Below are positions 1 to 64,000 of a DNA stretch of 64,000 bases, in pieces. Positions within the stretch are counted from its first letter, which is position 1. Every line of letters starts with the position of its first letter. Under the pieces are notes generated by a model. It saw only the letters and a list, made by a program, of their open reading frames with translations. It made no database searches and was not told the DNA's origin. The translations under genes were made by a program, and so were the position numbers. This DNA is from an uncultured virus (IMG/VR IMGVR_UViG_3300016472_001095). Lineage: Duplodnaviria > Heunggongvirae > Uroviricota > Caudoviricetes. The stretch is taken from IMG/VR virus record IMGVR_UViG_3300016472_001095; one strand, 5' to 3'.

Positions 1-3000
1 ACGAAAACAGCAACGTTACTAGATATTTAACTGTCGATTATACCGGTAATCTGTCTTTTGCAAAAGATGCAGGATTAGATTTAATTGGCCCTCTTAGCCC
101 CCAGATATTTTATTACATTTATGATAGAGCTTATAATTATATGGTTTTAATAAAAAACATAAACGATATACCTAAATTTGTTACTTTTAGCGCTAATAAT
201 GAAGATCTTGCATTAACCGATCCCATTACAGGTACGAGTATACCGTATTCAATAACTTCTGTTTTTAGAGTAAGAGAAAGAAACCCTCTTCCCAATAAAA
301 CAGAATTATTAGATCCTTGGGTTAGCTATACAAAAGATTTTAAAACAAATTCACAAGATATTAATGCTGATAGAAGTTTTGATAACACTAATACAAACTT
401 TTTAATTAATAACCAGTATTATACAATTTCTGGTAACGAAATTAACTTTAATTTATTATCACTTAAAAATACCTCTACCCCGGAATACAACATTTCTAGA
501 GCTAATCCTTTTTTTGATGAAATAAATGTTGAGTTTAGAGACTATAAAAAGCTTCATACAGGTACATATCAAAATTTAGGAAATGATAATATTACTGCTG
601 GGTTTGAAAGTTATACTAATGCTATAACTCTTAAGAAAGATAAAGTAACATATTTTCATATTCCTCAAGTATTTTATCCTTTTTTAAGACTTAATATAAA
701 TGATTCTGGATTGACAGAAGCAGGAGCTATAGCTGGTGATCATCCTTTAAAATCAGATAAAATATTTAAGAAAAAAGCTGATTATAAATATACTTCTAAT
801 TTTGGCGATACTGCGGAAGAAAATTCAGGCGAATTTTTATGCGCATGGCTTTCCGGAAATACAAGCCCAGACGTTAGACCTGTGTGGGTAGATAGATATT
901 ATAATCCAAAGAAAATTTCTGGTTATCAAGCTCTAACTGCATCAGACTTTAAAGCAATTAAATATATTTCTAATTTTGACTGCTTGGTAGAGAAAGCTTT
1001 TGAAACGTTTGCGAGGGATGTGGATGTTTTTGATAAACCATCTGACTTAATTTTTGAAAAAGGAACTTATTATGCGTATCATCATTACGGGCCAAAAGAC
1101 GTAGATAAATTTATTGAAACCCTATCTCTCGATCTGGTAGAAAAAGGTATAAAGACTTATCTTTTCAATAATGGTGCTGACGCTACATATACTGCGGTAA
1201 TAAATGAAAGTGATGAGGTATCAGAATATTTATTTGACGGTAAGAAATACGGTACTACCTCACAGTTATCCGCTATTCAGGCGTCTAACCAATTTACTTT
1301 AGTTTTTGATGGCTACAGTTCAGATTGGAATAAACCCATAGGAAATCAATTAGTTGGTAATTATGATAGAGACGGTTTTGGTATTTTTAATGAAAATTTA
1401 GTTACACCCACTTTATTTGTACCTATTTTAAGTGGTCTGTATGTTACAAACTTAGATTATAGAATTCTCAATACATTAAAGTTCGATAGTAATATTACAG
1501 GTATTATAAGACTTCAGGGTATGAACGATTTTTATGGCATATTTGAAGACAATAGCTTTAGAAGATTTAATTTAAATTACTCTGAAACAAGACGTGGTTA
1601 TCCTGCTGATATAACAGATGAATTAGGTAAAGTTAGAGGTGTTGATTATAATGAAACAGATGCAAGAGTTCTTATTGGCGATAACCCCGGGGTTAAAAAA
1701 CTAATGAGGCTAGATTTAAACTCTCATGAAATTACAGATATTACTTCTGGTACTTTTAATTTAACAAAATACCCTAGAAGAATATCAAAAGGGCTTAATA
1801 TAAACACAGCAAATTCAATAGTATTTTATAATGACGTAATGTATTTAACGCAAGGTTCAAAAGCAATAAGAGCCAAAGATACAATTTTTTATAATTTTGA
1901 AAATTCTCAAATACTACAATGGAAGGATATTACTAATTTAACAAGTATTAATCCAATAACAGCATTTGTATCAAGCACTACTATAAATGACTTTTCTGTA
2001 GACTTTGATAGCAATTTATGGATAGTATTTGATAATAATAAATTTGCAAAATATAGTTATGACCGCGTTTTTATACTTTCTGGTGAATTTATAGATACCG
2101 AAGACAAAAACTATACTAATTACAAAATAGATTTTACTGCAGATTTTAATTTAGGAAGTTATTCTCAACATGCGATAGTTACTCGTCAATCATATACAGG
2201 AGAAAAAAATAATTTACAATTCGTAAAGCTTTCATTAAGCGGTGTTACTGTAGATAGAAAATATTTTTCAGAATATACGCCTTTAGGTAATAATTATATT
2301 TGTAAAAACGTTCTAGTAAAGGACGTATTTACAACTTCACCTACATTATCTGTACAGTACCCCAACGGTATTGTTTTAAATCAAATTATTCCCAGTGAAA
2401 ATTACACCAACCTTATTTCTTTTAGTGCTAATATTGCAAATTACTTTTATAATAGAAACTTACAAACGTATAATTTTGCAAATTCTAAATTCTTAACAAC
2501 TTATGTTAAGGATAAATATCCTTCAAATAGTATAAATGTAAAAGCGCAACTAACCAATATTTTTAACACTAATGATACAGTATTAACAGAAATTATTTTT
2601 AATTTATCTGCATTAGATGTAGGGTATCATAATTTTGCAGTCAGATTTGATGCTGACGGCGGATATATGCATTTGTTTATAGATGGCCAGCAAAAAGGAG
2701 TAACTGAATTTTCACCTAGAAAATATAAATTTAGTAATTTAATATACCGTCCATTTTTAATTGGTAGTTCGAGTTACGCATATTCATTACCTTTATTTTC
2801 GTATTTAAAAAACACATCATTTCTTGCATATGATTTCAGAGTAAAGAATTTCTATATATATGATACACCTCTTTTTGATTTTGATATTATGTTTCATGCA
2901 AGAAAAGGTATGAGCATACAAGATATAGTATTTGATGTTGCATGTGGTAGAAGAAATTATTTTGAAGAAATTGAGAGGTACTTTAAATTTACACCTCCCG

Positions 3001-3152
3001 GCTCTAAATCTACACAATATAATTTAATTATTAAAAATTCTGGTATTCAAGACGAAGAATTGCAGTATGCTTTGGAGCAGCGTATTTATGAAATAATAAA
3101 CAGTACTGCTCCAGTTTATTCAAGGCTAAATAATATTAAATGGGTAAATTAA
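1..3152 (+). CDS. Large virion/baseplate-type protein with C-terminal LamG-like domain; 5' truncated by the window edge
   Basis: Frame is open from position 3 through the track start at 141; C-terminal GYHNFAVRFD...LFIDG resembles LamG. Confidence 0.6.
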   Translation, partial: ENSNVTRYLTVDYTGNLSFAKDAGLDLIGPLSPQIFYYIYDRAYNYMVLIKNINDIPKFVTFSANNEDLALTDPITGTSIPYSITSVFRVRERNPLPNKTELLDPWVSYTKDFKTNSQDINADRSFDNTNTNFLINNQYYTISGNEINFNLLSLKNTSTPEYNISRANPFFDEINVEFRDYKKLHTGTYQNLGNDNITAGFESYTNAITLKKDKVTYFHIPQVFYPFLRLNINDSGLTEAGAIAGDHPLKSDKIFKKKADYKYTSNFGDTAEENSGEFLCAWLSGNTSPDVRPVWVDRYYNPKKISGYQALTASDFKAIKYISNFDCLVEKAFETFARDVDVFDKPSDLIFEKGTYYAYHHYGPKDVDKFIETLSLDLVEKGIKTYLFNNGADATYTAVINESDEVSEYLFDGKKYGTTSQLSAIQASNQFTLVFDGYSSDWNKPIGNQLVGNYDRDGFGIFNENLVTPTLFVPILSGLYVTNLDYRILNTLKFDSNITGIIRLQGMNDFYGIFEDNSFRRFNLNYSETRRGYPADITDELGKVRGVDYNETDARVLIGDNPGVKKLMRLDLNSHEITDITSGTFNLTKYPRRISKGLNINTANSIVFYNDVMYLTQGSKAIRAKDTIFYNFENSQILQWKDITNLTSINPITAFVSSTTINDFSVDFDSNLWIVFDNNKFAKYSYDRVFILSGEFIDTEDKNYTNYKIDFTADFNLGSYSQHAIVTRQSYTGEKNNLQFVKLSLSGVTVDRKYFSEYTPLGNNYICKNVLVKDVFTTSPTLSVQYPNGIVLNQIIPSENYTNLISFSANIANYFYNRNLQTYNFANSKFLTTYVKDKYPSNSINVKAQLTNIFNTNDTVLTEIIFNLSALDVGYHNFAVRFDADGGYMHLFIDGQQKGVTEFSPRKYKFSNLIYRPFLIGSSSYAYSLPLFSYLKNTSFLAYDFRVKNFYIYDTPLFDFDIMFHARKGMSIQDIVFDVACGRRNYFEEIERYFKFTPPGSKSTQYNLIIKNSGIQDEELQYALEQRIYEIINSTAPVYSRLNNIKWVN

Positions 3153-4769
3153 ATGAATATATCTAGTGAAATATTAAATGAGGGGTTAATATATGATAGA
3201 TATCTTGGAGAAGAGTTATCATTACCATATACTCTAGATGATATAAAGGTACAGCCTAATGATACTGTGTCCTCTAGTCTAATAAGTTTAAAATTTAAAC
3301 ATTTATATGACAATTTTTTATATTTGTATAAAAATACTCTCCTTGCTTCTAATGTTATACCAGTTTCATCAACTGCAATTGCTGGTATAACAGCATCATC
3401 AACTATATTTGCGTGGTACGAAGGTTTAAGCTCAAGAGAATTTAAATCATTATCAAACAATTCCAATTTACAAGGTGTTGATAATACGAAAGCAATAATG
3501 CTTTTAAAAAATAAAGATTTTGATAGATATTCACTTTTTACATCATCAGGAACAGCTATAAATATATTTAATTTTGATTATAATGCAACGTACATTGAAA
3601 AAGTATTAACCGTTTCGCAAATTGATCAAGGATACGGAGTGCCGTTCAAAAGCGTTTGCGATTTTGAATTTTATAAAAACAATTTATTCGTTCTAGATTG
3701 TGAATTAAATAGGCTTATAAAATATGATGCAAGCGGATTTTACGAACTTAATACAGTTACAAATAATAGATTATTTTATATAGACTCTATTGGCAATTAT
3801 GGAGATCAAAACTCAAAAACGGATTTTTACGACCCTAAAGGCATTACAATTTTTAATAATTTTATTTTTGTGTTAGACTCAGGCAACAAATGTATAAAAA
3901 AGTACGATACAAATTTAAATTGGAAGTATACTTTTAGACTTTATCAAGACTTTTTATCCGCATTTCCTATTGATATTGCCGCAGATAGCAACGGTAATTT
4001 ATTTGTCTTAACTGATAACGATAAAATTTTTATTTATGATAATGATATTAAAAATAGAAAAATTATAGATCTCGTGGCACTAAAAGAAAATGATGAAAAG
4101 TTTAAAAAGCTAGTTTTTTCTCAAAGCGATACTAATATTTTTTATTTATATTCAGATAAAAATATATACAAAAAACTAGTTAACAAGCCTTATAGTACAG
4201 TAGGAAAATATTTACTTTATTTGTTTAAATATGATGACCCTGCTGAAAAAATAAATGCATTTGCATCTGCGCCCACACTAGATTTAAAAAGCGATTCAAA
4301 TATTATGTTTTCTGTATCTGGTAATATAGGTAAATTTGGATATTTTTATGATAATATTAATTTATTTGATATATTAGCAGTTAGAGATTTTGATATATAT
4401 GGTTTCGATGAACTAAAATTTAATTTTGATGAATATGTACAGAATTGGGTTTTTAATAAGAATATTTCTAAACTTTTATTAGGCATGATGAGATTGAGAG
4501 ATGAAATAATTGGAAAGTTTATAGCTTCTAAAGACTATAAAGGTAATATAACCTTTACAGGTACCAGATATCTTATTCCTCAAGAATTAGATACTATTTA
4601 TTTTGAGCAAGATATTACCTTTTTTGTAGGTAATAATGAGCTTCTTACAAGCAGTATAATAAACAGACCTCTTACAAAACTTTTTAATGTTCAAGAATCA
4701 TTATTAAAAATTCTTGATGCTGAAATTATAAGAACACCTAGTAACAACACGCCAATAACCCTTAACTAA
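3153..4769 (+). CDS. NHL-repeat beta-propeller protein, probably structural
   Basis: [28 protein letters not shown] and [18 protein letters not shown]-like repeats. Confidence 0.65.
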
Positions 4770-4770
4770 T

Positions 4771-7700
4771 ATGTCAAAGTATATTTTCAGACTAAATGCA
4801 GGTAAAGCTCAGGAAAATATTACCCCCATTTTTCCTACACAGACGCCTACTATTTCTCTTACACCTACTAATACTCCTACAAACACACCTTCATCTAATA
4901 TAGCTCCTACTAGCACGCCTACACCTACCGCAACTCCAACAAGAACATCAGCAGAGACACCCACCCCTACGCGAACACCTACCTCCACTGTAACACCTAC
5001 ATCTACTATTACCAGTACAAACACTTCTACTGTGACACCAACTACAACTAATACTGCTACAACTACACAAACACCAAGTACTAGCCCATCTGCTACTTTC
5101 TCACCAACACCTACTACTTCACCTACAACAACAGAAATCGGCACACAGACACCAACAACCACCCCTACTAATACTTTAACGCCTAGTTCTACTGTAACAT
5201 CTACTGCAACATTAACACCTACACCTTCAGTTACTGAAACAGCAACACCTACTATTACACCAACTGAAACCCCTACTCCTACTGTAACACCAACAGTAAC
5301 ACCCACTGAAACACCTACACCTACTGAGACTATAACTCCAACAACTACAACAACAGTTACAGCTACTCCTTCGTCTACTAATAATCCTACACCTACGTCT
5401 ACCGAAACACCGACAACTACACCTACACCTACGTCTACCGAAACACCCACTCCTACTGAAACACCTACAACCACACCAACTACTTCTGAAACATCTACAC
5501 TTACTCCTACAGTTACACCATCTGAGACAACTACAGTAACACCGTCAGTCACAGAAACACCTACTTTAACTGTTACACCTTCTATTACAGAAACGTTAAC
5601 CCCTACTAATACCCCCACGTGTACTTCAACAGTAACACCCACTGTAACTGTTACCTCAACGCCCACTGAAACTGAAACGCCTACTCCTACTGTAACACTA
5701 ACCGTTACACCAACAAGAACATCTGCTGAAACACCCACTCCTACTGAAACTGAAACCCCTACTCCTACTGAAACACCCACTGTAACACCAACTATAACGC
5801 CATCAGTTACTGAAACTGCTACCCCAACTCTTACAGAAACGCCTACTCCTACCGTAACTACATCTATTACAGAAACGCCTACTCCTACTGAAACGCCTAC
5901 TGAAACGCCTACAGTTACACCTACATGTACTGAAACTCTAACACCAACTGCTACGTCTACAGAAACCCCTACAAATACGCCTACAGAAACACCGACTATA
6001 ACGCCTTCAAAAACAATTGATTTAACTTCTACACCCACTACTACTGTAACACCTACCATTACAGAAACACCCACTGAAACGCCTACTGTAACACCTACCA
6101 TTACACAGACATCAACAGAAACTCCTACCCCCACAGTTACCGTAACACCAACAAGAACATCAGCAGAGACGCCTACTCCTACTGAAACTATGACACCAAC
6201 AGCTACAGTAACCTCCACTGAAACTCCTACTGTAACACCTACCCCTACTGTAACTGAAACAGCTACACCTACCGCAACTCCAACAAGAACATCAGCAGAG
6301 ACACCCACCCCTACTGAAACGCCTACCGCTACTATCTCTCCCACCACTACAGAAACTCCTACTCCTACAGTTACCGTAACGCCTACAGGAACATCAGCAG
6401 AGACGCCNNNNNNNNNNNNNNNNNNNNNNNNNNNNNNNNNNNNNNNNNNNNNNNNNNNNNNNNNNNNNNNNNNNNNNNNNNNNNNNNNNNNNNNNNNNNN
6501 NNNNNNNNNNNNNNNNNNNNNNNNNNNNNNNNNNNNNNNNNNNNNNNNNNNNNNNNNNNNNNNNNNNNNCAACAAGAACATCAGCAGAGACACCTACTCC
6601 TACTGAAACAGTTACATCTACTCCGACTATCACTCCTTCTGCAACCGTTACACCTTCTGCAACCGTAACGCCTACATCGACTATCACTCCTTCTGCAACC
6701 GTAACTAGCACTGCAGCTGCTACCCCGACACCTACACAAACTGAAACTGTAACACCTACATCGACAGTAACGCCTTCACCTTCCATTACACCTTCTGCGA
6801 CAATAACACCATCCGTAACTGTGACACCATCAAGTACAGTTACCCCGTCACCCACTGTTACCGGTACTGCAGCTGCTACCCCAACGCCCACGCAAACTGT
6901 AACAGCAACACCCACATCGACAGTAACACCTTCACCTTCCATTACACCCTCTGCAACCGTAACACCTTCAGCAACCGTAACACCGTCAAGTACAGTTACT
7001 CCTTCGAAGACATCAGCAGAGACGCCTACGCCTACTCAGACAATTACTCCTTCACCCACCGTAACACCGTCAAGTACAGTTACTCCTTCGAAGACATCAG
7101 CAGAGACGCCTACGCCTACTCAGACAATTACTCCTTCACCCACCGTAACACCCTCACAATCACCTACCGTAACACCTTCAGCTTCAATAACTGCAACTTC
7201 TACGCCTTCGCCTACGTTATCCCCTACGGTGACCCCATCTTCACGCTTTAATAGTATCTGTGTTACCGGTGCAAATACAACTATAGTAAATGATAATTAT
7301 ACTCTTGATCCAGTTACCGGTAGATACGTATCTCCTACCGGCTTGAGAATATATAGAATAGGTGCATCACAATGGGTTATTCAACAAGCTGCTCCTAATA
7401 CACAATTCTATTATACAAATTCTAATACAAGTAATTACGTCCCATCAACTGGATGGACACCTTCTACTCTTGGTACATCGCCTTCACCAACTATTTCATC
7501 AAGCGCTTGCGCAACACCTACACCTACAGAAACACCTACAGCTACTCCAACGCCTTCACAATCACCTACCGTAACACCCTCACAATCACCTACAGTAACG
7601 CCTTCACAAACAGTAACATCCTCACAAACACCCACTCAAACAGTAACTCCATCAGCTACACCGACTATAACACCTACAGTATTTGCATTACAAGCTTTAG

Positions 7701-8236
7701 ACGATGTAGATAATTATATAACTAAAACACCTACACCTTCCATTACACCTACAGCTACTCCAACGCCTTCAGTTACATCAACGATAACACCGTCACCTAC
7801 TAATACACCGTCACAAACAAGAACACCGTCGCAGACACCTACACAGACGCCGTCACAAACACCTACTATATCTAGAACACCTTCACCAACCGTTACACCC
7901 ACTCCTACTGATACACCTATTAATCCAAGTTATTTCACAGTAAATACTATAGGTGATGGTACTATTAAAACTTTATGTACCGGCACAGAAGCTGTAAATG
8001 TATTGCTTGTAGCAGGTGCGGAATTTGGCTGTGCATGTGTTGATGACGGCTCCGGCGCGACTGGTAGTACAGCAATTTATGTAAATAATGTACAGTACGG
8101 GACGTTTGGATGGGCAAATAGAAACTTAACTTCTATTATATTTAGATTTAGAATTAACTCCACAAGCCAATGGTATTATAGTTATTTTAATCACGAAGAT
8201 TTCAGAGTAGATTTTCCAAAAGATAACTTAACTTAA
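4771..8236 (+). CDS. Mucin-like Thr/Pro/Ser-repeat protein; one gene across the assembly gap
   Basis: TPT repeats continue on both sides of the N run; the post-gap TP frame is open from 6572 to 8236. Confidence 0.8.
4840..7910 (+). repeat. Low-complexity ACN-CCN codon repeats, recurrent [13 protein letters not shown] unit
   Basis: caacaagaacatcagcagagac recurs near 4937, 6148, 6281 and 6570; near-perfect tandem copies around 6973-7153. Confidence 0.9.
6408..6569. other. Assembly gap (162 N)
   Basis: Run of N. Confidence 1.
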
Positions 8237-8272
8237 ACTTAAGTATAATGTTCAAATTTAATAAATAATATT

Positions 8273-11200
8273 ATGGCCGGAAATGCGCGATTTCATAATA
8301 AATGGCATAGAAGAAATCATCATTCTTCTCCATCAATAAATTACCCCGATTCAGCTACTGACCCTATTGCGTCAGCAGCAGAACCTTTTCAGGGTGAAAT
8401 GGTTATAAACGGCTATTTAAGCGCACACGGTGATGCTTTTATTGATGGAGACACTACAATTCAAGGAAATCTTTCTGTATACGGTGATTTATCTTATTTC
8501 GACACATATGTTTCAGTTACAAGTTCTCTTAGTGTAGTTAATACCGGACCTGGGCCTGCAGTTGTTGTTGAGCAATACGGTAATGAACCAATAGCAAGAT
8601 TTTTAGATCCTACTAATACAAGCGGAGGTACAAGATATGCATTTTCTATAGAAAACGACGGGTATATTGTCGTAAATGGAACAACACCAGCAGTAAAATT
8701 CGATCAACAAAGTCAAACTGTTCAACCACAGTTAATGACTGTAAACGGAAATGTTTATTCTAGCAAAAGCGTTATTTGGGAAACGCCAATGGCTAATACA
8801 GTTTATGTTAGTACTACCGGTTCAGATTTAAATAGCGGGTTAAACCCTTCACAAAAAGTTAGAACAATTAAAAAAGCTGCTAAGGTTGTTTTTGATACTT
8901 ATGGCCCTAATAAAGCAACTATTTTAGTAGAGGCAGGTGACTACACAGAAAATAACCCTGTATACATACCCGCAGGTACTTCTATGATAGGCGAAGGCTT
9001 TTTAAGAAGAGTAAATATAAGACCTTACAATAGACAGTTAGATATACTTTGGCTTAATAATGGATGCTATATTTGGGGATTTACTTTTAGAGATCATTTA
9101 GATCCCTCTTCTGCTACTGCGTTTCCTAATTTATTATCTGGGACGCCAGCTTATAAAGTAGCTTTTCAAACACCTAATTATGAAATCGACGTAACTCGTC
9201 CAGGAGGTCCTTTTGGGTTTCCTATAGTATCAAAACCTTACATTACAACGAGCCCTTATACACAGGGTTGCTCATCGATTAATAGATTTTTATACGTACC
9301 AATTCAACCAGATCTTTTTAATAGTGGATTTGTCCCAGGGAGTCAAACGTTTAATTATGCTTTAACTAACGGTGAGACCACTTCAGCCTATATTTTAAGC
9401 TCATTTAATAATATTACTAATATAATTAAATTTGGACCTACTGTTGCACCAGCGCAATGGAATTTTACTCCTGCTGCAGCTGCAAGTAATGCAGTTTCGT
9501 TAATTAATTTAAATAAAGCTGCAATTCAGCAAGGAACAGTTAATTTTGTAAATGATAAGTACCCAACATTTTTATACGATCAAACTAAATGCTATAGGGA
9601 TGTTGGCTATATACTCGATTCTATAACGTATGATTTAACATATGGTACTAATTTAAGCTCTGTTTCAGCAGGTTTATTTTACTATAGTGGTACAACAAGC
9701 TTAATACCTGGGCAAGAAGCGCAAACAGTAGATGCTATTAATTACGCAAATTTTCTAGTAAATTATGTGGTAGCTAATTCTGCTGTACCGATCTATCATC
9801 AACAGTTTTATCCTACATATACGCTGGCGCCTACTGTTTCTTCTTATGTAACACTCTGTACAAATATCATAAATAATATAATTCGTAATGGAGTGGGTAG
9901 CTTACCTTCGCCTACCTACTGGACACCCAATGCTATTGCATCTGCAGAAGCAAGTTATTTACTAAATTTAAATAAACCATTCATAGGTAAAACAGTAATT
10001 AATTTTGTAGATAAAAATTTCCCAGGCTTTGCATATAATAGAACAAAATGTGAAAGAGATACAGGATTTATTATTGATGCAATAGTTGGCGACATTACTA
10101 ATGGTAATACGTTAAGTTCTATATATGCTGGAACACAATATTTTTCTGGTAGTCAAAGTTTAATTAAAGGTCAAGAAATTCCAACCATTGCAGCTATTAG
10201 ATATATAGATTTTCTTTCTCAAAATATTTTAACAAACACTATTGCAGTTACCTCTCAAACATTCAACCCGTATTTGTCTACAGGTAAATTCTCAATACAA
10301 GATTTAGATAGATCAATAGACACAATTAATAAAATTATTATAACTCAAAATATACCTACACCAGTTTATAATATGGACCAATATTATAATTTTGGGTTAA
10401 CAAACGGTGGAAATACATCAGCATTTCTTTTAAGCACTTACAATACTATAGTGCAGGTAATAAGCTCTGGCCCTACTGGAGCCCCTGCTATTGTTGCTAA
10501 TCCCGCTCCTGCAGGTGCTGTAGATGCAAAAGCTCTATTAACTTTTAACAGAACATATATTCAGGAACAAACAATAAGCTTTATTAATCAGCAATTTCCT
10601 ACACTAAGGTATAGCCAAAGTAAATGTTTTAGAGACGCGGGTTATATGGTAGATGCTGCTATTTCTGATTTAACAAATAACACTAATGCGAGTGCAGTTA
10701 ATACAGGATTATTTTATTGGAGCGGTAATCAAAGTGTTATTAAAGGTCAGCAATATCAGACAATATCTGCTATCGAATATATTAATGACCTTGCTCAAGA
10801 TATAGTTAGAAATACTCTAATTGATGCAAAGAGCAATGCAGTGTGGTTATTGTCAGCTAATAGAACTTTTATTCAAAAAGAAGTTATTCAATATGTAGAT
10901 AGAACATATCCAACGTTCGTTTACAATAAGCAAAAGTGTGAAAGAGATGTAGGGTATATAATTGATGCTGTTATATATGATATAACATATAGTACTAATG
11001 TAAGCTCTATAAATGCAGGAACGTATTATGTTGGCGGGGCTATAGCAGGTCAAGAAATACAGACGGTAGCTGCTATTAATTATGCCCGCTACTTAATGAA
11101 AGATATAGTTCAAAATATACCAGTAAGAAATATAGATGCGGGTTGCGGTATTAGAGTTGACGGTGAACTCGCTCTTGGTTTCTTAAGAAGTTTTGTAACC

Positions 11201-12040
11201 GATTCATTTACTCAATTTAATCAGGGTGGTAAGGGAATTCATGTAATTAATTGCGGTTATGCACAGCTTGTAAGTACATTTACTATTTGTACTACCGAGG
11301 GAGTAATATGTGAAACAGGTGGTAATTGCAGTATTAGTACATCTAACTGCTCATTTGGGTTATCAGGCCTTGTAGCTACTGGTAAATCTAAATTCCCGGT
11401 ATTGACCGGTTATCAATACCAGACAACACCTCTTGCAGATAACTTCCTTATAGTTCAAGACGTGACGCCAAGACCTCTCTCTGCATTTGTACAAGCATTA
11501 CAGGCAGGAAACGAGCTTGAAGGTATTCCCGTAGAAGAGCCTTATAATGGGTTATTAGTAAATGTTGAAGACGATCCTGCTAGTGATTATGATATACTTT
11601 TAAATCCCGATGGTTTAACAAAATATCATGGTATTAAAGCTGTAAGTGCATTGAATGCTCCTTACCCACCATTTACCTATAGATTAACTTTAGAAAGAAA
11701 TGTACAAGCGCCGTTAACTGCATCACAGATTGAGCCAAAATACGTAGAGTTTTATTTAAGGTCACAAATAGCTTCTAGTTCTCATGCATTTGAATACATT
11801 GGCACAGGTATTGAGCTAGAAAAATCAGTCCCTGCTTTAGGAGGCAAGGTTAATAATAATAATGAGGCTGTTTATTCTGACAATGGAATAGTTTATTATT
11901 CAAGCACTAATGAAAGAGGCGACTTTAAAGTTGGTGGAGGCTTTACAATTAAGCAAGAGAAAGGAACAGTTGAAGGTGTTGACTTTAATAAGTCAATTCT
12001 TGCTCTAGTAACACCTTTAATATTGAGTCTAGATAGCTAA
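8273..12040 (+). CDS. Large virion structural protein with four KCxRDxGY/F helical repeats and beta-helix-like flanks
   Basis: YVSTTGSD...RTIKKAA...AGDYTENNP N-terminal motif, 4 repeats, C-terminal STNERGDFKVG; architecture typical of T4-like myophage structural proteins. Confidence 0.7.
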   Translation: MAGNARFHNKWHRRNHHSSPSINYPDSATDPIASAAEPFQGEMVINGYLSAHGDAFIDGDTTIQGNLSVYGDLSYFDTYVSVTSSLSVVNTGPGPAVVVEQYGNEPIARFLDPTNTSGGTRYAFSIENDGYIVVNGTTPAVKFDQQSQTVQPQLMTVNGNVYSSKSVIWETPMANTVYVSTTGSDLNSGLNPSQKVRTIKKAAKVVFDTYGPNKATILVEAGDYTENNPVYIPAGTSMIGEGFLRRVNIRPYNRQLDILWLNNGCYIWGFTFRDHLDPSSATAFPNLLSGTPAYKVAFQTPNYEIDVTRPGGPFGFPIVSKPYITTSPYTQGCSSINRFLYVPIQPDLFNSGFVPGSQTFNYALTNGETTSAYILSSFNNITNIIKFGPTVAPAQWNFTPAAAASNAVSLINLNKAAIQQGTVNFVNDKYPTFLYDQTKCYRDVGYILDSITYDLTYGTNLSSVSAGLFYYSGTTSLIPGQEAQTVDAINYANFLVNYVVANSAVPIYHQQFYPTYTLAPTVSSYVTLCTNIINNIIRNGVGSLPSPTYWTPNAIASAEASYLLNLNKPFIGKTVINFVDKNFPGFAYNRTKCERDTGFIIDAIVGDITNGNTLSSIYAGTQYFSGSQSLIKGQEIPTIAAIRYIDFLSQNILTNTIAVTSQTFNPYLSTGKFSIQDLDRSIDTINKIIITQNIPTPVYNMDQYYNFGLTNGGNTSAFLLSTYNTIVQVISSGPTGAPAIVANPAPAGAVDAKALLTFNRTYIQEQTISFINQQFPTLRYSQSKCFRDAGYMVDAAISDLTNNTNASAVNTGLFYWSGNQSVIKGQQYQTISAIEYINDLAQDIVRNTLIDAKSNAVWLLSANRTFIQKEVIQYVDRTYPTFVYNKQKCERDVGYIIDAVIYDITYSTNVSSINAGTYYVGGAIAGQEIQTVAAINYARYLMKDIVQNIPVRNIDAGCGIRVDGELALGFLRSFVTDSFTQFNQGGKGIHVINCGYAQLVSTFTICTTEGVICETGGNCSISTSNCSFGLSGLVATGKSKFPVLTGYQYQTTPLADNFLIVQDVTPRPLSAFVQALQAGNELEGIPVEEPYNGLLVNVEDDPASDYDILLNPDGLTKYHGIKAVSALNAPYPPFTYRLTLERNVQAPLTASQIEPKYVEFYLRSQIASSSHAFEYIGTGIELEKSVPALGGKVNNNNEAVYSDNGIVYYSSTNERGDFKVGGGFTIKQEKGTVEGVDFNKSILALVTPLILSLDS

Positions 12041-12057
12041 ATTGATTAAATAATAAT

Positions 12058-12420
12058 ATGGCAGACATACCTCTTAATCATTTTGTAAGACAAGCTTATA
12101 CTTTAACCAGTACTTCTAGTGCATATTATATTGCTCCATTTGATAGAGCTGCTATTGTTTTAGGACTGTATGCAAGTAATACTACAGCAAATGATGTATC
12201 TGTATCAGTATCTATTTCTGGTGTGGGTGGATTGTTCGTACCGGTAAGACCAAAAGTAGATTTTGCAAAAAATATTTTAATAGCTGGAGGTGATACCACA
12301 AATCTCGCACCAGCAAGAATTGTATTAGAAGAATATGATGCTTTAATTGCATCTTGCAATCCATCAGGCGCTATAACATTAAATGTTGCACTACTAGAAA
12401 CAATTAATACGGTGGAGTAA
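12058..12420 (+). CDS. Small virion structural protein
   Basis: 120-aa beta-rich ORF in the structural operon with TAAATA upstream. Confidence 0.6.
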   Translation: MADIPLNHFVRQAYTLTSTSSAYYIAPFDRAAIVLGLYASNTTANDVSVSVSISGVGGLFVPVRPKVDFAKNILIAGGDTTNLAPARIVLEEYDALIASCNPSGAITLNVALLETINTVE

Positions 12421-12424
12421 TACC

Positions 12425-13312
12425 ATGGCTGATACTATATCAACCATATCAGGTAAAGTAAAATTAAGAACACCTACGCAGGCAGAAGCTTTATCATCCA
12501 GATATACATTTCTAAACTTACAAAACGCAGAACCCAACTTAGGCGTCCCTACCTCACCAGGTACATTAAATGAATACCCCGGAGATCCAGGAATTAGATA
12601 TGCTTTATTATCAAACAATGTAAACGGATTAAGTAGCTGGAGAGTCTGGTCCTATGATAATCCTAAAATTGCAGCCCATAGTATAGAAAATTCTATAGCA
12701 TTAGGTAATAACTCTAATCCGGTAAATACTAACTCTTTAGTTTACAGCAACTACACATATGCACAAAATAATGTATATAATAGTCAATCTTTTAGTGATT
12801 ATTCATTTAATGTATTTGCAGTAAGCGGTATCTATCTATTTGATTCTACAACTATTGGCGATCCTATGAGCGCTACTACATTTATAGTCACAGAAAACGG
12901 GCTTGTAGGGGTAGGTACGGAAAATCCTTCGGTAGCTTTAACAATACAAGGGAGTATTAGTGCTAACGGTAACATTATAACAACCGGAAATGCAAGTCTT
13001 GGTGATACTAAAAACGATTTACAAGTTTTAAGAGGCACTGTAAGAATTGCCGATAGTTTTAGCGCTCCTTTAGTTTTTGGAAACAATAATTCAAGTTTTG
13101 ATACTAACTTATATAGATCGGCTGCAAATGTATTGAGAACCGATGATACTTTTGTTTGTCAAGCATTAAGCACTATAAGCGGGCTAAGTGCAGGATCTAT
13201 AGTTTTAACCAATGCTACTGTAACTAATTTAGTAGCCGCTACAGCAAGCGGTGACTTTCTTTGTATAAATATTAATGGTGTTAACAGAGCACTAAGAATA
13301 TGGGATTATTAA
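12425..13312 (+). CDS. Tail fibre-like protein
   Basis: GLVGVGTENPSVALTIQGSI fibre repeat; DTNLYRSAANVLRTDD motif. Confidence 0.65.
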   Translation: MADTISTISGKVKLRTPTQAEALSSRYTFLNLQNAEPNLGVPTSPGTLNEYPGDPGIRYALLSNNVNGLSSWRVWSYDNPKIAAHSIENSIALGNNSNPVNTNSLVYSNYTYAQNNVYNSQSFSDYSFNVFAVSGIYLFDSTTIGDPMSATTFIVTENGLVGVGTENPSVALTIQGSISANGNIITTGNASLGDTKNDLQVLRGTVRIADSFSAPLVFGNNNSSFDTNLYRSAANVLRTDDTFVCQALSTISGLSAGSIVLTNATVTNLVAATASGDFLCININGVNRALRIWDY

Positions 13313-13313
13313 T

Positions 13314-14759
13314 ATGGGACTTAATATATTAACACAAGATCATAATTTTACAGGTAATGTAAATGTTTTTAGCCTTTCTGCAACAGATAATTTTTCTATA
13401 AGCGGCGCATTAATTTCAAATAAAGATATTATAGTAAATGAACTAACCGTTGGAAAGGGCAATAGTAGTTTATCTGGTAATACAGCATTTGGTATAAATG
13501 CATTAAAAAATGCCCAGCGTACAAGTTCTAATGATTCCCGTGCGTTTGCAGGCATGAATGTAGCTATGGGATATAATGCTCTATCTGCAAATACACAAGG
13601 ATGGCAAAATGTTGCTATAGGTTATAATGCACTTGCAAGAAATCCCGATTCAAGAGAACAAGTTGCAATAGGAGCAGGCACTTTAGGTAAACACACCGGA
13701 GCAGGATATAATGTAGCTGTAGGGCAGTCAGCCATGAACGAATCTACCACCTCTCAGCAAAATACTGTACTAGGGTATGCAGCTATGTACAATAATACAA
13801 CCGGAGGAGGTAATGTTGCTGTGGGGTTTGGTGCTTTATTTAATAATAGTGTAGGCGGTAATAATACTGCACTAGGTAGTAGGTCGCTTTATAATATATG
13901 GAATGGTGCGGGTAATGTAGGAGTAGGAGGCAGCCCATTGATTAATACAAATAATATTACACCTTCACAATTAATTGTGGGTACTAGATATACTATTTCT
14001 GCTATTGGCAGTACAGATTTTACCTTGGTTGGAGCTACAAGCAATACAATAGGTTTAGAATTTATTGCTACCGGGCAAGGTACTGGAACAGGCACGGTTT
14101 ATCTAGGATCTAGTACATCTAATATTAATTTTAATAATGTTGCTGTTGGTAATAATGCTCTAGGAACAAATACCGTTGGTATTAACAACACCGCACTAGG
14201 TCATCAAGCCGGCTATGGTAATAATAGTACTAATGCTAACCTTTCAGGTAATGGTAATATCTTTATAGGATTTAGAGCGCTTGGTGCTGATAGAGGAGAT
14301 AATAACTGTATAGTTATTGGGTCTAGTGCAATAGGTAATGGAAGTAATACCGCTACTTATGGAAACTCTTCTATAACTAATCATATATTTACTGCAGGAA
14401 CTTTAAGTGCAGTAGGAGGTACAAGTGATAATTGGAATAGTTGTTTTAATACCGTTAACAGTATAAGTGCATTTAAGATAGATAATGTAATTTCATCCGA
14501 CTATACGTTTTCTGACTCAGATAACACAAAGACATATCATGTTGATACATCTTCCGGTATATTATCCGGAATTTTTCCAAGTACTCTTTCTAATAATTTT
14601 AGTGTAAATTTAATATTAGTATCTACAAATACATTTGTAGTTTCATCCTCTCAAACCCCTTTATTAAGTTCAAACGGTAACAAAGTAAATCTACCTTTTA
14701 GTTCAGTATTAATTTACAAATATAATAATATTTTATATGGGCTAGGTAATTTTTACTAA
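13314..14759 (+). CDS. Fibre/adhesin with NxAxG beta-roll repeats
   Basis: Many NTAFG/NVAIG/NTALG ~14-aa repeats. Confidence 0.75.
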   Translation: MGLNILTQDHNFTGNVNVFSLSATDNFSISGALISNKDIIVNELTVGKGNSSLSGNTAFGINALKNAQRTSSNDSRAFAGMNVAMGYNALSANTQGWQNVAIGYNALARNPDSREQVAIGAGTLGKHTGAGYNVAVGQSAMNESTTSQQNTVLGYAAMYNNTTGGGNVAVGFGALFNNSVGGNNTALGSRSLYNIWNGAGNVGVGGSPLINTNNITPSQLIVGTRYTISAIGSTDFTLVGATSNTIGLEFIATGQGTGTGTVYLGSSTSNINFNNVAVGNNALGTNTVGINNTALGHQAGYGNNSTNANLSGNGNIFIGFRALGADRGDNNCIVIGSSAIGNGSNTATYGNSSITNHIFTAGTLSAVGGTSDNWNSCFNTVNSISAFKIDNVISSDYTFSDSDNTKTYHVDTSSGILSGIFPSTLSNNFSVNLILVSTNTFVVSSSQTPLLSSNGNKVNLPFSSVLIYKYNNILYGLGNFY

Positions 14760-14775
14760 ATTTTTTTTTATTTAA

Positions 14776-16902
14776 ATGAATGCGTTTAATGCTATAATTA
14801 GTACTAATTCTGGCTCAGTAAAAGACGGATTTTATAGAGATTTTGTTACATATCCGGTTTTAAATACTGGTGTTGGACCAGAAATCACTATAACCCGTGC
14901 TACCACCGCTACTTATTTTAATAGTAGCGGTGAATTAAAAACAGCAGACGTAAATACCCCTAGGTTTGAATATGATTTCCCCCGAGCAAATTTGGTTTAC
15001 AACAGTTCACTATGCGGTGTCAGCATGCCATACTACATCCCTTACATGATATTAGGTATAAATTCTATTAACCCTGCTACCGGATCACAGTATCCTGGTA
15101 AAATTAATAACTTTGATATTAATATAGTTGATACGGGAACAGAAAACGGATTACCATACGTTGATATTTGTCTAAGCGGTGGTCCCAGAGGGTCTCAAAC
15201 TTACGCTGAATTAATGTATTTTCAATATAATCCTAATGACCCCACCGGTCAGCAATTTATAAAAGAAGGTGTAAATCCTGGATCTGTTTACACGATGTCT
15301 GCATATATGAAGCTTTTATCCGGTAACGTCCCTACAGGCGCTACATTCGGATTTTTAGGTAATGGTAATAATTACCAATGTTGTGGTCCGTTTGGCTCAT
15401 CTACATTCAGAACAGGAAGTAAATGGGTTACTTTAACAGATCAATTACAAAGATTTAGCTATCCTAGATGGTTAGACATAACAAACTCTACAGCTTATAA
15501 AACAGCTAGTGCTATGACAAATTTAAGAGTAGGCCTATACATTTTAGGAATTCCTTCAAATTATGTTTTTCCTGAACCGTTTTGTGTTAGAGTAGCTGGT
15601 ATTCAAGTTGAACCGGGGTATGAAGCTACAGACTTTATTCCTACTAATGGAGGTCCGGTATATATTTCTAGACCAAAAGGATTGCTCATAGAGCAACGCT
15701 CTACAAATTTGCTTTCTTTTAGTAATACTTTTAATAGATGGTCACCATGTAATTTAAATGAAACTCTATCTGCAACAAACCTTTCTCCAGAATTATCTGC
15801 TAACGGTTGGTCAATATATGAAAGCACTGGTACCGGGCTTCACTCATTATCAACTACCTTTACACTAACAAACACTACAACAGGTAGTTATACTTTTAGT
15901 TCTTTCTTTAAATTTTTACCAACTTCTTCTGGCAATTCTTCACAGGATCCATATCCAATATCTGCTGGGAGAAGATATGCGTTTTTATCTTTTAAAGGAG
16001 ATGCATTTAACGACGAACAAACCGTTATTTTTGCTTTATCTGGTACAGGTGAAACATATTCACTTAGCGGTAATTCTACTCCCAGTATTAATTACGTCGG
16101 CAATGGGTGGTACAGGTGTTCAATTACAGGCAACGCATTAAACGCTACTACCGATGCAGTTAGATTAGGCCCAGCAAATTCGCTTTTTTCTAATAGTTAT
16201 ACCGGTAGTACATCTAATGGTCTTTTTGTATATGGAGCACAGCTTGAAAATACTTTATCTCCCACTTCATATATACCAACTAATGGTAGTACAGTTATTA
16301 GATCACGTGACGATTTAATGGTATCTCCTATTAGTTCTTTTTTCAATCAAAAAGGCGGTACTATATATGCTGAAGGATCTACACAAACTGAAAGTAATTT
16401 ACCTAGTTTAATTACTTTTGATGATGGAACAAACAAAAAAAGAGTTCAGATTAGAAGAAATAATCAAACAGCTTGTTCATTTTTTTCGGTTATTAGTAGT
16501 AATGAAGTAGGAGATAGAATTATTTTTGGTCCAAAAGGCCCGCCATCTGATCTTATGAGTATATCTTACCCACCATCAGGAGGGCAATACGGGTATACAT
16601 GGACGGGATGGAATGTTGGAACTGATAATAGAAAAATTGCAGCGTTTTACAGTAATGAAGAGCAAGTTGCTACTCAAAATGGTGAGCCATTGACCATTTA
16701 TAATAAGTTAACATCAATAGGATGTCAACCATATTCACCAACATCACCGGGTGGTAATTATGATTTAGATGCGCCTGAAACATTGACACATATGAGATTG
16801 GGTGGAACAGCTAGCGGGGGCGATTTGAACGGGTATTTAAAGAAAGTTAGATATATACCCTACAGATTAAATGATTTATTAATAAAGAATATAACAATTT
16901 AA
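14776..16902 (+). CDS. Spike/fibre protein with duplicated carbohydrate-binding-like module and C-terminal jelly-roll
   Basis: TRATTATYFNSSG...PRFEYD, KGLLIEQRSTNLL, GAQLE...PTSYIPT motifs. Confidence 0.7.
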   Translation: MNAFNAIISTNSGSVKDGFYRDFVTYPVLNTGVGPEITITRATTATYFNSSGELKTADVNTPRFEYDFPRANLVYNSSLCGVSMPYYIPYMILGINSINPATGSQYPGKINNFDINIVDTGTENGLPYVDICLSGGPRGSQTYAELMYFQYNPNDPTGQQFIKEGVNPGSVYTMSAYMKLLSGNVPTGATFGFLGNGNNYQCCGPFGSSTFRTGSKWVTLTDQLQRFSYPRWLDITNSTAYKTASAMTNLRVGLYILGIPSNYVFPEPFCVRVAGIQVEPGYEATDFIPTNGGPVYISRPKGLLIEQRSTNLLSFSNTFNRWSPCNLNETLSATNLSPELSANGWSIYESTGTGLHSLSTTFTLTNTTTGSYTFSSFFKFLPTSSGNSSQDPYPISAGRRYAFLSFKGDAFNDEQTVIFALSGTGETYSLSGNSTPSINYVGNGWYRCSITGNALNATTDAVRLGPANSLFSNSYTGSTSNGLFVYGAQLENTLSPTSYIPTNGSTVIRSRDDLMVSPISSFFNQKGGTIYAEGSTQTESNLPSLITFDDGTNKKRVQIRRNNQTACSFFSVISSNEVGDRIIFGPKGPPSDLMSISYPPSGGQYGYTWTGWNVGTDNRKIAAFYSNEEQVATQNGEPLTIYNKLTSIGCQPYSPTSPGGNYDLDAPETLTHMRLGGTASGGDLNGYLKKVRYIPYRLNDLLIKNITI

Positions 16903-16930
16903 TCTTTTTAAAAATATTTATATATAATCA

Positions 16931-17330
16931 TGGAGCTGGAGGGATTTGAACCCTCGTCTTGAAGAGTTTCATCTATAAGCTCTACAAGTTTATCTTAATT
17001 TAATATTCATAATACTATAATTAAGAAAATTGTATTATATATAGTAATTTTATACGCCTGATACCAATTACCAAAACATTTCAGGTCGAGAACTTGTAAC
17101 ACGCTTTACCTTACCAGCTCTAATCTGCAGTAAAACGATCGAGTTAAACTAACTCGAGTTCAGCTTCTGAATCTACGAAGCCATGCTGTGCAAGGATTGC
17201 ATCAGCCTCTTCAAGACTCATAGCCATGTCGAAGTTTTCTTCGGCATTTAATAGCTTTGCTATTTTATACTGGAATGCCCCAGTACTTGCTCTCATAAAC
17301 CACACCGTTCAATCGAATCCAATCAGCCCC
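16931..17330 (-). ncRNA. ssrA: tmRNA, 400 nt, CCA not encoded
   Basis: 5' GGGGCTGATTGGATTCGA; 3' GACGAGGGTTCAAATCCCTCCAGCTCCA; internal tag ORF 17245-17144 with its stop in a hairpin. Confidence 0.95.
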
Positions 17331-17343
17331 ATGTCAAAGAACA

Positions 17344-17417
17344 TAGCGGGGGTTGGATTTGAACCAACGATCTCCTGGTTATGAGCCAGACGAGTTACCG
17401 GACTTCTCTACCCCGCG
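17344..17417 (-). tRNA. tRNA-fMet (CAT), initiator type
   Basis: CGCGGGG acceptor with C1.U72 mismatch, A11-U24, CTCATAA loop, GTTCAAATC T-arm. Confidence 0.93.
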
Positions 17418-17422
17418 ATAAT

Positions 17423-17455
17423 TACTTATTATACTGGTAGATTTTATACGGTCAA
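17423..17455 (-). promoter_or_regulatory. Overlapping sigma70-like (TTGACC-N16-TATAAT) and late-type (TAAGTA) promoters for tRNA-fMet/tmRNA
   Basis: Motifs read directly; TAAGTA ends 5 nt before tRNA nucleotide 1. Confidence 0.7.
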
Positions 17456-17470
17456 GCAATAAATTTTAAT

Positions 17471-17668
17471 ATGTCAACACCAGCTAAAGCAGGTTCGGGT
17501 GCACCAGGTCATAGAAATTCAAAGCATAGGTATCGTTATTTAGGTGACAAAAAAGTACAACCAGTAATGACAAGAGGTGGAAAAATGATAGGTTATGTTG
17601 ACGGCGAGGCAGTGGTAGACAAAGATGGTAGAGAAATACCTTTTAAAAAAATTGGCGAACTGCGTTAA
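17471..17668 (+). CDS. Small basic hypothetical protein
   Basis: 65-aa ORF, TAAATT-N5-ATG. Confidence 0.6.
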   Translation: MSTPAKAGSGAPGHRNSKHRYRYLGDKKVQPVMTRGGKMIGYVDGEAVVDKDGREIPFKKIGELR

Positions 17669-17859
17669 GCTGTATAATCAATTGTTCTAAAAGCCCATTG
17701 ATCGTATATATAATAAGCTGTTAGCGCAGGGGTTATAGTTTCATCTATTCTCACTGACGTTGTTGCAGGATATGCAGTACTGTCTTTTTGAGTTAAATTT
17801 ATAAAAGATTGATTAAATCTTGTTACCGGTGTGTCAACATATACAACTTGTGTGGCCAT
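17665..17859 (-). CDS. Small hypothetical protein
   Basis: 64-aa ORF, TAAATA-N5-ATG. Confidence 0.65.
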   Translation of the reverse strand: MATQVVYVDTPVTRFNQSFINLTQKDSTAYPATTSVRIDETITPALTAYYIYDQWAFRTIDYTA

Positions 17860-17883
17860 ATTATTATTTATTCTCTCTATACT

Positions 17884-17921
17884 AAAAAAAAAGAGCTCAC
17901 CAGGACATACTGATGAGCTCT
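17884..17921 (-). terminator. Intrinsic terminator downstream of hsp20
   Basis: AGAGCTCATCAG...CTGGTGAGCTC stem followed by a T run; a second hairpin lies at 17936-17958. Confidence 0.85.
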
Positions 17922-17957
17922 AATTAGTTATCGATGAAGGCCCGTGACGCGAGCCTT

Positions 17958-18479
17958 CTATTTAATATCGATAATTTTAGCCTTGGTTTCGACAGGCTTA
18001 ATCTTAGCAATATCGACAACCAACACTCCATCTTGGAATTGTGCATTAACATTATCGTGATCTAGGTTATCACCAAGAGCAAAAGAACGTCTAAATGCAC
18101 TACGTTTCAGTTCTCTGCGAACGTAGGAGCCTTCTTCATGTTCTTCTCTTTTGGCTTGTTTTTGACCCGAGATAGTTAACACACCATCCTTTACGTCAAC
18201 AGTAATTTGATCTTTTTTAAGGCCAGGAATCTCTGCTTCAATAGAGATTCTGTCTTTATGATCAATAATGTCAACTTTTGGATAAGATTCCTTTTCGAAC
18301 AAACCAACACCAAATTCCTTAGATAGACTAGGGAATAAGTCATTGGTTAGTTTATCGAATACCCTATCAAAGGGTGTAAGGAACTCATCTCTTAGCGATG
18401 GCCAGGCATTAAAACCTGGAACTACACGGCCTGTATAAGCTTTACCGCTTTCCACAGGCAGGTCACCATTATTTCCCAT
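17958..18479 (-). CDS. hsp20: Small heat-shock protein (Hsp20/alpha-crystallin)
   Basis: PKVDI...EIPGL...GVLTISG...RE...FRRSFAL...AQFQDGVL; strong AAAGGAGG SD. Confidence 0.95.
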   Translation of the reverse strand: MGNNGDLPVESGKAYTGRVVPGFNAWPSLRDEFLTPFDRVFDKLTNDLFPSLSKEFGVGLFEKESYPKVDIIDHKDRISIEAEIPGLKKDQITVDVKDGVLTISGQKQAKREEHEEGSYVRRELKRSAFRRSFALGDNLDHDNVNAQFQDGVLVVDIAKIKPVETKAKIIDIK

Positions 18480-18603
18480 ATAATTACCTCCTTTCTTTGT
18501 TTACGGCCTTTTAGGTCCGTTATTAGCCACAAATGTGTACTAACAAATGTATTTATATACTATATTTTATTTTTTCAAGGGGTTTATTAATTTTTACGCT
18601 TAG

Positions 18604-18675
18604 AGCCAGAGATCGGATTTGAACCGATAACCCCCTCATTACAAATGAGGCGCACTACCGTTGTGCTACTCTGGC
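18604..18675 (-). tRNA. tRNA-Thr (TGT)
   Basis: Cloverleaf GCCAGAG..., CCTCA-TTTGTAA-TGAGG, GTTCAAATC. Confidence 0.93.
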
Positions 18676-18677
18676 AA

Positions 18678-19271
18678 TTATTTTAACCACACGTAGTTAG
18701 GATCCATTGCTTCAGTATCAAGATAATCCCAAACAATCCAATTATTAGTTCCAAGCCGAGCTTCAAAAAGATTGTGAATAAATGCTTCAAGATCTTTAAG
18801 ATGCCACACATCGTCTAATAATTTATTACCGGTAGTACGCTTTTTGTGCGCAACATGGTCGGCATATGAATAGGCAAACCCCGTAAATGGAGGTATCATA
18901 CAGCCTAACCCAACTAAGTTTCCTAAAATTCTAGAACATACCTCTTTGCCTCCCACTGAATGCATAGTTACAATGGCACCAGCTGGCTTTCCAAGTAAAT
19001 GCTTCTTGCCTTCAATTTGAGTCATTTTTTCAAATAATTGCTGCATAGGTGAACCCCATGAATCCCAATAGGTACCGGTAGTAAAGATTAAAGCATCTGA
19101 GGCTTTAATAGCCCTACGTACCTTAATCCAATCAAACGTGGGGGAAAGGTGTATAACACGTATTTTAGTGCTCGGATCGCGTTTCAAAATAAGCTTTCTA
19201 ACCTTTTGAATAAGGTTATTAGTATTTCCCGTACGCCCTCCAAGAGAACCATTTAAAATAGTAAAAGTCAT
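18678..19271 (-). CDS. NAD(P)H-dependent FMN reductase / flavodoxin-fold protein; start moved to MTFTIL
   Basis: NGS...GNT, SDALIFTTGTYW, LLGKPAGAIVT motifs; the track start overlaps tRNA-Glu. Confidence 0.8.
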   Translation of the reverse strand: MTFTILNGSLGGRTGNTNNLIQKVRKLILKRDPSTKIRVIHLSPTFDWIKVRRAIKASDALIFTTGTYWDSWGSPMQQLFEKMTQIEGKKHLLGKPAGAIVTMHSVGGKEVCSRILGNLVGLGCMIPPFTGFAYSYADHVAHKKRTTGNKLLDDVWHLKDLEAFIHNLFEARLGTNNWIVWDYLDTEAMDPNYVWLK

Positions 19272-19279
19272 ATGTTTAA

Positions 19280-19351
19280 TACCCCGTAGCGGAGTCGAAC
19301 CGCTCTTGCAAGAGTGAAAATCTCGAGTCCTGACCGATAGACGAACGGGGC
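19280..19351 (-). tRNA. tRNA-Glu (TTC)
   Basis: GCCCCGT acceptor, CGAGA-TTTTCAC-TCTTG, GTTCGACTC. Confidence 0.93.
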
Positions 19352-19392
19352 ATATTAACAATATATAGGAATTACAAATTAACTCAAGCTTA

Positions 19393-19539
19393 TTAGCTCC
19401 AGTCGACTAAATGTAACTTCTTGCGTAATAATAATAACTCTTTAATAGTTTTACAATTTTTTATTTTTTGAATAGCTGTTTTTTTGCCTTTTTTATACTG
19501 TTTTAACGTGTGCAAAATACATTCATCAAGCCCGCTCAC
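19393..19539 (-). CDS. 48-aa basic hypothetical protein (not in track)
   Basis: TAAATA-N5-GTG; MSGLDECILHTLKQYKKGKK...LHLVDWS. Confidence 0.5.
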   Translation of the reverse strand: MSGLDECILHTLKQYKKGKKTAIQKIKNCKTIKELLLLRKKLHLVDWS

Positions 19540-19556
19540 CAAAATATTTAGTCAAA

Positions 19557-19970
19557 TTAGTCCCAACTTTGTTTTTTATCACCATAATATTCCCTTGCAT
19601 ATCCATTATCTAATAAAAGTTGTCGTAAACTCTGACCATCAATAATAATATCGCCTAAAACTCTACCTCCAAACTTATCCCACATTATTAAATTAATTTT
19701 TAATTCTTTTGCATTAGTTATTTTCTGCTTTGTAAATTCTGAAGCTTTTAAACCTAATTCGCTTTCATGTTGACTTTTAGCTCTCCATCCTTTTTCAGGT
19801 GTATCAACACCCCAAATACGTAAAAAAAGCTTATCTCCCAGTTCTTTTGGTAGAAAATCTACTTGTACTTCAACTGTATCACCATCTAATACTCTTGTTA
19901 CTTTCCAATTATAAAGTTCTTGTGAATAGACTAGAGAAGTAAGGCACAAAAATAATAGTATTTTTTTCAT
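19557..19970 (-). CDS. Thermonuclease (SNase) family nuclease with signal peptide
   Basis: VLDGDTV, RIWGVDTPE, DKFGGRVL, LLDNGYA; start at MKKILL. Confidence 0.9.
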   Translation of the reverse strand: MKKILLFLCLTSLVYSQELYNWKVTRVLDGDTVEVQVDFLPKELGDKLFLRIWGVDTPEKGWRAKSQHESELGLKASEFTKQKITNAKELKINLIMWDKFGGRVLGDIIIDGQSLRQLLLDNGYAREYYGDKKQSWD

Positions 19971-19972
19971 AA

Positions 19973-20392
19973 TTAAGCGCAAGCTGCCTGATAGTCTTGA
20001 ACTACGTTGCTGTGTAGTTCTTTACCATACTTTAAATCATCTTTTTTTACCGGGCACCTTGATTTTTTCATTAATTCTAATGCCTCATTACGGTTTATAA
20101 ATCTATTTTTATCTGTATAAAAGCCATCTACAAACCTATCGTAATAATTTCCTCTATCTCTAAAATATTCAAACGTTTTTTCGTCTTTTACAGGAAAATC
20201 ATACCCCTCTTCATTATGCATTACGAAAAATGCATCGTAATGACTGTCACCGGTATAAACGTTACCGGTTTTTTTATCAAAAATAGCAGCTGCTATAATA
20301 TTTTCACCCGAGCTAAACGGTGTATAAAGATGTGATTTTTTTATTACCGACGCTTCTAGTAGAATGGCGTCTACTAGTTTATCGAATTTCAT
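19973..20392 (-). CDS. Hypothetical protein with putative capsid-targeting leader
   Basis: MKFDKLVDAILLE leader; GFYTDKNRFINRNEA motif common in phages. Confidence 0.65.
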   Translation of the reverse strand: MKFDKLVDAILLEASVIKKSHLYTPFSSGENIIAAAIFDKKTGNVYTGDSHYDAFFVMHNEEGYDFPVKDEKTFEYFRDRGNYYDRFVDGFYTDKNRFINRNEALELMKKSRCPVKKDDLKYGKELHSNVVQDYQAACA

Positions 20393-21540
20393 GAATTTTT
20401 AACGCAGTTATTAACTCTTTTACCGTCTTTTAATTTAGTACCTTGCTTATGATATCCCTTCCAACACTTCGGATCTAATCTACGTTCTTCGTTTTCAGAT
20501 TTTTTACCAGGAGCTTTATAACCCACCATTGGCTTATCTTTTATAGCATTAAACATACTAACCAACTTATCAACATCTACTTTATTTTCAGGGTACTTTG
20601 AATTATAAATATTAGCAAATTTAGATACTAACTGTGGGTCATTTTTCATCCATTCATAATAATCAACAAAAAATTCATAAGGGTCTAATTTATTTCTTAT
20701 CATTTCTTCCCGATAACCAGGGCCAAATGTTCTGTGAAAATAACTTACCCACATATTTGTATTCTTATCCTCTGCGTTTTCTTCTTTATGACCCTCTCTA
20801 GGATCTTGTTTTGCTAAATCGTGTATTTTAGAGTGAGTAGAGGGATGTTCTTTAGTTGGTTTTTTTATTTTAATAGGTCCTTTATTAATAAACTGTTTTA
20901 AATTCATGAATTGCTTGGTAGGCATTTCTTCATATTCATTCATAGGTACTACAATAAAACGATTTAACAATACAATCAACCCATCTAACATTTTTCTGTA
21001 TTCGACAGGTGTATGCTCTTTAGGATTACCTAATATGATTTGTGCCATTTTAATTATGTGTTCTGTTCTTGCCTCGTCGTTCGCTGCACCGTGTAATATA
21101 TCTTTAATTTGATTGGCCGCTTTTGCTAACCCGGACATAGGATCATAATGAAAAGCAGGTGAGACTTCTGCATCTCTACGCTTTTCATCCCTTTCATTCT
21201 CGCGATCTCTCATCTTATCTTCTGCACTATCTTCTGCATTCTCTTCTACATCAGGAAATCCATGTTTTTGATAATGACTATATTGTGATACTAATTCCAT
21301 AGGAAAGTCTTCATCATAAAACATGTTACTTGCAGCGCGCTCGGGGTTTTTATACTTATTGGTAACCCTCTTTACTAGCTCTTTGTGTGCTAGGCTTAAT
21401 ACTTTATCCTGACCCTCTCTAGTACTGATATCTATATCTCTAGGCAAGTAAGCTACGATTTCATAATCATATTTTAATTTGTTTTCATTTAAAAGGCTTT
21501 TTTGATAAGATTCAAATATTAATTGATTATCCGTATTCAT
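20389..21540 (-). CDS. Putative head-internal polyprotein-like protein
   Basis: DNQLIFESY leader, repeated EENAED linkers, C-terminal CWKGY...VNNCV. Confidence 0.6.
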   Translation of the reverse strand: MNTDNQLIFESYQKSLLNENKLKYDYEIVAYLPRDIDISTREGQDKVLSLAHKELVKRVTNKYKNPERAASNMFYDEDFPMELVSQYSHYQKHGFPDVEENAEDSAEDKMRDRENERDEKRRDAEVSPAFHYDPMSGLAKAANQIKDILHGAANDEARTEHIIKMAQIILGNPKEHTPVEYRKMLDGLIVLLNRFIVVPMNEYEEMPTKQFMNLKQFINKGPIKIKKPTKEHPSTHSKIHDLAKQDPREGHKEENAEDKNTNMWVSYFHRTFGPGYREEMIRNKLDPYEFFVDYYEWMKNDPQLVSKFANIYNSKYPENKVDVDKLVSMFNAIKDKPMVGYKAPGKKSENEERRLDPKCWKGYHKQGTKLKDGKRVNNCVKNS

Positions 21541-21553
21541 ACCTAATTACTTA

Positions 21554-22303
21554 TTATAGAGAAAGAATATTTTCCTTATAATATTCTACACATTTTTTTG
21601 ATTTTTCTTCATCTAATAAATAGAATCCCCCATACCTAATTCTATGAAAGTACTTATAACCAGGAATTACTTTTATTTTACTATTATTCTTTAACAAACA
21701 ATACATCATTAATGCACAGTCTCCACCACTACAGTTTTCAGCGCTTATTGTATCATTTATTATCCCTTCAAAATAATTTTTACAACTGTCAAGAAAATTA
21801 TTTTTATTAACAAAAAAATTGCATAGGTTTAAAAAATTATTAATTATATTATTTTTTTGTTTTATTAAAACTTTAATACTATCTAAATCTACTTCATTAT
21901 AACCTATTCCTATTTTAATAATTGAAGAATCACTGCCAAAGAAAAACTCATCAGGAAAATAAACTGTTTTTTTATTCTTTTCCTCTAAAATAAATTTATC
22001 AATCATTCCACTGTATGTAAAGTTATCGCTATCTAACAAATAAACCCAATCGTTTTTGCAATATTGTATTGTTAAATATTTATTTTTAAACCCGCCTACA
22101 TTAGTTTTATTTTTATAAATTTTTATTTTTTTAGAATTTATACTACCTATAATATTTTCTAATTTAGAAAATTCCTCATCAAGCGACGCATCATCATTAA
22201 TAATTATATCATCAATATATTCACATTTTAAAAGCGGGTCGAGTAATTCATTTATATATTGTGAAGTATTAAAAAAAGGTACAGCAACAGATATTTTTTC
22301 CAT
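21554..22303 (-). CDS. GT2 family glycosyltransferase
   Basis: ISVAVPFFN, INDDAS, WVYLLDSDN. Confidence 0.9.
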   Translation of the reverse strand: MEKISVAVPFFNTSQYINELLDPLLKCEYIDDIIINDDASLDEEFSKLENIIGSINSKKIKIYKNKTNVGGFKNKYLTIQYCKNDWVYLLDSDNFTYSGMIDKFILEEKNKKTVYFPDEFFFGSDSSIIKIGIGYNEVDLDSIKVLIKQKNNIINNFLNLCNFFVNKNNFLDSCKNYFEGIINDTISAENCSGGDCALMMYCLLKNNSKIKVIPGYKYFHRIRYGGFYLLDEEKSKKCVEYYKENILSL

Positions 22304-22308
22304 AAAAA

Positions 22309-23082
22309 TTATTTATTTTCCTTAAATAGCTTAAAATCAAAGACTTTTTCAAAAACTTTGGGGTCATTCTTATAGCCTTCTTTAGTTTCATCATTAGCAT
22401 TGGTTGTATATTGCCAACAAAAGTATAATGGATCTGGAGTTTTAAATCCATAAAATTTTAATACTTGTTTTTGAGTATCAACCACAGTTTGATCGTTCCA
22501 ATTATGTCCAATTCCTACAAACCCTGCATCTATATTTTCTACTATATTCTTCTCACCTAAAGTACTATGGCGGTTATCAATCCAGGTAAGTCTTTCTATA
22601 AGCTTTTGATAAATGCTATTGGCTTGACCCCACCTGATACTTGCAAAAAATATCACACAATCTGATTCAAATAAAGGTTTCGATATTTTCCATAATTCAT
22701 CATCTTTGTTGTTAATAGAAGCCCAACAACGATGGTAACCAGAAGGATTTTTATCTTTATCTTTTAAAACTGCATCTTTAGTACCACAATGATTACCATA
22801 CCTCGAAGATACATTACCCTCGCAACAATGAATAGTTAAGAGAGGAACTTCAATTAACTTTATATTTTTTTCTGCTAGTTCATTTCTTAAATGGTAAGCA
22901 AGTAATGTACTTTTAGGTTTATCATCTTTATGGCCTTCCCATCTATTTGAAGTTGTTAAAAATAAAATATTGTTTTTAGTTTTTAAATATTCTTTTAAAG
23001 CGTTAATATTATTTTGTACAGGCCTGGGTGAAGAATTAATCTTCTCCAGGATTACTTGAGAGTATATTTGTTCTAGGTTCAT
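22309..23082 (-). CDS. Flavodoxin-fold / iron-sulfur flavoprotein-like protein
   Basis: TTSNR..PKS, CCEG..HCG..RCW..DDEL..ESDCVIF..IRWG..QKLIERL. Confidence 0.75.
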   Translation of the reverse strand: MNLEQIYSQVILEKINSSPRPVQNNINALKEYLKTKNNILFLTTSNRWEGHKDDKPKSTLLAYHLRNELAEKNIKLIEVPLLTIHCCEGNVSSRYGNHCGTKDAVLKDKDKNPSGYHRCWASINNKDDELWKISKPLFESDCVIFFASIRWGQANSIYQKLIERLTWIDNRHSTLGEKNIVENIDAGFVGIGHNWNDQTVVDTQKQVLKFYGFKTPDPLYFCWQYTTNANDETKEGYKNDPKVFEKVFDFKLFKENK

Positions 23083-23267
23083 TGACAGTGATAGTTGAGG
23101 TAGCGCTGAGAGGCCTTAGCCGTGTGATTACCTTTATTTTTTTGTTTAGCTTTTAATGCTCTGGCTTTTGAACAGGTCATTTTACCTTTGACTTGACGTT
23201 TTAGTATGCCAGGTCTAACAGGATCGTGAATGCTCTTTTCAATTATATATTCTTTAAATGTTTTCAT
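23079..23267 (-). CDS. Small basic protein with capsid-targeting-like leader
   Basis: MKTFKEYIIE; RPGILKRQ..TCSKAR. Confidence 0.7.
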   Translation of the reverse strand: MKTFKEYIIEKSIHDPVRPGILKRQVKGKMTCSKARALKAKQKNKGNHTAKASQRYLNYHCQ

Positions 23268-23923
23268 ATCTTTTGTTTTCTTATTAAAATAAAATCTGTG
23301 TTATCATATATATTTAAACCAAACCCTGTCCCTGGGGTGTCTTTTCTTTGATAAGTAAATCCTAATTGATCTGCAAACTTCTTAATTAATCTCTCATAAA
23401 CTTTAGCTCTACTAACCGATTCCATATCTCTTGCGGGAATAGCATCAAAATTAAGATCACTATTTTGCATCTTTCCTCTCTTTCCTGCAGCTGAAAAAGA
23501 AACTAAATTAAGTTTAAATTTATTAATTATATCTTTTATGAATGCCATCGCATGATTTAATACTTGAGATACATTTGCATCACCCACCATAGAGATTGAA
23601 TCTCCATACCTGGGATGATTAAGTGTTTTAAAAGTTATTTCTGCAGCAGGTAAATGTTCAATATGTATTTTTGATAAAGCAGATTTTTCATTGTTAGATA
23701 ATTCTTTTCCTGGCTTCTGAGATCCAATAGAAGCGGTAAATTCATATGTAACGTTTTGACCGCTCTTTATAGGAATCTCTACATAGTATTTTACTTCAGT
23801 TGCTTTAAGACCGCCCTCAGGATCATAATCATCTATATCTAGTATCTCCCAATTAGATGTAGTGTTAATATTAGGAATAGACTGAAATAATTCTGTTAAA
23901 AAATAATCTTTAAACGTTTTCAT
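23264..23923 (-). CDS. Hypothetical protein with capsid-targeting-like leader
   Basis: MKTFKDYFLTE; FSA...SRAKVYERLI motif. Confidence 0.7.
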   Translation of the reverse strand: MKTFKDYFLTELFQSIPNINTTSNWEILDIDDYDPEGGLKATEVKYYVEIPIKSGQNVTYEFTASIGSQKPGKELSNNEKSALSKIHIEHLPAAEITFKTLNHPRYGDSISMVGDANVSQVLNHAMAFIKDIINKFKLNLVSFSAAGKRGKMQNSDLNFDAIPARDMESVSRAKVYERLIKKFADQLGFTYQRKDTPGTGFGLNIYDNTDFILIRKQKI

Positions 23924-24692
23924 TATTGATTAACTCCGCAAGTTTAATTACAGCTTCTACTTTCTTTTCTCTATTGTTACCTGCAGCAATAAATTGTTGT
24001 CCTAAGTTAAGAAATGCTTTATTATGAGGAAAGCTATTCTTATACCCTCTCAAGAATAAAAATAAATCATCTACAATTTTAGCAAAATTAGAAGGGGTAT
24101 GAGATTTATAAAGAGGTATTATATATTGAGCTCTCTCTTTAAATATATTAGCTGTTTCTGGATATTGTTCTTCCATTAATTTTTCGACCCTTGCATCTTC
24201 AATTGTTCTTGCAAGAGTGAAGATTTCAGCGGCAAGCTTATGATTAACTATCTCTTTTGTTAAAATGTCTATTGAATATAGCTTATGAGCAATTTCGTGT
24301 AATATTATAATAGGTCCAAGCACTTTATTGAGTTTTGCTGGTACATGTATGTTACCACCTTCACCAGAAGCTGTAAACTTAATCATTACTCTATTAACTT
24401 TAGGATCTACAGTTATATATTTCTTAAAATCTATTGTTGGTACTCTATTTTGTAAGTCTTTTAATATTAAGTTGGTGTCAACCAAATCACCTTTAGTAGC
24501 TTTATCACATACATTACCAAAAGGACAGTCTTTACAATCACCCCACTTTAAATTAGTAGAAGATTGAGTAGAGGCGCCCGCAAGAACATCAGAAAGTACG
24601 TTTTGCTTGAAAGATCTATCTATAACATCTTTTTCTTGTTCAGGTTCTACACCTGCTAATGCTTCTTTAACAAAATCTTTAAAGGAAACCAT
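23910..24692 (-). CDS. HExxH metallopeptidase-like protein; start moved to MVSFKDFVKE
   Basis: LHEIAH...IEDARVE; TAAATA-N5-ATG at 24692. Confidence 0.7.
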   Translation of the reverse strand: MVSFKDFVKEALAGVEPEQEKDVIDRSFKQNVLSDVLAGASTQSSTNLKWGDCKDCPFGNVCDKATKGDLVDTNLILKDLQNRVPTIDFKKYITVDPKVNRVMIKFTASGEGGNIHVPAKLNKVLGPIIILHEIAHKLYSIDILTKEIVNHKLAAEIFTLARTIEDARVEKLMEEQYPETANIFKERAQYIIPLYKSHTPSNFAKIVDDLFLFLRGYKNSFPHNKAFLNLGQQFIAAGNNREKKVEAVIKLAELINNENV

Positions 24693-24829
24693 ATTATTAT
24701 TTATCGTTTTCTTTACAATATGTTGTGTATTAGAATACCTAATAACATAAATTAGACAAAACATTTTTCTAATGTTTTTAAGTTTCATCTGTCCAACATA
24801 TATGCTTGCAAATAACTCACTAGCAAAAA

Positions 24830-24924
24830 TAAATAGATTATATGAGGGAGAACCTCACATGCTAAGTTGCATGAGCGCTAAGAACGCTTTGAAGATGTTA
24901 AGCCGCACCTTGTGCGGCTTTTTT
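24830..24924 (+). promoter_or_regulatory. TAAATA promoter plus four-hairpin structured leader or sRNA
   Basis: TGAGG/CCTCA, CATGC/GCATG and AGCG/CGCT hairpins, then a terminator. Confidence 0.6.
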
Positions 24925-25467
24925 ATTGGTTGGTTTATGTTGTCCGAATCCAAAGCAGTCTCTTCAATTGTACTATATGATGATTCTTTTACTATCATGG
25001 TAAATAACAACCCTGTTAGTGATCGCTATCTATCTGCTTTGTGGGGAACATATAGTAATGGTATTTTTAATCCTCTTCCTGATGGTACTGGGTATGTAGA
25101 CCCCGGGGTAGATTTTCTTGAGATGCAAATTAGTTATAGCAAGATTGATAATAGTGATGTATTAGCTAACACCCAGCTTGCCTTAGCTATATATGATGCA
25201 GACTTAGTTAACTTTACAGCTGCACCTTACAACAGTTTATATGATAAAGCTGTTCTTACGGATGTCTCTTGGCGGGCTCCACCTTTTGATAATACACCTA
25301 ATATGGAATCGTTTGCTCTTACTTCAAATACAACAGCATTAGTCGGTACGTTTTCTTACAACGGTGGTAATGAAACCATAGGGGTAGTACCAGAACCATC
25401 AACAATACATCTAACCTTACTTGGTTTACTAGCATTAAGGAAAAAATTTTATGAAAACAACAAATAA
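24895..25467 (+). CDS. PEP-CTERM sorting-domain protein 1 (start uncertain)
   Basis: C-terminal VVPEPSTIHLTLLGLLALRKK; signal-like MLSRTLCGFFIGWFMLSESKA. Confidence 0.85.
   Translation: MLSRTLCGFFIGWFMLSESKAVSSIVLYDDSFTIMVNNNPVSDRYLSALWGTYSNGIFNPLPDGTGYVDPGVDFLEMQISYSKIDNSDVLANTQLALAIYDADLVNFTAAPYNSLYDKAVLTDVSWRAPPFDNTPNMESFALTSNTTALVGTFSYNGGNETIGVVPEPSTIHLTLLGLLALRKKFYENNK
24900..24924 (+). terminator. Intrinsic terminator-like hairpin at the 5' end of the PEP-CTERM operon
   Basis: AAGCCGCAC-CTT-GTGCGGCTT-TTTT. Confidence 0.75.
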
Positions 25468-26245
25468 AACTAAGGCTGGCTTGCTAGCTGCATTGCTTGC
25501 TATCTTTAGTCTAAATACAACACATGCAGCTGTACTTGGTGTAGAAACTGGCTCCAACTATGCCCCCGGTACTTGGATAGAAGGAGCTAGTAGCAGTGTA
25601 GGTACTTGGTACTTCGTAAATGATACATCTGCAATCATTCAAATTGGTGATTCTTCTCAAGGAGGAAGAACTAGTATTGGTGTAGATGCATTTAATTTTG
25701 TACCAGGTAATACTGCATGGAATCAATACGCTAATGGTTGGTTTGTACTAAATGGGGGCGGTCTTTTAGCAGGCCAGACTCTCTCAGTAGATGCTAACTA
25801 TTTGTGGAATGGTGGTAACCGAGGAGTTGAATTCATGTCAGGAAATACAGCTGTATTTAGATTACAGCAAGTATGGTCTGATGCAATCAGCTTTGCAGGT
25901 ACAGGTATCACTCAAACAGAAGTACTTGCTAATGCTTATCAACAAGCATTAACCTATTCTGTAGATCAATTAGATCAGCTCACTGTACAAGTGTCTGCTT
26001 ATCTGTATGGTAATGCAAATGCGTTGTTTACACAAACAGTTACAGTTCCTGATTATATTACTGGTATTCACTTCTATGCAGGTGATATACAAACTACTGT
26101 TGCAGATCAGCCTAATTATGGGTTGTTTGTTAACAACATTGAAGTTTCAGGAATACCTGAACCTTCTGCAGGAGCGTTAATTATTCTAGGAGGATTAGGG
26201 CTACTTGCTATGAGAACATTAAAAAGAAAGGAGGTACTTACATGA
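25451..26245 (+). CDS. PEP-CTERM sorting-domain protein 2
   Basis: Signal peptide ending THA; C-terminal GIPEPSAGALIILGGLGLLAMRTLKRK. Confidence 0.9.
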   Translation: MKTTNKTKAGLLAALLAIFSLNTTHAAVLGVETGSNYAPGTWIEGASSSVGTWYFVNDTSAIIQIGDSSQGGRTSIGVDAFNFVPGNTAWNQYANGWFVLNGGGLLAGQTLSVDANYLWNGGNRGVEFMSGNTAVFRLQQVWSDAISFAGTGITQTEVLANAYQQALTYSVDQLDQLTVQVSAYLYGNANALFTQTVTVPDYITGIHFYAGDIQTTVADQPNYGLFVNNIEVSGIPEPSAGALIILGGLGLLAMRTLKRKEVLT

Positions 26246-26898
26246 ATAAAATTATTCTAGCTATATTTGTTAGTTTAGGGTTAGCTACAGCATCTTATGC
26301 CAATACCATGTATGCAGTTGGTGTTGGTTTCAGTGTAGATGCTTCTAGTTTGGATGCTATTAATCAAGCAACTACTTTCTATAACTTGCTTGGTGATACC
26401 CATGGCCCAAACCCTGCTAACTCTCTGCCTGCCAACCTGGGTACTATTAATGTGAATACTGGGGGGCTGCTACAATTAGCTGGTTCAACTGCTAAAACCT
26501 GGCAATCATCTACTGATTCAGCTAATGCAGTAACATTATACTGGAGAATATATGAAACAGGAGCCGTAAATAAAGGTTCTTATAATTCATACAACGTTCC
26601 ATTTAGTAATTCATGGAATCCAGATGGTAATGTTAACAAGTATTGGGATGCTAATACTTCTGTTAACTTGCTACAGAATGTAACTGCTGGTACTATAGAA
26701 GCACCTAAAGTATACACAATAGAGATGTATGCTAAAGCTGACTTTACATGGTCCAATGGAGGAAGCAGTGGTAGCTTTGAAAGCTATGCAAGCAATGGAG
26801 GGGTAAATTATTTAACTGAATTTACCGCTGTTCCTGAGCCTTCAATTCTATCTCTGTTAGGTTTGAGTGGACTACTTCTTCTTAAAAGGAGAAAGTAA
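26242..26898 (+). CDS. PEP-CTERM sorting-domain protein 3, possible starch-binding fold
   Basis: Signal peptide ending SYA; AVPEPSILSLLGLSGLLLLKRRK; SNGGVNY motif; AAAGGAGG SD. Confidence 0.9.
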   Translation: MNKIILAIFVSLGLATASYANTMYAVGVGFSVDASSLDAINQATTFYNLLGDTHGPNPANSLPANLGTINVNTGGLLQLAGSTAKTWQSSTDSANAVTLYWRIYETGAVNKGSYNSYNVPFSNSWNPDGNVNKYWDANTSVNLLQNVTAGTIEAPKVYTIEMYAKADFTWSNGGSSGSFESYASNGGVNYLTEFTAVPEPSILSLLGLSGLLLLKRRK

Positions 26899-26900
26899 GA

Positions 26901-27461
26901 ATGAAACAGCTGACAGCTACTGCATTTTCTTTAGTAGAGATGTTAGTAGCTGTCAGCGTCATTCTTTTACTTGTAGGTCTTTCTTTTCCAGCTTACCAAC
27001 ACGTACAAGAAAAAACTAAAATTTCTAAAGTGCAGAATGTAGAAATGAGAGGTCTGTACCAAGCTGTACAGCTTTATAAATCTGAACATGGGTTGTTTAC
27101 TTGGCCTGCACCTAGAAAGGGCTATCCTTTTGATCACGAATATTATGCATGGTATGGGCCCCCTACCAGAATACAAGATAGTAAGGATGTATTGGTATTA
27201 CTTCGTCCTTATTATGGAGAAGGTATTAAAGAAGACGGTACATTAGAAGATCCTTGGAAGAATCAATATTCATTAAAATGGGATATAGATGGCTCAGGCA
27301 AAGTAGAGTATTACGGAAAAAACTTTCAAGAAAATGTATCAAGAGATTTTATTGTTGTAAGTTTAGGTAAAAATCAAAAGCAGGACGATCCAAACAAACT
27401 ACCTTTTGATGATGTTTATAGTTTTTGTCCATATAAAGATAAGAAATTATTTGCCAAATAA
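26901..27461 (+). CDS. Prepilin-type N-methylation protein (GspG-like pseudopilin)
   Basis: A|FSLVEMLVAVSVILLLVGLSFP, AVQLYKSEHG, DPWKNQY, VSLGKNQ..DD. Confidence 0.9.
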   Translation: MKQLTATAFSLVEMLVAVSVILLLVGLSFPAYQHVQEKTKISKVQNVEMRGLYQAVQLYKSEHGLFTWPAPRKGYPFDHEYYAWYGPPTRIQDSKDVLVLLRPYYGEGIKEDGTLEDPWKNQYSLKWDIDGSGKVEYYGKNFQENVSRDFIVVSLGKNQKQDDPNKLPFDDVYSFCPYKDKKLFAK

Positions 27462-27469
27462 ATATTAAT

Positions 27470-30400
27470 ATGAAAAGAGCAATAGCATTTTTCATTTCTC
27501 TTTTTATTTCTGTTAATGTTCAAGCTGAAGCTATGCTTCAGTACTTTAATACAAGCTGGGCTGAAATTACTGCTAAGCTTCCTGAACTTGCAGAAGTAGG
27601 ATATGATTCATTATGGCTTCCTCCCCCTGCTAAAGCAGGCAGCGCTTATTCTGTTGGATATGATTTATTCGATCCATTTGATTTAGGTTCAAAAGATCAA
27701 AGAGGATCTACATTTACTAGGTATGGTACAGAAGCAGAGCTGATTATGTTAATTGAAACAGCCCATCGCTTTGGTATTAGAGTTTATTTTGATAATATTA
27801 TGAATCACCGCGGATTTGACACACCTGGGTATACTTTAGATACGCCTCTTGATTTATATCCAGGAATGAGACCAGAAGATTTTCATTTAAAATTAATGCC
27901 AGATGGTACATATAGAAAATGGTATAATACTAGTGATTGGGGTAATGTATGGGAAGTTCAAAATAGAGGGTTATCAGATTTAATTGATATAGCTACTGAA
28001 ACAGGTGTTTGGAATAAGAATCATGGTCCTGAAGAAGGTTGGTGGACACAAAAAGTTAAATTCTTAAGACACCCTAATAACCCTGAATACTATTGTTATG
28101 ATGCAAACGGTAATTATGTAGGGTTTGGTTATGAGAATGGTTTAACAGTAGAATACCTTGCTGCCAATGAAGAGTATTATTCAGAGTATGTTGAAGAATA
28201 TTTAAATAGATCAGTTCGTTGGTTCATGGATAGAACAAAATGTGATGGCTTAAGATTAGACGCTGTTAAGCATGTGCCATATGATTTCTTTGGTGCATCA
28301 TATGGTGCAGATAGAGATTTTTCTGATTACGGTTATGTAGGTCAAGCACAAAGACAGTTTAATATTTCCAGAGGATTTGCAGATATCAATCACCGTGATT
28401 CAGTTTTTAATACAGACATAGGAAGAGATGATGCAATGATGTTCGGTGAACATCTAGGTGAACCACCTCCTTACGGTGATTATATAAATTCAGGAATGCG
28501 TTTAGTAGATAATATTCTTAAGAGTAATCTTGATAATAGACTGGGTAATAATTTAACAGGATTTGATACTCAAGGTTCAGGTGGTTTTGGTGCAGATGTT
28601 GCTGTGATGCATTCACAATCTCATGATAATGGTTGGTCAACTGACCGGCACTTACAACATGCTTTTTATTTTACAAGAGCAGGTCTTCCTTTAATTTATA
28701 CAGATGGTAATTACCATGCAGGTGTTTTAACAAATTCAGGAGGAGAGTTTCCTCGCATTGCAAATTCAGCTTTTTTAGGACAGTGGTCAGATCCTAGAAT
28801 TCCTAATCTTGTAAAAATACATAATAATTTTTCTAGAGGTAGTCAGAAAGGAATATGGTCAGATAATGATTATGTTGCGTACGAAAGAATAGATAGAAGA
28901 TATGGTGCTTCTTCTGATGCAACTGGAGTCACGGGTATTACCATGATTAATGGGAACCGATGGAACGGTAGATCAGCTCCTATTACTTCTTCTTTTCCTC
29001 CCGGTGCATATTTGTTTCAATATGCCACAGGTCCTAATGGCTCTGGTCAAGTAGGTTTCTACAAATATGCTAATGAACTTCGAAACGTCATTGTCCCTCC
29101 TAGTAGTTACTATATGTTTTCTTACCGAACACCTGAAAGACCCTTAATAAACAATGGATATAATGCTATAAACATACTAGAAAACGGCACAAACGTACCT
29201 TACATAAAAGTTAAAAGAAAAGATGGAACTAATGGAGATGCTGCTTTTAACCCTTACGGATTAACTGATACTAATACAACAGACTTCACTTATGAAACCT
29301 ATATTCCAATTGTAAGGTCAGGGCAAAATCTAAGCTTTTTAGTACAGTTAGATGGTTCTACAGAAAATGTATTGATAAAACTTGATGGTGGGGTTGACGT
29401 TAACTCTCAAATGGGATTAGGGTCAATGACAGATATTAAGAGAGATTATCCGCCAGGAACTGATGATATGTTCTTGGGATACGAACAAATGAAATTTGAT
29501 TATAGAGTAAGAGATAAATTTGCAGCTGCTAATGTTACTAGAAATATTGTAGGGTCGCAAGGAGCAGAAACTTATATTGCAAGAAAAGGAGTAAGGAGGG
29601 TAAGCTACAATAATGGTAATGGATCAAATGCATTCTTTACTCCTACTGATTATATCTATCATGATCCAAATGTTATTGCAGATGGAAGAAGACAATTTAC
29701 TAATAGTGCTTCTGGTGCTACTATTAGAATTAAAACTGGCGAATATTATAACAACGCAAAATTGTTTGTTTATTATACAATAGACGGTAGTACGTTTCCT
29801 GAAGGTTATGGAGGCGCGCCTTTAAATAACACAACAAGGGTAATTGAAGCTACAAAAGAGTCTACAGGTCCTAATGATAGTAATGGAAAACCAACTTATT
29901 GGTGGGTAGCTAATATACCTTGGCCTACTACAGAATTAAGATATAAAATCGGTGGTACCTATATGGATACTTTAGCAGTATTTCCTTCTGATGGTAATAT
30001 GGTTAGTATAAAAGGTAAAATGGTATCTCAATTTTCTATTACAAACTTCAATGCTACTACGGTTGAAAATTATGTACATAATGATTTTATGAGCAAAAGA
30101 GTTGGATTAGAAGAGGGTTATCATGTATTAAGAGCCAGAGCATTTTTAAAGGCACCGGGGTTTACTCCCTACTACAACACTTTTACTCAAGTATTTTATT
30201 ATGACTCAAAAGCACCTACCGGTCAGGTTATATTTCCTCGCGCAGGAGAAACTTTATATTCAAGTAGTTATGAGTTTGTTATTAAAACAGATAGCACTGT
30301 CAAGGAAATGTATTATAATATAAGAGATGCAAACGCTCTTAATGATGATGCAGCAACCGGAGAGGTTAACGGAAATGGTGTTCTTGTCAATTCTAATCGC

Positions 30401-30628
30401 ACTCAAAGTACATTAGCATGGGCACCAGTTCCAAAAGTTGATATTAACAACAAGTATGAAAAAGAGTGGAGATTTACTTACAAGAATATACCATCATTTG
30501 GATCTGCATCTATTAAAATTGTAATGGTAGAAGATTCTATGGATTCAGACCCCGCTTCTTTAACGCAAGCAGCAGTTAAGAATAGCGCTACAATTAACTT
30601 TAGCTGTTTTACTCGTGCACCGCAATGA
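27470..30628 (+). CDS. Secreted GH13 alpha-amylase-family hydrolase with long C-terminal extension
   Basis: Signal peptide; MLQYF, LWLPPP, GYDLFD, DNIMNH, GLRLDAVKH (nucleophile D), GEH (acid/base E), SHDN. Confidence 0.93.
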   Translation: MKRAIAFFISLFISVNVQAEAMLQYFNTSWAEITAKLPELAEVGYDSLWLPPPAKAGSAYSVGYDLFDPFDLGSKDQRGSTFTRYGTEAELIMLIETAHRFGIRVYFDNIMNHRGFDTPGYTLDTPLDLYPGMRPEDFHLKLMPDGTYRKWYNTSDWGNVWEVQNRGLSDLIDIATETGVWNKNHGPEEGWWTQKVKFLRHPNNPEYYCYDANGNYVGFGYENGLTVEYLAANEEYYSEYVEEYLNRSVRWFMDRTKCDGLRLDAVKHVPYDFFGASYGADRDFSDYGYVGQAQRQFNISRGFADINHRDSVFNTDIGRDDAMMFGEHLGEPPPYGDYINSGMRLVDNILKSNLDNRLGNNLTGFDTQGSGGFGADVAVMHSQSHDNGWSTDRHLQHAFYFTRAGLPLIYTDGNYHAGVLTNSGGEFPRIANSAFLGQWSDPRIPNLVKIHNNFSRGSQKGIWSDNDYVAYERIDRRYGASSDATGVTGITMINGNRWNGRSAPITSSFPPGAYLFQYATGPNGSGQVGFYKYANELRNVIVPPSSYYMFSYRTPERPLINNGYNAINILENGTNVPYIKVKRKDGTNGDAAFNPYGLTDTNTTDFTYETYIPIVRSGQNLSFLVQLDGSTENVLIKLDGGVDVNSQMGLGSMTDIKRDYPPGTDDMFLGYEQMKFDYRVRDKFAAANVTRNIVGSQGAETYIARKGVRRVSYNNGNGSNAFFTPTDYIYHDPNVIADGRRQFTNSASGATIRIKTGEYYNNAKLFVYYTIDGSTFPEGYGGAPLNNTTRVIEATKESTGPNDSNGKPTYWWVANIPWPTTELRYKIGGTYMDTLAVFPSDGNMVSIKGKMVSQFSITNFNATTVENYVHNDFMSKRVGLEEGYHVLRARAFLKAPGFTPYYNTFTQVFYYDSKAPTGQVIFPRAGETLYSSSYEFVIKTDSTVKEMYYNIRDANALNDDAATGEVNGNGVLVNSNRTQSTLAWAPVPKVDINNKYEKEWRFTYKNIPSFGSASIKIVMVEDSMDSDPASLTQAAVKNSATINFSCFTRAPQ

Positions 30629-30882
30629 TAAATAATAATGATGAGCTTTCAAAGCTTATTCGACAAGCTAGTATTCGCAATAACCCTGGTAATGCGTATT
30701 TTGATAGTTTCCTTTCTCGCTATAAAATGTATAGTAATGCAAAAAGCAGAAGACAAAAAATCATGGTGGCTTTTACGATAATAGTCGTTACATTATTTTC
30801 AACATTGTTGGTAGTTGAAAAACTACACAGAAATACCTTAGATATACAAACTGCATCAGGAATAGAAAATGAATCTAAATGA
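30625..30882 (+). CDS. Small single-pass membrane protein with DIQTASG tail
   Basis: One hydrophobic segment after a basic stretch; ATGA-coupled to the amylase. Confidence 0.6.
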   Translation: MINNNDELSKLIRQASIRNNPGNAYFDSFLSRYKMYSNAKSRRQKIMVAFTIIVVTLFSTLLVVEKLHRNTLDIQTASGIENESK

Positions 30883-31090
30883 CAGAAAGATAATTGTTTT
30901 TGAAGGGGATGTTTGTGAAGTTGTAAAATGGATTAAAGAAAAATTAGGAAAGCATGAAGTTTTATGTTTAAGGGAATATTTTAATGATCAAAACGTCTAT
31001 GGTGTTTATTTAGAAGGGGATGAAAAGTTTAGATACTATTATGAATGTATAGGTAAAGGCCGATATACAGTATTTGTTATTAATGAATGA
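30869..31090 (+). CDS. Hypothetical protein
   Basis: 73-aa ORF overlapping the previous gene. Confidence 0.55.
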   Translation: MNLNDRKIIVFEGDVCEVVKWIKEKLGKHEVLCLREYFNDQNVYGVYLEGDEKFRYYYECIGKGRYTVFVINE

Positions 31091-31133
31091 GAAATAAATC
31101 TAATGTTTTTTAAGTTTGTCTGTCTAATATAAT

Positions 31134-31493
31134 ATGAGAAAAATAATTCTAGCAGTAATTTTGACAGTATTAGCATCTGTTTATGTTTTTGGACAAGATC
31201 AAATTTCTATTTCCATTAGTAAATCATCTTCCGGTGAATTAATTATGACAGTTAAAGGCCATACAACACCGGTCACTGTTAAAATAAACGATAAAGAAGT
31301 TACAATTCAAGTTAATGAAAGTGAAATTAATTTAACAGCTCTTGGTATTAATGAATTAACTGAAGTCTCAGTAGAAGAAGTAGATACTGCAGCGGGAAGC
31401 GAGACTTCAACAGATACCCAGGCTACTGCATCTCCAATACCACCAGTAAGCCCATTTATTTCCCCAACCCCTCCTCTTACCACTCCATTTTAA
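31134..31493 (+). CDS. Small secreted protein with EVDTAAG motif and Pro-rich tail
   Basis: Signal peptide MRKIILAVIL...VFG. Confidence 0.7.
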   Translation: MRKIILAVILTVLASVYVFGQDQISISISKSSSGELIMTVKGHTTPVTVKINDKEVTIQVNESEINLTALGINELTEVSVEEVDTAAGSETSTDTQATASPIPPVSPFISPTPPLTTPF

Positions 31494-31990
31494 TAATCAG
31501 TAATATTAGCCGGTAAAGCCCAATCATCTATTACAAAACTTTTTTCTATTTTTATCTTGTAGGTCTCTTCTGCCCATTGCTTTAAAAGACTATTATATTT
31601 ATTTCTATCCCCGGACACCCCCACATACATAGTACCTTGATTCATATCGTATACCCACAATTTATTTTTATATTCGAATATACAAATTGCATGGCCAAAA
31701 ACTAAAGCAGCTTTTTTCCCATTTATAATAATATCATCTTCGTGTTTATATGTATAACCAAAAATAGAAGAGTAAATATCTGGATTAGTTTCTGATTTAA
31801 GAACAAGGTTTGCACGTGATGCATGAATTAATGCTTCTAAGAAGCAAGAATTAGGTAATTTTGTATAATCATAAGTCCTAGAAGTACTATTTTTTCCTAG
31901 ATAATAACCAGACTCTAGAGAAACGTATAAGCCTGCTAATAACAGCGTTATAACCGTAAACCACTTTAAGAATGTCTTAAAACGTTTCGT
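31490..31990 (-). CDS. Membrane-anchored transglutaminase-like Cys-His-Asp protein; apparent ACG start
   Basis: N-terminal TM; PNSCF...GHAICIF...WVYD; TAAATA-N5-ACG. Confidence 0.6.
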   Translation of the reverse strand, partial: TKRFKTFLKWFTVITLLLAGLYVSLESGYYLGKNSTSRTYDYTKLPNSCFLEALIHASRANLVLKSETNPDIYSSIFGYTYKHEDDIIINGKKAALVFGHAICIFEYKNKLWVYDMNQGTMYVGVSGDRNKYNSLLKQWAEETYKIKIEKSFVIDDWALPANITDY

Positions 31991-32024
31991 ATAATTATTT
32001 AATCTACAATAAATAATAATATAT

Positions 32025-32939
32025 ATGGCAGACGTAACAATATCTGGGTTAAATTCAGCACCTTCTGTAAGCTTGACAGACGTTCTTCCTATTTCTAACG
32101 GATCAACCACTTATAAAGCGTCTATACAGCAAATTTTATCTGTTAGCACTAGCGCCTATATGATTGATTATATTATTGTTGCAGGTGGCGGAGCAGGTGG
32201 TGGTAATTTAGGTGGTGGTGGTGGCGGCGGTGGGGTTATAAGCGGTACCACTTACGTTGATATTGGTCAAAGATATCCTGTAATTGTAGGTTCTGGAGGA
32301 ACAGCAGCTAACGGTACTTATAATAAGGGAGGAAATGGTCAACCTTCAGTATTTTTAGGGCAAACAGCAGTTGGAGGTGGTGGTGGTGGTTCAGGAGATG
32401 CTTGGAGAACGTTTTCCGGAAATAGAGGTGGATCAGGAGGAGGGTGTTCTGGATATAGAGATAGTTTAGAATTTGGACCGCAAGGTATACCAGGTCAAGG
32501 GTGTGATGGCGGTCAAGGAGGGGGTTACGGAGCAGGTGGAGGAGGCGGTGCTACTGGTCCCGGGCTTGTAGGGTTTGCTGCAGCAGGCGGTAACGGTGGA
32601 CCTGGATTTACTTGGGTTAACGGAACTGTTTACGGAGGCGGTGGCGGTGGTGCAGGGTACCCTAGTCCTGCAGGATCTGGAGGAACTGGAGGGGGTGGTA
32701 ACGGTGGTATTGGAAATACCACAGCAGCAGTAAATGGAACAAACGGATTAGGGGGTGGAGGCGGTGGCAGATCTTATAATGATTCGCCTTCTAATTCAGG
32801 TAGCGGGGGATCAGGAACTGTAATTGTTAGATATTACGGTTCCCAAAAAGCTGGTTCTTCAGGCGGTACAGTGACTTTTGCCGGGGGATATACTTACCAT
32901 ACATTTACAACAACAGGAGCTTCAACTTTTGTAGCATAA
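32025..32939 (+). CDS. Glycine-rich domain virion protein, paralogue 1
   Basis: MADVTISGL anchor; VAGGG...GSGTVIVRY...YTYHTFT. Confidence 0.8.
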   Translation: MADVTISGLNSAPSVSLTDVLPISNGSTTYKASIQQILSVSTSAYMIDYIIVAGGGAGGGNLGGGGGGGGVISGTTYVDIGQRYPVIVGSGGTAANGTYNKGGNGQPSVFLGQTAVGGGGGGSGDAWRTFSGNRGGSGGGCSGYRDSLEFGPQGIPGQGCDGGQGGGYGAGGGGGATGPGLVGFAAAGGNGGPGFTWVNGTVYGGGGGGAGYPSPAGSGGTGGGGNGGIGNTTAAVNGTNGLGGGGGGRSYNDSPSNSGSGGSGTVIVRYYGSQKAGSSGGTVTFAGGYTYHTFTTTGASTFVA

Positions 32940-32943
32940 AAAT

Positions 32944-33873
32944 ATGGCCGACGTAACAATATCTGGGCTAAACCCTGCACCTTCTGTTTCTATTACCGGG
33001 GTTGTACCTTATTCAGATGGAGCAACTACTTATAAAGCATCAATAAGTCAGTTATTATCATCTTTTTATGTTTTAGAAGCATTAGTTGTAGGAGGCGGGG
33101 GTTCAGGAGGGCATGGCTTTGCTGGCGGAGGCGGGGCTGGTGCAGTATTAGGAATACAAACTATAGCATATTCAGGAACTACATATAGAGTAGTGGTGGG
33201 AGCTGGTGGAGTTGCAACATCATCAAGAACAAGAGGAAACAATGGTGGTTTTTCTAGTTTTGCAGAAAACATAGCTACGGGCGGAGGCTCCGGTGCAGCA
33301 GGAAACATGGCTTATGAAATAGCTACAACCGGGGGGTGTGGAGGAGGCGGAAGCGGTGAAATATCACTTCAAGGTGCACCTGGATTATTTGGAGGCTCTG
33401 GTGGAAGAGGCTATAGCGGCGGTAATTATCCTGGTGGAGGAGGGGGAGGAGCTAATGGCAATGGTACTGATGCAACTTCATCTACCGGGGGTAACGGAGG
33501 TATCGGTACATCATTGTATTCTGCATGGGGAGCAGCTACAAATACTGGGCAACTCGCTGGTGGTATAAGATACTACGGAGGCGGTGGAGGGGGTAGTACT
33601 TATCAAGGTGGAACTGCAGGAGTTGGAGGGTTGGGCGGAGGAGGCGCAGGGAGTTCAAGTACAAATGGTACAGCTGGAACTGCTAATACTGGTGGCGGTG
33701 GCGGAGGCGGTGCATGGCAAAGTGGTGGATATAATGGTGGAGCTGGTGGTTCAGGGGTTGTGATAGTTAGATATTTAGGTAATCAACGAGGTACAGGAGG
33801 AACTGTTGTTTCTTCCGGTGGTTACACCTATCATACCTATACTGCAACTGGTGATAGCAGCTTTACTGCTTAA
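32944..33873 (+). CDS. Glycine-rich domain virion protein, paralogue 2
   Basis: Same architecture; 5' DNA nearly identical to paralogue 1. Confidence 0.8.
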   Translation: MADVTISGLNPAPSVSITGVVPYSDGATTYKASISQLLSSFYVLEALVVGGGGSGGHGFAGGGGAGAVLGIQTIAYSGTTYRVVVGAGGVATSSRTRGNNGGFSSFAENIATGGGSGAAGNMAYEIATTGGCGGGGSGEISLQGAPGLFGGSGGRGYSGGNYPGGGGGGANGNGTDATSSTGGNGGIGTSLYSAWGAATNTGQLAGGIRYYGGGGGGSTYQGGTAGVGGLGGGGAGSSSTNGTAGTANTGGGGGGGAWQSGGYNGGAGGSGVVIVRYLGNQRGTGGTVVSSGGYTYHTYTATGDSSFTA

Positions 33874-34472
33874 GAAAAAATATCTTTACCTTCCAAGACT
33901 AATTGACGCATTTGAGCTAAAGTTTTTCCTGTTCTCCACTCAAAATGAGGATAGTCTTTAAAAGATTTCCAACTACCACCCCATTCTAAATTATATTTTG
34001 CTCCAATTTCAGCCGCCTTACGGTGAAATGCTTCAGCTTCAGATGGCTTGTGTTCATCTAGGTATTTTCCATCTTTAAAAACACCCATATCTACTGCAAT
34101 TCCATAATTATGATTACTGAAACCAGGCTTTGCATTGGTAACTATTTTCCCCGGGGCTGTTCTACCTTGGGCATAAATCTTTTCTTGCTCTTCCCAAGTT
34201 CTATTACCTGAAATTGCTTTATATTCGTACCCATAAGCTTTTGCTAAAATTTGACACTCTAAAATCCATTTTTTGAATACTTCTTGTACTTTAGAATGAA
34301 GGGTTGCCACGTTTTTAGCGCTTCTTTCGTCTAAACCAGCTAAATCTGTTTTTTCTGTAGTCGCCGATGGTTTAATTACTGGTTTATCTACAGGCTTTGG
34401 TGCTATAGGAGAGGGAGAAGGTGTAGGTTTATTGTTTCTACGTAATCCATTATCTCTAGATGACCAGCCCAT
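33870..34472 (-). CDS. Endolysin, M15 family L-Ala-D-Glu peptidase-like
   Basis: GNRT..EQ..YAQGRT..VTNA..SNHNYGIAVD..WGG.W..DYPHFE. Confidence 0.92.
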   Translation of the reverse strand: MGWSSRDNGLRRNNKPTPSPSPIAPKPVDKPVIKPSATTEKTDLAGLDERSAKNVATLHSKVQEVFKKWILECQILAKAYGYEYKAISGNRTWEEQEKIYAQGRTAPGKIVTNAKPGFSNHNYGIAVDMGVFKDGKYLDEHKPSEAEAFHRKAAEIGAKYNLEWGGSWKSFKDYPHFEWRTGKTLAQMRQLVLEGKDIFS

Positions 34473-34478
34473 ATTCTA

Positions 34479-34634
34479 TTACTTAAAGGAGTCCTCTGTA
34501 AAATCTTTTTTCATAGCATCTTCAGCTGATTGAAGTGTGGGTTCACCTTTATTTTGATTTTCGGCAAAAGGACATTGTGTTGGCCCACAACTGGTTAATG
34601 CTATTAAAGGTATAATTAGAACGAGCTTCTTCAC
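34479..34634 (-). CDS. 51-aa lipoprotein (not in track)
   Basis: TAAATA-N5-GTG; MKKLVLIIPLIALTS|CGPTQC lipobox. Confidence 0.7.
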   Translation of the reverse strand: MKKLVLIIPLIALTSCGPTQCPFAENQNKGEPTLQSAEDAMKKDFTEDSFK

Positions 34635-34667
34635 ATTATTATTTATAAGATTTTAATAAATAATATT

Positions 34668-35669
34668 ATGGCCGATATAACCATTTCAGGTTTAACTCCT
34701 GTTTCAAGCTTGCTTAATAATGCTGTATTTCCTGTTTCTCAAGGAGGAACTACTTATAGTGCAACTGTATCTCAGCTAACCCAAGCCAATACACTATCGG
34801 CAGAAGTTTTATTAGTAGGCGGAGGTGCTTCTGGTGGTTATTGGTATTATGGTGGTGGCGGCGGTGGCGGTGGCGTTGTATTCTTGCAAAATGCTTTGTT
34901 TATAAAAGGGTGTTCATATAATATAGGTGTTGGTAAAGGAGGCGTCCCATATTATAGTAGAGGTGATTATATTGCGCAATACAACTGTATTGCAGCAAGG
35001 GGTGGAAGAGGCGGTGTAGATGGTACATCTTCTATAATCAATGGAACAGGATTGAGCTTGATTGCTTATGGTGGCGGAGGTGGCGGTGGAGACAGCTCTG
35101 GCGGTGACACAACGTCCTGTGGTGGGCGTCCTGGAGGTTCCGGAGGCGGTGCATCAATATATGCATGGTCGTATACTGGTGATGGAGTACCCGGGCAAGG
35201 TTTTTCTGGCGGTGGTGGTTCACAGCATCCTACTGTAGGTCCAGGCGGAGGGGGAGGTGGTGGAGGAGCTGGCGGAGTAGGGGGTACCGCTATTTCTACC
35301 AAAGGCGGAGATGGTGGACCGGGAATTCAATTATCAATAACAGGTACCTCTGTATATTATGGAGCTGGCGGTGGAGGTGCTGCATATAGCACAGCTGTTG
35401 GTGGAACAGGCGGCCTAGGCGGCGGAGGTAATGGGGCTGGTAATAGTTCTTGGAACAACGGTAATGCTACCGGTATTGGAGCTGGAGGAGGTGGCGGTTC
35501 ATATAGCGAAAACAATTATAACCCTGGTACCGGCTCAAATGGAACAGTAATTATTGCTTACCCAGGCACTCAAAAAGCCACAGGAGGAACTATAAGCACA
35601 GTTTCAAGATCTGGATATACAGTTCATACGTTTTCTTATCCAGGTGGAACCTTTACACCTAATTTCTAA
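34668..35669 (+). CDS. Glycine-rich domain virion protein, paralogue 3
   Basis: MADITISGL anchor plus Gly-rich domain. Confidence 0.8.
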   Translation: MADITISGLTPVSSLLNNAVFPVSQGGTTYSATVSQLTQANTLSAEVLLVGGGASGGYWYYGGGGGGGGVVFLQNALFIKGCSYNIGVGKGGVPYYSRGDYIAQYNCIAARGGRGGVDGTSSIINGTGLSLIAYGGGGGGGDSSGGDTTSCGGRPGGSGGGASIYAWSYTGDGVPGQGFSGGGGSQHPTVGPGGGGGGGGAGGVGGTAISTKGGDGGPGIQLSITGTSVYYGAGGGGAAYSTAVGGTGGLGGGGNGAGNSSWNNGNATGIGAGGGGGSYSENNYNPGTGSNGTVIIAYPGTQKATGGTISTVSRSGYTVHTFSYPGGTFTPNF

Positions 35670-36086
35670 TTATTTTATAAGATCTTTTGCTTTATCCCAA
35701 AGAGAATCAGATTCTATACCATCTTTACGCCAAGAATTTAATACACCGTAATATACAAAGTGCTGGGGGTCAATTTTAAAAAGAACATTACCATGCTTAT
35801 CTACATAATTAGAAATACCTGAGTTCTTTTGTAGCTCTACCCCTTTATACTCTTTAAAACGAATTTTATATTGTTCAATAAGATTATTATAACGCTCGAC
35901 GCCAAACGAGGTTATAATTCCACTACCATCTTCTGTAAATCCTAGAATTCCAGAGTTTAAATTATCATAGTTTTGAGGTGTAGTTGAATCAAAAGAAGCA
36001 GTACTGTCATCTACTTTATCTGGTGTTACCGTTGCACACCCTACAAGTAAAAAACTACTCAGACAAAAGCTTACGAATAGTTTCAA
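35670..36086 (-). CDS. Lipoprotein, o-spanin candidate
   Basis: LLVG|C lipobox; overlaps the upstream small membrane ORF. Confidence 0.6.
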   Translation of the reverse strand: MKLFVSFCLSSFLLVGCATVTPDKVDDSTASFDSTTPQNYDNLNSGILGFTEDGSGIITSFGVERYNNLIEQYKIRFKEYKGVELQKNSGISNYVDKHGNVLFKIDPQHFVYYGVLNSWRKDGIESDSLWDKAKDLIK

Positions 36087-36252
36087 TGTCTTTCTCCTTG
36101 ATTGCTCTTTCTAGTTTATTCTGAAAGTCAGTTTCTTTTTGTTTGATCTGACGATCTTTCATCTCTTTAGTATTCTTATGACCAAAGAGGTTGTTTATAG
36201 CTTGAAATATCCCAGAAATGGCGCCTATAATAGCTTCAGCAATTCCAGGCAT
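36055..36252 (-). CDS. Small membrane-associated coiled-coil protein, i-spanin candidate
   Basis: N-terminal hydrophobic helix then charged helix. Confidence 0.5.
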   Translation of the reverse strand: MPGIAEAIIGAISGIFQAINNLFGHKNTKEMKDRQIKQKETDFQNKLERAIKEKDIETIRKLLSE

Positions 36253-36253
36253 G

Positions 36254-36715
36254 TTACTCTACGTATTCGTCAGTGGCTGTCTTGCAGCCCTTTGCTATAG
36301 CGTTAAGAACATCTACACCAAGTTTTGCGTCGCCATCAAGCTTTGCAAATTGTGCTGCATAAATGTCCTTTACAACGGTAACATACTTTACCCAATGAGT
36401 CTTTTCCTGAGGAAGATAATCAGTAAGAGCTTTTTGTAGTTGATCGGGGGTAGGTGTAGCACCACGAGTAAGACCTTCAACTACGGTTGAAACATGATTA
36501 ATCATCTTAGCTTTTTCAACTCTATCTTCAGGAGAAACAGCCTGTTCAAGCACTACTGTACAAGCTAGAGTCACTGCAGGAGCGATATAGGGAAGAGCGT
36601 TTTCTACAGCCTGCTTAGGGGTAGTAGTACCACCAACATCAGAACCACCACCAGTATTGGTAGTTGAGCAGCCGGCTAAAATTGCAACAAGAGCGAAAGG
36701 TAAAAGTATATTCAT
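36254..36715 (-). CDS. Helical lipoprotein
   Basis: ILAG|C lipobox. Confidence 0.7.
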   Translation of the reverse strand: MNILLPFALVAILAGCSTTNTGGGSDVGGTTTPKQAVENALPYIAPAVTLACTVVLEQAVSPEDRVEKAKMINHVSTVVEGLTRGATPTPDQLQKALTDYLPQEKTHWVKYVTVVKDIYAAQFAKLDGDAKLGVDVLNAIAKGCKTATDEYVE

Positions 36716-36719
36716 ATAA

Positions 36720-36992
36720 TTAATTAGTCTTTTCGTTTAGTAATTCCACCTTCTTTTCTTTCTTTTCCTTTTGTGTTCGACTGATTGATTGATCTATAAA
36801 TGCACGTACTGCTATAAACCCTTGTAAGAGCATGTTTGCAATAATTATTGTCAAAGCTATAGATGATATGTCTTTAAATGATTTATAACCACTTAAATCA
36901 GTAATAAGAGCTGGTATTGCGGCTATAGCAAAATAAAGAAATGCTCTAAACCAAGCACAATCTTTCATAAAAGTATTTAATCTGTCGTTCAC
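36720..36992 (-). CDS. Holin candidate
   Basis: Two TM segments and a highly charged C-terminus, near the endolysin. Confidence 0.6.
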   Translation of the reverse strand: MNDRLNTFMKDCAWFRAFLYFAIAAIPALITDLSGYKSFKDISSIALTIIIANMLLQGFIAVRAFIDQSISRTQKEKKEKKVELLNEKTN

Positions 36993-37345
36993 TTTAATGT
37001 CAACAGATACTTCAATTTATTTAAAACTGCTAGCATTTCATCTCTCAAGTTTAACAAATCGGTGTCCGCTGTATCTAAGTCTTTTTCTAAGCCAACAAGA
37101 AAAGAAATATAGTTATTAATATAATCTTTATAATTTTCACTTAAATTATCTAATTCTATATTATAGGTAATTTTTGCTTTAACTTTTCCGTATTTACCCA
37201 TATAAACTTCTAAGAACTCATCAACTAAATCTGTTAATGATTCATATGCCTCACCAAATGCTTTATGTTGTGCGTAGCTTTCAGTTTGCCAATGAAAAAT
37301 TCTAAGCTGTTCTTGTATTTTTATTAAAGGAGCTACTAATTTCAT
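36989..37345 (-). CDS. Ferritin/Dps-like four-helix protein (DUF5856-like)
   Basis: FHWQTESYAQHKAF..Y..L..LVDEFLE; NLRDEML..KYLLTL. Confidence 0.8.
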   Translation of the reverse strand: MKLVAPLIKIQEQLRIFHWQTESYAQHKAFGEAYESLTDLVDEFLEVYMGKYGKVKAKITYNIELDNLSENYKDYINNYISFLVGLEKDLDTADTDLLNLRDEMLAVLNKLKYLLTLK

Positions 37346-37785
37346 TTAGGAATATTTACTCCAAATGCTTCGCATATCAATGCTATAGCTGATTGTTCTT
37401 TATCTGTATAATTATAAGATTCATAATCACCATATGGGTCGATTTCAGACCCCCCTAGAGAGGAAGAAGATTTCTTAATTTTCTCTAAAATTAGTACTAA
37501 TAATTGGTTTAAAACCATATCTGAAAATGCTGCCTTTACAAACTCTACAATATCATTGTATTCAAACTTACCTTTAAGTAATTCGAACGGGTTAGCGTAT
37601 AGGCCAAATACATAATGAGGAATATACTTTAATGTCATCTTTGCGCAATCTTTAATTACATGATATGCTGCGGGATTTACTATTGTTACCCCAGTTTCAG
37701 GGTTCGTACTAGCTTTGGTAGCAGGGCCTACCAACTTAGCTTCCTTTGCTTGGCTATTTTGCAAAATAATATCAATAAATTTCAT
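37342..37785 (-). CDS. Hypothetical protein
   Basis: 147-aa ORF coupled to neighbours. Confidence 0.6.
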   Translation of the reverse strand: MKFIDIILQNSQAKEAKLVGPATKASTNPETGVTIVNPAAYHVIKDCAKMTLKYIPHYVFGLYANPFELLKGKFEYNDIVEFVKAAFSDMVLNQLLVLILEKIKKSSSSLGGSEIDPYGDYESYNYTDKEQSAIALICEAFGVNIPK

Positions 37786-38230
37786 AAACTAGGTTCTTAA
37801 CTTCCTCATGCATCTCGTCTTTACTTATACATTTATGCTCTATTCCGTAAAAATCTAGAATGCTTAATCCACCCTTATCAAAGTCATACCTCATAGAATA
37901 AACTACTTTCTTTATACCATATGCAGCAATAGACTGTGCACAGTGTGAACAGGGCTGTAGAGTAATAGCAACAGTTTTCACTTCACCAGGATTAACTCTA
38001 GCTAGTAAGTTAGTCTCTGCATGTATCATATACGGTCTGCGTTTATTACGGTCAACCCAAAACTCTTCATCTACATTCTTTCCAGGAGCCAGACCATTAT
38101 AAGCAACACCTAGCACTTCATTATTAAATCCTAATGCACATGCACCTACTTTCATGTAAGGATCTTCACTTCTCCTGGTAGCAGCCCAAGCTAAGAGAAG
38201 CGCATGCTTATCCCATGAGATTCTTTGCAT
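37772..38230 (-). CDS. dCMP deaminase
   Basis: RSED..KVGA, YNG, HAETN, PCSHC. Confidence 0.9.
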   Translation of the reverse strand: MQRISWDKHALLLAWAATRRSEDPYMKVGACALGFNNEVLGVAYNGLAPGKNVDEEFWVDRNKRRPYMIHAETNLLARVNPGEVKTVAITLQPCSHCAQSIAAYGIKKVVYSMRYDFDKGGLSILDFYGIEHKCISKDEMHEEVKNLVYEIY

Positions 38231-38903
38231 AAAAATCAAGTAACGCTATAATATCATTTTTCATGTAAGGTGTTGGGTAATATAAGAACTCGTTTTCCTC
38301 TTTATTATAATACATAATTCCTAATTGGTTAACATTTCTACCAGTCATACCTTGATACATAAAAGCGTATAGAGATAACTGTAATGCGTAGGTGGTATAT
38401 TCACAGGATGAAAGATGGGTAAGAGGTGTTAATAGATATTCTGAATAAGGGTTAAAAAGATTAAATTTTTTATTTGTTTTTAAGTCAAATATACTAAAAC
38501 CGCCCTTATCTTCTAATCTTATTATATCTGCAGTACCCGCTATTTTAAATAAATGGTTATAAAGCTTTTCTTCTACAAGCAAAGTATCATCATCAGATAA
38601 AATGTTTAGTTTTTTATATGATTTTATTAAATCTTCATACCCCTCAGTGACTATTTTTGCACTATTATAATCTTCTAAAACGCTATGAATTTTTTGCCCA
38701 TAAATTTTACTATCGTTATTAATTTTCTTCCATCTCTCTTTTATTTCTTCTTGTGTAACACCTTCCTTTTCTGCTACTCTTTTAGAGACTTTTTCTATAT
38801 CAAAAGGTTTTTTAAATTTCGAAATTAATTGAGTTGTTGATATATATGCTTCTTCTGTATAAGGATTTACATATGTATGGGCAATCGGATCAAATTTAAG
38901 CAT
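38208..38903 (-). CDS. PD-(D/E)XK exonuclease
   Basis: G..IH, E...AGTADII...DLKT, QLSLYA. Confidence 0.88.
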   Translation of the reverse strand: MLKFDPIAHTYVNPYTEEAYISTTQLISKFKKPFDIEKVSKRVAEKEGVTQEEIKERWKKINNDSKIYGQKIHSVLEDYNSAKIVTEGYEDLIKSYKKLNILSDDDTLLVEEKLYNHLFKIAGTADIIRLEDKGGFSIFDLKTNKKFNLFNPYSEYLLTPLTHLSSCEYTTYALQLSLYAFMYQGMTGRNVNQLGIMYYNKEENEFLYYPTPYMKNDIIALLDFYAKNLMG

Positions 38904-38933
38904 TAATCTATTATATACAATATAAATTAGAAA

Positions 38934-39140
38934 TCAAATTCTAGGAATATAAGCACAAGTAAATGTTTCGCCAATAGGAGTTTTATGTATGCACTTAAAT
39001 CCGATCTGTTTTAGCCTATCATTTAAAACTGAAAACCACTTTTCTGGTACATTTACAATAATACTATTATGTTTACTGTCGATTAAAACCGTATCAGTAA
39101 ACTCCTCGCATACTGCGGTGCATGTCGACACCGATTTCAT
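38934..39140 (-). CDS. Hypothetical protein
   Basis: 68-aa ORF with TAAATA upstream. Confidence 0.55.
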   Translation of the reverse strand: MKSVSTCTAVCEEFTDTVLIDSKHNSIIVNVPEKWFSVLNDRLKQIGFKCIHKTPIGETFTCAYIPRI

Positions 39141-39152
39141 ACATACAATTAT

Positions 39153-39386
39153 TTAATCGGTTTCGTCATCAATATCTAGATCAAAATCTTCCTCATCATC
39201 AAACAAATTAGATTCTAATTTCACCCCAGAAGAATAAATACCATTTTTAAGTGTAGATAAAAGCAAATCTACTTCTTCGCCTTTTAAATAAAATATACCA
39301 ACTTCCTTATCGTTTATTGAAAATTTTACATGCGTAACGTCTCCGCTAGAAGAGTTAACTCTTTCGAGAGAGATTTTATTATTCAT
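39153..39386 (-). CDS. Hypothetical protein with acidic C-terminus
   Basis: 77-aa ORF. Confidence 0.6.
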   Translation of the reverse strand: MNNKISLERVNSSSGDVTHVKFSINDKEVGIFYLKGEEVDLLLSTLKNGIYSSGVKLESNLFDDEEDFDLDIDDETD

Positions 39387-39571
39387 TTGTTAGGCTGAAC
39401 TTCATTATCTTTAAGCAAAATATTAATTTTATCGTATATACTTCCTACTAATATAAAATCTGCTGCTCTTATTAATCCTTTAGATGCCGTGAGATCTATA
39501 ATATTATTTATTACTTTCATATCTGAAAGTGTCAATTCTGTTGAAATTTCTCGTGTTTGCTTATTTTCCAT
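39383..39571 (-). CDS. Hypothetical phage protein
   Basis: LTLSDM..IID..ASKG..VGSIYDK pattern seen in T4-like small proteins. Confidence 0.6.
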   Translation of the reverse strand: MENKQTREISTELTLSDMKVINNIIDLTASKGLIRAADFILVGSIYDKINILLKDNEVQPNK

Positions 39572-39774
39572 TATTGCTCCTTAAAACCGTCTTCTAGCGT
39601 ATATACAACCTTTTTATCATAATTTGCTATCTTAATTATATCTTGTGTTAATTGGTTGCAATGATTTAGTGCTTTTAAATGCGCTTCAACAGCAGTATTA
39701 GCGTCTACAATTATTTTCTTTGCCTTATTAGTGTAGACATCTCTTACTTGAACTGTGTATCTTTCTATGTACAT
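39571..39774 (-). CDS. Hypothetical protein
   Basis: 67-aa ORF downstream of TTGATA-N16-TATAAT. Confidence 0.6.
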   Translation of the reverse strand: MYIERYTVQVRDVYTNKAKKIIVDANTAVEAHLKALNHCNQLTQDIIKIANYDKKVVYTLEDGFKEQ

Positions 39775-39829
39775 AAAATTATTATATAAATAATATTTAA
39801 AATATCAATCAGTAAGTTATAATAAAAAA

Positions 39830-40306
39830 ATGCATCTGTTTGTCATTATTCCTACCAAGAAAACCATTAAATGGCTAAAAAATAATAAGCTAAATAAAAA
39901 TGCTATTCAATACGCTTTAAGCTTTTTATTTAACGATATATACCCAACTAAAAGTATTAAAAAGACCTGTATCACACTACAAGTCGACTATGCAAGAGAT
40001 TCGAGCACATATATTTTTGGTACAAACAAAATTTATATTTGCAGTAATCCGTACTTTAAAAACGAATCTTTTAAACAAAGAAAGTTTATTATTTTTCTTC
40101 ATTTTCTACATGAATTCAGACATTGGATGCAATCTAGAATTTTAGGTATTAAGGACAATCAGTTAAAATATACAGATAAAGACATGGAAGAAAATAATAA
40201 AAAATATAGGCTTGATAAATTTGAGATTGACGCTAGAGGCTTTGAAAAAAAATATGTTAGAAGATTTATGAGATATTATACAGAATATATTACTTCTTAT
40301 CTATAA
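39830..40306 (+). CDS. HExxH zincin-like protein
   Basis: FLHEFRHWMQ...Y...EIDA. Confidence 0.7.
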   Translation: MHLFVIIPTKKTIKWLKNNKLNKNAIQYALSFLFNDIYPTKSIKKTCITLQVDYARDSSTYIFGTNKIYICSNPYFKNESFKQRKFIIFLHFLHEFRHWMQSRILGIKDNQLKYTDKDMEENNKKYRLDKFEIDARGFEKKYVRRFMRYYTEYITSYL

Positions 40307-40628
40307 TAGTCTTGTATAAATAGCATAAACTAGGATACGTAAACCACGTTAAAAATACAAATGTTACCGGTAAACTATCTAGCATCTTAAACAATATACC
40401 TACTAGAAGGGATGTCCAAAAAGAAAAGCATATATAACAGCTTAACAGTTTTCCAAGCCATTTATTATAAATCATAATGGCAGTTTCTACTTGATCATCT
40501 GTATATAAATTTTTATGTATAAAAAGCTGACCTAAAGTTACTTTTAGAGGACTATAAAACCAAATCAAAAGAATTGTCCAAGTTACTAAGAGCCCTTTTG
40601 CGTAAGAGATGAGATAGCTAATTTCCAT
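40290..40628 (-). CDS. Membrane protein with CxxCxSFW motif (DUF1360-like)
   Basis: KLLSCYICFSFW; three hydrophobic segments. Confidence 0.6.
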   Translation of the reverse strand: MEISYLISYAKGLLVTWTILLIWFYSPLKVTLGQLFIHKNLYTDDQVETAIMIYNKWLGKLLSCYICFSFWTSLLVGILFKMLDSLPVTFVFLTWFTYPSLCYLYKTIIDKK

Positions 40629-40804
40629 ACATCCTCCAAATATTTAGCCTTTACACCATTTTTTTTACATTGAGTACAGCCTTGAGCGGTTAACGCATCT
40701 ATTTCTTGTTTGTACTTATCGCGAATTTGTTCACATTCAATAATTTGTGTAGGGCATGGCTTAGATAAATCAAAAAACTGATCTATTATTTCATTAACAT
40801 TCAC
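40586..40804 (-). CDS. Small Cys-containing protein
   Basis: PCP..C..GCTQC; TAAATA-N5-GTG. Confidence 0.6.
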   Translation of the reverse strand: MNVNEIIDQFFDLSKPCPTQIIECEQIRDKYKQEIDALTAQGCTQCKKNGVKAKYLEDVWKLAISSLTQKGS

Positions 40805-40835
40805 ATAATTATTTATAAGTTAAAAATTAAAAACC

Positions 40836-42239
40836 ATGATTATTTGGGGTATAAACAATTTAAACCACGACGCGTCAATCTCTGTATTTAACAATACTAG
40901 TCATTTATTTTCTTCTCACAGTGAGAGATATTCGAGAATTAAAAATGACTACACACTTTGCGATAAAGTAATAGGTAAAGCATTTAGCTATGGCGATCCC
41001 GATTTGGTATTAATATCTGAAGACAATACTAAAAAGAAGTTAAGACAATTAATAACTCTAGATGAACGGTTTTTTGATTCGCATAAATCGTTTCTAAATA
41101 AATTTAAAATTAAAAAAATAAAGTTCATAGACCACCATAAATGTCACGCAGCTGCAGCTGCATATTCTAGCGGTTTTAATAATAGCTTGGTTTTTGTTTT
41201 TGACAGCATAGGTGAGTTTACTACATCGAGCACTTGGATTTTTAAAAATGGTAATTTAATTCTTATTCATAAATTAAACTATCCTCACAGTCTTGGGTTA
41301 TTTTATTCTGCCTTTACAGATCTACTCGGATTTAAACCTAACGAAGAAGAGTATATAGTAATGGGAATGGCCGCACACGGTTCTCCTATACATTTCGAAG
41401 AACTTTTAAATCTTTTTGAAATTAACCTACCAGACATAAAGATAAAAAAGAATTTACATAGAGGAATAAAATTTGATTTTAAAAACAAATTTGATTTAGC
41501 AGCTAGCGTTCAAGCAGTTTTTGAATATATAGTTTCTCTATATGTTCTTTACTTTAAGCATAAGTACAACATTGATAATGCGTGCTTTAGCGGGGGATGC
41601 TCTTTAAATTGTAAGTCTAATTCTAATTTTCTCAATATTTTTAAAAATGTATATATTTACCCCAATTCTGGAGATGCCGGCAACAGTATAGGGGCGGTAT
41701 TAAGCTATACTAAGTCTTTTTTTAACTACTCACCCTATTTAGGAGAAAATGTACCTTCCAACCTAGATGCAGAACAGATAGCGGATGAAATTATACAAAA
41801 TAAAGTTGTAGGTGTTATTAATGGTAGAGCAGAGTATGGGCCCAGAGCATTAGGAAATAGATCCATATTAGCTGATCCTAGAGATGAAAATATAAAAACA
41901 GTTTTAAATAAAATTAAAAATAGGGAATTGTTTAGACCTTTTGCACCTGTTATATTAAGGCATGAATTTCCAAATTATTTTGATACATCTGTTTACGATT
42001 CTAAGTATATGACTATGGTTTTTAAAAATAAAACTAATATTAAGAGTATAGAAAATGTAGATGGGACGTCAAGAGTTCAAACCGTAACTAAACAAGACAA
42101 TCGTTTATTATATGATATAATATATAGTTTTTTCTGTAAAACAGGCATACCCTTCCTTATTAATACATCTTTAAATGTAAAAGGTCAGCCTCTTGTTAAT
42201 ACCCACAGAGATGCCAAATTTAATTTTAAAGTTTTTTAA
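40836..42239 (+). CDS. Carbamoyltransferase (NodU/CmcH family)
   Basis: HDAS, ERYSRIK, DHHKCHAA, DSIGE, GGCSLN, GPRALGNRSILADP, RPFAP, NTSLN. Confidence 0.93.
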   Translation: MIIWGINNLNHDASISVFNNTSHLFSSHSERYSRIKNDYTLCDKVIGKAFSYGDPDLVLISEDNTKKKLRQLITLDERFFDSHKSFLNKFKIKKIKFIDHHKCHAAAAAYSSGFNNSLVFVFDSIGEFTTSSTWIFKNGNLILIHKLNYPHSLGLFYSAFTDLLGFKPNEEEYIVMGMAAHGSPIHFEELLNLFEINLPDIKIKKNLHRGIKFDFKNKFDLAASVQAVFEYIVSLYVLYFKHKYNIDNACFSGGCSLNCKSNSNFLNIFKNVYIYPNSGDAGNSIGAVLSYTKSFFNYSPYLGENVPSNLDAEQIADEIIQNKVVGVINGRAEYGPRALGNRSILADPRDENIKTVLNKIKNRELFRPFAPVILRHEFPNYFDTSVYDSKYMTMVFKNKTNIKSIENVDGTSRVQTVTKQDNRLLYDIIYSFFCKTGIPFLINTSLNVKGQPLVNTHRDAKFNFKVF

Positions 42240-42293
42240 TATTTAAACGAATCTTGCCTTTCAATCTTTTTTAAAAGCAAATATCTATAAATT

Positions 42294-43217
42294 TTAAATA
42301 TTATTTTTTTTAAAAGTTTCATAAAATTTGTCAGCTATCCATTCATTATAATTGTAACTATAATGCTCCCCATCTCTTGCATAGTTGTTAGGAATATCAT
42401 TAAACTTGCTTGTGTCTATCATATTAGAAGTATTAATATATTTGCTTAATATTTCACTGTTTTGAGATAACATCTTACATGTAGTACCCCATATTAAGGG
42501 TGTACCGTGCAGCATAGTTTCTATAAATTTAAAATTTTTTATAAAATTAAAAAAACTTTCATTAGGGTTAACAAGCTGTAAATAACCTGCATATTGCTCC
42601 TTACAACTATCATAATATGTTTTTCTATCGGTATTGTGTGTTTTACCGTTAGCAGTAGCGACATTAAAGTTTAATATTCTATTATCATCTGCTATATATT
42701 CTTTTCTATACATTCCAGGAAACAAAATAAAGACTGCTTTAGGCTTAATAGTACTAGTTGTTTGATAAACTAATCTAGAAATTGTATCTGCGCTACCCCC
42801 AATTAGACCAAAGTTTAACGGAGAATATTCAAAATTAAATTTAGAAGAAAGTATATATGGCCATGTTTCATCATCAGCTAACCCAAAACCAAACGTATTA
42901 CTGCAACCATAGCATAATAATTTATCCCGGGTTTCTGAAATATTATATTTTCTAAATGCGTTGTTATTTAAAGAGTAGCTAAAATCTTTTGCAAAATATC
43001 TATTTGTAGGATCGGTAGCTATGTGCTTATTAAAATAGTCTTCTTCATACTCAAATAAAAACTTTTTAGTTTGATTTTTTAAATATAATAATTCATGATT
43101 ACAGGGATCATTTACCCAATAATGATCATTAGTTAGTAAAAAATCTCTACTATTAGGAGCACATGCCTTTAACACATTATCCATAATATTCTTTACAAAA
43201 TTACTAGCACACGCCAT
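42294..43217 (-). CDS. SGNH-like hypothetical protein A
   Basis: YGCSNTFGFG..TWP..NFG..GGS..ARDGEH. Confidence 0.65.
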   Translation of the reverse strand: MACASNFVKNIMDNVLKACAPNSRDFLLTNDHYWVNDPCNHELLYLKNQTKKFLFEYEEDYFNKHIATDPTNRYFAKDFSYSLNNNAFRKYNISETRDKLLCYGCSNTFGFGLADDETWPYILSSKFNFEYSPLNFGLIGGSADTISRLVYQTTSTIKPKAVFILFPGMYRKEYIADDNRILNFNVATANGKTHNTDRKTYYDSCKEQYAGYLQLVNPNESFFNFIKNFKFIETMLHGTPLIWGTTCKMLSQNSEILSKYINTSNMIDTSKFNDIPNNYARDGEHYSYNYNEWIADKFYETFKKNNI

Positions 43218-44133
43218 TATTAAAAAGCTTATAAAAGCCCTCCGCTACATTAGAATGAAACATCTTTCCTAAATGCGAACCGTCTCGAGAAAAATCTCCA
43301 TTTACTTTACAGTTTAATAATTTCTTATCACTAAGTAAAGTATTATTAATATCTACAAATTTTTTTAATGTATTTAGAGAAATGTTCAGAATATCTGAAC
43401 AATGTGTGTACCAATAAAAAGGTATATTTTTCGATTTACATAAATGACTAATCAACTGATAATCTTTTACAAAACTATAAAAACAATTAACTTTATTCAT
43501 TAATCCTAAATAGTGCTTATAGTCTTCAGTTATTTCTTCAAAGTTAAAACTATTATTACCGTATTTTTGTAACTGTCTCATCCTATGAGACCCGGGAATA
43601 AAGTTTACTGACTCATTTTTTTTAGTAATATATTCTATAGCTGGTAAAGGGGTAAATACAGCAAAAACCGCTTTAATATTGTCCTTAGATGTTGAGATAG
43701 CTTGAAACGCTGTCCTGGCTATATTATTGTTTATTCCTGCTAATGTACCGAAATTTTTATAACCTAAATTCTTTATTTTTAAAAGATCATAAAGCTTATA
43801 AGACCATAAATCAGTATTTCCTAACCCCCATCCTAAAGTATGACAACATCCAAAGCAGTACAAATATTCACTTCCCTCTATTCCTTTTCTATATCCATTT
43901 TCATCAAACACATAATCTATTTTTTCGTTAAAAAAGGGATGGTTAGGATTAGCTGCAACCTCATTTAAGTAATGTGCTTCTTCCTCTGCATCTAGAAACT
44001 GTAGAGTATTATTTTTTTTATTTTTATCGCTACCCCAATGCTCAGGCGCGCCACACCACAGCTTTGATGAACAAATAGCTTCTTCTAAATCAAACATATT
44101 TGACTTGTTTATAAACTGTCTTATATCTATCAT
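43204..44133 (-). CDS. SGNH-like hypothetical protein B (paralogue of A)
   Basis: FGCCHTLGWG..NFG..SRDGSH; ATGA-coupled start at 44133. Confidence 0.65.
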   Translation of the reverse strand: MIDIRQFINKSNMFDLEEAICSSKLWCGAPEHWGSDKNKKNNTLQFLDAEEEAHYLNEVAANPNHPFFNEKIDYVFDENGYRKGIEGSEYLYCFGCCHTLGWGLGNTDLWSYKLYDLLKIKNLGYKNFGTLAGINNNIARTAFQAISTSKDNIKAVFAVFTPLPAIEYITKKNESVNFIPGSHRMRQLQKYGNNSFNFEEITEDYKHYLGLMNKVNCFYSFVKDYQLISHLCKSKNIPFYWYTHCSDILNISLNTLKKFVDINNTLLSDKKLLNCKVNGDFSRDGSHLGKMFHSNVAEGFYKLFNNGVC

Positions 44134-44825
44134 ACAGATAATACCGTGTCCCAAGGTATAAACCCTACATATACTGTCTCTCTAATTTTTTCAAAAGGCC
44201 TGCCCAATGAACCGTGAAATACATGTGAATCATGTACACAAATATCCCCTCTTTTTGCAACCATAGGTACAGCAGAGTTTTCATCATAATTTGTCTCATC
44301 AGTTAAATGCGACCCTTTACAAAAATACACACACGAATCTTCTGTAGTGTCATCTAAATATATTCCAAAGTTATAAGCTTTACGCCACTCGTCTTTAACT
44401 TTTAAATCTCTATGAAAAAACACTATACCCTCGTCGTTAGGGCGTTTTATGAGAATATTACTATACAATACCTTACATCTAAAAGAATAAAGATCATTAA
44501 TATAAGTCTTTAAATAGCTTTTTACTATATGATCTATATCATTTTTAAAAAATTCGTTTAAATTATGAATAGCCACTATATCTTTTTGATTATTAAAAAC
44601 CAGATTACCTGATTTTAAAGATTTTCTTTCTTTTTGACCGTCTAAAAGCTGAGAGGAATCAGCTGTCCCTTCAGACATATTTCTTAAAAACATATCTATA
44701 TTGTCGTAAAATTGCTTTTTCCATTTATTAACTCTAGCTCTTATATCCTGTAATCCCTCCTCGTTAATTGCATTTTTAATTAAGTAAACACCATCACTAT
44801 TAAGTTTTTCTCTTAATTCGGTCAT
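44130..44825 (-). CDS. PhyH-family 2OG-Fe(II) dioxygenase
   Basis: DGVYLIKNA, FHRD, GIYLDD, GSH, GD..FHGS..R. Confidence 0.88.
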   Translation of the reverse strand: MTELREKLNSDGVYLIKNAINEEGLQDIRARVNKWKKQFYDNIDMFLRNMSEGTADSSQLLDGQKERKSLKSGNLVFNNQKDIVAIHNLNEFFKNDIDHIVKSYLKTYINDLYSFRCKVLYSNILIKRPNDEGIVFFHRDLKVKDEWRKAYNFGIYLDDTTEDSCVYFCKGSHLTDETNYDENSAVPMVAKRGDICVHDSHVFHGSLGRPFEKIRETVYVGFIPWDTVLSV

Positions 44826-44859
44826 AAAGTTACTTAATTTTAGTTATTAAATAAACAAT

Positions 44860-45477
44860 CTATTTTTGGAACTTAATGTATAAGGTTGTTCTGCCTTCTT
44901 TATCCGAATTATCAGACCCATGCCATGTATAGCTATTATGAATAATTAAGTCACCTTTTTTTGCACTTATATAAGTCTTATTAATTTTAGCCTCATCAAA
45001 AGTATATTCCGTTGTAGCTATAGTATGACTGCCTTCTACAAAATACACCTTATCATTTTCACATGTATCATTTAAATATATACCACAATTATAATACGTA
45101 ACGTCTTTATTAAAAAGATTATCTACGTGACATGGTAAAACATTATCAATAAACTTTTTTCTTATAACTAATTGTGAAGACTTATAAACTCCTAAATTAA
45201 AAATGGTTAACCTATCAACAAACTTTACAACATCTTTTTCCTCTAAATTAATTTTAAATATTTCCCAGCAATTTTCTTTTTTACCATAGAATTCATTACC
45301 TAATTTAAAATTTTTTCCGTCATTTTCATTACCAGGAATAAGAGGATTAAGCGTGTTGATAAGAGAAGTTTCGTGTTTTTTATATATAAAATCGCATTCC
45401 TCAGGGGAAAAAAAGCCACATATTTTTACGTACCCTTTTTTATCTAAATTATCTATATAAGGTAAAATTTCCGTCAT
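44860..45477 (-). CDS. PhyH-family 2OG-Fe(II) dioxygenase
   Basis: KGYVKI, CHVD, GIYLND, GSH, WHGS..GR. Confidence 0.85.
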   Translation of the reverse strand: MTEILPYIDNLDKKGYVKICGFFSPEECDFIYKKHETSLINTLNPLIPGNENDGKNFKLGNEFYGKKENCWEIFKINLEEKDVVKFVDRLTIFNLGVYKSSQLVIRKKFIDNVLPCHVDNLFNKDVTYYNCGIYLNDTCENDKVYFVEGSHTIATTEYTFDEAKINKTYISAKKGDLIIHNSYTWHGSDNSDKEGRTTLYIKFQK

Positions 45478-46364
45478 AAAAATGTAATACGTCTGTCCTT
45501 ACAAAAATTAACATCTTTCATATTGTTACTGCCAAATTGAAAATAAAATCTTCTCTTTATTGAATCACCTATCTCTTCTGGGCTTCCGTGGAAAAGGCTT
45601 ACATGATGTATAACAACATCTCCTGGCTCTACTTCATGCACAACGATACCATCAAAATCCCAATTATTAGCTGTCTCTGGTGTATTGTTGTCAAATTTTC
45701 TATACTGCTCATAGTCTCCAGCAAAGTCGCCTCTTCCGAAAACATCTACATTGTGAGTACCAGGCATACATCTAACAGCGCCCGAATCTTTTTTAGCTTC
45801 ATCTAAATATAAGCCAAAAGTAATTGCGTGGTGAGTTGAAGGTACTCTAAAATCTCTATGCATAGGCAAAATATTATCAGTAATATCTTCTTTTTTTCTA
45901 ATATTTTTAAAAAGCAGAAAATCACACCAACACAAAGGATTCTCGCCTACAATTGAAGAAACTACAGATTTGACCTTTTCACTAAAGATAAAATCTTTTA
46001 ACAAGTATTCTTCTTGAAACTTCATTCTTTGCTCTTTAAGAGGATCACTTAGATCATAAATTCTATAAATCTCTCTCTCACCTCTACAAAATGTAATGTC
46101 AAATCTATCAAACTTTAAATATCTACCTAAGTAGGTATCCATTCCTTTATTCGCTTGCATGGTTTTCTTTTTTTCATTATAAAAATCCATCTCTGCTTTA
46201 ATAACATTAAACTCACTTAAATTTTTATCTATAAACTCTTGAGCTTCACAATACCATTTTTTTGTAGCAGTATCTAATTTTTCTAACAGCTCTCCATCAA
46301 CAAACTTTTTTAAGACTATATACCCTTCTTTGTTATAGAAATCTATTTGATCCTTAGTAAGCAT
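45474..46364 (-). CDS. PhyH-family 2OG-Fe(II) dioxygenase
   Basis: QIDFYNKEGYIVL, MHRD, YLDEA..PGTH, PGDVVIHH..FHGS..RR. Confidence 0.9.
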   Translation of the reverse strand: MLTKDQIDFYNKEGYIVLKKFVDGELLEKLDTATKKWYCEAQEFIDKNLSEFNVIKAEMDFYNEKKKTMQANKGMDTYLGRYLKFDRFDITFCRGEREIYRIYDLSDPLKEQRMKFQEEYLLKDFIFSEKVKSVVSSIVGENPLCWCDFLLFKNIRKKEDITDNILPMHRDFRVPSTHHAITFGLYLDEAKKDSGAVRCMPGTHNVDVFGRGDFAGDYEQYRKFDNNTPETANNWDFDGIVVHEVEPGDVVIHHVSLFHGSPEEIGDSIKRRFYFQFGSNNMKDVNFCKDRRITFL

Positions 46365-46381
46365 AATTATATTTACCTTTG

Positions 46382-47164
46382 TTAATTTAGTATCAACCTT
46401 TGAAGAGCATCGCTAAATTCCCTCTGATAAATATTAAATACTTTTATAAGAAGATGCTCTCCTATAATCTTCTTTACATAGTCACAAAAAGAACTAATAC
46501 CTTTACCGTTCCAAGGCTTTTTGTCGCCTATAAAATGAATAATCTTTGCATTTTCTATTCGCTCTGAAGTTAATAAGTCTGTAGTTAAATTATATTTGAC
46601 ATCCATAAAATTGACTTTACCGGCAAAATATAAATTTAATGGCTTTTGGTTTCCGTTGTGAATGTAGTTCTTACACATATTTATTAAATCGTTTTGAACT
46701 TCATTAGTAAGGTATTTCTTTCCTATAAGCATAACACCCGCATTAAATCCTTTTTGACCAAAAGGAACGTAAGCAAGGTTAGATATTTTAGCTAATTCAA
46801 CTACACAAAAATCTCCTTCTAAGGCAAAAATTTCATTTATATTATCTACTATTATAATATCAGTATCTAAATACAAAATTTTATCGTAATGATTTAATTT
46901 AAATATTTCAAATCTGTAAAAGGGGTTGATTTCCCAATCTCTATTATGCACCGACCAGGATAAATTACTATATTTTTCTATATCTATTTGTTTAAAAATA
47001 ATATTTAAATCCGAATAAATCTTTTTATAAAAATCTAAGTCTTCGAAAAAAATATCGTAAAAAATAATTATATCGTGTCTAAAATTATATTTGCTTAGCC
47101 CATTTAAAACCACGTTGAGCGGAACCTTAAATTTTTCATTTACTATTAAAACCGCGGCATTCAT
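46382..47164 (-). CDS. GT8 family glycosyltransferase
   Basis: YDKILYLDTD, FNAGVMLI, NQ..LN, KYN, IIHF.G.KKPW. Confidence 0.9.
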   Translation of the reverse strand: MNAAVLIVNEKFKVPLNVVLNGLSKYNFRHDIIIFYDIFFEDLDFYKKIYSDLNIIFKQIDIEKYSNLSWSVHNRDWEINPFYRFEIFKLNHYDKILYLDTDIIIVDNINEIFALEGDFCVVELAKISNLAYVPFGQKGFNAGVMLIGKKYLTNEVQNDLINMCKNYIHNGNQKPLNLYFAGKVNFMDVKYNLTTDLLTSERIENAKIIHFIGDKKPWNGKGISSFCDYVKKIIGEHLLIKVFNIYQREFSDALQRLILN

Positions 47165-48420
47165 AAACTAAATCCTCTTTTAACCGATTCTTCAAAGGGA
47201 AAATTATATTTTTTAAAAAAATAATCTAAAGGAGCTTTATACTGTTTATTTTTTAGTTGCGATGAAAGGTTTAGAAAATATTGTACGCAATCTCTGTCTA
47301 GAAATGGATATCTAGTCTCTATTCCATAGCATCCCGCGATTGACTCTTCTTTATATAAATATCGTTCCTGCTTGCCTCTATAAAAGTTCTTCCACGGAAA
47401 TACAATGCTTAAATCTTGGGGAAAAATGCCCTTTAAAGTACTAGAATCATCCTGCGCAAATACACCTCTACCATTAATTCCGTAATCAGATAAAATTTCA
47501 TCAGCTCCAGTACCTGAAATACTTACATTAAGACCTACTTTTTTTGCTGCTTCAAATATGAAGCTAAGACCTATAGAAGCTCTATCTTGTTTAAAGTTAT
47601 AATCTGAAAATAGGAAAGTATCAGCAAAAGTATTGATATAATTGTAATGTTTGGAGTATTCTTTTTCATTAACATTTATATACTCTATATTGCCTAAAAT
47701 TTTTTTTCTTTCTTCTATAATATATTTATTTTCATTGTTAGGTATACAATATAGTTTTAAAGGCTTGTTTAAAATCTTAGAAGCTAAAGCTATAGCCCCG
47801 GAATCGTAACCGCTACTTAAGCTTAAAAAGCTATTTTTAGTAATACGCTTATCTACGCTTTCTAAAAAAGATCTTTCCCATAAATTAAAATCACTTATAT
47901 TTTGATCTAGATTAAATTCATGTATAGACGTTTTTGTTAAGTTAGTCAAATTTAATATAGTATTAGCAGGTAGTTTTTGAATCGATTGAAATCCTAAATC
48001 ACCTAGAACAGAGTAATAACTAGATATTCCAAACTTATTATCTTCTTTAGAATAAAAAATAGGTTTTGTACCGAAAACATCAGAAGATATAAAAATATCA
48101 TCATCTTTAATGTAAACAAGAGCAAATTCTCCATCAAATTTTTTTATAGCATTTATACCTTCTTCTTCTAATAATTTAAAAGCGTATCTGGTATCATTGT
48201 TCCCTATATAATTGTAAATCTCTCCATTATATAAAAACATACTATTATTGCCTCTTAAAGGCTGTACGGTTTTCTCTCCTGTTATATGAAGCAAATTATG
48301 TATGCACAAAATGTTGTTTTCTTCTAAAACTATAGTTTCATCCGGCCCGCGTCGCTTTAAATTAAAATTTAATGCTTCAATATTAAAGCCCGTTTTGTTG
48401 GTTACTAAAAATGAACACAT
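47161..48420 (-). CDS. Asparagine synthetase-like amidotransferase
   Basis: N-terminal Cys, RRGPD, YNGEIYN, LSSGYDS, SGTGADEI, RYPFLD. Confidence 0.9.
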   Translation of the reverse strand: MCSFLVTNKTGFNIEALNFNLKRRGPDETIVLEENNILCIHNLLHITGEKTVQPLRGNNSMFLYNGEIYNYIGNNDTRYAFKLLEEEGINAIKKFDGEFALVYIKDDDIFISSDVFGTKPIFYSKEDNKFGISSYYSVLGDLGFQSIQKLPANTILNLTNLTKTSIHEFNLDQNISDFNLWERSFLESVDKRITKNSFLSLSSGYDSGAIALASKILNKPLKLYCIPNNENKYIIEERKKILGNIEYINVNEKEYSKHYNYINTFADTFLFSDYNFKQDRASIGLSFIFEAAKKVGLNVSISGTGADEILSDYGINGRGVFAQDDSSTLKGIFPQDLSIVFPWKNFYRGKQERYLYKEESIAGCYGIETRYPFLDRDCVQYFLNLSSQLKNKQYKAPLDYFFKKYNFPFEESVKRGFSL

Positions 48421-48454
48421 AGTTTAATATTTTAATAGTCTACATATATATTAT

Positions 48455-49225
48455 ATGGATATAATAAAAATACTACAAAAACAAGAGTTTAAGGATTTTT
48501 ATTGTATGTCTAAATCTGTATTTAAAGGCGACTCAACGTTTCCCTATAATAGCGCTATTTCAGCAAACGTTACAAAAGATAAACTACATTCTGTTAAATT
48601 CTATTTTGGAACTTACCAAAAAATGAATGATCTATCAGAATTAGAGAAATTTTTTTCTATTAATGATATTTTACATCTCTACAAAATCTGGGATATAGAT
48701 AATATTGACAATAAAGGACTTTCTTTCTGTATTAAATATTATCCGAATTCAAATTCATTTAAATATCAAATACATTGCAAAGTAACTACCCCTCTTACAT
48801 TTAAAAATCTATCTTTTTCTGATAAAGACTGCAGATACGGTGTTGGAATTGAGACCGGAAAAACAAAAAATTACATTAATATAAAAAATAATAATGATAA
48901 AGTTTTAGTAAGCAAGCATTTTAATATACCAGAATTAGTATTTTTTGATGAGCTTGAATATTGCGAGTTTGATAATTATAGTAAAGTAGTGACAAGCTAT
49001 AACAATCAAAAAACTTATCTCTTAAGAAACTACTTACTTAAGAAGTTCGCAGCCAAGAAAGAAGAATATCCAATGATTGCTTCTGCTATAGATCAACTTC
49101 ATGTTGGTTATAACTATGATTTGAGAAATTTCGGTTTCTATAAAGATTTAGATTTATATAGTTTATATTTCTATCTTCCTGGTAAAGAAAATACTGTAGA
49201 TTCCTATGAACCCTTTGCAAATTAA
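48455..49225 (+). CDS. Hypothetical protein in the modification cluster
   Basis: 256-aa ORF, no motif recognised. Confidence 0.6.
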   Translation: MDIIKILQKQEFKDFYCMSKSVFKGDSTFPYNSAISANVTKDKLHSVKFYFGTYQKMNDLSELEKFFSINDILHLYKIWDIDNIDNKGLSFCIKYYPNSNSFKYQIHCKVTTPLTFKNLSFSDKDCRYGVGIETGKTKNYINIKNNNDKVLVSKHFNIPELVFFDELEYCEFDNYSKVVTSYNNQKTYLLRNYLLKKFAAKKEEYPMIASAIDQLHVGYNYDLRNFGFYKDLDLYSLYFYLPGKENTVDSYEPFAN

Positions 49226-49964
49226 TAACCAAGTTAATGAATATTATAACAAATCTACCGATGCATGGATAGAAATACATGGTTCTAACAGAATAGAAGG
49301 GTTTAGCTTTTTTAAAAATGTAGAGGCCCATGATTTGGTTTTAAGTAGCTATTTTAATTTTAAAGAAGGAGAAAAAATATTAGATGCAGGGTGTGGTGTA
49401 GGGAACCCGTCTATCAATTTTGCAAAAAATAACCCTTATAGTAATTTTTATTTGGTCAATATAAATGAATATCAGTTATCTAAAATAAAAGATATTCCTG
49501 AGAACGTTTATCTTTTTAAATGTGACTTTAATAATCTAATTTTTCCATCAAATTATTTTGATAAGGTATATTTTCTAGAAAGTTTTTCCCATAGTTTAAA
49601 AAAAACTAAAACTATAAAGGAAATATATAGAGTATTAAAACCGAACGGTAAAATATTTCTTTTAGATTTTTGCAGAAAGCAAAATATTAAGTTAAGTAAG
49701 CTACATATTCATAGAAAAGTTTATGCTCATTTTCCTGTTTTTTCTAAACTTTTGAGAAAAATGTTTATAAATAGAAAATTTAAAGAAAACTTTTTTGTTG
49801 AAAATATGCAAAATAATATATTTACTCCTAATCAATTTGATACAAATACCTTCTATTGCTATGATAAAGATAGTAATCTTACTTCTTTTGGAGAAATACA
49901 TAAAGAAATACTTGAAAATGATGCCCATGTCCAGTATCCTATATTCTGCTCCTATACAAAATGA
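49206..49964 (+). CDS. SAM-dependent methyltransferase
   Basis: ILDAGCGVG, FDKVYFLES..H, RVLKPNG. Confidence 0.9.
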   Translation: MNPLQINNQVNEYYNKSTDAWIEIHGSNRIEGFSFFKNVEAHDLVLSSYFNFKEGEKILDAGCGVGNPSINFAKNNPYSNFYLVNINEYQLSKIKDIPENVYLFKCDFNNLIFPSNYFDKVYFLESFSHSLKKTKTIKEIYRVLKPNGKIFLLDFCRKQNIKLSKLHIHRKVYAHFPVFSKLLRKMFINRKFKENFFVENMQNNIFTPNQFDTNTFYCYDKDSNLTSFGEIHKEILENDAHVQYPIFCSYTK

Positions 49965-50986
49965 ACTGTAATTTCTTAAAAAACTCTCTTCATATTGATA
50001 TAAACGGTAATGTTTTTCCTTGCACAGTGACTACATCTTCGTCCGGCGCGCGCCTAGGAAATATATACGATACAACATTAGAAGAAATATATAATAATCG
50101 CTCAAAAGATTATGAATGTAAAGATTTTTGTCAAAGATGTCTAAGATATGAAAAATCGTTTAAAAATTGGAATACATTAGATCAAGATTTCTATTTTCTT
50201 GATATTAGGTTTGATAATATTTGTAATTTTATGTGTAGAACATGCTCGGGAGAAAACTCCATTGCTTTTAAAAAAGAAAATACTCTGGTTACTGAAAAAA
50301 ACATAATATCGCAGTTATATAAAAATTTTGCTTTCATAAATAAATTTAAAAGAATTTATATAGGGGGAGGCGAACCATTTTTATCGCCTTCTTTAAATAC
50401 ATTTATCGAAATGCTTTCCAAAGATAAGACTATTTTAATATCTTCTAATATTTCAGTATTAAAGCAAGATTTAATAGAAATATTAAAACAATTTAAAAAA
50501 GTAATTTTTTATCCGAGTATTGACGGTATTGAAGAAGTTGGCGAATATATTAGACACGGATTTAATGATAGAGTATTTTTTAAAAATTTATCAATACTCT
50601 TATCTAGTTTTGAATGTATTCCTGTTATAACTGTTAGTGCTCTAAATATACTTTCGCTTAATAAAACTATAAAGAAATTATCTGAATACATAGATATTAA
50701 TTCTATATATATCAACATTTTAGACTATCCTAGCGAGTTTCATGTATCGGTTTTACCAAGCTATTTTAAGGAATTATATAATATTAGAATTAATAAAATT
50801 AAGAGCGGTTTAAATCAATATTTTTTTACTGATGCTCCTTATAACCTATTTTATGGTCTTAAGAATTTAGAAAAAGCATTATTAGTAAGTAATAGTCTAG
50901 ACTTTAACAAAACAAAGCAAACACTAAATAATATTGATATTAAGAGAAATCAGTCTTATGAAGTTTTATTTGGTGGTAAAATATGA
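49961..50986 (+). CDS. Radical SAM protein with N-terminal SPASM/twitch-like Cys cluster
   Basis: CNFMCRTC, GGEPF, SIDG..YIRHG; N-terminal C..GNVFPC..C..C. Confidence 0.9.
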   Translation: MNCNFLKNSLHIDINGNVFPCTVTTSSSGARLGNIYDTTLEEIYNNRSKDYECKDFCQRCLRYEKSFKNWNTLDQDFYFLDIRFDNICNFMCRTCSGENSIAFKKENTLVTEKNIISQLYKNFAFINKFKRIYIGGGEPFLSPSLNTFIEMLSKDKTILISSNISVLKQDLIEILKQFKKVIFYPSIDGIEEVGEYIRHGFNDRVFFKNLSILLSSFECIPVITVSALNILSLNKTIKKLSEYIDINSIYINILDYPSEFHVSVLPSYFKELYNIRINKIKSGLNQYFFTDAPYNLFYGLKNLEKALLVSNSLDFNKTKQTLNNIDIKRNQSYEVLFGGKI

Positions 50987-51894
50987 GAGATATTTTTATA
51001 TACTGTGATGTTTTAATAAACAATTATACCACAGACATTGATTTTTATTCTTATATGAATTGTGATGAGATTTTAGATCATAAGCTAAAACTGAAATTAA
51101 AAGGTTACAATTTTAACGGTAAATTAGTACATACAAACTATCTTTATTGGCTTGCAAAAAATAGAGGCCATAAAATACATATTACTACCGACATATGCTC
51201 TATACCATCTAAAAGCGTAGTATTATTTCACCACGATAATTATTTTAATTTAAAATATAGAAAGGACCTTATATATGCTCAGGTTTTATCCGATAAACCA
51301 TTAGTACCATATGCTAATTATTATATCACTAACTCTAAAGCATTTTTAGAATCTAAAAAATTTAATAATGTTTTGTTTCTGCCTGAGCCTTTACCAGCAA
51401 AAAATTTAAATTTCACATCTAATAGTATAACTAAAAGTCCTGAAAATTTTAGATTTTTAGGCATAAGAAATAATTTTCCCGACTATCTCACACATGATAT
51501 TTGTACCCAGCTTCAAAAAGACGGCATCAATATAATAAAAGATTTTAGTAAAAATTTTCTAGATAATTCTGACGATGTGTTTTTCTTTTTACGAAAAGAT
51601 GCAAATCACATATATTCATGTAAGCACTCAAATAGAATTTTTCTATCTTATATTACAGAAATTCCTTTTATAGGATCTATATCTAATGAAGATGAATTAT
51701 ATTTAAAGGATGTAGAAGATGTAATTCCTACACCTAATTCAAGAAATGAGTTATTAAGTTGTTTTTATATGATAAAAAGAGAATCAGTTTTTAGAGAATA
51801 TAAAGAAAAACTTTCAAAAGCCAATAAAGAATTTTATAAAAACTATTTTTTTAATGAATTAGATAAGCTTATTAGCTATTTTCAAACACTATAA
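50983..51894 (+). CDS. Hypothetical protein, possibly GT-B glycosyltransferase-like
   Basis: KHSNR..IPFI segment resembles a GT-B C-terminal motif; weak. Confidence 0.45.
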   Translation: MRDIFIYCDVLINNYTTDIDFYSYMNCDEILDHKLKLKLKGYNFNGKLVHTNYLYWLAKNRGHKIHITTDICSIPSKSVVLFHHDNYFNLKYRKDLIYAQVLSDKPLVPYANYYITNSKAFLESKKFNNVLFLPEPLPAKNLNFTSNSITKSPENFRFLGIRNNFPDYLTHDICTQLQKDGINIIKDFSKNFLDNSDDVFFFLRKDANHIYSCKHSNRIFLSYITEIPFIGSISNEDELYLKDVEDVIPTPNSRNELLSCFYMIKRESVFREYKEKLSKANKEFYKNYFFNELDKLISYFQTL

Positions 51895-53071
51895 CTTCTT
51901 GAATTAATTTATGAGGGTTGTTAATTCTGTCAGATCTAATACATTTTAGTTCAAACTCATCTTGTTCTGATTTTAATTCAAAAGAACCTTCTTCTCCTAA
52001 AGTTAACCACCAATCATGGCTTTTTTCTCCAAGCATATTTGCGCTAAAAAAATATTTTTTATCATCGTATTTGTTAAAATGAACATAATAAACAAGATAT
52101 ACATTAGATATACCGTATTCTCCAGAAACAACAGTATTTCTATCTAAAGGAATACTATAGAACAGCAATCCTTCAGGCGTCTCTTTAAATGCTACCGCCC
52201 TTTCATGCTGTACAAAATTGCCCTTAGAAAACCCAAAGACTCTATATTTGTAGAATTCCATATCTCCTGCAACAAAATCTTGAAGTTTGTTTATTAGCAT
52301 TTTATGTATTTCCTTCTCACATTTAACAGCATCATAACTCAAAACAAAGTCCGGACGAGGGTTTAATATTTCTGGCCAGTATTGAGCTATTTCTAAAGGA
52401 GTTTGAAGGTTAAAAAGAGCTTGTTTATAATCAAACGATTGTATTTTTTGTATAATAAAATCTATATCTTCTTTACTATCTACCTGTTCTTTCTCTTTAT
52501 TTAAATATGAAATAATTGAATCCTTACTTTCTTCAATCTTTGATAACCATATCTTTTTACAACTACCTACAACTCTAGGGTTTTTTGTATGAATTTGAGA
52601 TTTATTTATTTTTAAAATTTCTAGCGCATTTTCTAAATTAATAACATATTCAAGACTTGGGCAATCAACTGCAACTTTTGATGGCTCAATTTTACACGCT
52701 GTACCGTCAAGAATAGAAGATTGCGCATCTAGCACCTCTGCTATTTGATCCATTGTTAATTCACATTGCTGTAAAGCTGCGGGGTTGAATTCACCTAAAT
52801 TAGGAAGCCCTACGGAATTAATGAGTTCTAGATAAAGCTTTACAAAGCGTTTTTCCTTACAATCAAACCCTACAATGGTTTTATCTGTTTCTGTAGGAAT
52901 ATTTAGCTTAAAATTTTCTTCTCGTTTCTTACATTGAAGTAGGAAATCTACCGCGGGGGGGCAATTAGTAAAATATATATCCTTTTTAAAATTGCCAATA
53001 TTATTGTATTCTATTTGAAGTACACAATTTCTAGATAATGATCTTATAGCTTGTTTTGCACTTATATTCAT
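51872..53071 (-). CDS. Multidomain hypothetical protein following the tail genes
   Basis: 399-aa ORF with YWPEILNPRP motif. Confidence 0.55.
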   Translation of the reverse strand: MNISAKQAIRSLSRNCVLQIEYNNIGNFKKDIYFTNCPPAVDFLLQCKKREENFKLNIPTETDKTIVGFDCKEKRFVKLYLELINSVGLPNLGEFNPAALQQCELTMDQIAEVLDAQSSILDGTACKIEPSKVAVDCPSLEYVINLENALEILKINKSQIHTKNPRVVGSCKKIWLSKIEESKDSIISYLNKEKEQVDSKEDIDFIIQKIQSFDYKQALFNLQTPLEIAQYWPEILNPRPDFVLSYDAVKCEKEIHKMLINKLQDFVAGDMEFYKYRVFGFSKGNFVQHERAVAFKETPEGLLFYSIPLDRNTVVSGEYGISNVYLVYYVHFNKYDDKKYFFSANMLGEKSHDWWLTLGEEGSFELKSEQDEFELKCIRSDRINNPHKLIQEVIVFENS

Positions 53072-55596
53072 TATGGATATGATAGGTTAGTAGAAGTTTG
53101 AAGTTCATTTACATTTCTCAAATAGCCAAATCCGTTTTCATCCATAACATAAATTGTGTATTGTTTCCCTCCGCTTCCTTCGGGGCCAGTGCCTACATTA
53201 TCAAACTGCACTGTTGGAGCACCTAAATACCATGTGTCAAGGCTTTTACCGCTTCCAACACTTCCCCCGTTGTTGCTTGCCATTGCAACATAATAATTAT
53301 TAGTGATCATATTATTAGCAGGGGTTACTACTATAGTACCTGCATTTGGCCCCGGGCCTACAGGTCCACCCGGCCAACCTGCATTACTTCTCTGTGAAAA
53401 AGTAAAGCATTTAGTACTAGTACCAGGCACTACATACCATTTATATGTTTTAAAGAATTCGCTCATTCTTGCAGGAGTAAAGGTCGTACCATCTGGCTTA
53501 TTAGATCTCCATCCATATTTAACCGTTGCTCCTCCAATTCCACCAGGCACTGAAGAAGAGGAAAACGGAGTTCTAACCATTTCCAACTGACCAGACATTG
53601 CAGAAATATATGAAAGATTAAAACCTACATCTACTCCCGTGGAAGGCTTAGATCCAACTACAGGAGAGGCTGCCGAGCCTGCAAAAGCCCCGGGGTACAT
53701 GAAGTCCTTTTCACGTTGATCTAAGGAAGTAGGTGAGGTAAGCCCCGCGCCGTTATATCCTTTAATAAAATTGTTAATACTTCTATATGTTGGTGCTAGT
53801 TCACCTGCAAGAGATAAATCGCCTGAATCAGGAAGTACTCTGTTACCGCCGGAAAACGGCTCGCCCTCAACTACTAGCAAGTTTGTATAGGTTTGATTAC
53901 TAGAATTAACAGCAAGACCAGAGCCTACTAAATTAACTGCACTTACCGTATAGGTACCGGCTTGACTAAATGAAACGCTTCCTAGGCTAAGATAATCACC
54001 GACGCCTACTGGTGTGTTGGGAACAGATGGGTTATAATCTTTATACCAATAAAATGTTGATGCAGGATCGCTTAATACATAACCTGCTGAAAGAGATACT
54101 ACAGCAGAATATTGTACTCTTAATGTTTTAGCACTAGTACTTGAAGGGTCAAAAGAGGAATCAATTCCAAGAGTTTCATTTCTTAAAAATGGACCTGGAG
54201 CAACAAAAGAAGCAGATGTATACATTACCGGAGTGCTTGTATTAAGAAAATCTGTACCATTGTAAATATATGTTGAGTTAGAAAACAACCCTGCAGGAAC
54301 GGGGTCATTTTCATTAAAACTAGCATGTATTACTGTATAATCTGGATTAGGCTTTGCAGCAGCTTGCATCCAATAACCAAATCGATTTCCAGGATTTGCG
54401 GGTAGCTCTGATGGAGTGAGTGCAATTATGTTGTTAAGAGTAAGAGCATTTGTATTAATATTAAATCTATAAACAAATACTGCACCCCTTCTTATCATTC
54501 CATTATCAAACCCTTCTGCAGAAATTAAAATATTAACTATAGAAGGATTGACTGAATCTCTTACACAATCTACTCTACCTCCAAAAAACAACCTACTAGA
54601 ATTTATAGGGAACCCGTTAAATGAAGCAGGCGGTGTTATTTTGGTAACTAAATTTAACGCTGCACCCGAACGCTTATATATAAAAGCCTTACCTGCATAA
54701 GAAGGTGCTAAACTACCCGTTCTTCCATCAGAAGGAGCTCCTACAACTAAAACACCTTTATCCATAGCTATGCTTGAACCGAATCTATCCCACGTTACTA
54801 TATCTACAGGATTTCTTGAAAGTGATGAGGCAGCAGAAGCTACTCCCGTTGAAGGATTATAGGTAAAATAATAAACATCACCAGCCTGAACTACTGCACC
54901 ATTAGTAGATGTGTTAGCTGAAACAATAATCATATCATCTTCTACTAGAATCTCATTACACTTATGATCATCATATGCTACTACCGGAAGTCCTAGTGTT
55001 GAAACGTAATTAAATCCATCACCTGTATTATTGACTCTATAAAGATGTGCTGCCCCATCTCTAAATGAACCTCCAGTTAATCCATTATTAAACTCTCCTA
55101 CAGCCATATAAGCTGTATTACCCATAGCGGATAAACCTACAGAACAACCAAAGCGAACTCCAGTAACAGTTCCTGCTCTAGGAGATGAAAGTGTTTGAAC
55201 GATATTAGAATTGGATATAGTAGATAAATCGTTGGTACCATATAGTCTCAATCTTCCATAAGAACTGTTTGATGGTACTGGAATTTTTCTAGCAGGTTCA
55301 CCTACTGCAATAAAATAATTGTATGCAGAGAGACCCCCATCTTTTGCTGTTGAGACTAGCGAAAAACCAAACGCTTCATTATTTACTGCTTCAGGAGAAT
55401 TAAGAGTAGTGATTTGTGCAAAATTAGATGCAGCGTTATAAAGATATACAGCTCCACAGTCTTGATTTCCGCTTCTATATGTACCTGGCTGCCCAACAAC
55501 TAAATGAGTATTACTAATTAAATCTGATACAGTTATGTTTCTCCAGTCAGAAGGCGTAGGAATACTATAATTTATCTGATTTGAGAACGTACTCAT
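53071..55596 (-). CDS. FG-GAP-repeat beta-propeller plus Ig-like domain virion protein
   Basis: Repeated FG.S....VVGAP..GAVY; YWYKD..AGTYTVSAVN..GS. Confidence 0.8.
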   Translation of the reverse strand: MSTFSNQINYSIPTPSDWRNITVSDLISNTHLVVGQPGTYRSGNQDCGAVYLYNAASNFAQITTLNSPEAVNNEAFGFSLVSTAKDGGLSAYNYFIAVGEPARKIPVPSNSSYGRLRLYGTNDLSTISNSNIVQTLSSPRAGTVTGVRFGCSVGLSAMGNTAYMAVGEFNNGLTGGSFRDGAAHLYRVNNTGDGFNYVSTLGLPVVAYDDHKCNEILVEDDMIIVSANTSTNGAVVQAGDVYYFTYNPSTGVASAASSLSRNPVDIVTWDRFGSSIAMDKGVLVVGAPSDGRTGSLAPSYAGKAFIYKRSGAALNLVTKITPPASFNGFPINSSRLFFGGRVDCVRDSVNPSIVNILISAEGFDNGMIRRGAVFVYRFNINTNALTLNNIIALTPSELPANPGNRFGYWMQAAAKPNPDYTVIHASFNENDPVPAGLFSNSTYIYNGTDFLNTSTPVMYTSASFVAPGPFLRNETLGIDSSFDPSSTSAKTLRVQYSAVVSLSAGYVLSDPASTFYWYKDYNPSVPNTPVGVGDYLSLGSVSFSQAGTYTVSAVNLVGSGLAVNSSNQTYTNLLVVEGEPFSGGNRVLPDSGDLSLAGELAPTYRSINNFIKGYNGAGLTSPTSLDQREKDFMYPGAFAGSAASPVVGSKPSTGVDVGFNLSYISAMSGQLEMVRTPFSSSSVPGGIGGATVKYGWRSNKPDGTTFTPARMSEFFKTYKWYVVPGTSTKCFTFSQRSNAGWPGGPVGPGPNAGTIVVTPANNMITNNYYVAMASNNGGSVGSGKSLDTWYLGAPTVQFDNVGTGPEGSGGKQYTIYVMDENGFGYLRNVNELQTSTNLSYP

Positions 55597-57251
55597 TTTT
55601 TATTAGTTAATTCTTTAATAGCTTCTATTAATAAAGGTATAATCTTTTCATATCTAACAGCTTTCTTACCATCCTGCCTGGTTACTACAGCAGAGGGAAG
55701 AACTTTTTCAATATCTTGAGCAACAACCCCTACATCGTCACCAGAATAAGGAGACGTAGAATTCCAAGTAAAATTAATACCAGATATTTTATTAATCTTA
55801 TCTAACGGTGAGTCTATTACTGTAATATTATCTTTATAAGAAATGTCAGATGAATAATAAGCTATTACGTCACCTGTTGCTCTTACACCACCATAAACAT
55901 CTACGAAACCAGAGCTTCCTGCAGAAAGCTCGAGACTACCAGTAGCATATGCCCCCACGCCAACTGCACCTTTACCTAAAATTTTAATATCGTTATGATT
56001 GATAGTAAACGTTCCTGTAGGGTAGCTAGGGTGTAAGGTAAACAACGCACTTGAAGATGCGACTAGATGGGCATTATGGGTAGAATAATTAGTATTTCCG
56101 GAGACATTAAACCCGGCAAACTGTTCTTCTCTTACTGCAAAATTTGAATAGGGGTACGCAAACTCTTGAAATCTGGCTATAGTTTGATTTCCAATAGTAT
56201 TATTATATTGCGCAACTACAAATGCATCTACATTAGGATTATTATTAATAACACTCAAGGCGCTAGTAGTTGAAACTATAGTTTCAAAATATGAAATATC
56301 TCCATATACAGAGAGATTGCCTAGTATAGTTACATTTGCACTAGTATCAAAAAATACTGGATCGGAAAATAATGGTGTACCTCTAAAAATAAAATTAGGA
56401 TTACCATAAGAACCGTCTCTTCTAGAAGAGAATGTTGTTGTTAGCGTGCCACCAGATGATGTAAGTCTATAAGCCTCTCTACCATCTATCATTAAACTAA
56501 GCCTGTCATTTCCGCTTATATAAAAATTATTATTAACGCTTCTTATAGAGCTATATGATGCATCAATAGGGTCGGTTGCATAGAATTGTATTTGATGGGT
56601 ATTTGTTGTTTGCCTCCCATTTAAAAATAATGAATTGTCAACATTAACAACTGCATTAAGATTGTTAGTTACCTGTCTGTTATTAATATTACCAAAATAA
56701 AAACTCGAATTTAAAAAAGGATCAATTGTATCGGCGCATAAAGACATATACCTAGAATCAAAGTCAAGTCTATTAAAAAGACCGGTTATAGATTGTGGAG
56801 TATAAGGGGTATCATCATATGCAACTGTTAGTCCGCTAGGAACTAATTCATCAGAATCACCTCCTACAAACAAACTAGCTATTCGCCATTTACCGTCAGT
56901 TGATTTTTCAAGATTGTTTACGTATGGCTTGGGATGTACATCTATCCAGCCGGTAGCACCATCGTAAGCAAAAAGCGTATCTGCTTCCAAGCCTCCCCCG
57001 GTTTGATAAATTGTATCTCCTACTTGCGCTATTGAATTATATGTAGTTCTTGATGCAGTAGATCCCAAAAACTTGTTTCCGATTGGAACACCTCCTAATG
57101 TAATGCCGTCACCTATAAACAGGCGCTGGGTATCAATAGTGTAACCTATTTCTCCTTCTGAAAGCGTTGTTAACTGTCTCTCAGAGTCAGTGCCCCTTCT
57201 TACGAGAATCTTTACAATAGAATCTTGCGTTATTTGAATTGCCCCGGGCAT
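55593..57251 (-). CDS. Tail fibre with C-terminal peptidase S74 chaperone
   Basis: RRGT..GEIGYTIDT..FIGDG N-terminus; SDISYKDNI..GVVAQDIE..YEKIIPLLIEAIKEL. Confidence 0.9.
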   Translation of the reverse strand: MPGAIQITQDSIVKILVRRGTDSERQLTTLSEGEIGYTIDTQRLFIGDGITLGGVPIGNKFLGSTASRTTYNSIAQVGDTIYQTGGGLEADTLFAYDGATGWIDVHPKPYVNNLEKSTDGKWRIASLFVGGDSDELVPSGLTVAYDDTPYTPQSITGLFNRLDFDSRYMSLCADTIDPFLNSSFYFGNINNRQVTNNLNAVVNVDNSLFLNGRQTTNTHQIQFYATDPIDASYSSIRSVNNNFYISGNDRLSLMIDGREAYRLTSSGGTLTTTFSSRRDGSYGNPNFIFRGTPLFSDPVFFDTSANVTILGNLSVYGDISYFETIVSTTSALSVINNNPNVDAFVVAQYNNTIGNQTIARFQEFAYPYSNFAVREEQFAGFNVSGNTNYSTHNAHLVASSSALFTLHPSYPTGTFTINHNDIKILGKGAVGVGAYATGSLELSAGSSGFVDVYGGVRATGDVIAYYSSDISYKDNITVIDSPLDKINKISGINFTWNSTSPYSGDDVGVVAQDIEKVLPSAVVTRQDGKKAVRYEKIIPLLIEAIKELTNKK

Positions 57252-57252
57252 A

Positions 57253-57933
57253 TTATACTACGCGTAAAGCTCCTCCTATGTCTCTCCATAATCTACCAGA
57301 AGTAAGGCCAACGCTGGTGGAAGGAAGATTAGTTAAATATATTTCTTGAGCGTTTATAATTTGACCTATAGAATTTAAAAGTTCTAAATTAATTTGCGTT
57401 GCATCAACATAAAGTGCTCCAGAACCATTTACTTTAATAGTTGAATTATCATATTTTACAGAAATTGTTCCGCCCGGGCTTCTATCTAGACCTTGTGTCA
57501 AATCGAATAAATTACTATTAACTTTATCCCTGGTAATACCATTATTCTTAACTTGAAGGTATCCAGTGCCATTATATTCTATTGTTAAATTATCTGTTCG
57601 AGTTCCTATAAATTGATAAGCGTTTTGATTATCAAAATCAGGAAAATTAAGCGTATCTACCCCTGTTAATGCATATAACCTATTTGTAAACGGATTAAAA
57701 ACTATATCTCCAACTTGTGAAGTAGTAAGGTTAGTGGGATCATTAATAAAGTCTCCTGTATATAATTTTATACCTGCAGGATTGCCCCCTCGTGTACTAC
57801 CATCTCCAACAAATAATCGCCTTGAGGATGAGTCTTGTACATAGCCTATTTCACCTACATCTAAAGTAATTTGCTTTCTGTCAAAATCAGTGCCCCTTCT
57901 TACTTTTAGTTTTATAACTGAAACAGTGGCCAT
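57253..57933 (-). CDS. Short fibre protein sharing the RRGT/GEIG/GDG N-terminal domain
   Basis: N-terminus paralogous to 55593-57251. Confidence 0.75.
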   Translation of the reverse strand: MATVSVIKLKVRRGTDFDRKQITLDVGEIGYVQDSSSRRLFVGDGSTRGGNPAGIKLYTGDFINDPTNLTTSQVGDIVFNPFTNRLYALTGVDTLNFPDFDNQNAYQFIGTRTDNLTIEYNGTGYLQVKNNGITRDKVNSNLFDLTQGLDRSPGGTISVKYDNSTIKVNGSGALYVDATQINLELLNSIGQIINAQEIYLTNLPSTSVGLTSGRLWRDIGGALRVV

Positions 57934-57971
57934 ACTGAATTATTTATTTAACAGACCACAGTTTTACAACA

Positions 57972-58217
57972 TTAATTAGTTATGATTTCAAAAGACTCTT
58001 TAGCTTTTATAATATATACACCGCTTCCTGGAATAAATGATGTGAACATGTTTAAATGAGTATTAGGTAAATATACAATTATACCCGGATACCCTCCATG
58101 TGAAGCACCAGAAAGATAAACTGCAAATAATTTGTCATCAAAAGAGGAGCAAGGAATTGATTCAGTTCCTGGAAAAGTTTCTATTTCCGTAGTAGGCGGG
58201 GTAACCTGTATAATCAT
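57972..58217 (-). CDS. Small hypothetical protein
   Basis: 81-aa ORF. Confidence 0.55.
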   Translation of the reverse strand: MIIQVTPPTTEIETFPGTESIPCSSFDDKLFAVYLSGASHGGYPGIIVYLPNTHLNMFTSFIPGSGVYIIKAKESFEIITN

Positions 58218-58231
58218 TAATTAATTTACTA

Positions 58232-58861
58232 TTAAGAAGAGAAAAATCTATATACTGCACCAAGTCCTGTACCATTTACAGAACCTTCTCCTGAGAAGTT
58301 ACCATAGAATTTAGTAGCTCCATTATTTACTGAAATTGCAAAAGCTCCACCATTTGTTGCATTAACACCCATTCTACCGGTAGAGCTAAAGAATGATCCA
58401 ATTAAAATATTGTCAAGATATATTGTAACGGTTTGTGATAGTCCCGATGTTGTAAACCCTGAGGGTTGATTATAGTAGAATTTAAAGTTTTGCCTTACAT
58501 CATAAACTACTATGTCGCTACCTACAAAATATGTATTACCTGTAGTAAAGGTTTCTTCTTGAGTAAGGGGAACAGGCGAAGGAGTAACTGTGGGTGTAAT
58601 TGTAGGAGTAAATGAAGGGGTAACTGATGTAGTAGGAGTTACAGTTGGCGTTGTTGTAGGCGTATAAGTTGGTGTAACAGAAGGTGTTGGGGTAATAGTA
58701 GGTGTGATTGAAGGTGTTGGGGTGTTTGTAGGAGTAGGGCGAGGCAGATTACCTACATTACCCGCTGCACCACGAGAACTAATTGATTTAAATGAAGAAA
58801 AATCTAAGGCTTTTGATTTAGTATTTCTTTCTAGTGCTCTAAAATCAGGAGGGTTTGCCAT
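58232..58861 (-). CDS. Thr/Pro-repeat protein with small C-terminal beta domain
   Basis: PTPT tract; TAAATA-N5-ATG. Confidence 0.75.
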   Translation of the reverse strand: MANPPDFRALERNTKSKALDFSSFKSISSRGAAGNVGNLPRPTPTNTPTPSITPTITPTPSVTPTYTPTTTPTVTPTTSVTPSFTPTITPTVTPSPVPLTQEETFTTGNTYFVGSDIVVYDVRQNFKFYYNQPSGFTTSGLSQTVTIYLDNILIGSFFSSTGRMGVNATNGGAFAISVNNGATKFYGNFSGEGSVNGTGLGAVYRFFSS

Positions 58862-58911
58862 AATAATATTTATACTAATCTTTGTAATTATTTATTATTT
58901 TTTAACTAAAA

Positions 58912-60117
58912 TTATGGGAAGAAGTAGCTATTACCATTAGTAAATGTGCCAGAATAAACAGGCCCATTAGGATTAAATTTAAATGCAAAGCTTGTTCCTT
59001 CTCTTATAGCTGGATAGGTAACCACACAAACCTGGTCTCCTGCGCTAAATCCATACTGATTACTGCTAGTATATATATACAGAGCATTAGGGAGATTATA
59101 ATCTTCAACATTGCCGTTATAATAGAATCTTACATCTATATACCCAATTATATATAAGCATGTACCGAGATTATGAACACAGTCAAATGTTCCGACTGCT
59201 GTATTAGGAGGGACGGGATATGTTGTCAAGCCTGCTAATTCGTGATCCCATATAAATGGCGACACTGTGGGAGTATTAGTATTTGTAGGTGTAGGTGTAG
59301 GAGATCTGGTGGGCGACGGAGTAACCGGCGTTTGTGTAGGTGTTCTAGTCATTGTAGGTGACTGAGTAGGTGTAGGAGTAATTCTAAATGTACTAGTAAC
59401 AGACGGAGTAGGAGTAGATGTTACAGATGGAGTTGGAGTAGGCGGAGGAGTACGAGTTACCGTTGCTGAAGGAGTGGGCGTAGGAGCGGTCGTACCAGAA
59501 ACTGTGATTGATGGTGTTATTGTTGGTGTTATTGAAGACGTAGGAGTAACTGTAGGAGCGGGGGTTCTTGAAGGAGTAATTGAAGGTGTTTGTGTAGGTG
59601 TTCTAGACGGGGTTGGTGTAACGGTCGGAGTAGATGAAGGAGTTGTAGTATTTGTAGGAGACTGTGTAGGCGTTTTAGTAGGTGAAGGAGAATGAGTTGG
59701 CGTAGAAGTGCACGTTGGTGAATGTGTAGGCGTTGTTGTTGGTGATAGTGTTGGAGTTGGGGTTAATGTGTTAGAAGCTGAAGGCGTCAATGGGAAAGGC
59801 GTGGTTGTAGGAGTTAGCGTATTTGTAGGTGTTGTTGTTGGTGATAGTGTTGGGGTAGAAGTATTAGTCGGGGTATTAGATGGAGTTACAGTATTAGTGG
59901 GAGAGATTGAAGGTGTTATAGTACTGGTAGGTGTTACAGAAGGCGATATAGAGACTGTTGGAGTAGGAGTTTTTGTAGGAGTAACTGTAGGTGTTAATGT
60001 GGGGGTATTTGATGCAGTTGGCGTAGGGGAAGGCAGCAGAGGCGTTACAGGAATAGCTCCAAAACTCCTTTTAATAACAAGTTTTTCTCCCTTTCTTACA
60101 GTAAAGTTATAGGCCAT
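58912..60117 (-). CDS. Thr/Pro-repeat protein with small C-terminal beta domain
   Basis: About 260-aa TPT tract; TAAATA-N6-ATG. Confidence 0.8.
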
Positions 60118-60206
60118 CTAATTTATTTATGCATGGTTTTAATATTAATACTACATGTCTACAACTAAATACCAAGCATTGTGAGAAATAAGAATAAGTA
60201 TTAATA

Positions 60207-60425
60207 ATGAATATAGATATTTTATCTGCTAAACAGAAAGAAGTGTATAATTTATTAAAAGATCGTTTTGAAAGTGAAAATCAATTTCAACTGTGGCTTT
60301 CTATGCCTAACAAACTTTTTAGAAATAAAACACCTATTGATACTCTACTTTCAAATAGTTTTGAATATTTTGACAGATATTTTGGCGACTTAAAAAATGA
60401 ATACTATCACAAAACAGAAGTATAA
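60207..60425 (+). CDS. Stand-alone Xre/MbcA/ParS C-terminal antitoxin-like domain
   Basis: F.S.....WLSMPNKLFRNKTPIDTL. Confidence 0.65.
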   Translation: MNIDILSAKQKEVYNLLKDRFESENQFQLWLSMPNKLFRNKTPIDTLLSNSFEYFDRYFGDLKNEYYHKTEV

Positions 60426-61503
60426 TACTATATTTGGTTTTGATACTTCACATAAAGTATCAGCTAGAGCTATAGATATAATATATTGGATAATTATGGG
60501 AGCAGCTTATGCTTTTGCTTACCATGCTTTAGATCTAGTATTACATTCTTGGAATTGGTTTCTCGTAGCTATGACAGCTCTAGGAGTAGTAGGCCTTCCA
60601 TACTGTGTAAAGATTATTTTATTTGGAAGAGATGAATTTCCTAAAAAAGCAGCCATCTTGTGTATGTTTCTAAGTCTTCTACCTGCAATTTTTGATTTCA
60701 CAGGGCTATATGCTGAAACAGGATTACAAGATAGCTTAAAGCTAAGTAAAGTACAGATTTTAGAACAAATTAATAATTTTGAAGCTGCTAGTAAAAAAGC
60801 AGCACAAGTGCAGGAAGATCAAATAAAAGAAAATGAAAGAGTGAGGCTTGCTGAAATTGAAGCTTCTCACTCTAGAAAATTAGAAGATATAAATAGACAG
60901 ATTAATGAGGCCAATCAAAAAGTTATTGATGAAAAAACTGGAGTAAAGGCTGATTTTTCTACAGGAAAAGTAGGTGAAGGGCCTAGAGCTAAAGAACTTC
61001 AAGCAGCAGTAAGAAGGTTGCAAAGTGAAGCAGAAATAGAAAAAGATTCATCTCGTGAAAAAATTTTAAGAGAAGAAAATCTTGCTCGACAGCAAACTAA
61101 AGATGAGGTAAAGAAGCTTCAAGTTGCCAATAAATTAATAGAAGAAAAGTTTTCTGATATTAAAAAAGAGGTTAACAAAGCTCATAATTTCGGAGAATTA
61201 GAGCTAGCTAATATCCAGGTTAACGGGCTAATTTCATCCGTTGCTTCTAAAGTAAATGTTGAATTTAAAGCTACTGAAATTTCAGGATCTGATAATATTA
61301 TACGCCTTGCATTTGAAGGACTTTTAAAATTAGAAGTAACTGCAGTTGTATGCCTTTTGCTTGCACTTTTGATGGAAATAGGTGATATAGTTATTGTATA
61401 TACAATAAGACATAAGAGAGAAGTTAAGGTTGATAAAAAAATAGAAGAAGTTGCACTTCCAGTAAGAGTAGCTATGTTTAAGAAAACATATGAAGGTTAT
61501 TAG
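60397..61503 (+). CDS. Multi-TM coiled-coil membrane protein (DUF4407-like)
   Basis: 3 N-terminal TMs, long coiled coil with GKVGEGPRAKE, C-terminal TM. Confidence 0.7.
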   Translation: MNTITKQKYNTIFGFDTSHKVSARAIDIIYWIIMGAAYAFAYHALDLVLHSWNWFLVAMTALGVVGLPYCVKIILFGRDEFPKKAAILCMFLSLLPAIFDFTGLYAETGLQDSLKLSKVQILEQINNFEAASKKAAQVQEDQIKENERVRLAEIEASHSRKLEDINRQINEANQKVIDEKTGVKADFSTGKVGEGPRAKELQAAVRRLQSEAEIEKDSSREKILREENLARQQTKDEVKKLQVANKLIEEKFSDIKKEVNKAHNFGELELANIQVNGLISSVASKVNVEFKATEISGSDNIIRLAFEGLLKLEVTAVVCLLLALLMEIGDIVIVYTIRHKREVKVDKKIEEVALPVRVAMFKKTYEGY

Positions 61504-61744
61504 AAAATTTTTGATGTGTTCATGCACATCTGAATCTATAGTTTTAGAGAAGTTTGATGGTGAAGACGAAATATATTTATCTATCTTTGGACGCGGATTA
61601 AATTTAAAGAGATATAATATTTTAGACAGATTTAGACATGTTTGGCAGATTATTAAGACCGGGTTTCCTTATACCGATGAAATTGTTTTAACTAAAAGAG
61701 ATGCTAAAACTCTTGCAAAAGAAATTAATAATTTATGCAAATAA
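61490..61744 (+). CDS. Hypothetical protein
   Basis: 84-aa ORF with CSC..E motif. Confidence 0.6.
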   Translation: MKVIRKFLMCSCTSESIVLEKFDGEDEIYLSIFGRGLNLKRYNILDRFRHVWQIIKTGFPYTDEIVLTKRDAKTLAKEINNLCK

Positions 61745-61947
61745 AGATTCTAAATAGAGGCCATCTATTAATAGCCTTTACTACCCCGGATTTTTTAATA
61801 ATAAGAAAAGACGAAAATGGAGATATTGAAATTGGTCCTTATTTATCTAATGCTGATTCAGGTATTTTTTATAGTAAATACGATTTTGGAAATATGCTCA
61901 AAATAAAGGTTTTAGGTTTTGGAATAGATATTTGGTGGATAGTTTAG
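61735..61947 (+). CDS. Hypothetical protein
   Basis: 70-aa ORF. Confidence 0.5.
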   Translation: MQIKILNRGHLLIAFTTPDFLIIRKDENGDIEIGPYLSNADSGIFYSKYDFGNMLKIKVLGFGIDIWWIV

Positions 61948-62165
61948 ATAGGTACAACCATAGTGTAAGGAGAGACAGTATATCCTTGAGGTATCTGAGA
62001 CCAAACATCCTTATCATTAACTTTTAATTTTCTATCTCCACCTATTACAGCAGAGCAGTTAGTACACCTAATTAACCTTAAATTTTTATAGATATTATCT
62101 AAACCAGGTATTCTAAATTTCTGACCATAATCTAAAAAGTTAAGAGGTACTTCTTTATTTTCCAT
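61944..62165 (-). CDS. Hypothetical protein
   Basis: 73-aa ORF downstream of TTGTAT-N16-TATAAT. Confidence 0.6.
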   Translation of the reverse strand: MENKEVPLNFLDYGQKFRIPGLDNIYKNLRLIRCTNCSAVIGGDRKLKVNDKDVWSQIPQGYTVSPYTMVVPI

Positions 62166-62171
62166 TCCTAT

Positions 62172-62229
62172 ATTATATAGGTTATAAAATAAAATACAAG
62201 CTTGACTTTATTTAATTTTATTCTAAAAT
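62172..62229. promoter_or_regulatory. Back-to-back sigma70-like promoters, both with 16-nt spacers
   Basis: Minus TTGTAT(62199)-N16-TATAAT; plus TTGACT(62202)-N16-TAAAAT. Confidence 0.7.
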
Positions 62230-62234
62230 AAATT

Positions 62235-62552
62235 ATGACTCTTTGCGAGCTAGCAAAAGAAATAGAATTAGCCGCAAAAAATAGCGGAGTAGAAATCTTT
62301 ATTGACGATACAACTCTTAATCATAACTTTATACCTATTGTAAATGAGCAAGGAATAGTAGGGGCTATAGGTCAATATTTAGAAGACAAAAAAATTAAGA
62401 CAGGATATTTTATATTAAACCATAATATAGTTAGATATGGATTGAGCGAAGGGTTTTCTAAGGATGAATTATTCGACAGCTTTAAAGATAAAATCTTTAC
62501 TGAAACAGGCAAAGAAAAGTTTTTTTCTATTATGACTGAAAAAAAATATTGA
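62235..62552 (+). CDS. Hypothetical early protein
   Basis: 105-aa ORF with its own promoter. Confidence 0.6.
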   Translation: MTLCELAKEIELAAKNSGVEIFIDDTTLNHNFIPIVNEQGIVGAIGQYLEDKKIKTGYFILNHNIVRYGLSEGFSKDELFDSFKDKIFTETGKEKFFSIMTEKKY

Positions 62553-62581
62553 TTTAAAACCTTTTATAGTTATAATAAGTT

Positions 62582-62776
62582 ATGTCTAAAATAAACCCTA
62601 CAAAATTACAAAAATTAATTAATAAAGGTAGATTAGTTCCTATTTTGTCTGTGAATAAGGAAGGAAAAAATGTTCTTTTAGGATATCGCCGTAAAACTTT
62701 GAGAAGCTCTAAGGCACATGAGCAATATATGTTTGCTGAGCCTATGTTATTAGAAAAACCAGTTGATCCTTCTTAA
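62582..62776 (+). CDS. Small basic hypothetical protein
   Basis: TTGATT-N16-TATAAT-N5-ATG. Confidence 0.6.
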   Translation: MSKINPTKLQKLINKGRLVPILSVNKEGKNVLLGYRRKTLRSSKAHEQYMFAEPMLLEKPVDPS

Positions 62777-62820
62777 TTATACTTTATTATTATTATTAAA
62801 TGAAGGGAGGTAAGAATATA

Positions 62821-63024
62821 ATGAGTGATATCAATTACAATAGCCGCGATCTCCGTCCGAAGACGTTCTTCGTCAAGATCGAACGCAGCCGTAATGGCCA
62901 GTTCACAGTTAAGCGCGCCAAGTTGCTCGAGCAGTCTAATCAGTTTGCTCGTTCCATCCGTCGCGTGGACGCTCGTGATCTAACCCGTGCAATTAACCGC
63001 ACTGGTGGTCTTAACGTTGCCTAA
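62821..63024 (+). CDS. 67-aa Arg-rich protein, probably highly expressed
   Basis: GGGAGG SD, GC-rich codons, own promoter and terminator; start at MSDINY. Confidence 0.75.
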   Translation: MSDINYNSRDLRPKTFFVKIERSRNGQFTVKRAKLLEQSNQFARSIRRVDARDLTRAINRTGGLNVA

Positions 63025-63040
63025 TTTTAACGTTGAAATT

Positions 63041-63079
63041 AGAGCGCCGTTACTCTTTGAGTGCGGCGTTCTTTTTTTT
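63041..63079 (+). terminator. Intrinsic terminator
   Basis: AGAGCGCCGTTACTC/GAGTGCGGCGTTCT stem plus T8. Confidence 0.88.
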
Positions 63080-63129
63080 GTTCAAGAGAATTTACTTGTA
63101 CTGTCTAAATTATCAACTATAATATTTAA

Positions 63130-63429
63130 ATGCTTAACAAAGATGAAATAAATGCCAGGCTTAAAAAAAGTTTACAAGGCAAAACACCTAAGCTAAAATG
63201 CCTAGTTACTGGATTAGAGCGGCTTACGAGCTCAGATTATTTAAAAACTAAAGAAGAAAAATTTGGATCTATTAAAAATTATCTAGATAACTATATTAGT
63301 AGAGAAGCAGTGAAGCTTCTTAAAGAAAAAAGATCGGTTATTGATATTAAAAATGAATTAAACCCTAATGGAGATTTTATACCTTGTGAATCAGCCATTA
63401 ATGAGGCAAAAAAATATTATGAAATATAA
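63130..63429 (+). CDS. Hypothetical protein
   Basis: 99-aa ORF downstream of TTGTAC-N16-TATAAT. Confidence 0.6.
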   Translation: MLNKDEINARLKKSLQGKTPKLKCLVTGLERLTSSDYLKTKEEKFGSIKNYLDNYISREAVKLLKEKRSVIDIKNELNPNGDFIPCESAINEAKKYYEI

Positions 63430-63637
63430 AGAACCCCCCTTTCCTATCGGTTTAAAAAAACCTAAGATAGATTTACCTCCAGAAAAACTTCGTAATCGTT
63501 TTGGCCGCATGGTTTATGGTCATAAGACCGCAGGGGCTATTGAAGTAATGACTAAAGAGTGTTGGGACAGTAATAAGAAATATTTTGTTCCAAATGGAGC
63601 AAGAAGCTGTGTAAAGAATTTTTCAAAAGTTACTTGA
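63419..63637 (+). CDS. Hypothetical protein; start moved to MKYKEP
   Basis: A short overlap with the previous gene is more plausible than the track start. Confidence 0.5.
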   Translation: MKYKEPPFPIGLKKPKIDLPPEKLRNRFGRMVYGHKTAGAIEVMTKECWDSNKKYFVPNGARSCVKNFSKVT

Positions 63638-63667
63638 CCTGTATTTAAATTTCATTTATATTAAATT

Positions 63668-63928
63668 ATGGAAAAAATATATTATTGTTCAGTATCAGGT
63701 GAACCTCTTCCAGGTTCTAGAGTAGAAGCACTTAAAATGTTAGGTATTCCTGAAAATATGTGGACTGCTGTTAAACATAGTAAGATTAGACGTAATAAAG
63801 GCATATATTTTGGCGAACAAGGTTCGGGTAAATTAATTATCGCTTCTAAAATTTATTCAGATAATATCTCAAACCTGGATGAAGCGCTTACGGAGCAAGA
63901 AAAGCGTGACAAAACGTTGGCGAGTTAA
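63668..63928 (+). CDS. Degenerate DksA/TraR C4-finger-like protein
   Basis: YYCSVSGEPLPGSRVEAL..WTAVKHS. Confidence 0.55.
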   Translation: MEKIYYCSVSGEPLPGSRVEALKMLGIPENMWTAVKHSKIRRNKGIYFGEQGSGKLIIASKIYSDNISNLDEALTEQEKRDKTLAS

Positions 63929-64000
63929 AACAGGCACTATAGATATTGTTGGCGTAGAAGCTGACAACCCTATGGAAGCTGCAACAAAAGTTTTTGATCA
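63906..64000 (+). CDS. Hypothetical protein, 3' truncated
   Basis: GTG start; frame open to the window end (MTKRWRVKTG...EADNPMEAATK). Confidence 0.45.
   Translation, partial: MTKRWRVKTGTIDIVGVEADNPMEAATKVFD

Follow-up and report, generated by a model that had tools for sequence, protein, structure and literature searches.

Protein sorting by PEP-CTERM and exosortase (EpsH) is said to have been described by Haft in 2006 and 2012 (cited in PMC4960237), and the 2006 work reportedly tied PEP-CTERM and exosortase systems to EPS producers. In the pullulanase (Pul) type II secretion system (T2SS) of Klebsiella, the GH13 cargo PulA, which is a lipoprotein, depends on the major pseudopilin PulG. The starch utilisation system (Sus) of Bacteroidetes combines the surface enzyme SusG with the glycan-binding proteins SusD/E/F, and it has lipoprotein anchors and a TonB-dependent transporter. 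According to the available part of one report, floc formation in Zoogloea requires PEP-CTERM proteins (PMC12642866); according to that of another, HOG10 of the virus-like element IME1 of Dehalococcoides is a PEP-CTERM-domain protein (bioRxiv 10.64898/2026.09.15.751708).

The locus described here lies in a window of 64,000 nucleotides, i.e. the whole stretch of DNA analysed, from an uncultured Caudoviricetes virus (IMG/VR IMGVR_UViG_3300016472_001095). On the plus strand, between positions 24859 and 30628, our reading of the open reading frames (ORFs) gives five co-oriented genes, which encode three PEP-CTERM proteins (p1, p2 and p3), a GspG-like prepilin-type protein (p4) and a GH13 enzyme. 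We are largely confident that this cassette is a module related to host genes and dependent on the sorting machines of the host. Regarding its function, the reading that we tentatively prefer, at slightly less than an even chance, is that a jumbo phage of ~230 kb carries a host-derived module for the capture and hydrolysis of alpha-glucan at the surface of the infected cell.

An earlier note on this DNA had described the five genes as tightly coupled, all with export signals, embedded between phage genes and as AT-rich at third codon positions as their neighbours, and this description holds. The ORFs run from 24772, 24859 or 24895 to 25467, and then 25451-26245, 26242-26898, 26901-27461 and 27470-30628, all on the plus strand. 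The genes are tightly coupled, since they overlap or nearly abut, with successive gaps of -17, -4, +2 and +8 nt. Export signals were assessed by reading the N-termini. The window also contains tail fibre and baseplate PHROGs, an M15 endolysin, a dCMP deaminase and 3 tRNA genes, and the GC3 of the five cassette genes is 0.20-0.27 vs a mean of 0.206 (sd 0.033) in the other 51 genes of the window.

The search of IMG/VR for the same gene order, which had been advised, found it in a 229.7-kb genome rated complete (L001, a record of 229,717 bp with a CheckV estimate of 100%), where the operon has ~80% DNA identity to ours. Including this record, 10 low-GC metagenome contigs carry the cassette; the order p1-p2-p3-p4-amylase is complete in 4/10 and cut by the contig end in another 4/10. 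An assembly error that spliced bacterial DNA into a phage contig, or a set of decaying passenger genes, would be in line with the upstream cassette edge near 24.75 kb, which is a recombination point, and with the flanks, which differ among relatives by indels of 1-2 genes. However, both flanks are common to relatives, with homologous genes on both sides of the cassette in independent assemblies; therefore the cassette is not a chimera, and the chimeric junction at ~24.8 or 31 kb that the note had named as a refutation is rejected. Furthermore, the GC3 of the cassette equals that of the phage, whereas the bacterial homologues reach at most 54-62% identity and their DNA has 48-63% GC vs 33-38% in the phage contigs. 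Decay is contradicted by the purifying selection on all five genes, whose dN/dS values are 0.06-0.19 vs 0.09 for the endolysin (p1 0.08 vs L001, p2 0.19, p3 0.10, p4 0.09 and the GH13 enzyme 0.06, the lowest of the cassette). An artefact of either kind is hardly credible.

The start of the first gene, which had been placed at 24895, has to be moved upstream. The longest ORF opens at 24772 and 24895 is an in-frame alternative, but the ATG at 24859 is the most likely start, because a Shine-Dalgarno-like GAGGGAG (24844..24850, plus strand, read directly) lies 8 nt before it and because this start is common to 5/5 phage variants. The GAGGGAG site is identical in L001, inside a block conserved at ~90%. 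Within the signal-peptide codons of p1 there is a conserved hairpin followed by a T-run (24900..24920, plus strand), a terminator-like match with 9 pairs, whose stem is identical in L001 while two of the three loop bases differ. At the other end, the operon probably extends past the amylase to 31493 via three small conserved ORFs on the plus strand. The first, p6 (30625..30882, 85 aa), has one hydrophobic segment and a start that overlaps the amylase stop; it shows 43% aa identity in L001 and a dN/dS of 0.39, and family searches with profile HMMs gave no match for it. The second, p7 (30869..31090, 73 aa), has 79% aa identity in L001 and a dN/dS of 0.07, and in contig L096, which is without amylase, it comes after p4 and p6. 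The third, p8 (31134..31493, 119 aa, by ORF reading), has a tail rich in Ser, Thr and Pro and an N-terminus that resembles a signal peptide, with 65% aa identity in L001 and a dN/dS of 0.16.

Regarding the PEP-CTERM proteins, p1 (24859..25467, 202 aa), p2 (25451..26245, 264 aa) and p3 (26242..26898, 218 aa), all on the plus strand, scored 16.4, 14.9 and 20.4 bits with TIGR02595, whose cut-off is 16. The claim of three such proteins is thus borne out by this model for p1 and p3, whereas p2 falls below the cut-off; in the alignments of the cassette families, nevertheless, the PEP is invariant, with a hydrophobic stretch and then a basic tail after it, and the L001 orthologues of the PEP-CTERM and prepilin-type proteins are all above the cut-offs. 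With the Pfam model PF07589 p1 scored 19.3-19.5 vs a cut-off of 20.7, p3 was also below it, and p2 had no match. The tail of p1, VVPEPS with a hydrophobic stretch and RKK, is kept in the phage variants that reach that tail, its nearest Atlas clusters are PEP-CTERM in 30/30 cases, and hhalign relates p1 to the p3 family with 87% probability (E 4e-6). The p3 family has 100 representatives at E<=1e-3, in which P198-E199-P200 is invariant, and its core HMM matches L025 (1.6e-37), L082 (1.2e-18) and L073 (9e-11). In p2, P236-E237-P238 is invariant in 19 family members. Its AF2 model (pLDDT 84.2) contains a ConA-like beta-sandwich ectodomain, which VIA-align places nearest to a sialidase domain of BT_1020 (Z 16.6) and to GH16 and GH131 (Z 13-14), and for which Foldseek finds lectin and CBM folds. 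With Z of 13-16.6, the modelled ectodomain appears to be lectin-like, akin to carbohydrate-binding or carbohydrate-active ConA-like domains.

The predicted structure of p3 is similar to N-terminal domains of surface proteins from Bacteroidota that carry T9SS tails (TM 0.66-0.71), which would suit a role in adhesion or aggregation, where PEP-CTERM and pilin-like proteins alter the sticking of the cell to particles, algae or other cells and the amylase is optional. The Zoogloea flocs, as far as the available text goes (PMC12642866), point the same way, and so does the variable number of PEP-CTERM genes: the window has 3, whereas the L001 cassette has 4. The L001 genome has a fifth PEP-CTERM gene elsewhere and 2 prepilin-type genes, and these include a second, separate pair of PEP-CTERM and prepilin genes with no enzyme. 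However, no gene of the cassette is better conserved than the amylase, which is also the only part common to both phage sub-clades, phage contigs L003 and L004 having the amylase alone, so adhesion as the main role is unlikely.

The protein p4 (26901..27461, plus strand, 186 aa) was assigned as a GspG-like prepilin-type pseudopilin from its N-terminus and its homologues. It begins with MKQLTATA, then FSLVEM with E at +5, and the F-x-x-x-E prepilin motif is kept in its family. The earlier claim of a pseudopilin stands on this motif and on the L001 orthologue, which scored 17.9 with TIGR02532 (cut-off 16.3), but p4 of the window reached only 13.8. Its N-terminal part matches the GspG and ComGE models, both below cut-offs, and it fails the GspG equivalog (26.7 vs 88.85 bits). 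Its relatives match PF08334 (T2SSG) in the N-terminal part with 22-26 bits (cut-off 21), and one of them carries the source label 'pseudopilin PulG'. The full-length bacterial homologues have 35-36% identity and share the motifs DPW..Y..K.D...EYY and S.G.N..Q.D.

The last gene (27470..30628, plus strand) encodes a secreted enzyme of 1052 aa of the GH13 alpha-amylase family (PF00128, 46.6 bits, cut-off 22). Residues 18-555 correspond to the A/B/C amylase domains, with VIA-align Z of 29.0 vs 1vjs and 27.3 vs 1mwo in an AF2 model of pLDDT 84.8 and pTM 0.86, and residues 556-1052 to beta-rich domains. The D/E/D catalytic motifs are retained, as had been claimed: D264, E327 and D386, together with D108, H113 and R262, are invariant in sets of 14 and 50 homologues. 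For the C-terminal half (497 residues) we found no Pfam or PDB sequence match and no starch-binding module recognisable by sequence. In BFVD, its beta-domains show a faint similarity to the Ig-like repeats of tail fibres (TM ~0.1), and in L004 the amylase comes after the portal and head-tail adaptor genes, as might be expected of a virion-associated depolymerase, a structural enzyme cutting surface glucan at adsorption. Nevertheless, a Sec-type signal peptide opens the enzyme in all four phage copies read (window, L001, L003 and L004), as it does in the bacterial homologues, and would export it from the cytoplasm, the site of virion assembly. Furthermore, the amylase of the window is located in an operon of exported proteins and not among the tail genes, and we consider a virion enzyme very improbable.

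Regarding the origin of the genes, the best 80 of 578 amylase matches in genomes were all from Verrucomicrobiota, with 46-54% identity in the best segment; six loci among these 80, cut by a contig end, stand at 59-66%. In the amylase tree (FastTree, local supports) the 4 IMG/VR rows group with 7 environmental amylases in a single clade (support 100), whose sister group (support 95) consists of 7 Opitutia/Puniceicoccaceae rows. The phage copies appear in this tree as nested in Verrucomicrobia, and the best explanation from gene phylogeny alone would be a host among Verrucomicrobiota-type (PVC) bacteria. The phage amylase corresponds to the N-terminal half of a giant GH13 protein secreted by Verrucomicrobiota, with which residues 1-1052 align end to end where the full length is held. 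The homologous host ORFs have ~1470-1670 aa or ~2750-2900 aa, and in the host protein of L050 PF00128 is accompanied by two features that fall slightly short of their cut-offs, a TSP3 repeat and a GH57 stretch. This GH13-TSP3-GH57-like protein, for which we know of no published name, is like the phage enzyme in its identity of 46-54%, the position of the signal peptide and the catalytic residues, whereas the phage enzyme ends at 1052 aa, with neither TSP3 repeats nor a GH57-like tail.

The cassette itself is not a phage invention and mirrors bacterial gene neighbourhoods, because homologues of p2, p3 and p4 adjoin the homologous amylase gene in Verrucomicrobiota. The best genome-wide p4 match lies 1.2-1.5 kb upstream of the amylase in 3/3 genomes with a match, where it is the only one covering the C-terminal domain, and the best p3 homologue adjoins the amylase in 2/2 Luteolibacter MAGs with a match. 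The p2 family is related (hhalign 99.3%, E 2e-20, 229 columns) to host A7, a small ConA-like PEP-CTERM family with 3-8 copies per genome, encoded ~200-250 bp upstream of the amylase. A p2-, p3- or p4-like gene occurs within 4 kb in 16/72 bacterial loci with enough upstream DNA; none of these 16 loci belongs to the Opitutia sister clade, and two Opitutia genomes gave no p4 homologue at E<=1e-3. A p4 homologue occurs in 45 high-GC metagenome contigs, many of them short, and only one of these has the amylase as well.

The machinery that these proteins would use was looked for on both sides. The window ORFs of at least 90 aa gave no match to exosortase, A24 peptidase or T2SS families, which agrees with what had been noted before, and L001, which is rated complete, has 0 exosortases, 0 A24 prepilin peptidases and no T2SS ATPase (T2SSE) above the cut-off. 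In the nearest bacterial clade, Opitutia, 5/5 MAGs have an exosortase, an A24 prepilin peptidase and 4-5 secretins. The idea that phage substrates enter host sorting and secretion machines is supported by this distribution; it has to be modified in that the combination is not of phage making and its parts are separable, the short contigs L096 and L097 having p4 and a p2-like gene but neither p3 nor amylase.

We infer the export routes, the alpha-glucan substrate and the benefit to the phage as follows. The GH13 enzyme, as a shortened version of the giant amylase that retains its N-terminal half, would enter the periplasm through Sec. The host prepilin peptidase would cleave p4, which might join a host type II secretion or pilus-like filament and, as in the pullulanase T2SS, help cargo to cross the outer membrane. 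After export of p1-p3, their PEP-CTERM tails would serve the host exosortase as a recognition signal, and the proteins would become anchored at the cell surface, where their putative lectin-like beta-sandwich domains may keep glycan substrate or matrix near the enzyme. The net effect would be more maltodextrin for the infected cell during phage replication. We put this foraging role just under even, and against it is that a secreted enzyme gives a diffuse benefit in a lytic cycle.

The same enzyme and lectin-like proteins could instead remodel the envelope or matrix, acting on an alpha-glucan-containing capsule or EPS of the host with no feeding, so that progeny are freed, receptors on infected cells and debris are destroyed, or superinfection is blocked. 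This would accord with the M15 endolysin 3 kb from the operon, with the small membrane or secreted ORFs that come after it, with L096 and L097, which retain the p2-like gene and p4 in the absence of amylase, and with the reported company of PEP-CTERM/exosortase systems and EPS producers. A floc role of the Zoogloea type would also agree with it, within the available text of PMC12642866. Furthermore, a fibre-like PT-rich protein of L004 has the ConA-like domain of host A7 (hhalign 96.8%, E 2e-10), which hints at binding of host surface glycans; however, this domain was not found in the fibre-like proteins of the window. We know of no alpha-glucan capsule in Verrucomicrobiota, and the neighbours of the bacterial homologues, a LacI-type regulator-like ORF identified by reading in L050 and three GH13 genes headed by a p4-like pilin in the bacterial contig L129, have the look of nutrient use. 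Remodelling is therefore rather unlikely, and we maintain foraging as the preferred reading.

In comparison with known systems, all five genes were without a match among the PHROGs (E<=1e-5) and among 50,697 GenBank phage records. The earlier statement that no phage system like it was known has to be narrowed, because the amylase alone occurs in phages and pilin morons have a PHROG (phrog_3433 'pilin', which matches the second pilin of L001). The cassette is like the glycoside hydrolases among phage AMGs and like such morons in consisting of host-derived genes under selection in a phage; it differs from them in being a multi-gene operon of an enzyme and the substrates of two different host sorting systems. 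In a literature listing, 6 papers name amylase along with AMGs, phages and Verrucomicrobia. HOG10 of IME1 is also a PEP-CTERM domain carried by a virus-like mobile element, in another host phylum and another type of element (a putative filamentous or budding virus), and the available part of bioRxiv 10.64898/2026.09.15.751708 mentions no amylase or pseudopilin beside it. As in Sus, a surface GH13 enzyme and separate, here putative, surface glycan-binding proteins (p1-p3) are in one locus, but this likeness is only in the mode of working: the sequences are unrelated, and the lipoprotein anchors and the TonB-dependent transporter are features of Sus. As in the Pul T2SS, a putatively Sec-exported GH13 enzyme is paired with a GspG/PulG-like pseudopilin; unlike it, the cassette has a single pseudopilin, which fails the GspG equivalog, with no secretin, ATPase, platform or peptidase, PulA is a lipoprotein, and a need of the phage amylase for p4 is conjectural. 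Finally, p1-p3 have the N-terminal signal, C-terminal PEP motif, hydrophobic helix and basic tail of PEP-CTERM/exosortase (EpsH) substrates, whereas here it is a phage that encodes the substrates, neither an exosortase nor an EPS locus lies in cis, and the many-to-one pairing of substrates and exosortase would extend across two genomes.

The cassette is made up of five ORFs on the + strand (24.8-30.6 kb) whose ends overlap or almost abut, namely p1 (24859-25467), p2 (25451-26245), p3 (26242-26898), p4 (26901-27461) and the 1052-aa amylase (27470-30628), all of them located by ORF reading. Three small co-oriented ORFs (p6 to p8) follow the amylase up to 31493, the first one beginning within the amylase stop codon. 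The start of p1 most likely has to be corrected, since the earlier note placed it at 24895 and all five variants (5/5) start at ATG 24859. This codon has GAGGGAG 8 nt upstream (24844-24850), lies in a block with around 90% identity to a relative phage and gives a longer, basic signal-peptide n-region compared with start 24895. Within the signal-peptide codons of p1 there is also a terminator-like hairpin (24900-24920, +; 9 pairs and then TTTTTT), with a stem that is identical in the relative phage and a loop that is different; it may be an attenuator or may be due to chance. Regarding promoters, a scan of the sequence gave 37 sites against a mean of 35.4 in shuffles, that is, not above shuffles.

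The surroundings of the cassette are those of a phage: the window carries tail-fibre and baseplate PHROGs, an M15 endolysin, a dCMP deaminase, an exonuclease and three tRNAs. The operon is found at around 80% DNA identity in the relative phage, a 229,717-bp IMG/VR record that is 100% complete according to CheckV; a second IMG/VR contig is the same relative phage, and a search of IMG/VR with the p4 family alignment returned only these two contigs of the relative phage. A metagenome scan with the p4 family gave ten low-GC contigs (GC 0.33-0.38). The order p1-p2-p3-p4-amylase was complete in 4 of the 10, one being the IMG/VR record, and was interrupted by contig ends in four further ones. Across these assemblies there are homologous genes on both flanks of the cassette, with indels of 1-2 genes at both edges. 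As had been observed before, the five genes are similar to their neighbours in GC3 (0.20-0.27, against a mean of 0.206 and sd of 0.033 for the other 51 genes). Furthermore, the dN/dS values between the window and the relative phage were 0.08, 0.19, 0.10 and 0.09 for p1 to p4 and 0.06 for the amylase, the endolysin having 0.09. Because the flanks are shared by independent assemblies, GC3 is phage-like and dN/dS is low, it is very unlikely that the cassette is a chimera, the refuting condition named in the earlier note, which the junctions as judged from independent assemblies did not bear out, or a decaying passenger.

Several other features of these phages deserve mention. The relative phage has a gene for a ferredoxin-dependent bilin reductase (PF05996, 54 bits) immediately upstream of the cassette (L001, its cassette locus, 5315-5992, -), and an ORF that resembles a bilin reductase occurs in a phage contig with the amylase alone (L003:20267-20923, -); to our knowledge, such genes are unusual outside cyanophages. 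The window has a modification island at 40836-51894, with a carbamoyltransferase, three PhyH-type dioxygenases, a GT8 glycosyltransferase, an asparagine-synthase-like amidotransferase, a methyltransferase and a radical SAM/SPASM protein, as well as a GT2 at 21554-22303. Around the endolysin there are three Gly_rich_2 paralogues (PF21722, phrog_2295) at 32025-32939, 32944-33873 and 34668-35669 (+), and the absence of the first two from two relatives (L093 and L094) marks a variable spot. Finally, the region 4000-8300 shows a strong negative GC skew (to -0.57) and raised GC, with long ORFs open on both strands (4771-6606, +, and 4809-6593, -); its + strand proteins match phrog_15511, like the fibre-like proteins of L004, another phage contig with the amylase alone.

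The amylase matched PF00128 with 46.6 bits (cut-off 22) and resembles PRK09441-type amylases. The retention of the catalytic motifs was confirmed, with D108, H113, R262, D264, E327 and D386 invariant in 14 and in 50 homologues. An AlphaFold (AF2) model from 50 sequences had a pLDDT of 84.8 and a pTM of 0.86, and its residues 18-555 could be superimposed on the amylases of Bacillus licheniformis (1vjs; Z 29.0, 393 residues, rmsd 3.7) and Pyrococcus woesei (1mwo; Z 27.3, 383 residues, rmsd 3.1). By HMM match, catalytic residues and a predicted (beta/alpha)8 barrel with domains B and C, the protein can be assigned to GH13. The last 497 residues (556-1052) are beta-rich and matched no Pfam family, neither TSP3 nor GH57, and no solved PDB chain by sequence search. 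In a BFVD search the sole GH13 look-alike was a giant-virus protein, the remaining matches having a TM of around 0.1.

More than 1000 proteins match the amylase; with each species represented by a single genome, relatives of it are encoded in 578 stretches. The best 80 of these 578 all belong to Verrucomicrobiota, with 46-54% identity over the best segment where the full length is present and 59-66% in six loci clipped by the contig end. The host ORFs are longer (around 1470-1670 aa or 2750-2900 aa), and in one bacterial host locus (L050) the protein combines PF00128 with TSP3 and GH57, the last two just below their cut-offs. Compared with this giant verrucomicrobial GH13-TSP3-GH57-like protein, the phage ORF stops at 1052 aa and is devoid of the TSP3 and GH57-like region; as the host ORFs are much longer, the phage amylase is therefore read as a truncated N-terminal copy. 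In a FastTree phylogeny of 90 rows, 4 IMG/VR rows and 7 environmental sequences formed one clade (support 100) with two sub-clades; its sister group (support 95) consists of seven Opitutia/Puniceicoccaceae rows, and the whole lies within Verrucomicrobiota. The second sub-clade contains L003 and L004, where an amylase of 1174-1179 aa occurs without the cassette and, in L004, adjoins portal and adaptor genes. With the phage amylases nested in a host clade, and with its genes phage-like in composition and under purifying selection, the cassette fits a set of host-derived auxiliary phage genes.

Regarding the three PEP-CTERM proteins, each C-terminus, read directly, shows Pro-Glu-Pro, a hydrophobic stretch and a basic tail; the N-terminal signal peptides were judged by eye. 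With TIGR02595 (cut-off 16) p1, p2 and p3 scored 16.4, 14.9 and 20.4 bits, and with PF07589 (cut-off 20.7) p1 and p3 fell just under the threshold (19.3 and 18.8 bits) and p2 had no match. In the family alignments the PEP motif does not vary (19 relatives for p2, 14 for p3 and 5 variants of p1), and all four cassette tails of the relative phage are above the TIGR02595 cut-off (19.4-22.7 bits). One of these four comes from an extra gene fused in frame to the p2 orthologue (L001:7211-8779, +): it encodes around 255 aa with a LamG/ConA-like-looking N-terminus and runs without a stop into the p2 orthologue, giving a 522-aa ORF in which its basic tail is also the n-region of the following signal peptide. 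The 755-bp piece that holds this gene is absent from the window.

The AF2 model of p2 (pLDDT 84.2) is a ConA-like beta-sandwich with a terminal helix at 240-262. It was closest to a non-catalytic domain of the sialidase BT_1020 (Z 16.6), followed by SO2946 (Z 15.5) and GH131 and GH16 enzymes (Z 13-14), with lectins and CBMs lower; glycan binding by p2 would be compatible with this predicted fold. Only 22 relatives of p2 were found among 5.8 billion clusters. For p3, the Atlas model is similar to the N-terminal domains of surface proteins from Bacteroidota that have a T9SS tail (TM 0.66-0.71), and the Atlas cluster to which p3 itself belongs is half viral. p1 is weakly related to p3 (hhalign 87%, E 4e-6). 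It was also considered as a relative of A7, the host ConA-like PEP-CTERM family encoded directly upstream of the verrucomicrobial amylase, and this was rejected, the match being confined to the tail.

The N-terminus of p4, read directly, is MKQLTATA followed by FSLVEMLVAVSVILLLV, which has the elements of a prepilin: the leader is short and basic, position -1 is G/A, +1 is F and +5 is E, and a hydrophobic helix comes next. Among 15 family members E13 (Glu+5) hardly varies, and at -1 both Ala and Gly are present. The window copy scored 13.8 bits with TIGR02532 (cut-off 16.3) and did not match PF07963; the orthologue in the relative phage reached 17.9 bits with TIGR02532, PF07963 was present in 7 of the 18 p4 relatives among those listed, and the bacterial homologues scored 21-32 bits, above 21.2. 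Thus, of the four sorting signals claimed in the earlier note, the motifs themselves stand and two signals (p2 and p4) are below threshold in the window copy; we take the motifs as real because the family alignments keep PEP and Glu+5 and the orthologues of the closest relative pass the cut-offs. The matches of p4 to GspG, ComGE and prepilin models are restricted to its N-terminal part and all are under the cut-offs. A true GspG was rejected: TIGR01710 gave 26.7 bits against a required 88.85, over residues 8-66 only, and there are no gsp genes nearby. Since the equivalog cut-off failed and such genes are missing, we call p4 GspG-like only, and it is probably so in its mode of action without being a GspG.

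The accessory genes were also searched for in bacteria. Three MAGs have full-length p4 homologues (35-36% identity) at a distance of 1.2-1.5 kb upstream of their amylase gene, and in 3 of 3 this amylase-adjacent gene is the best genome-wide p4 match and the only one that extends beyond the N-terminal helix; the same genome-wide search of two Opitutia genomes found no p4. For p3, the best genome-wide match in two Luteolibacter MAGs is a PEP-CTERM ORF divergent from the amylase, and a tail-less p3 profile agrees and adds a Lentimonas locus. The p2 profile matches the A7 family (hhalign 99.3%, E 2e-20, 229 columns), whose genes, with 3-8 copies per genome, precede the amylase by around 200-250 bp in loci of the Chthoniobacterales type. 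Profiles were required here, as tail-less single-sequence cores did not match any host PEP-CTERM ORF (phmmer, E<=0.01). Regular-expression counts of the PEP-CTERM and pilin ORFs that lie close to host amylases were dropped, such genes being probably common enough in these genomes to adjoin an amylase by chance at a similar rate, and were replaced by genome-wide best-match tests and core-only HMMs.

Of the 72 host loci whose upstream DNA extends over 1.5 kb or more, only 16 had a p2-, p3- or p4-like neighbour, a descriptive count because the a7core and p4core models were partly trained on loci that they match, and none of those 16 is in the Opitutia sister clade. Furthermore, of the 45 high-GC contigs that carry a p4 homologue, only 1 shows the amylase. 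Judging by these sequences, the accessory genes are host-like and linked to the amylase in bacteria, and the link is not universal. The phage may have acquired the whole set in one step from a host not yet sampled, or may have assembled it piecewise. Pilins are also found in three bacterial metagenome contigs, the first of which repeats the link to the amylase. L129:2-9564 (GC 0.55) has a p4-like pilin (8956-9564, +) at the head of three GH13 genes; it faces a minus-strand run in which an unknown protein of 684 aa is accompanied by two GH13 proteins (835 and 622 aa) and by the amylase of the giant family. The arrangement resembles a locus for alpha-glucan with a pseudopilin gene at its head. 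L103 has two pilins and then a surface protein with a sub-threshold CBM20. In L138:5634-9573 a p4-like gene has a second pilin upstream and, opposite, a divergent run of three ORFs, two with prepilin-type N-termini just below the Pfam cut-off, plus a 991-aa protein.

The sorting machinery itself was found neither in the window nor in the complete relative phage. Its absence from the window, reported previously, holds for exosortase, A24 peptidase and T2SS families among the window ORFs of 90 aa or more; in the complete relative phage neither an exosortase (PF09721) nor an A24 peptidase was detected, nor a T2SS ATPase above the cut-off. The exosortase would have to be that of the host. Each of the five Opitutia MAGs (5/5) encodes 1-2 exosortases together with a single A24 peptidase and 4-5 secretins. 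For Akkermansia, prediction gives 23 PEP-CTERM proteins, nine were detected by mass spectrometry, and a PilQ-type secretin is given as the most abundant outer-membrane protein (PMC4960237). The relative phage also has a second PEP-CTERM and prepilin pair 190 kb from the cassette (L085:3881-5328, -, at around 12.9-14.3 kb of its record), where a 238-aa PEP-CTERM protein (PF07589, 22.8 bits) directly precedes a prepilin-type protein of 244 aa (TIGR02532, 20.3 bits) that matches phrog_3433 'pilin', the same order as p3 and p4.

Most likely all five products are exported from the cytoplasm. The amylase and p1-p3 would leave via Sec and p4 would enter a host secretion or pilus filament by the prepilin route; the host exosortase would then trim p1-p3 and fix them at the surface, and the amylase would act on alpha-glucan kept nearby. 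As for the benefit, we favour nutrient foraging for the infected cell, giving it a little under an even chance; the bacterial homologues adjoin other GH13 genes, and L050 has an ORF, identified by reading its sequence, that resembles a LacI-type regulator. The products might instead remodel the envelope or EPS, which we consider less likely, or serve in adhesion, which is less likely still, both being serious rivals of foraging. Both readings are favoured by two short metagenome contigs that retain a p2-like gene and p4 without the amylase, and by a fibre-like protein of L004 with the lectin-like domain of A7. In these two contigs (L096, 1159 bp, and L097, 1232 bp) the p2-like gene (58-61% aa identity) precedes p4 (77-78%); in L096, p6 and p7 come after p4. 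Neither contig shows p3, and no amylase lies between p4 and p6; with contigs this short, the arrangement is provisional. The fibre-like protein (L004:13627-16764, -; 1045 aa), rich in Pro/Thr linkers, belongs to a phage with a stand-alone amylase, and matches the A7 ConA-like domain with hhalign at 96.8% (E 2e-10, 48% identity, 103 columns); this domain was not found in the window's own fibre-like proteins. As a signal peptide is present in every copy read, a depolymerase carried on the virion is unlikely.

Returning to export, a more specific version is, in our opinion, doubtful: p4 would be a cargo-specific adaptor in the host filament and the PEP-CTERM lectins would go to the host exosortase, so that two sorting systems are redirected and the 'virocell' harvests starch or grips glycan. 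If so, Verrucomicrobia would have a system, so far overlooked, whose giant amylase is served by a pseudopilin of its own and by ConA-like PEP-CTERM proteins. Independently of this version, the cassette suggests that giant amylase, lectin-like PEP-CTERM protein and dedicated pseudopilin are conserved partners in Verrucomicrobiota, which could account for the way in which these degraders of polysaccharides export and retain their enzymes. If the main reading is correct, host takeover would extend to surface-sorting systems, and the cassette would offer small, naturally minimal substrates for the PEP-CTERM/exosortase pathway, itself poorly understood. It also provides a gene-based hint at the host of a widespread uncultured jumbo phage lineage, with protein clusters of 86-119 member sequences.

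The literature search found no tailed-phage cassette of PEP-CTERM proteins, pseudopilin and amylase, and among 50,697 GenBank phage records nothing matched the cassette DNA or any of the five genes, in line with the earlier note, whose author knew of no such phage system. None of the five genes matched a PHROG at E<=1e-5; a PHROG does exist for pilin-like phage morons. Amylase, auxiliary metabolic genes, phages and Verrucomicrobia are mentioned together in the literature, perhaps in other senses, and the nearest published item is described as a PEP-CTERM-domain protein in a Dehalococcoides virus-like element (bioRxiv 10.64898/2026.09.15.751708). What appears to be new is a conserved association of amylase, lectin and pseudopilin in Verrucomicrobiota, exposed by phage auxiliary cargo. 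Phage auxiliary genes are typically single enzymes, and here the products of one jumbo-phage operon would need three host pathways: Sec, a prepilin peptidase with a secretion filament, and exosortase. The closest working model for such an arrangement is the pullulanase T2SS, and the Sus system is a further one by analogy only.
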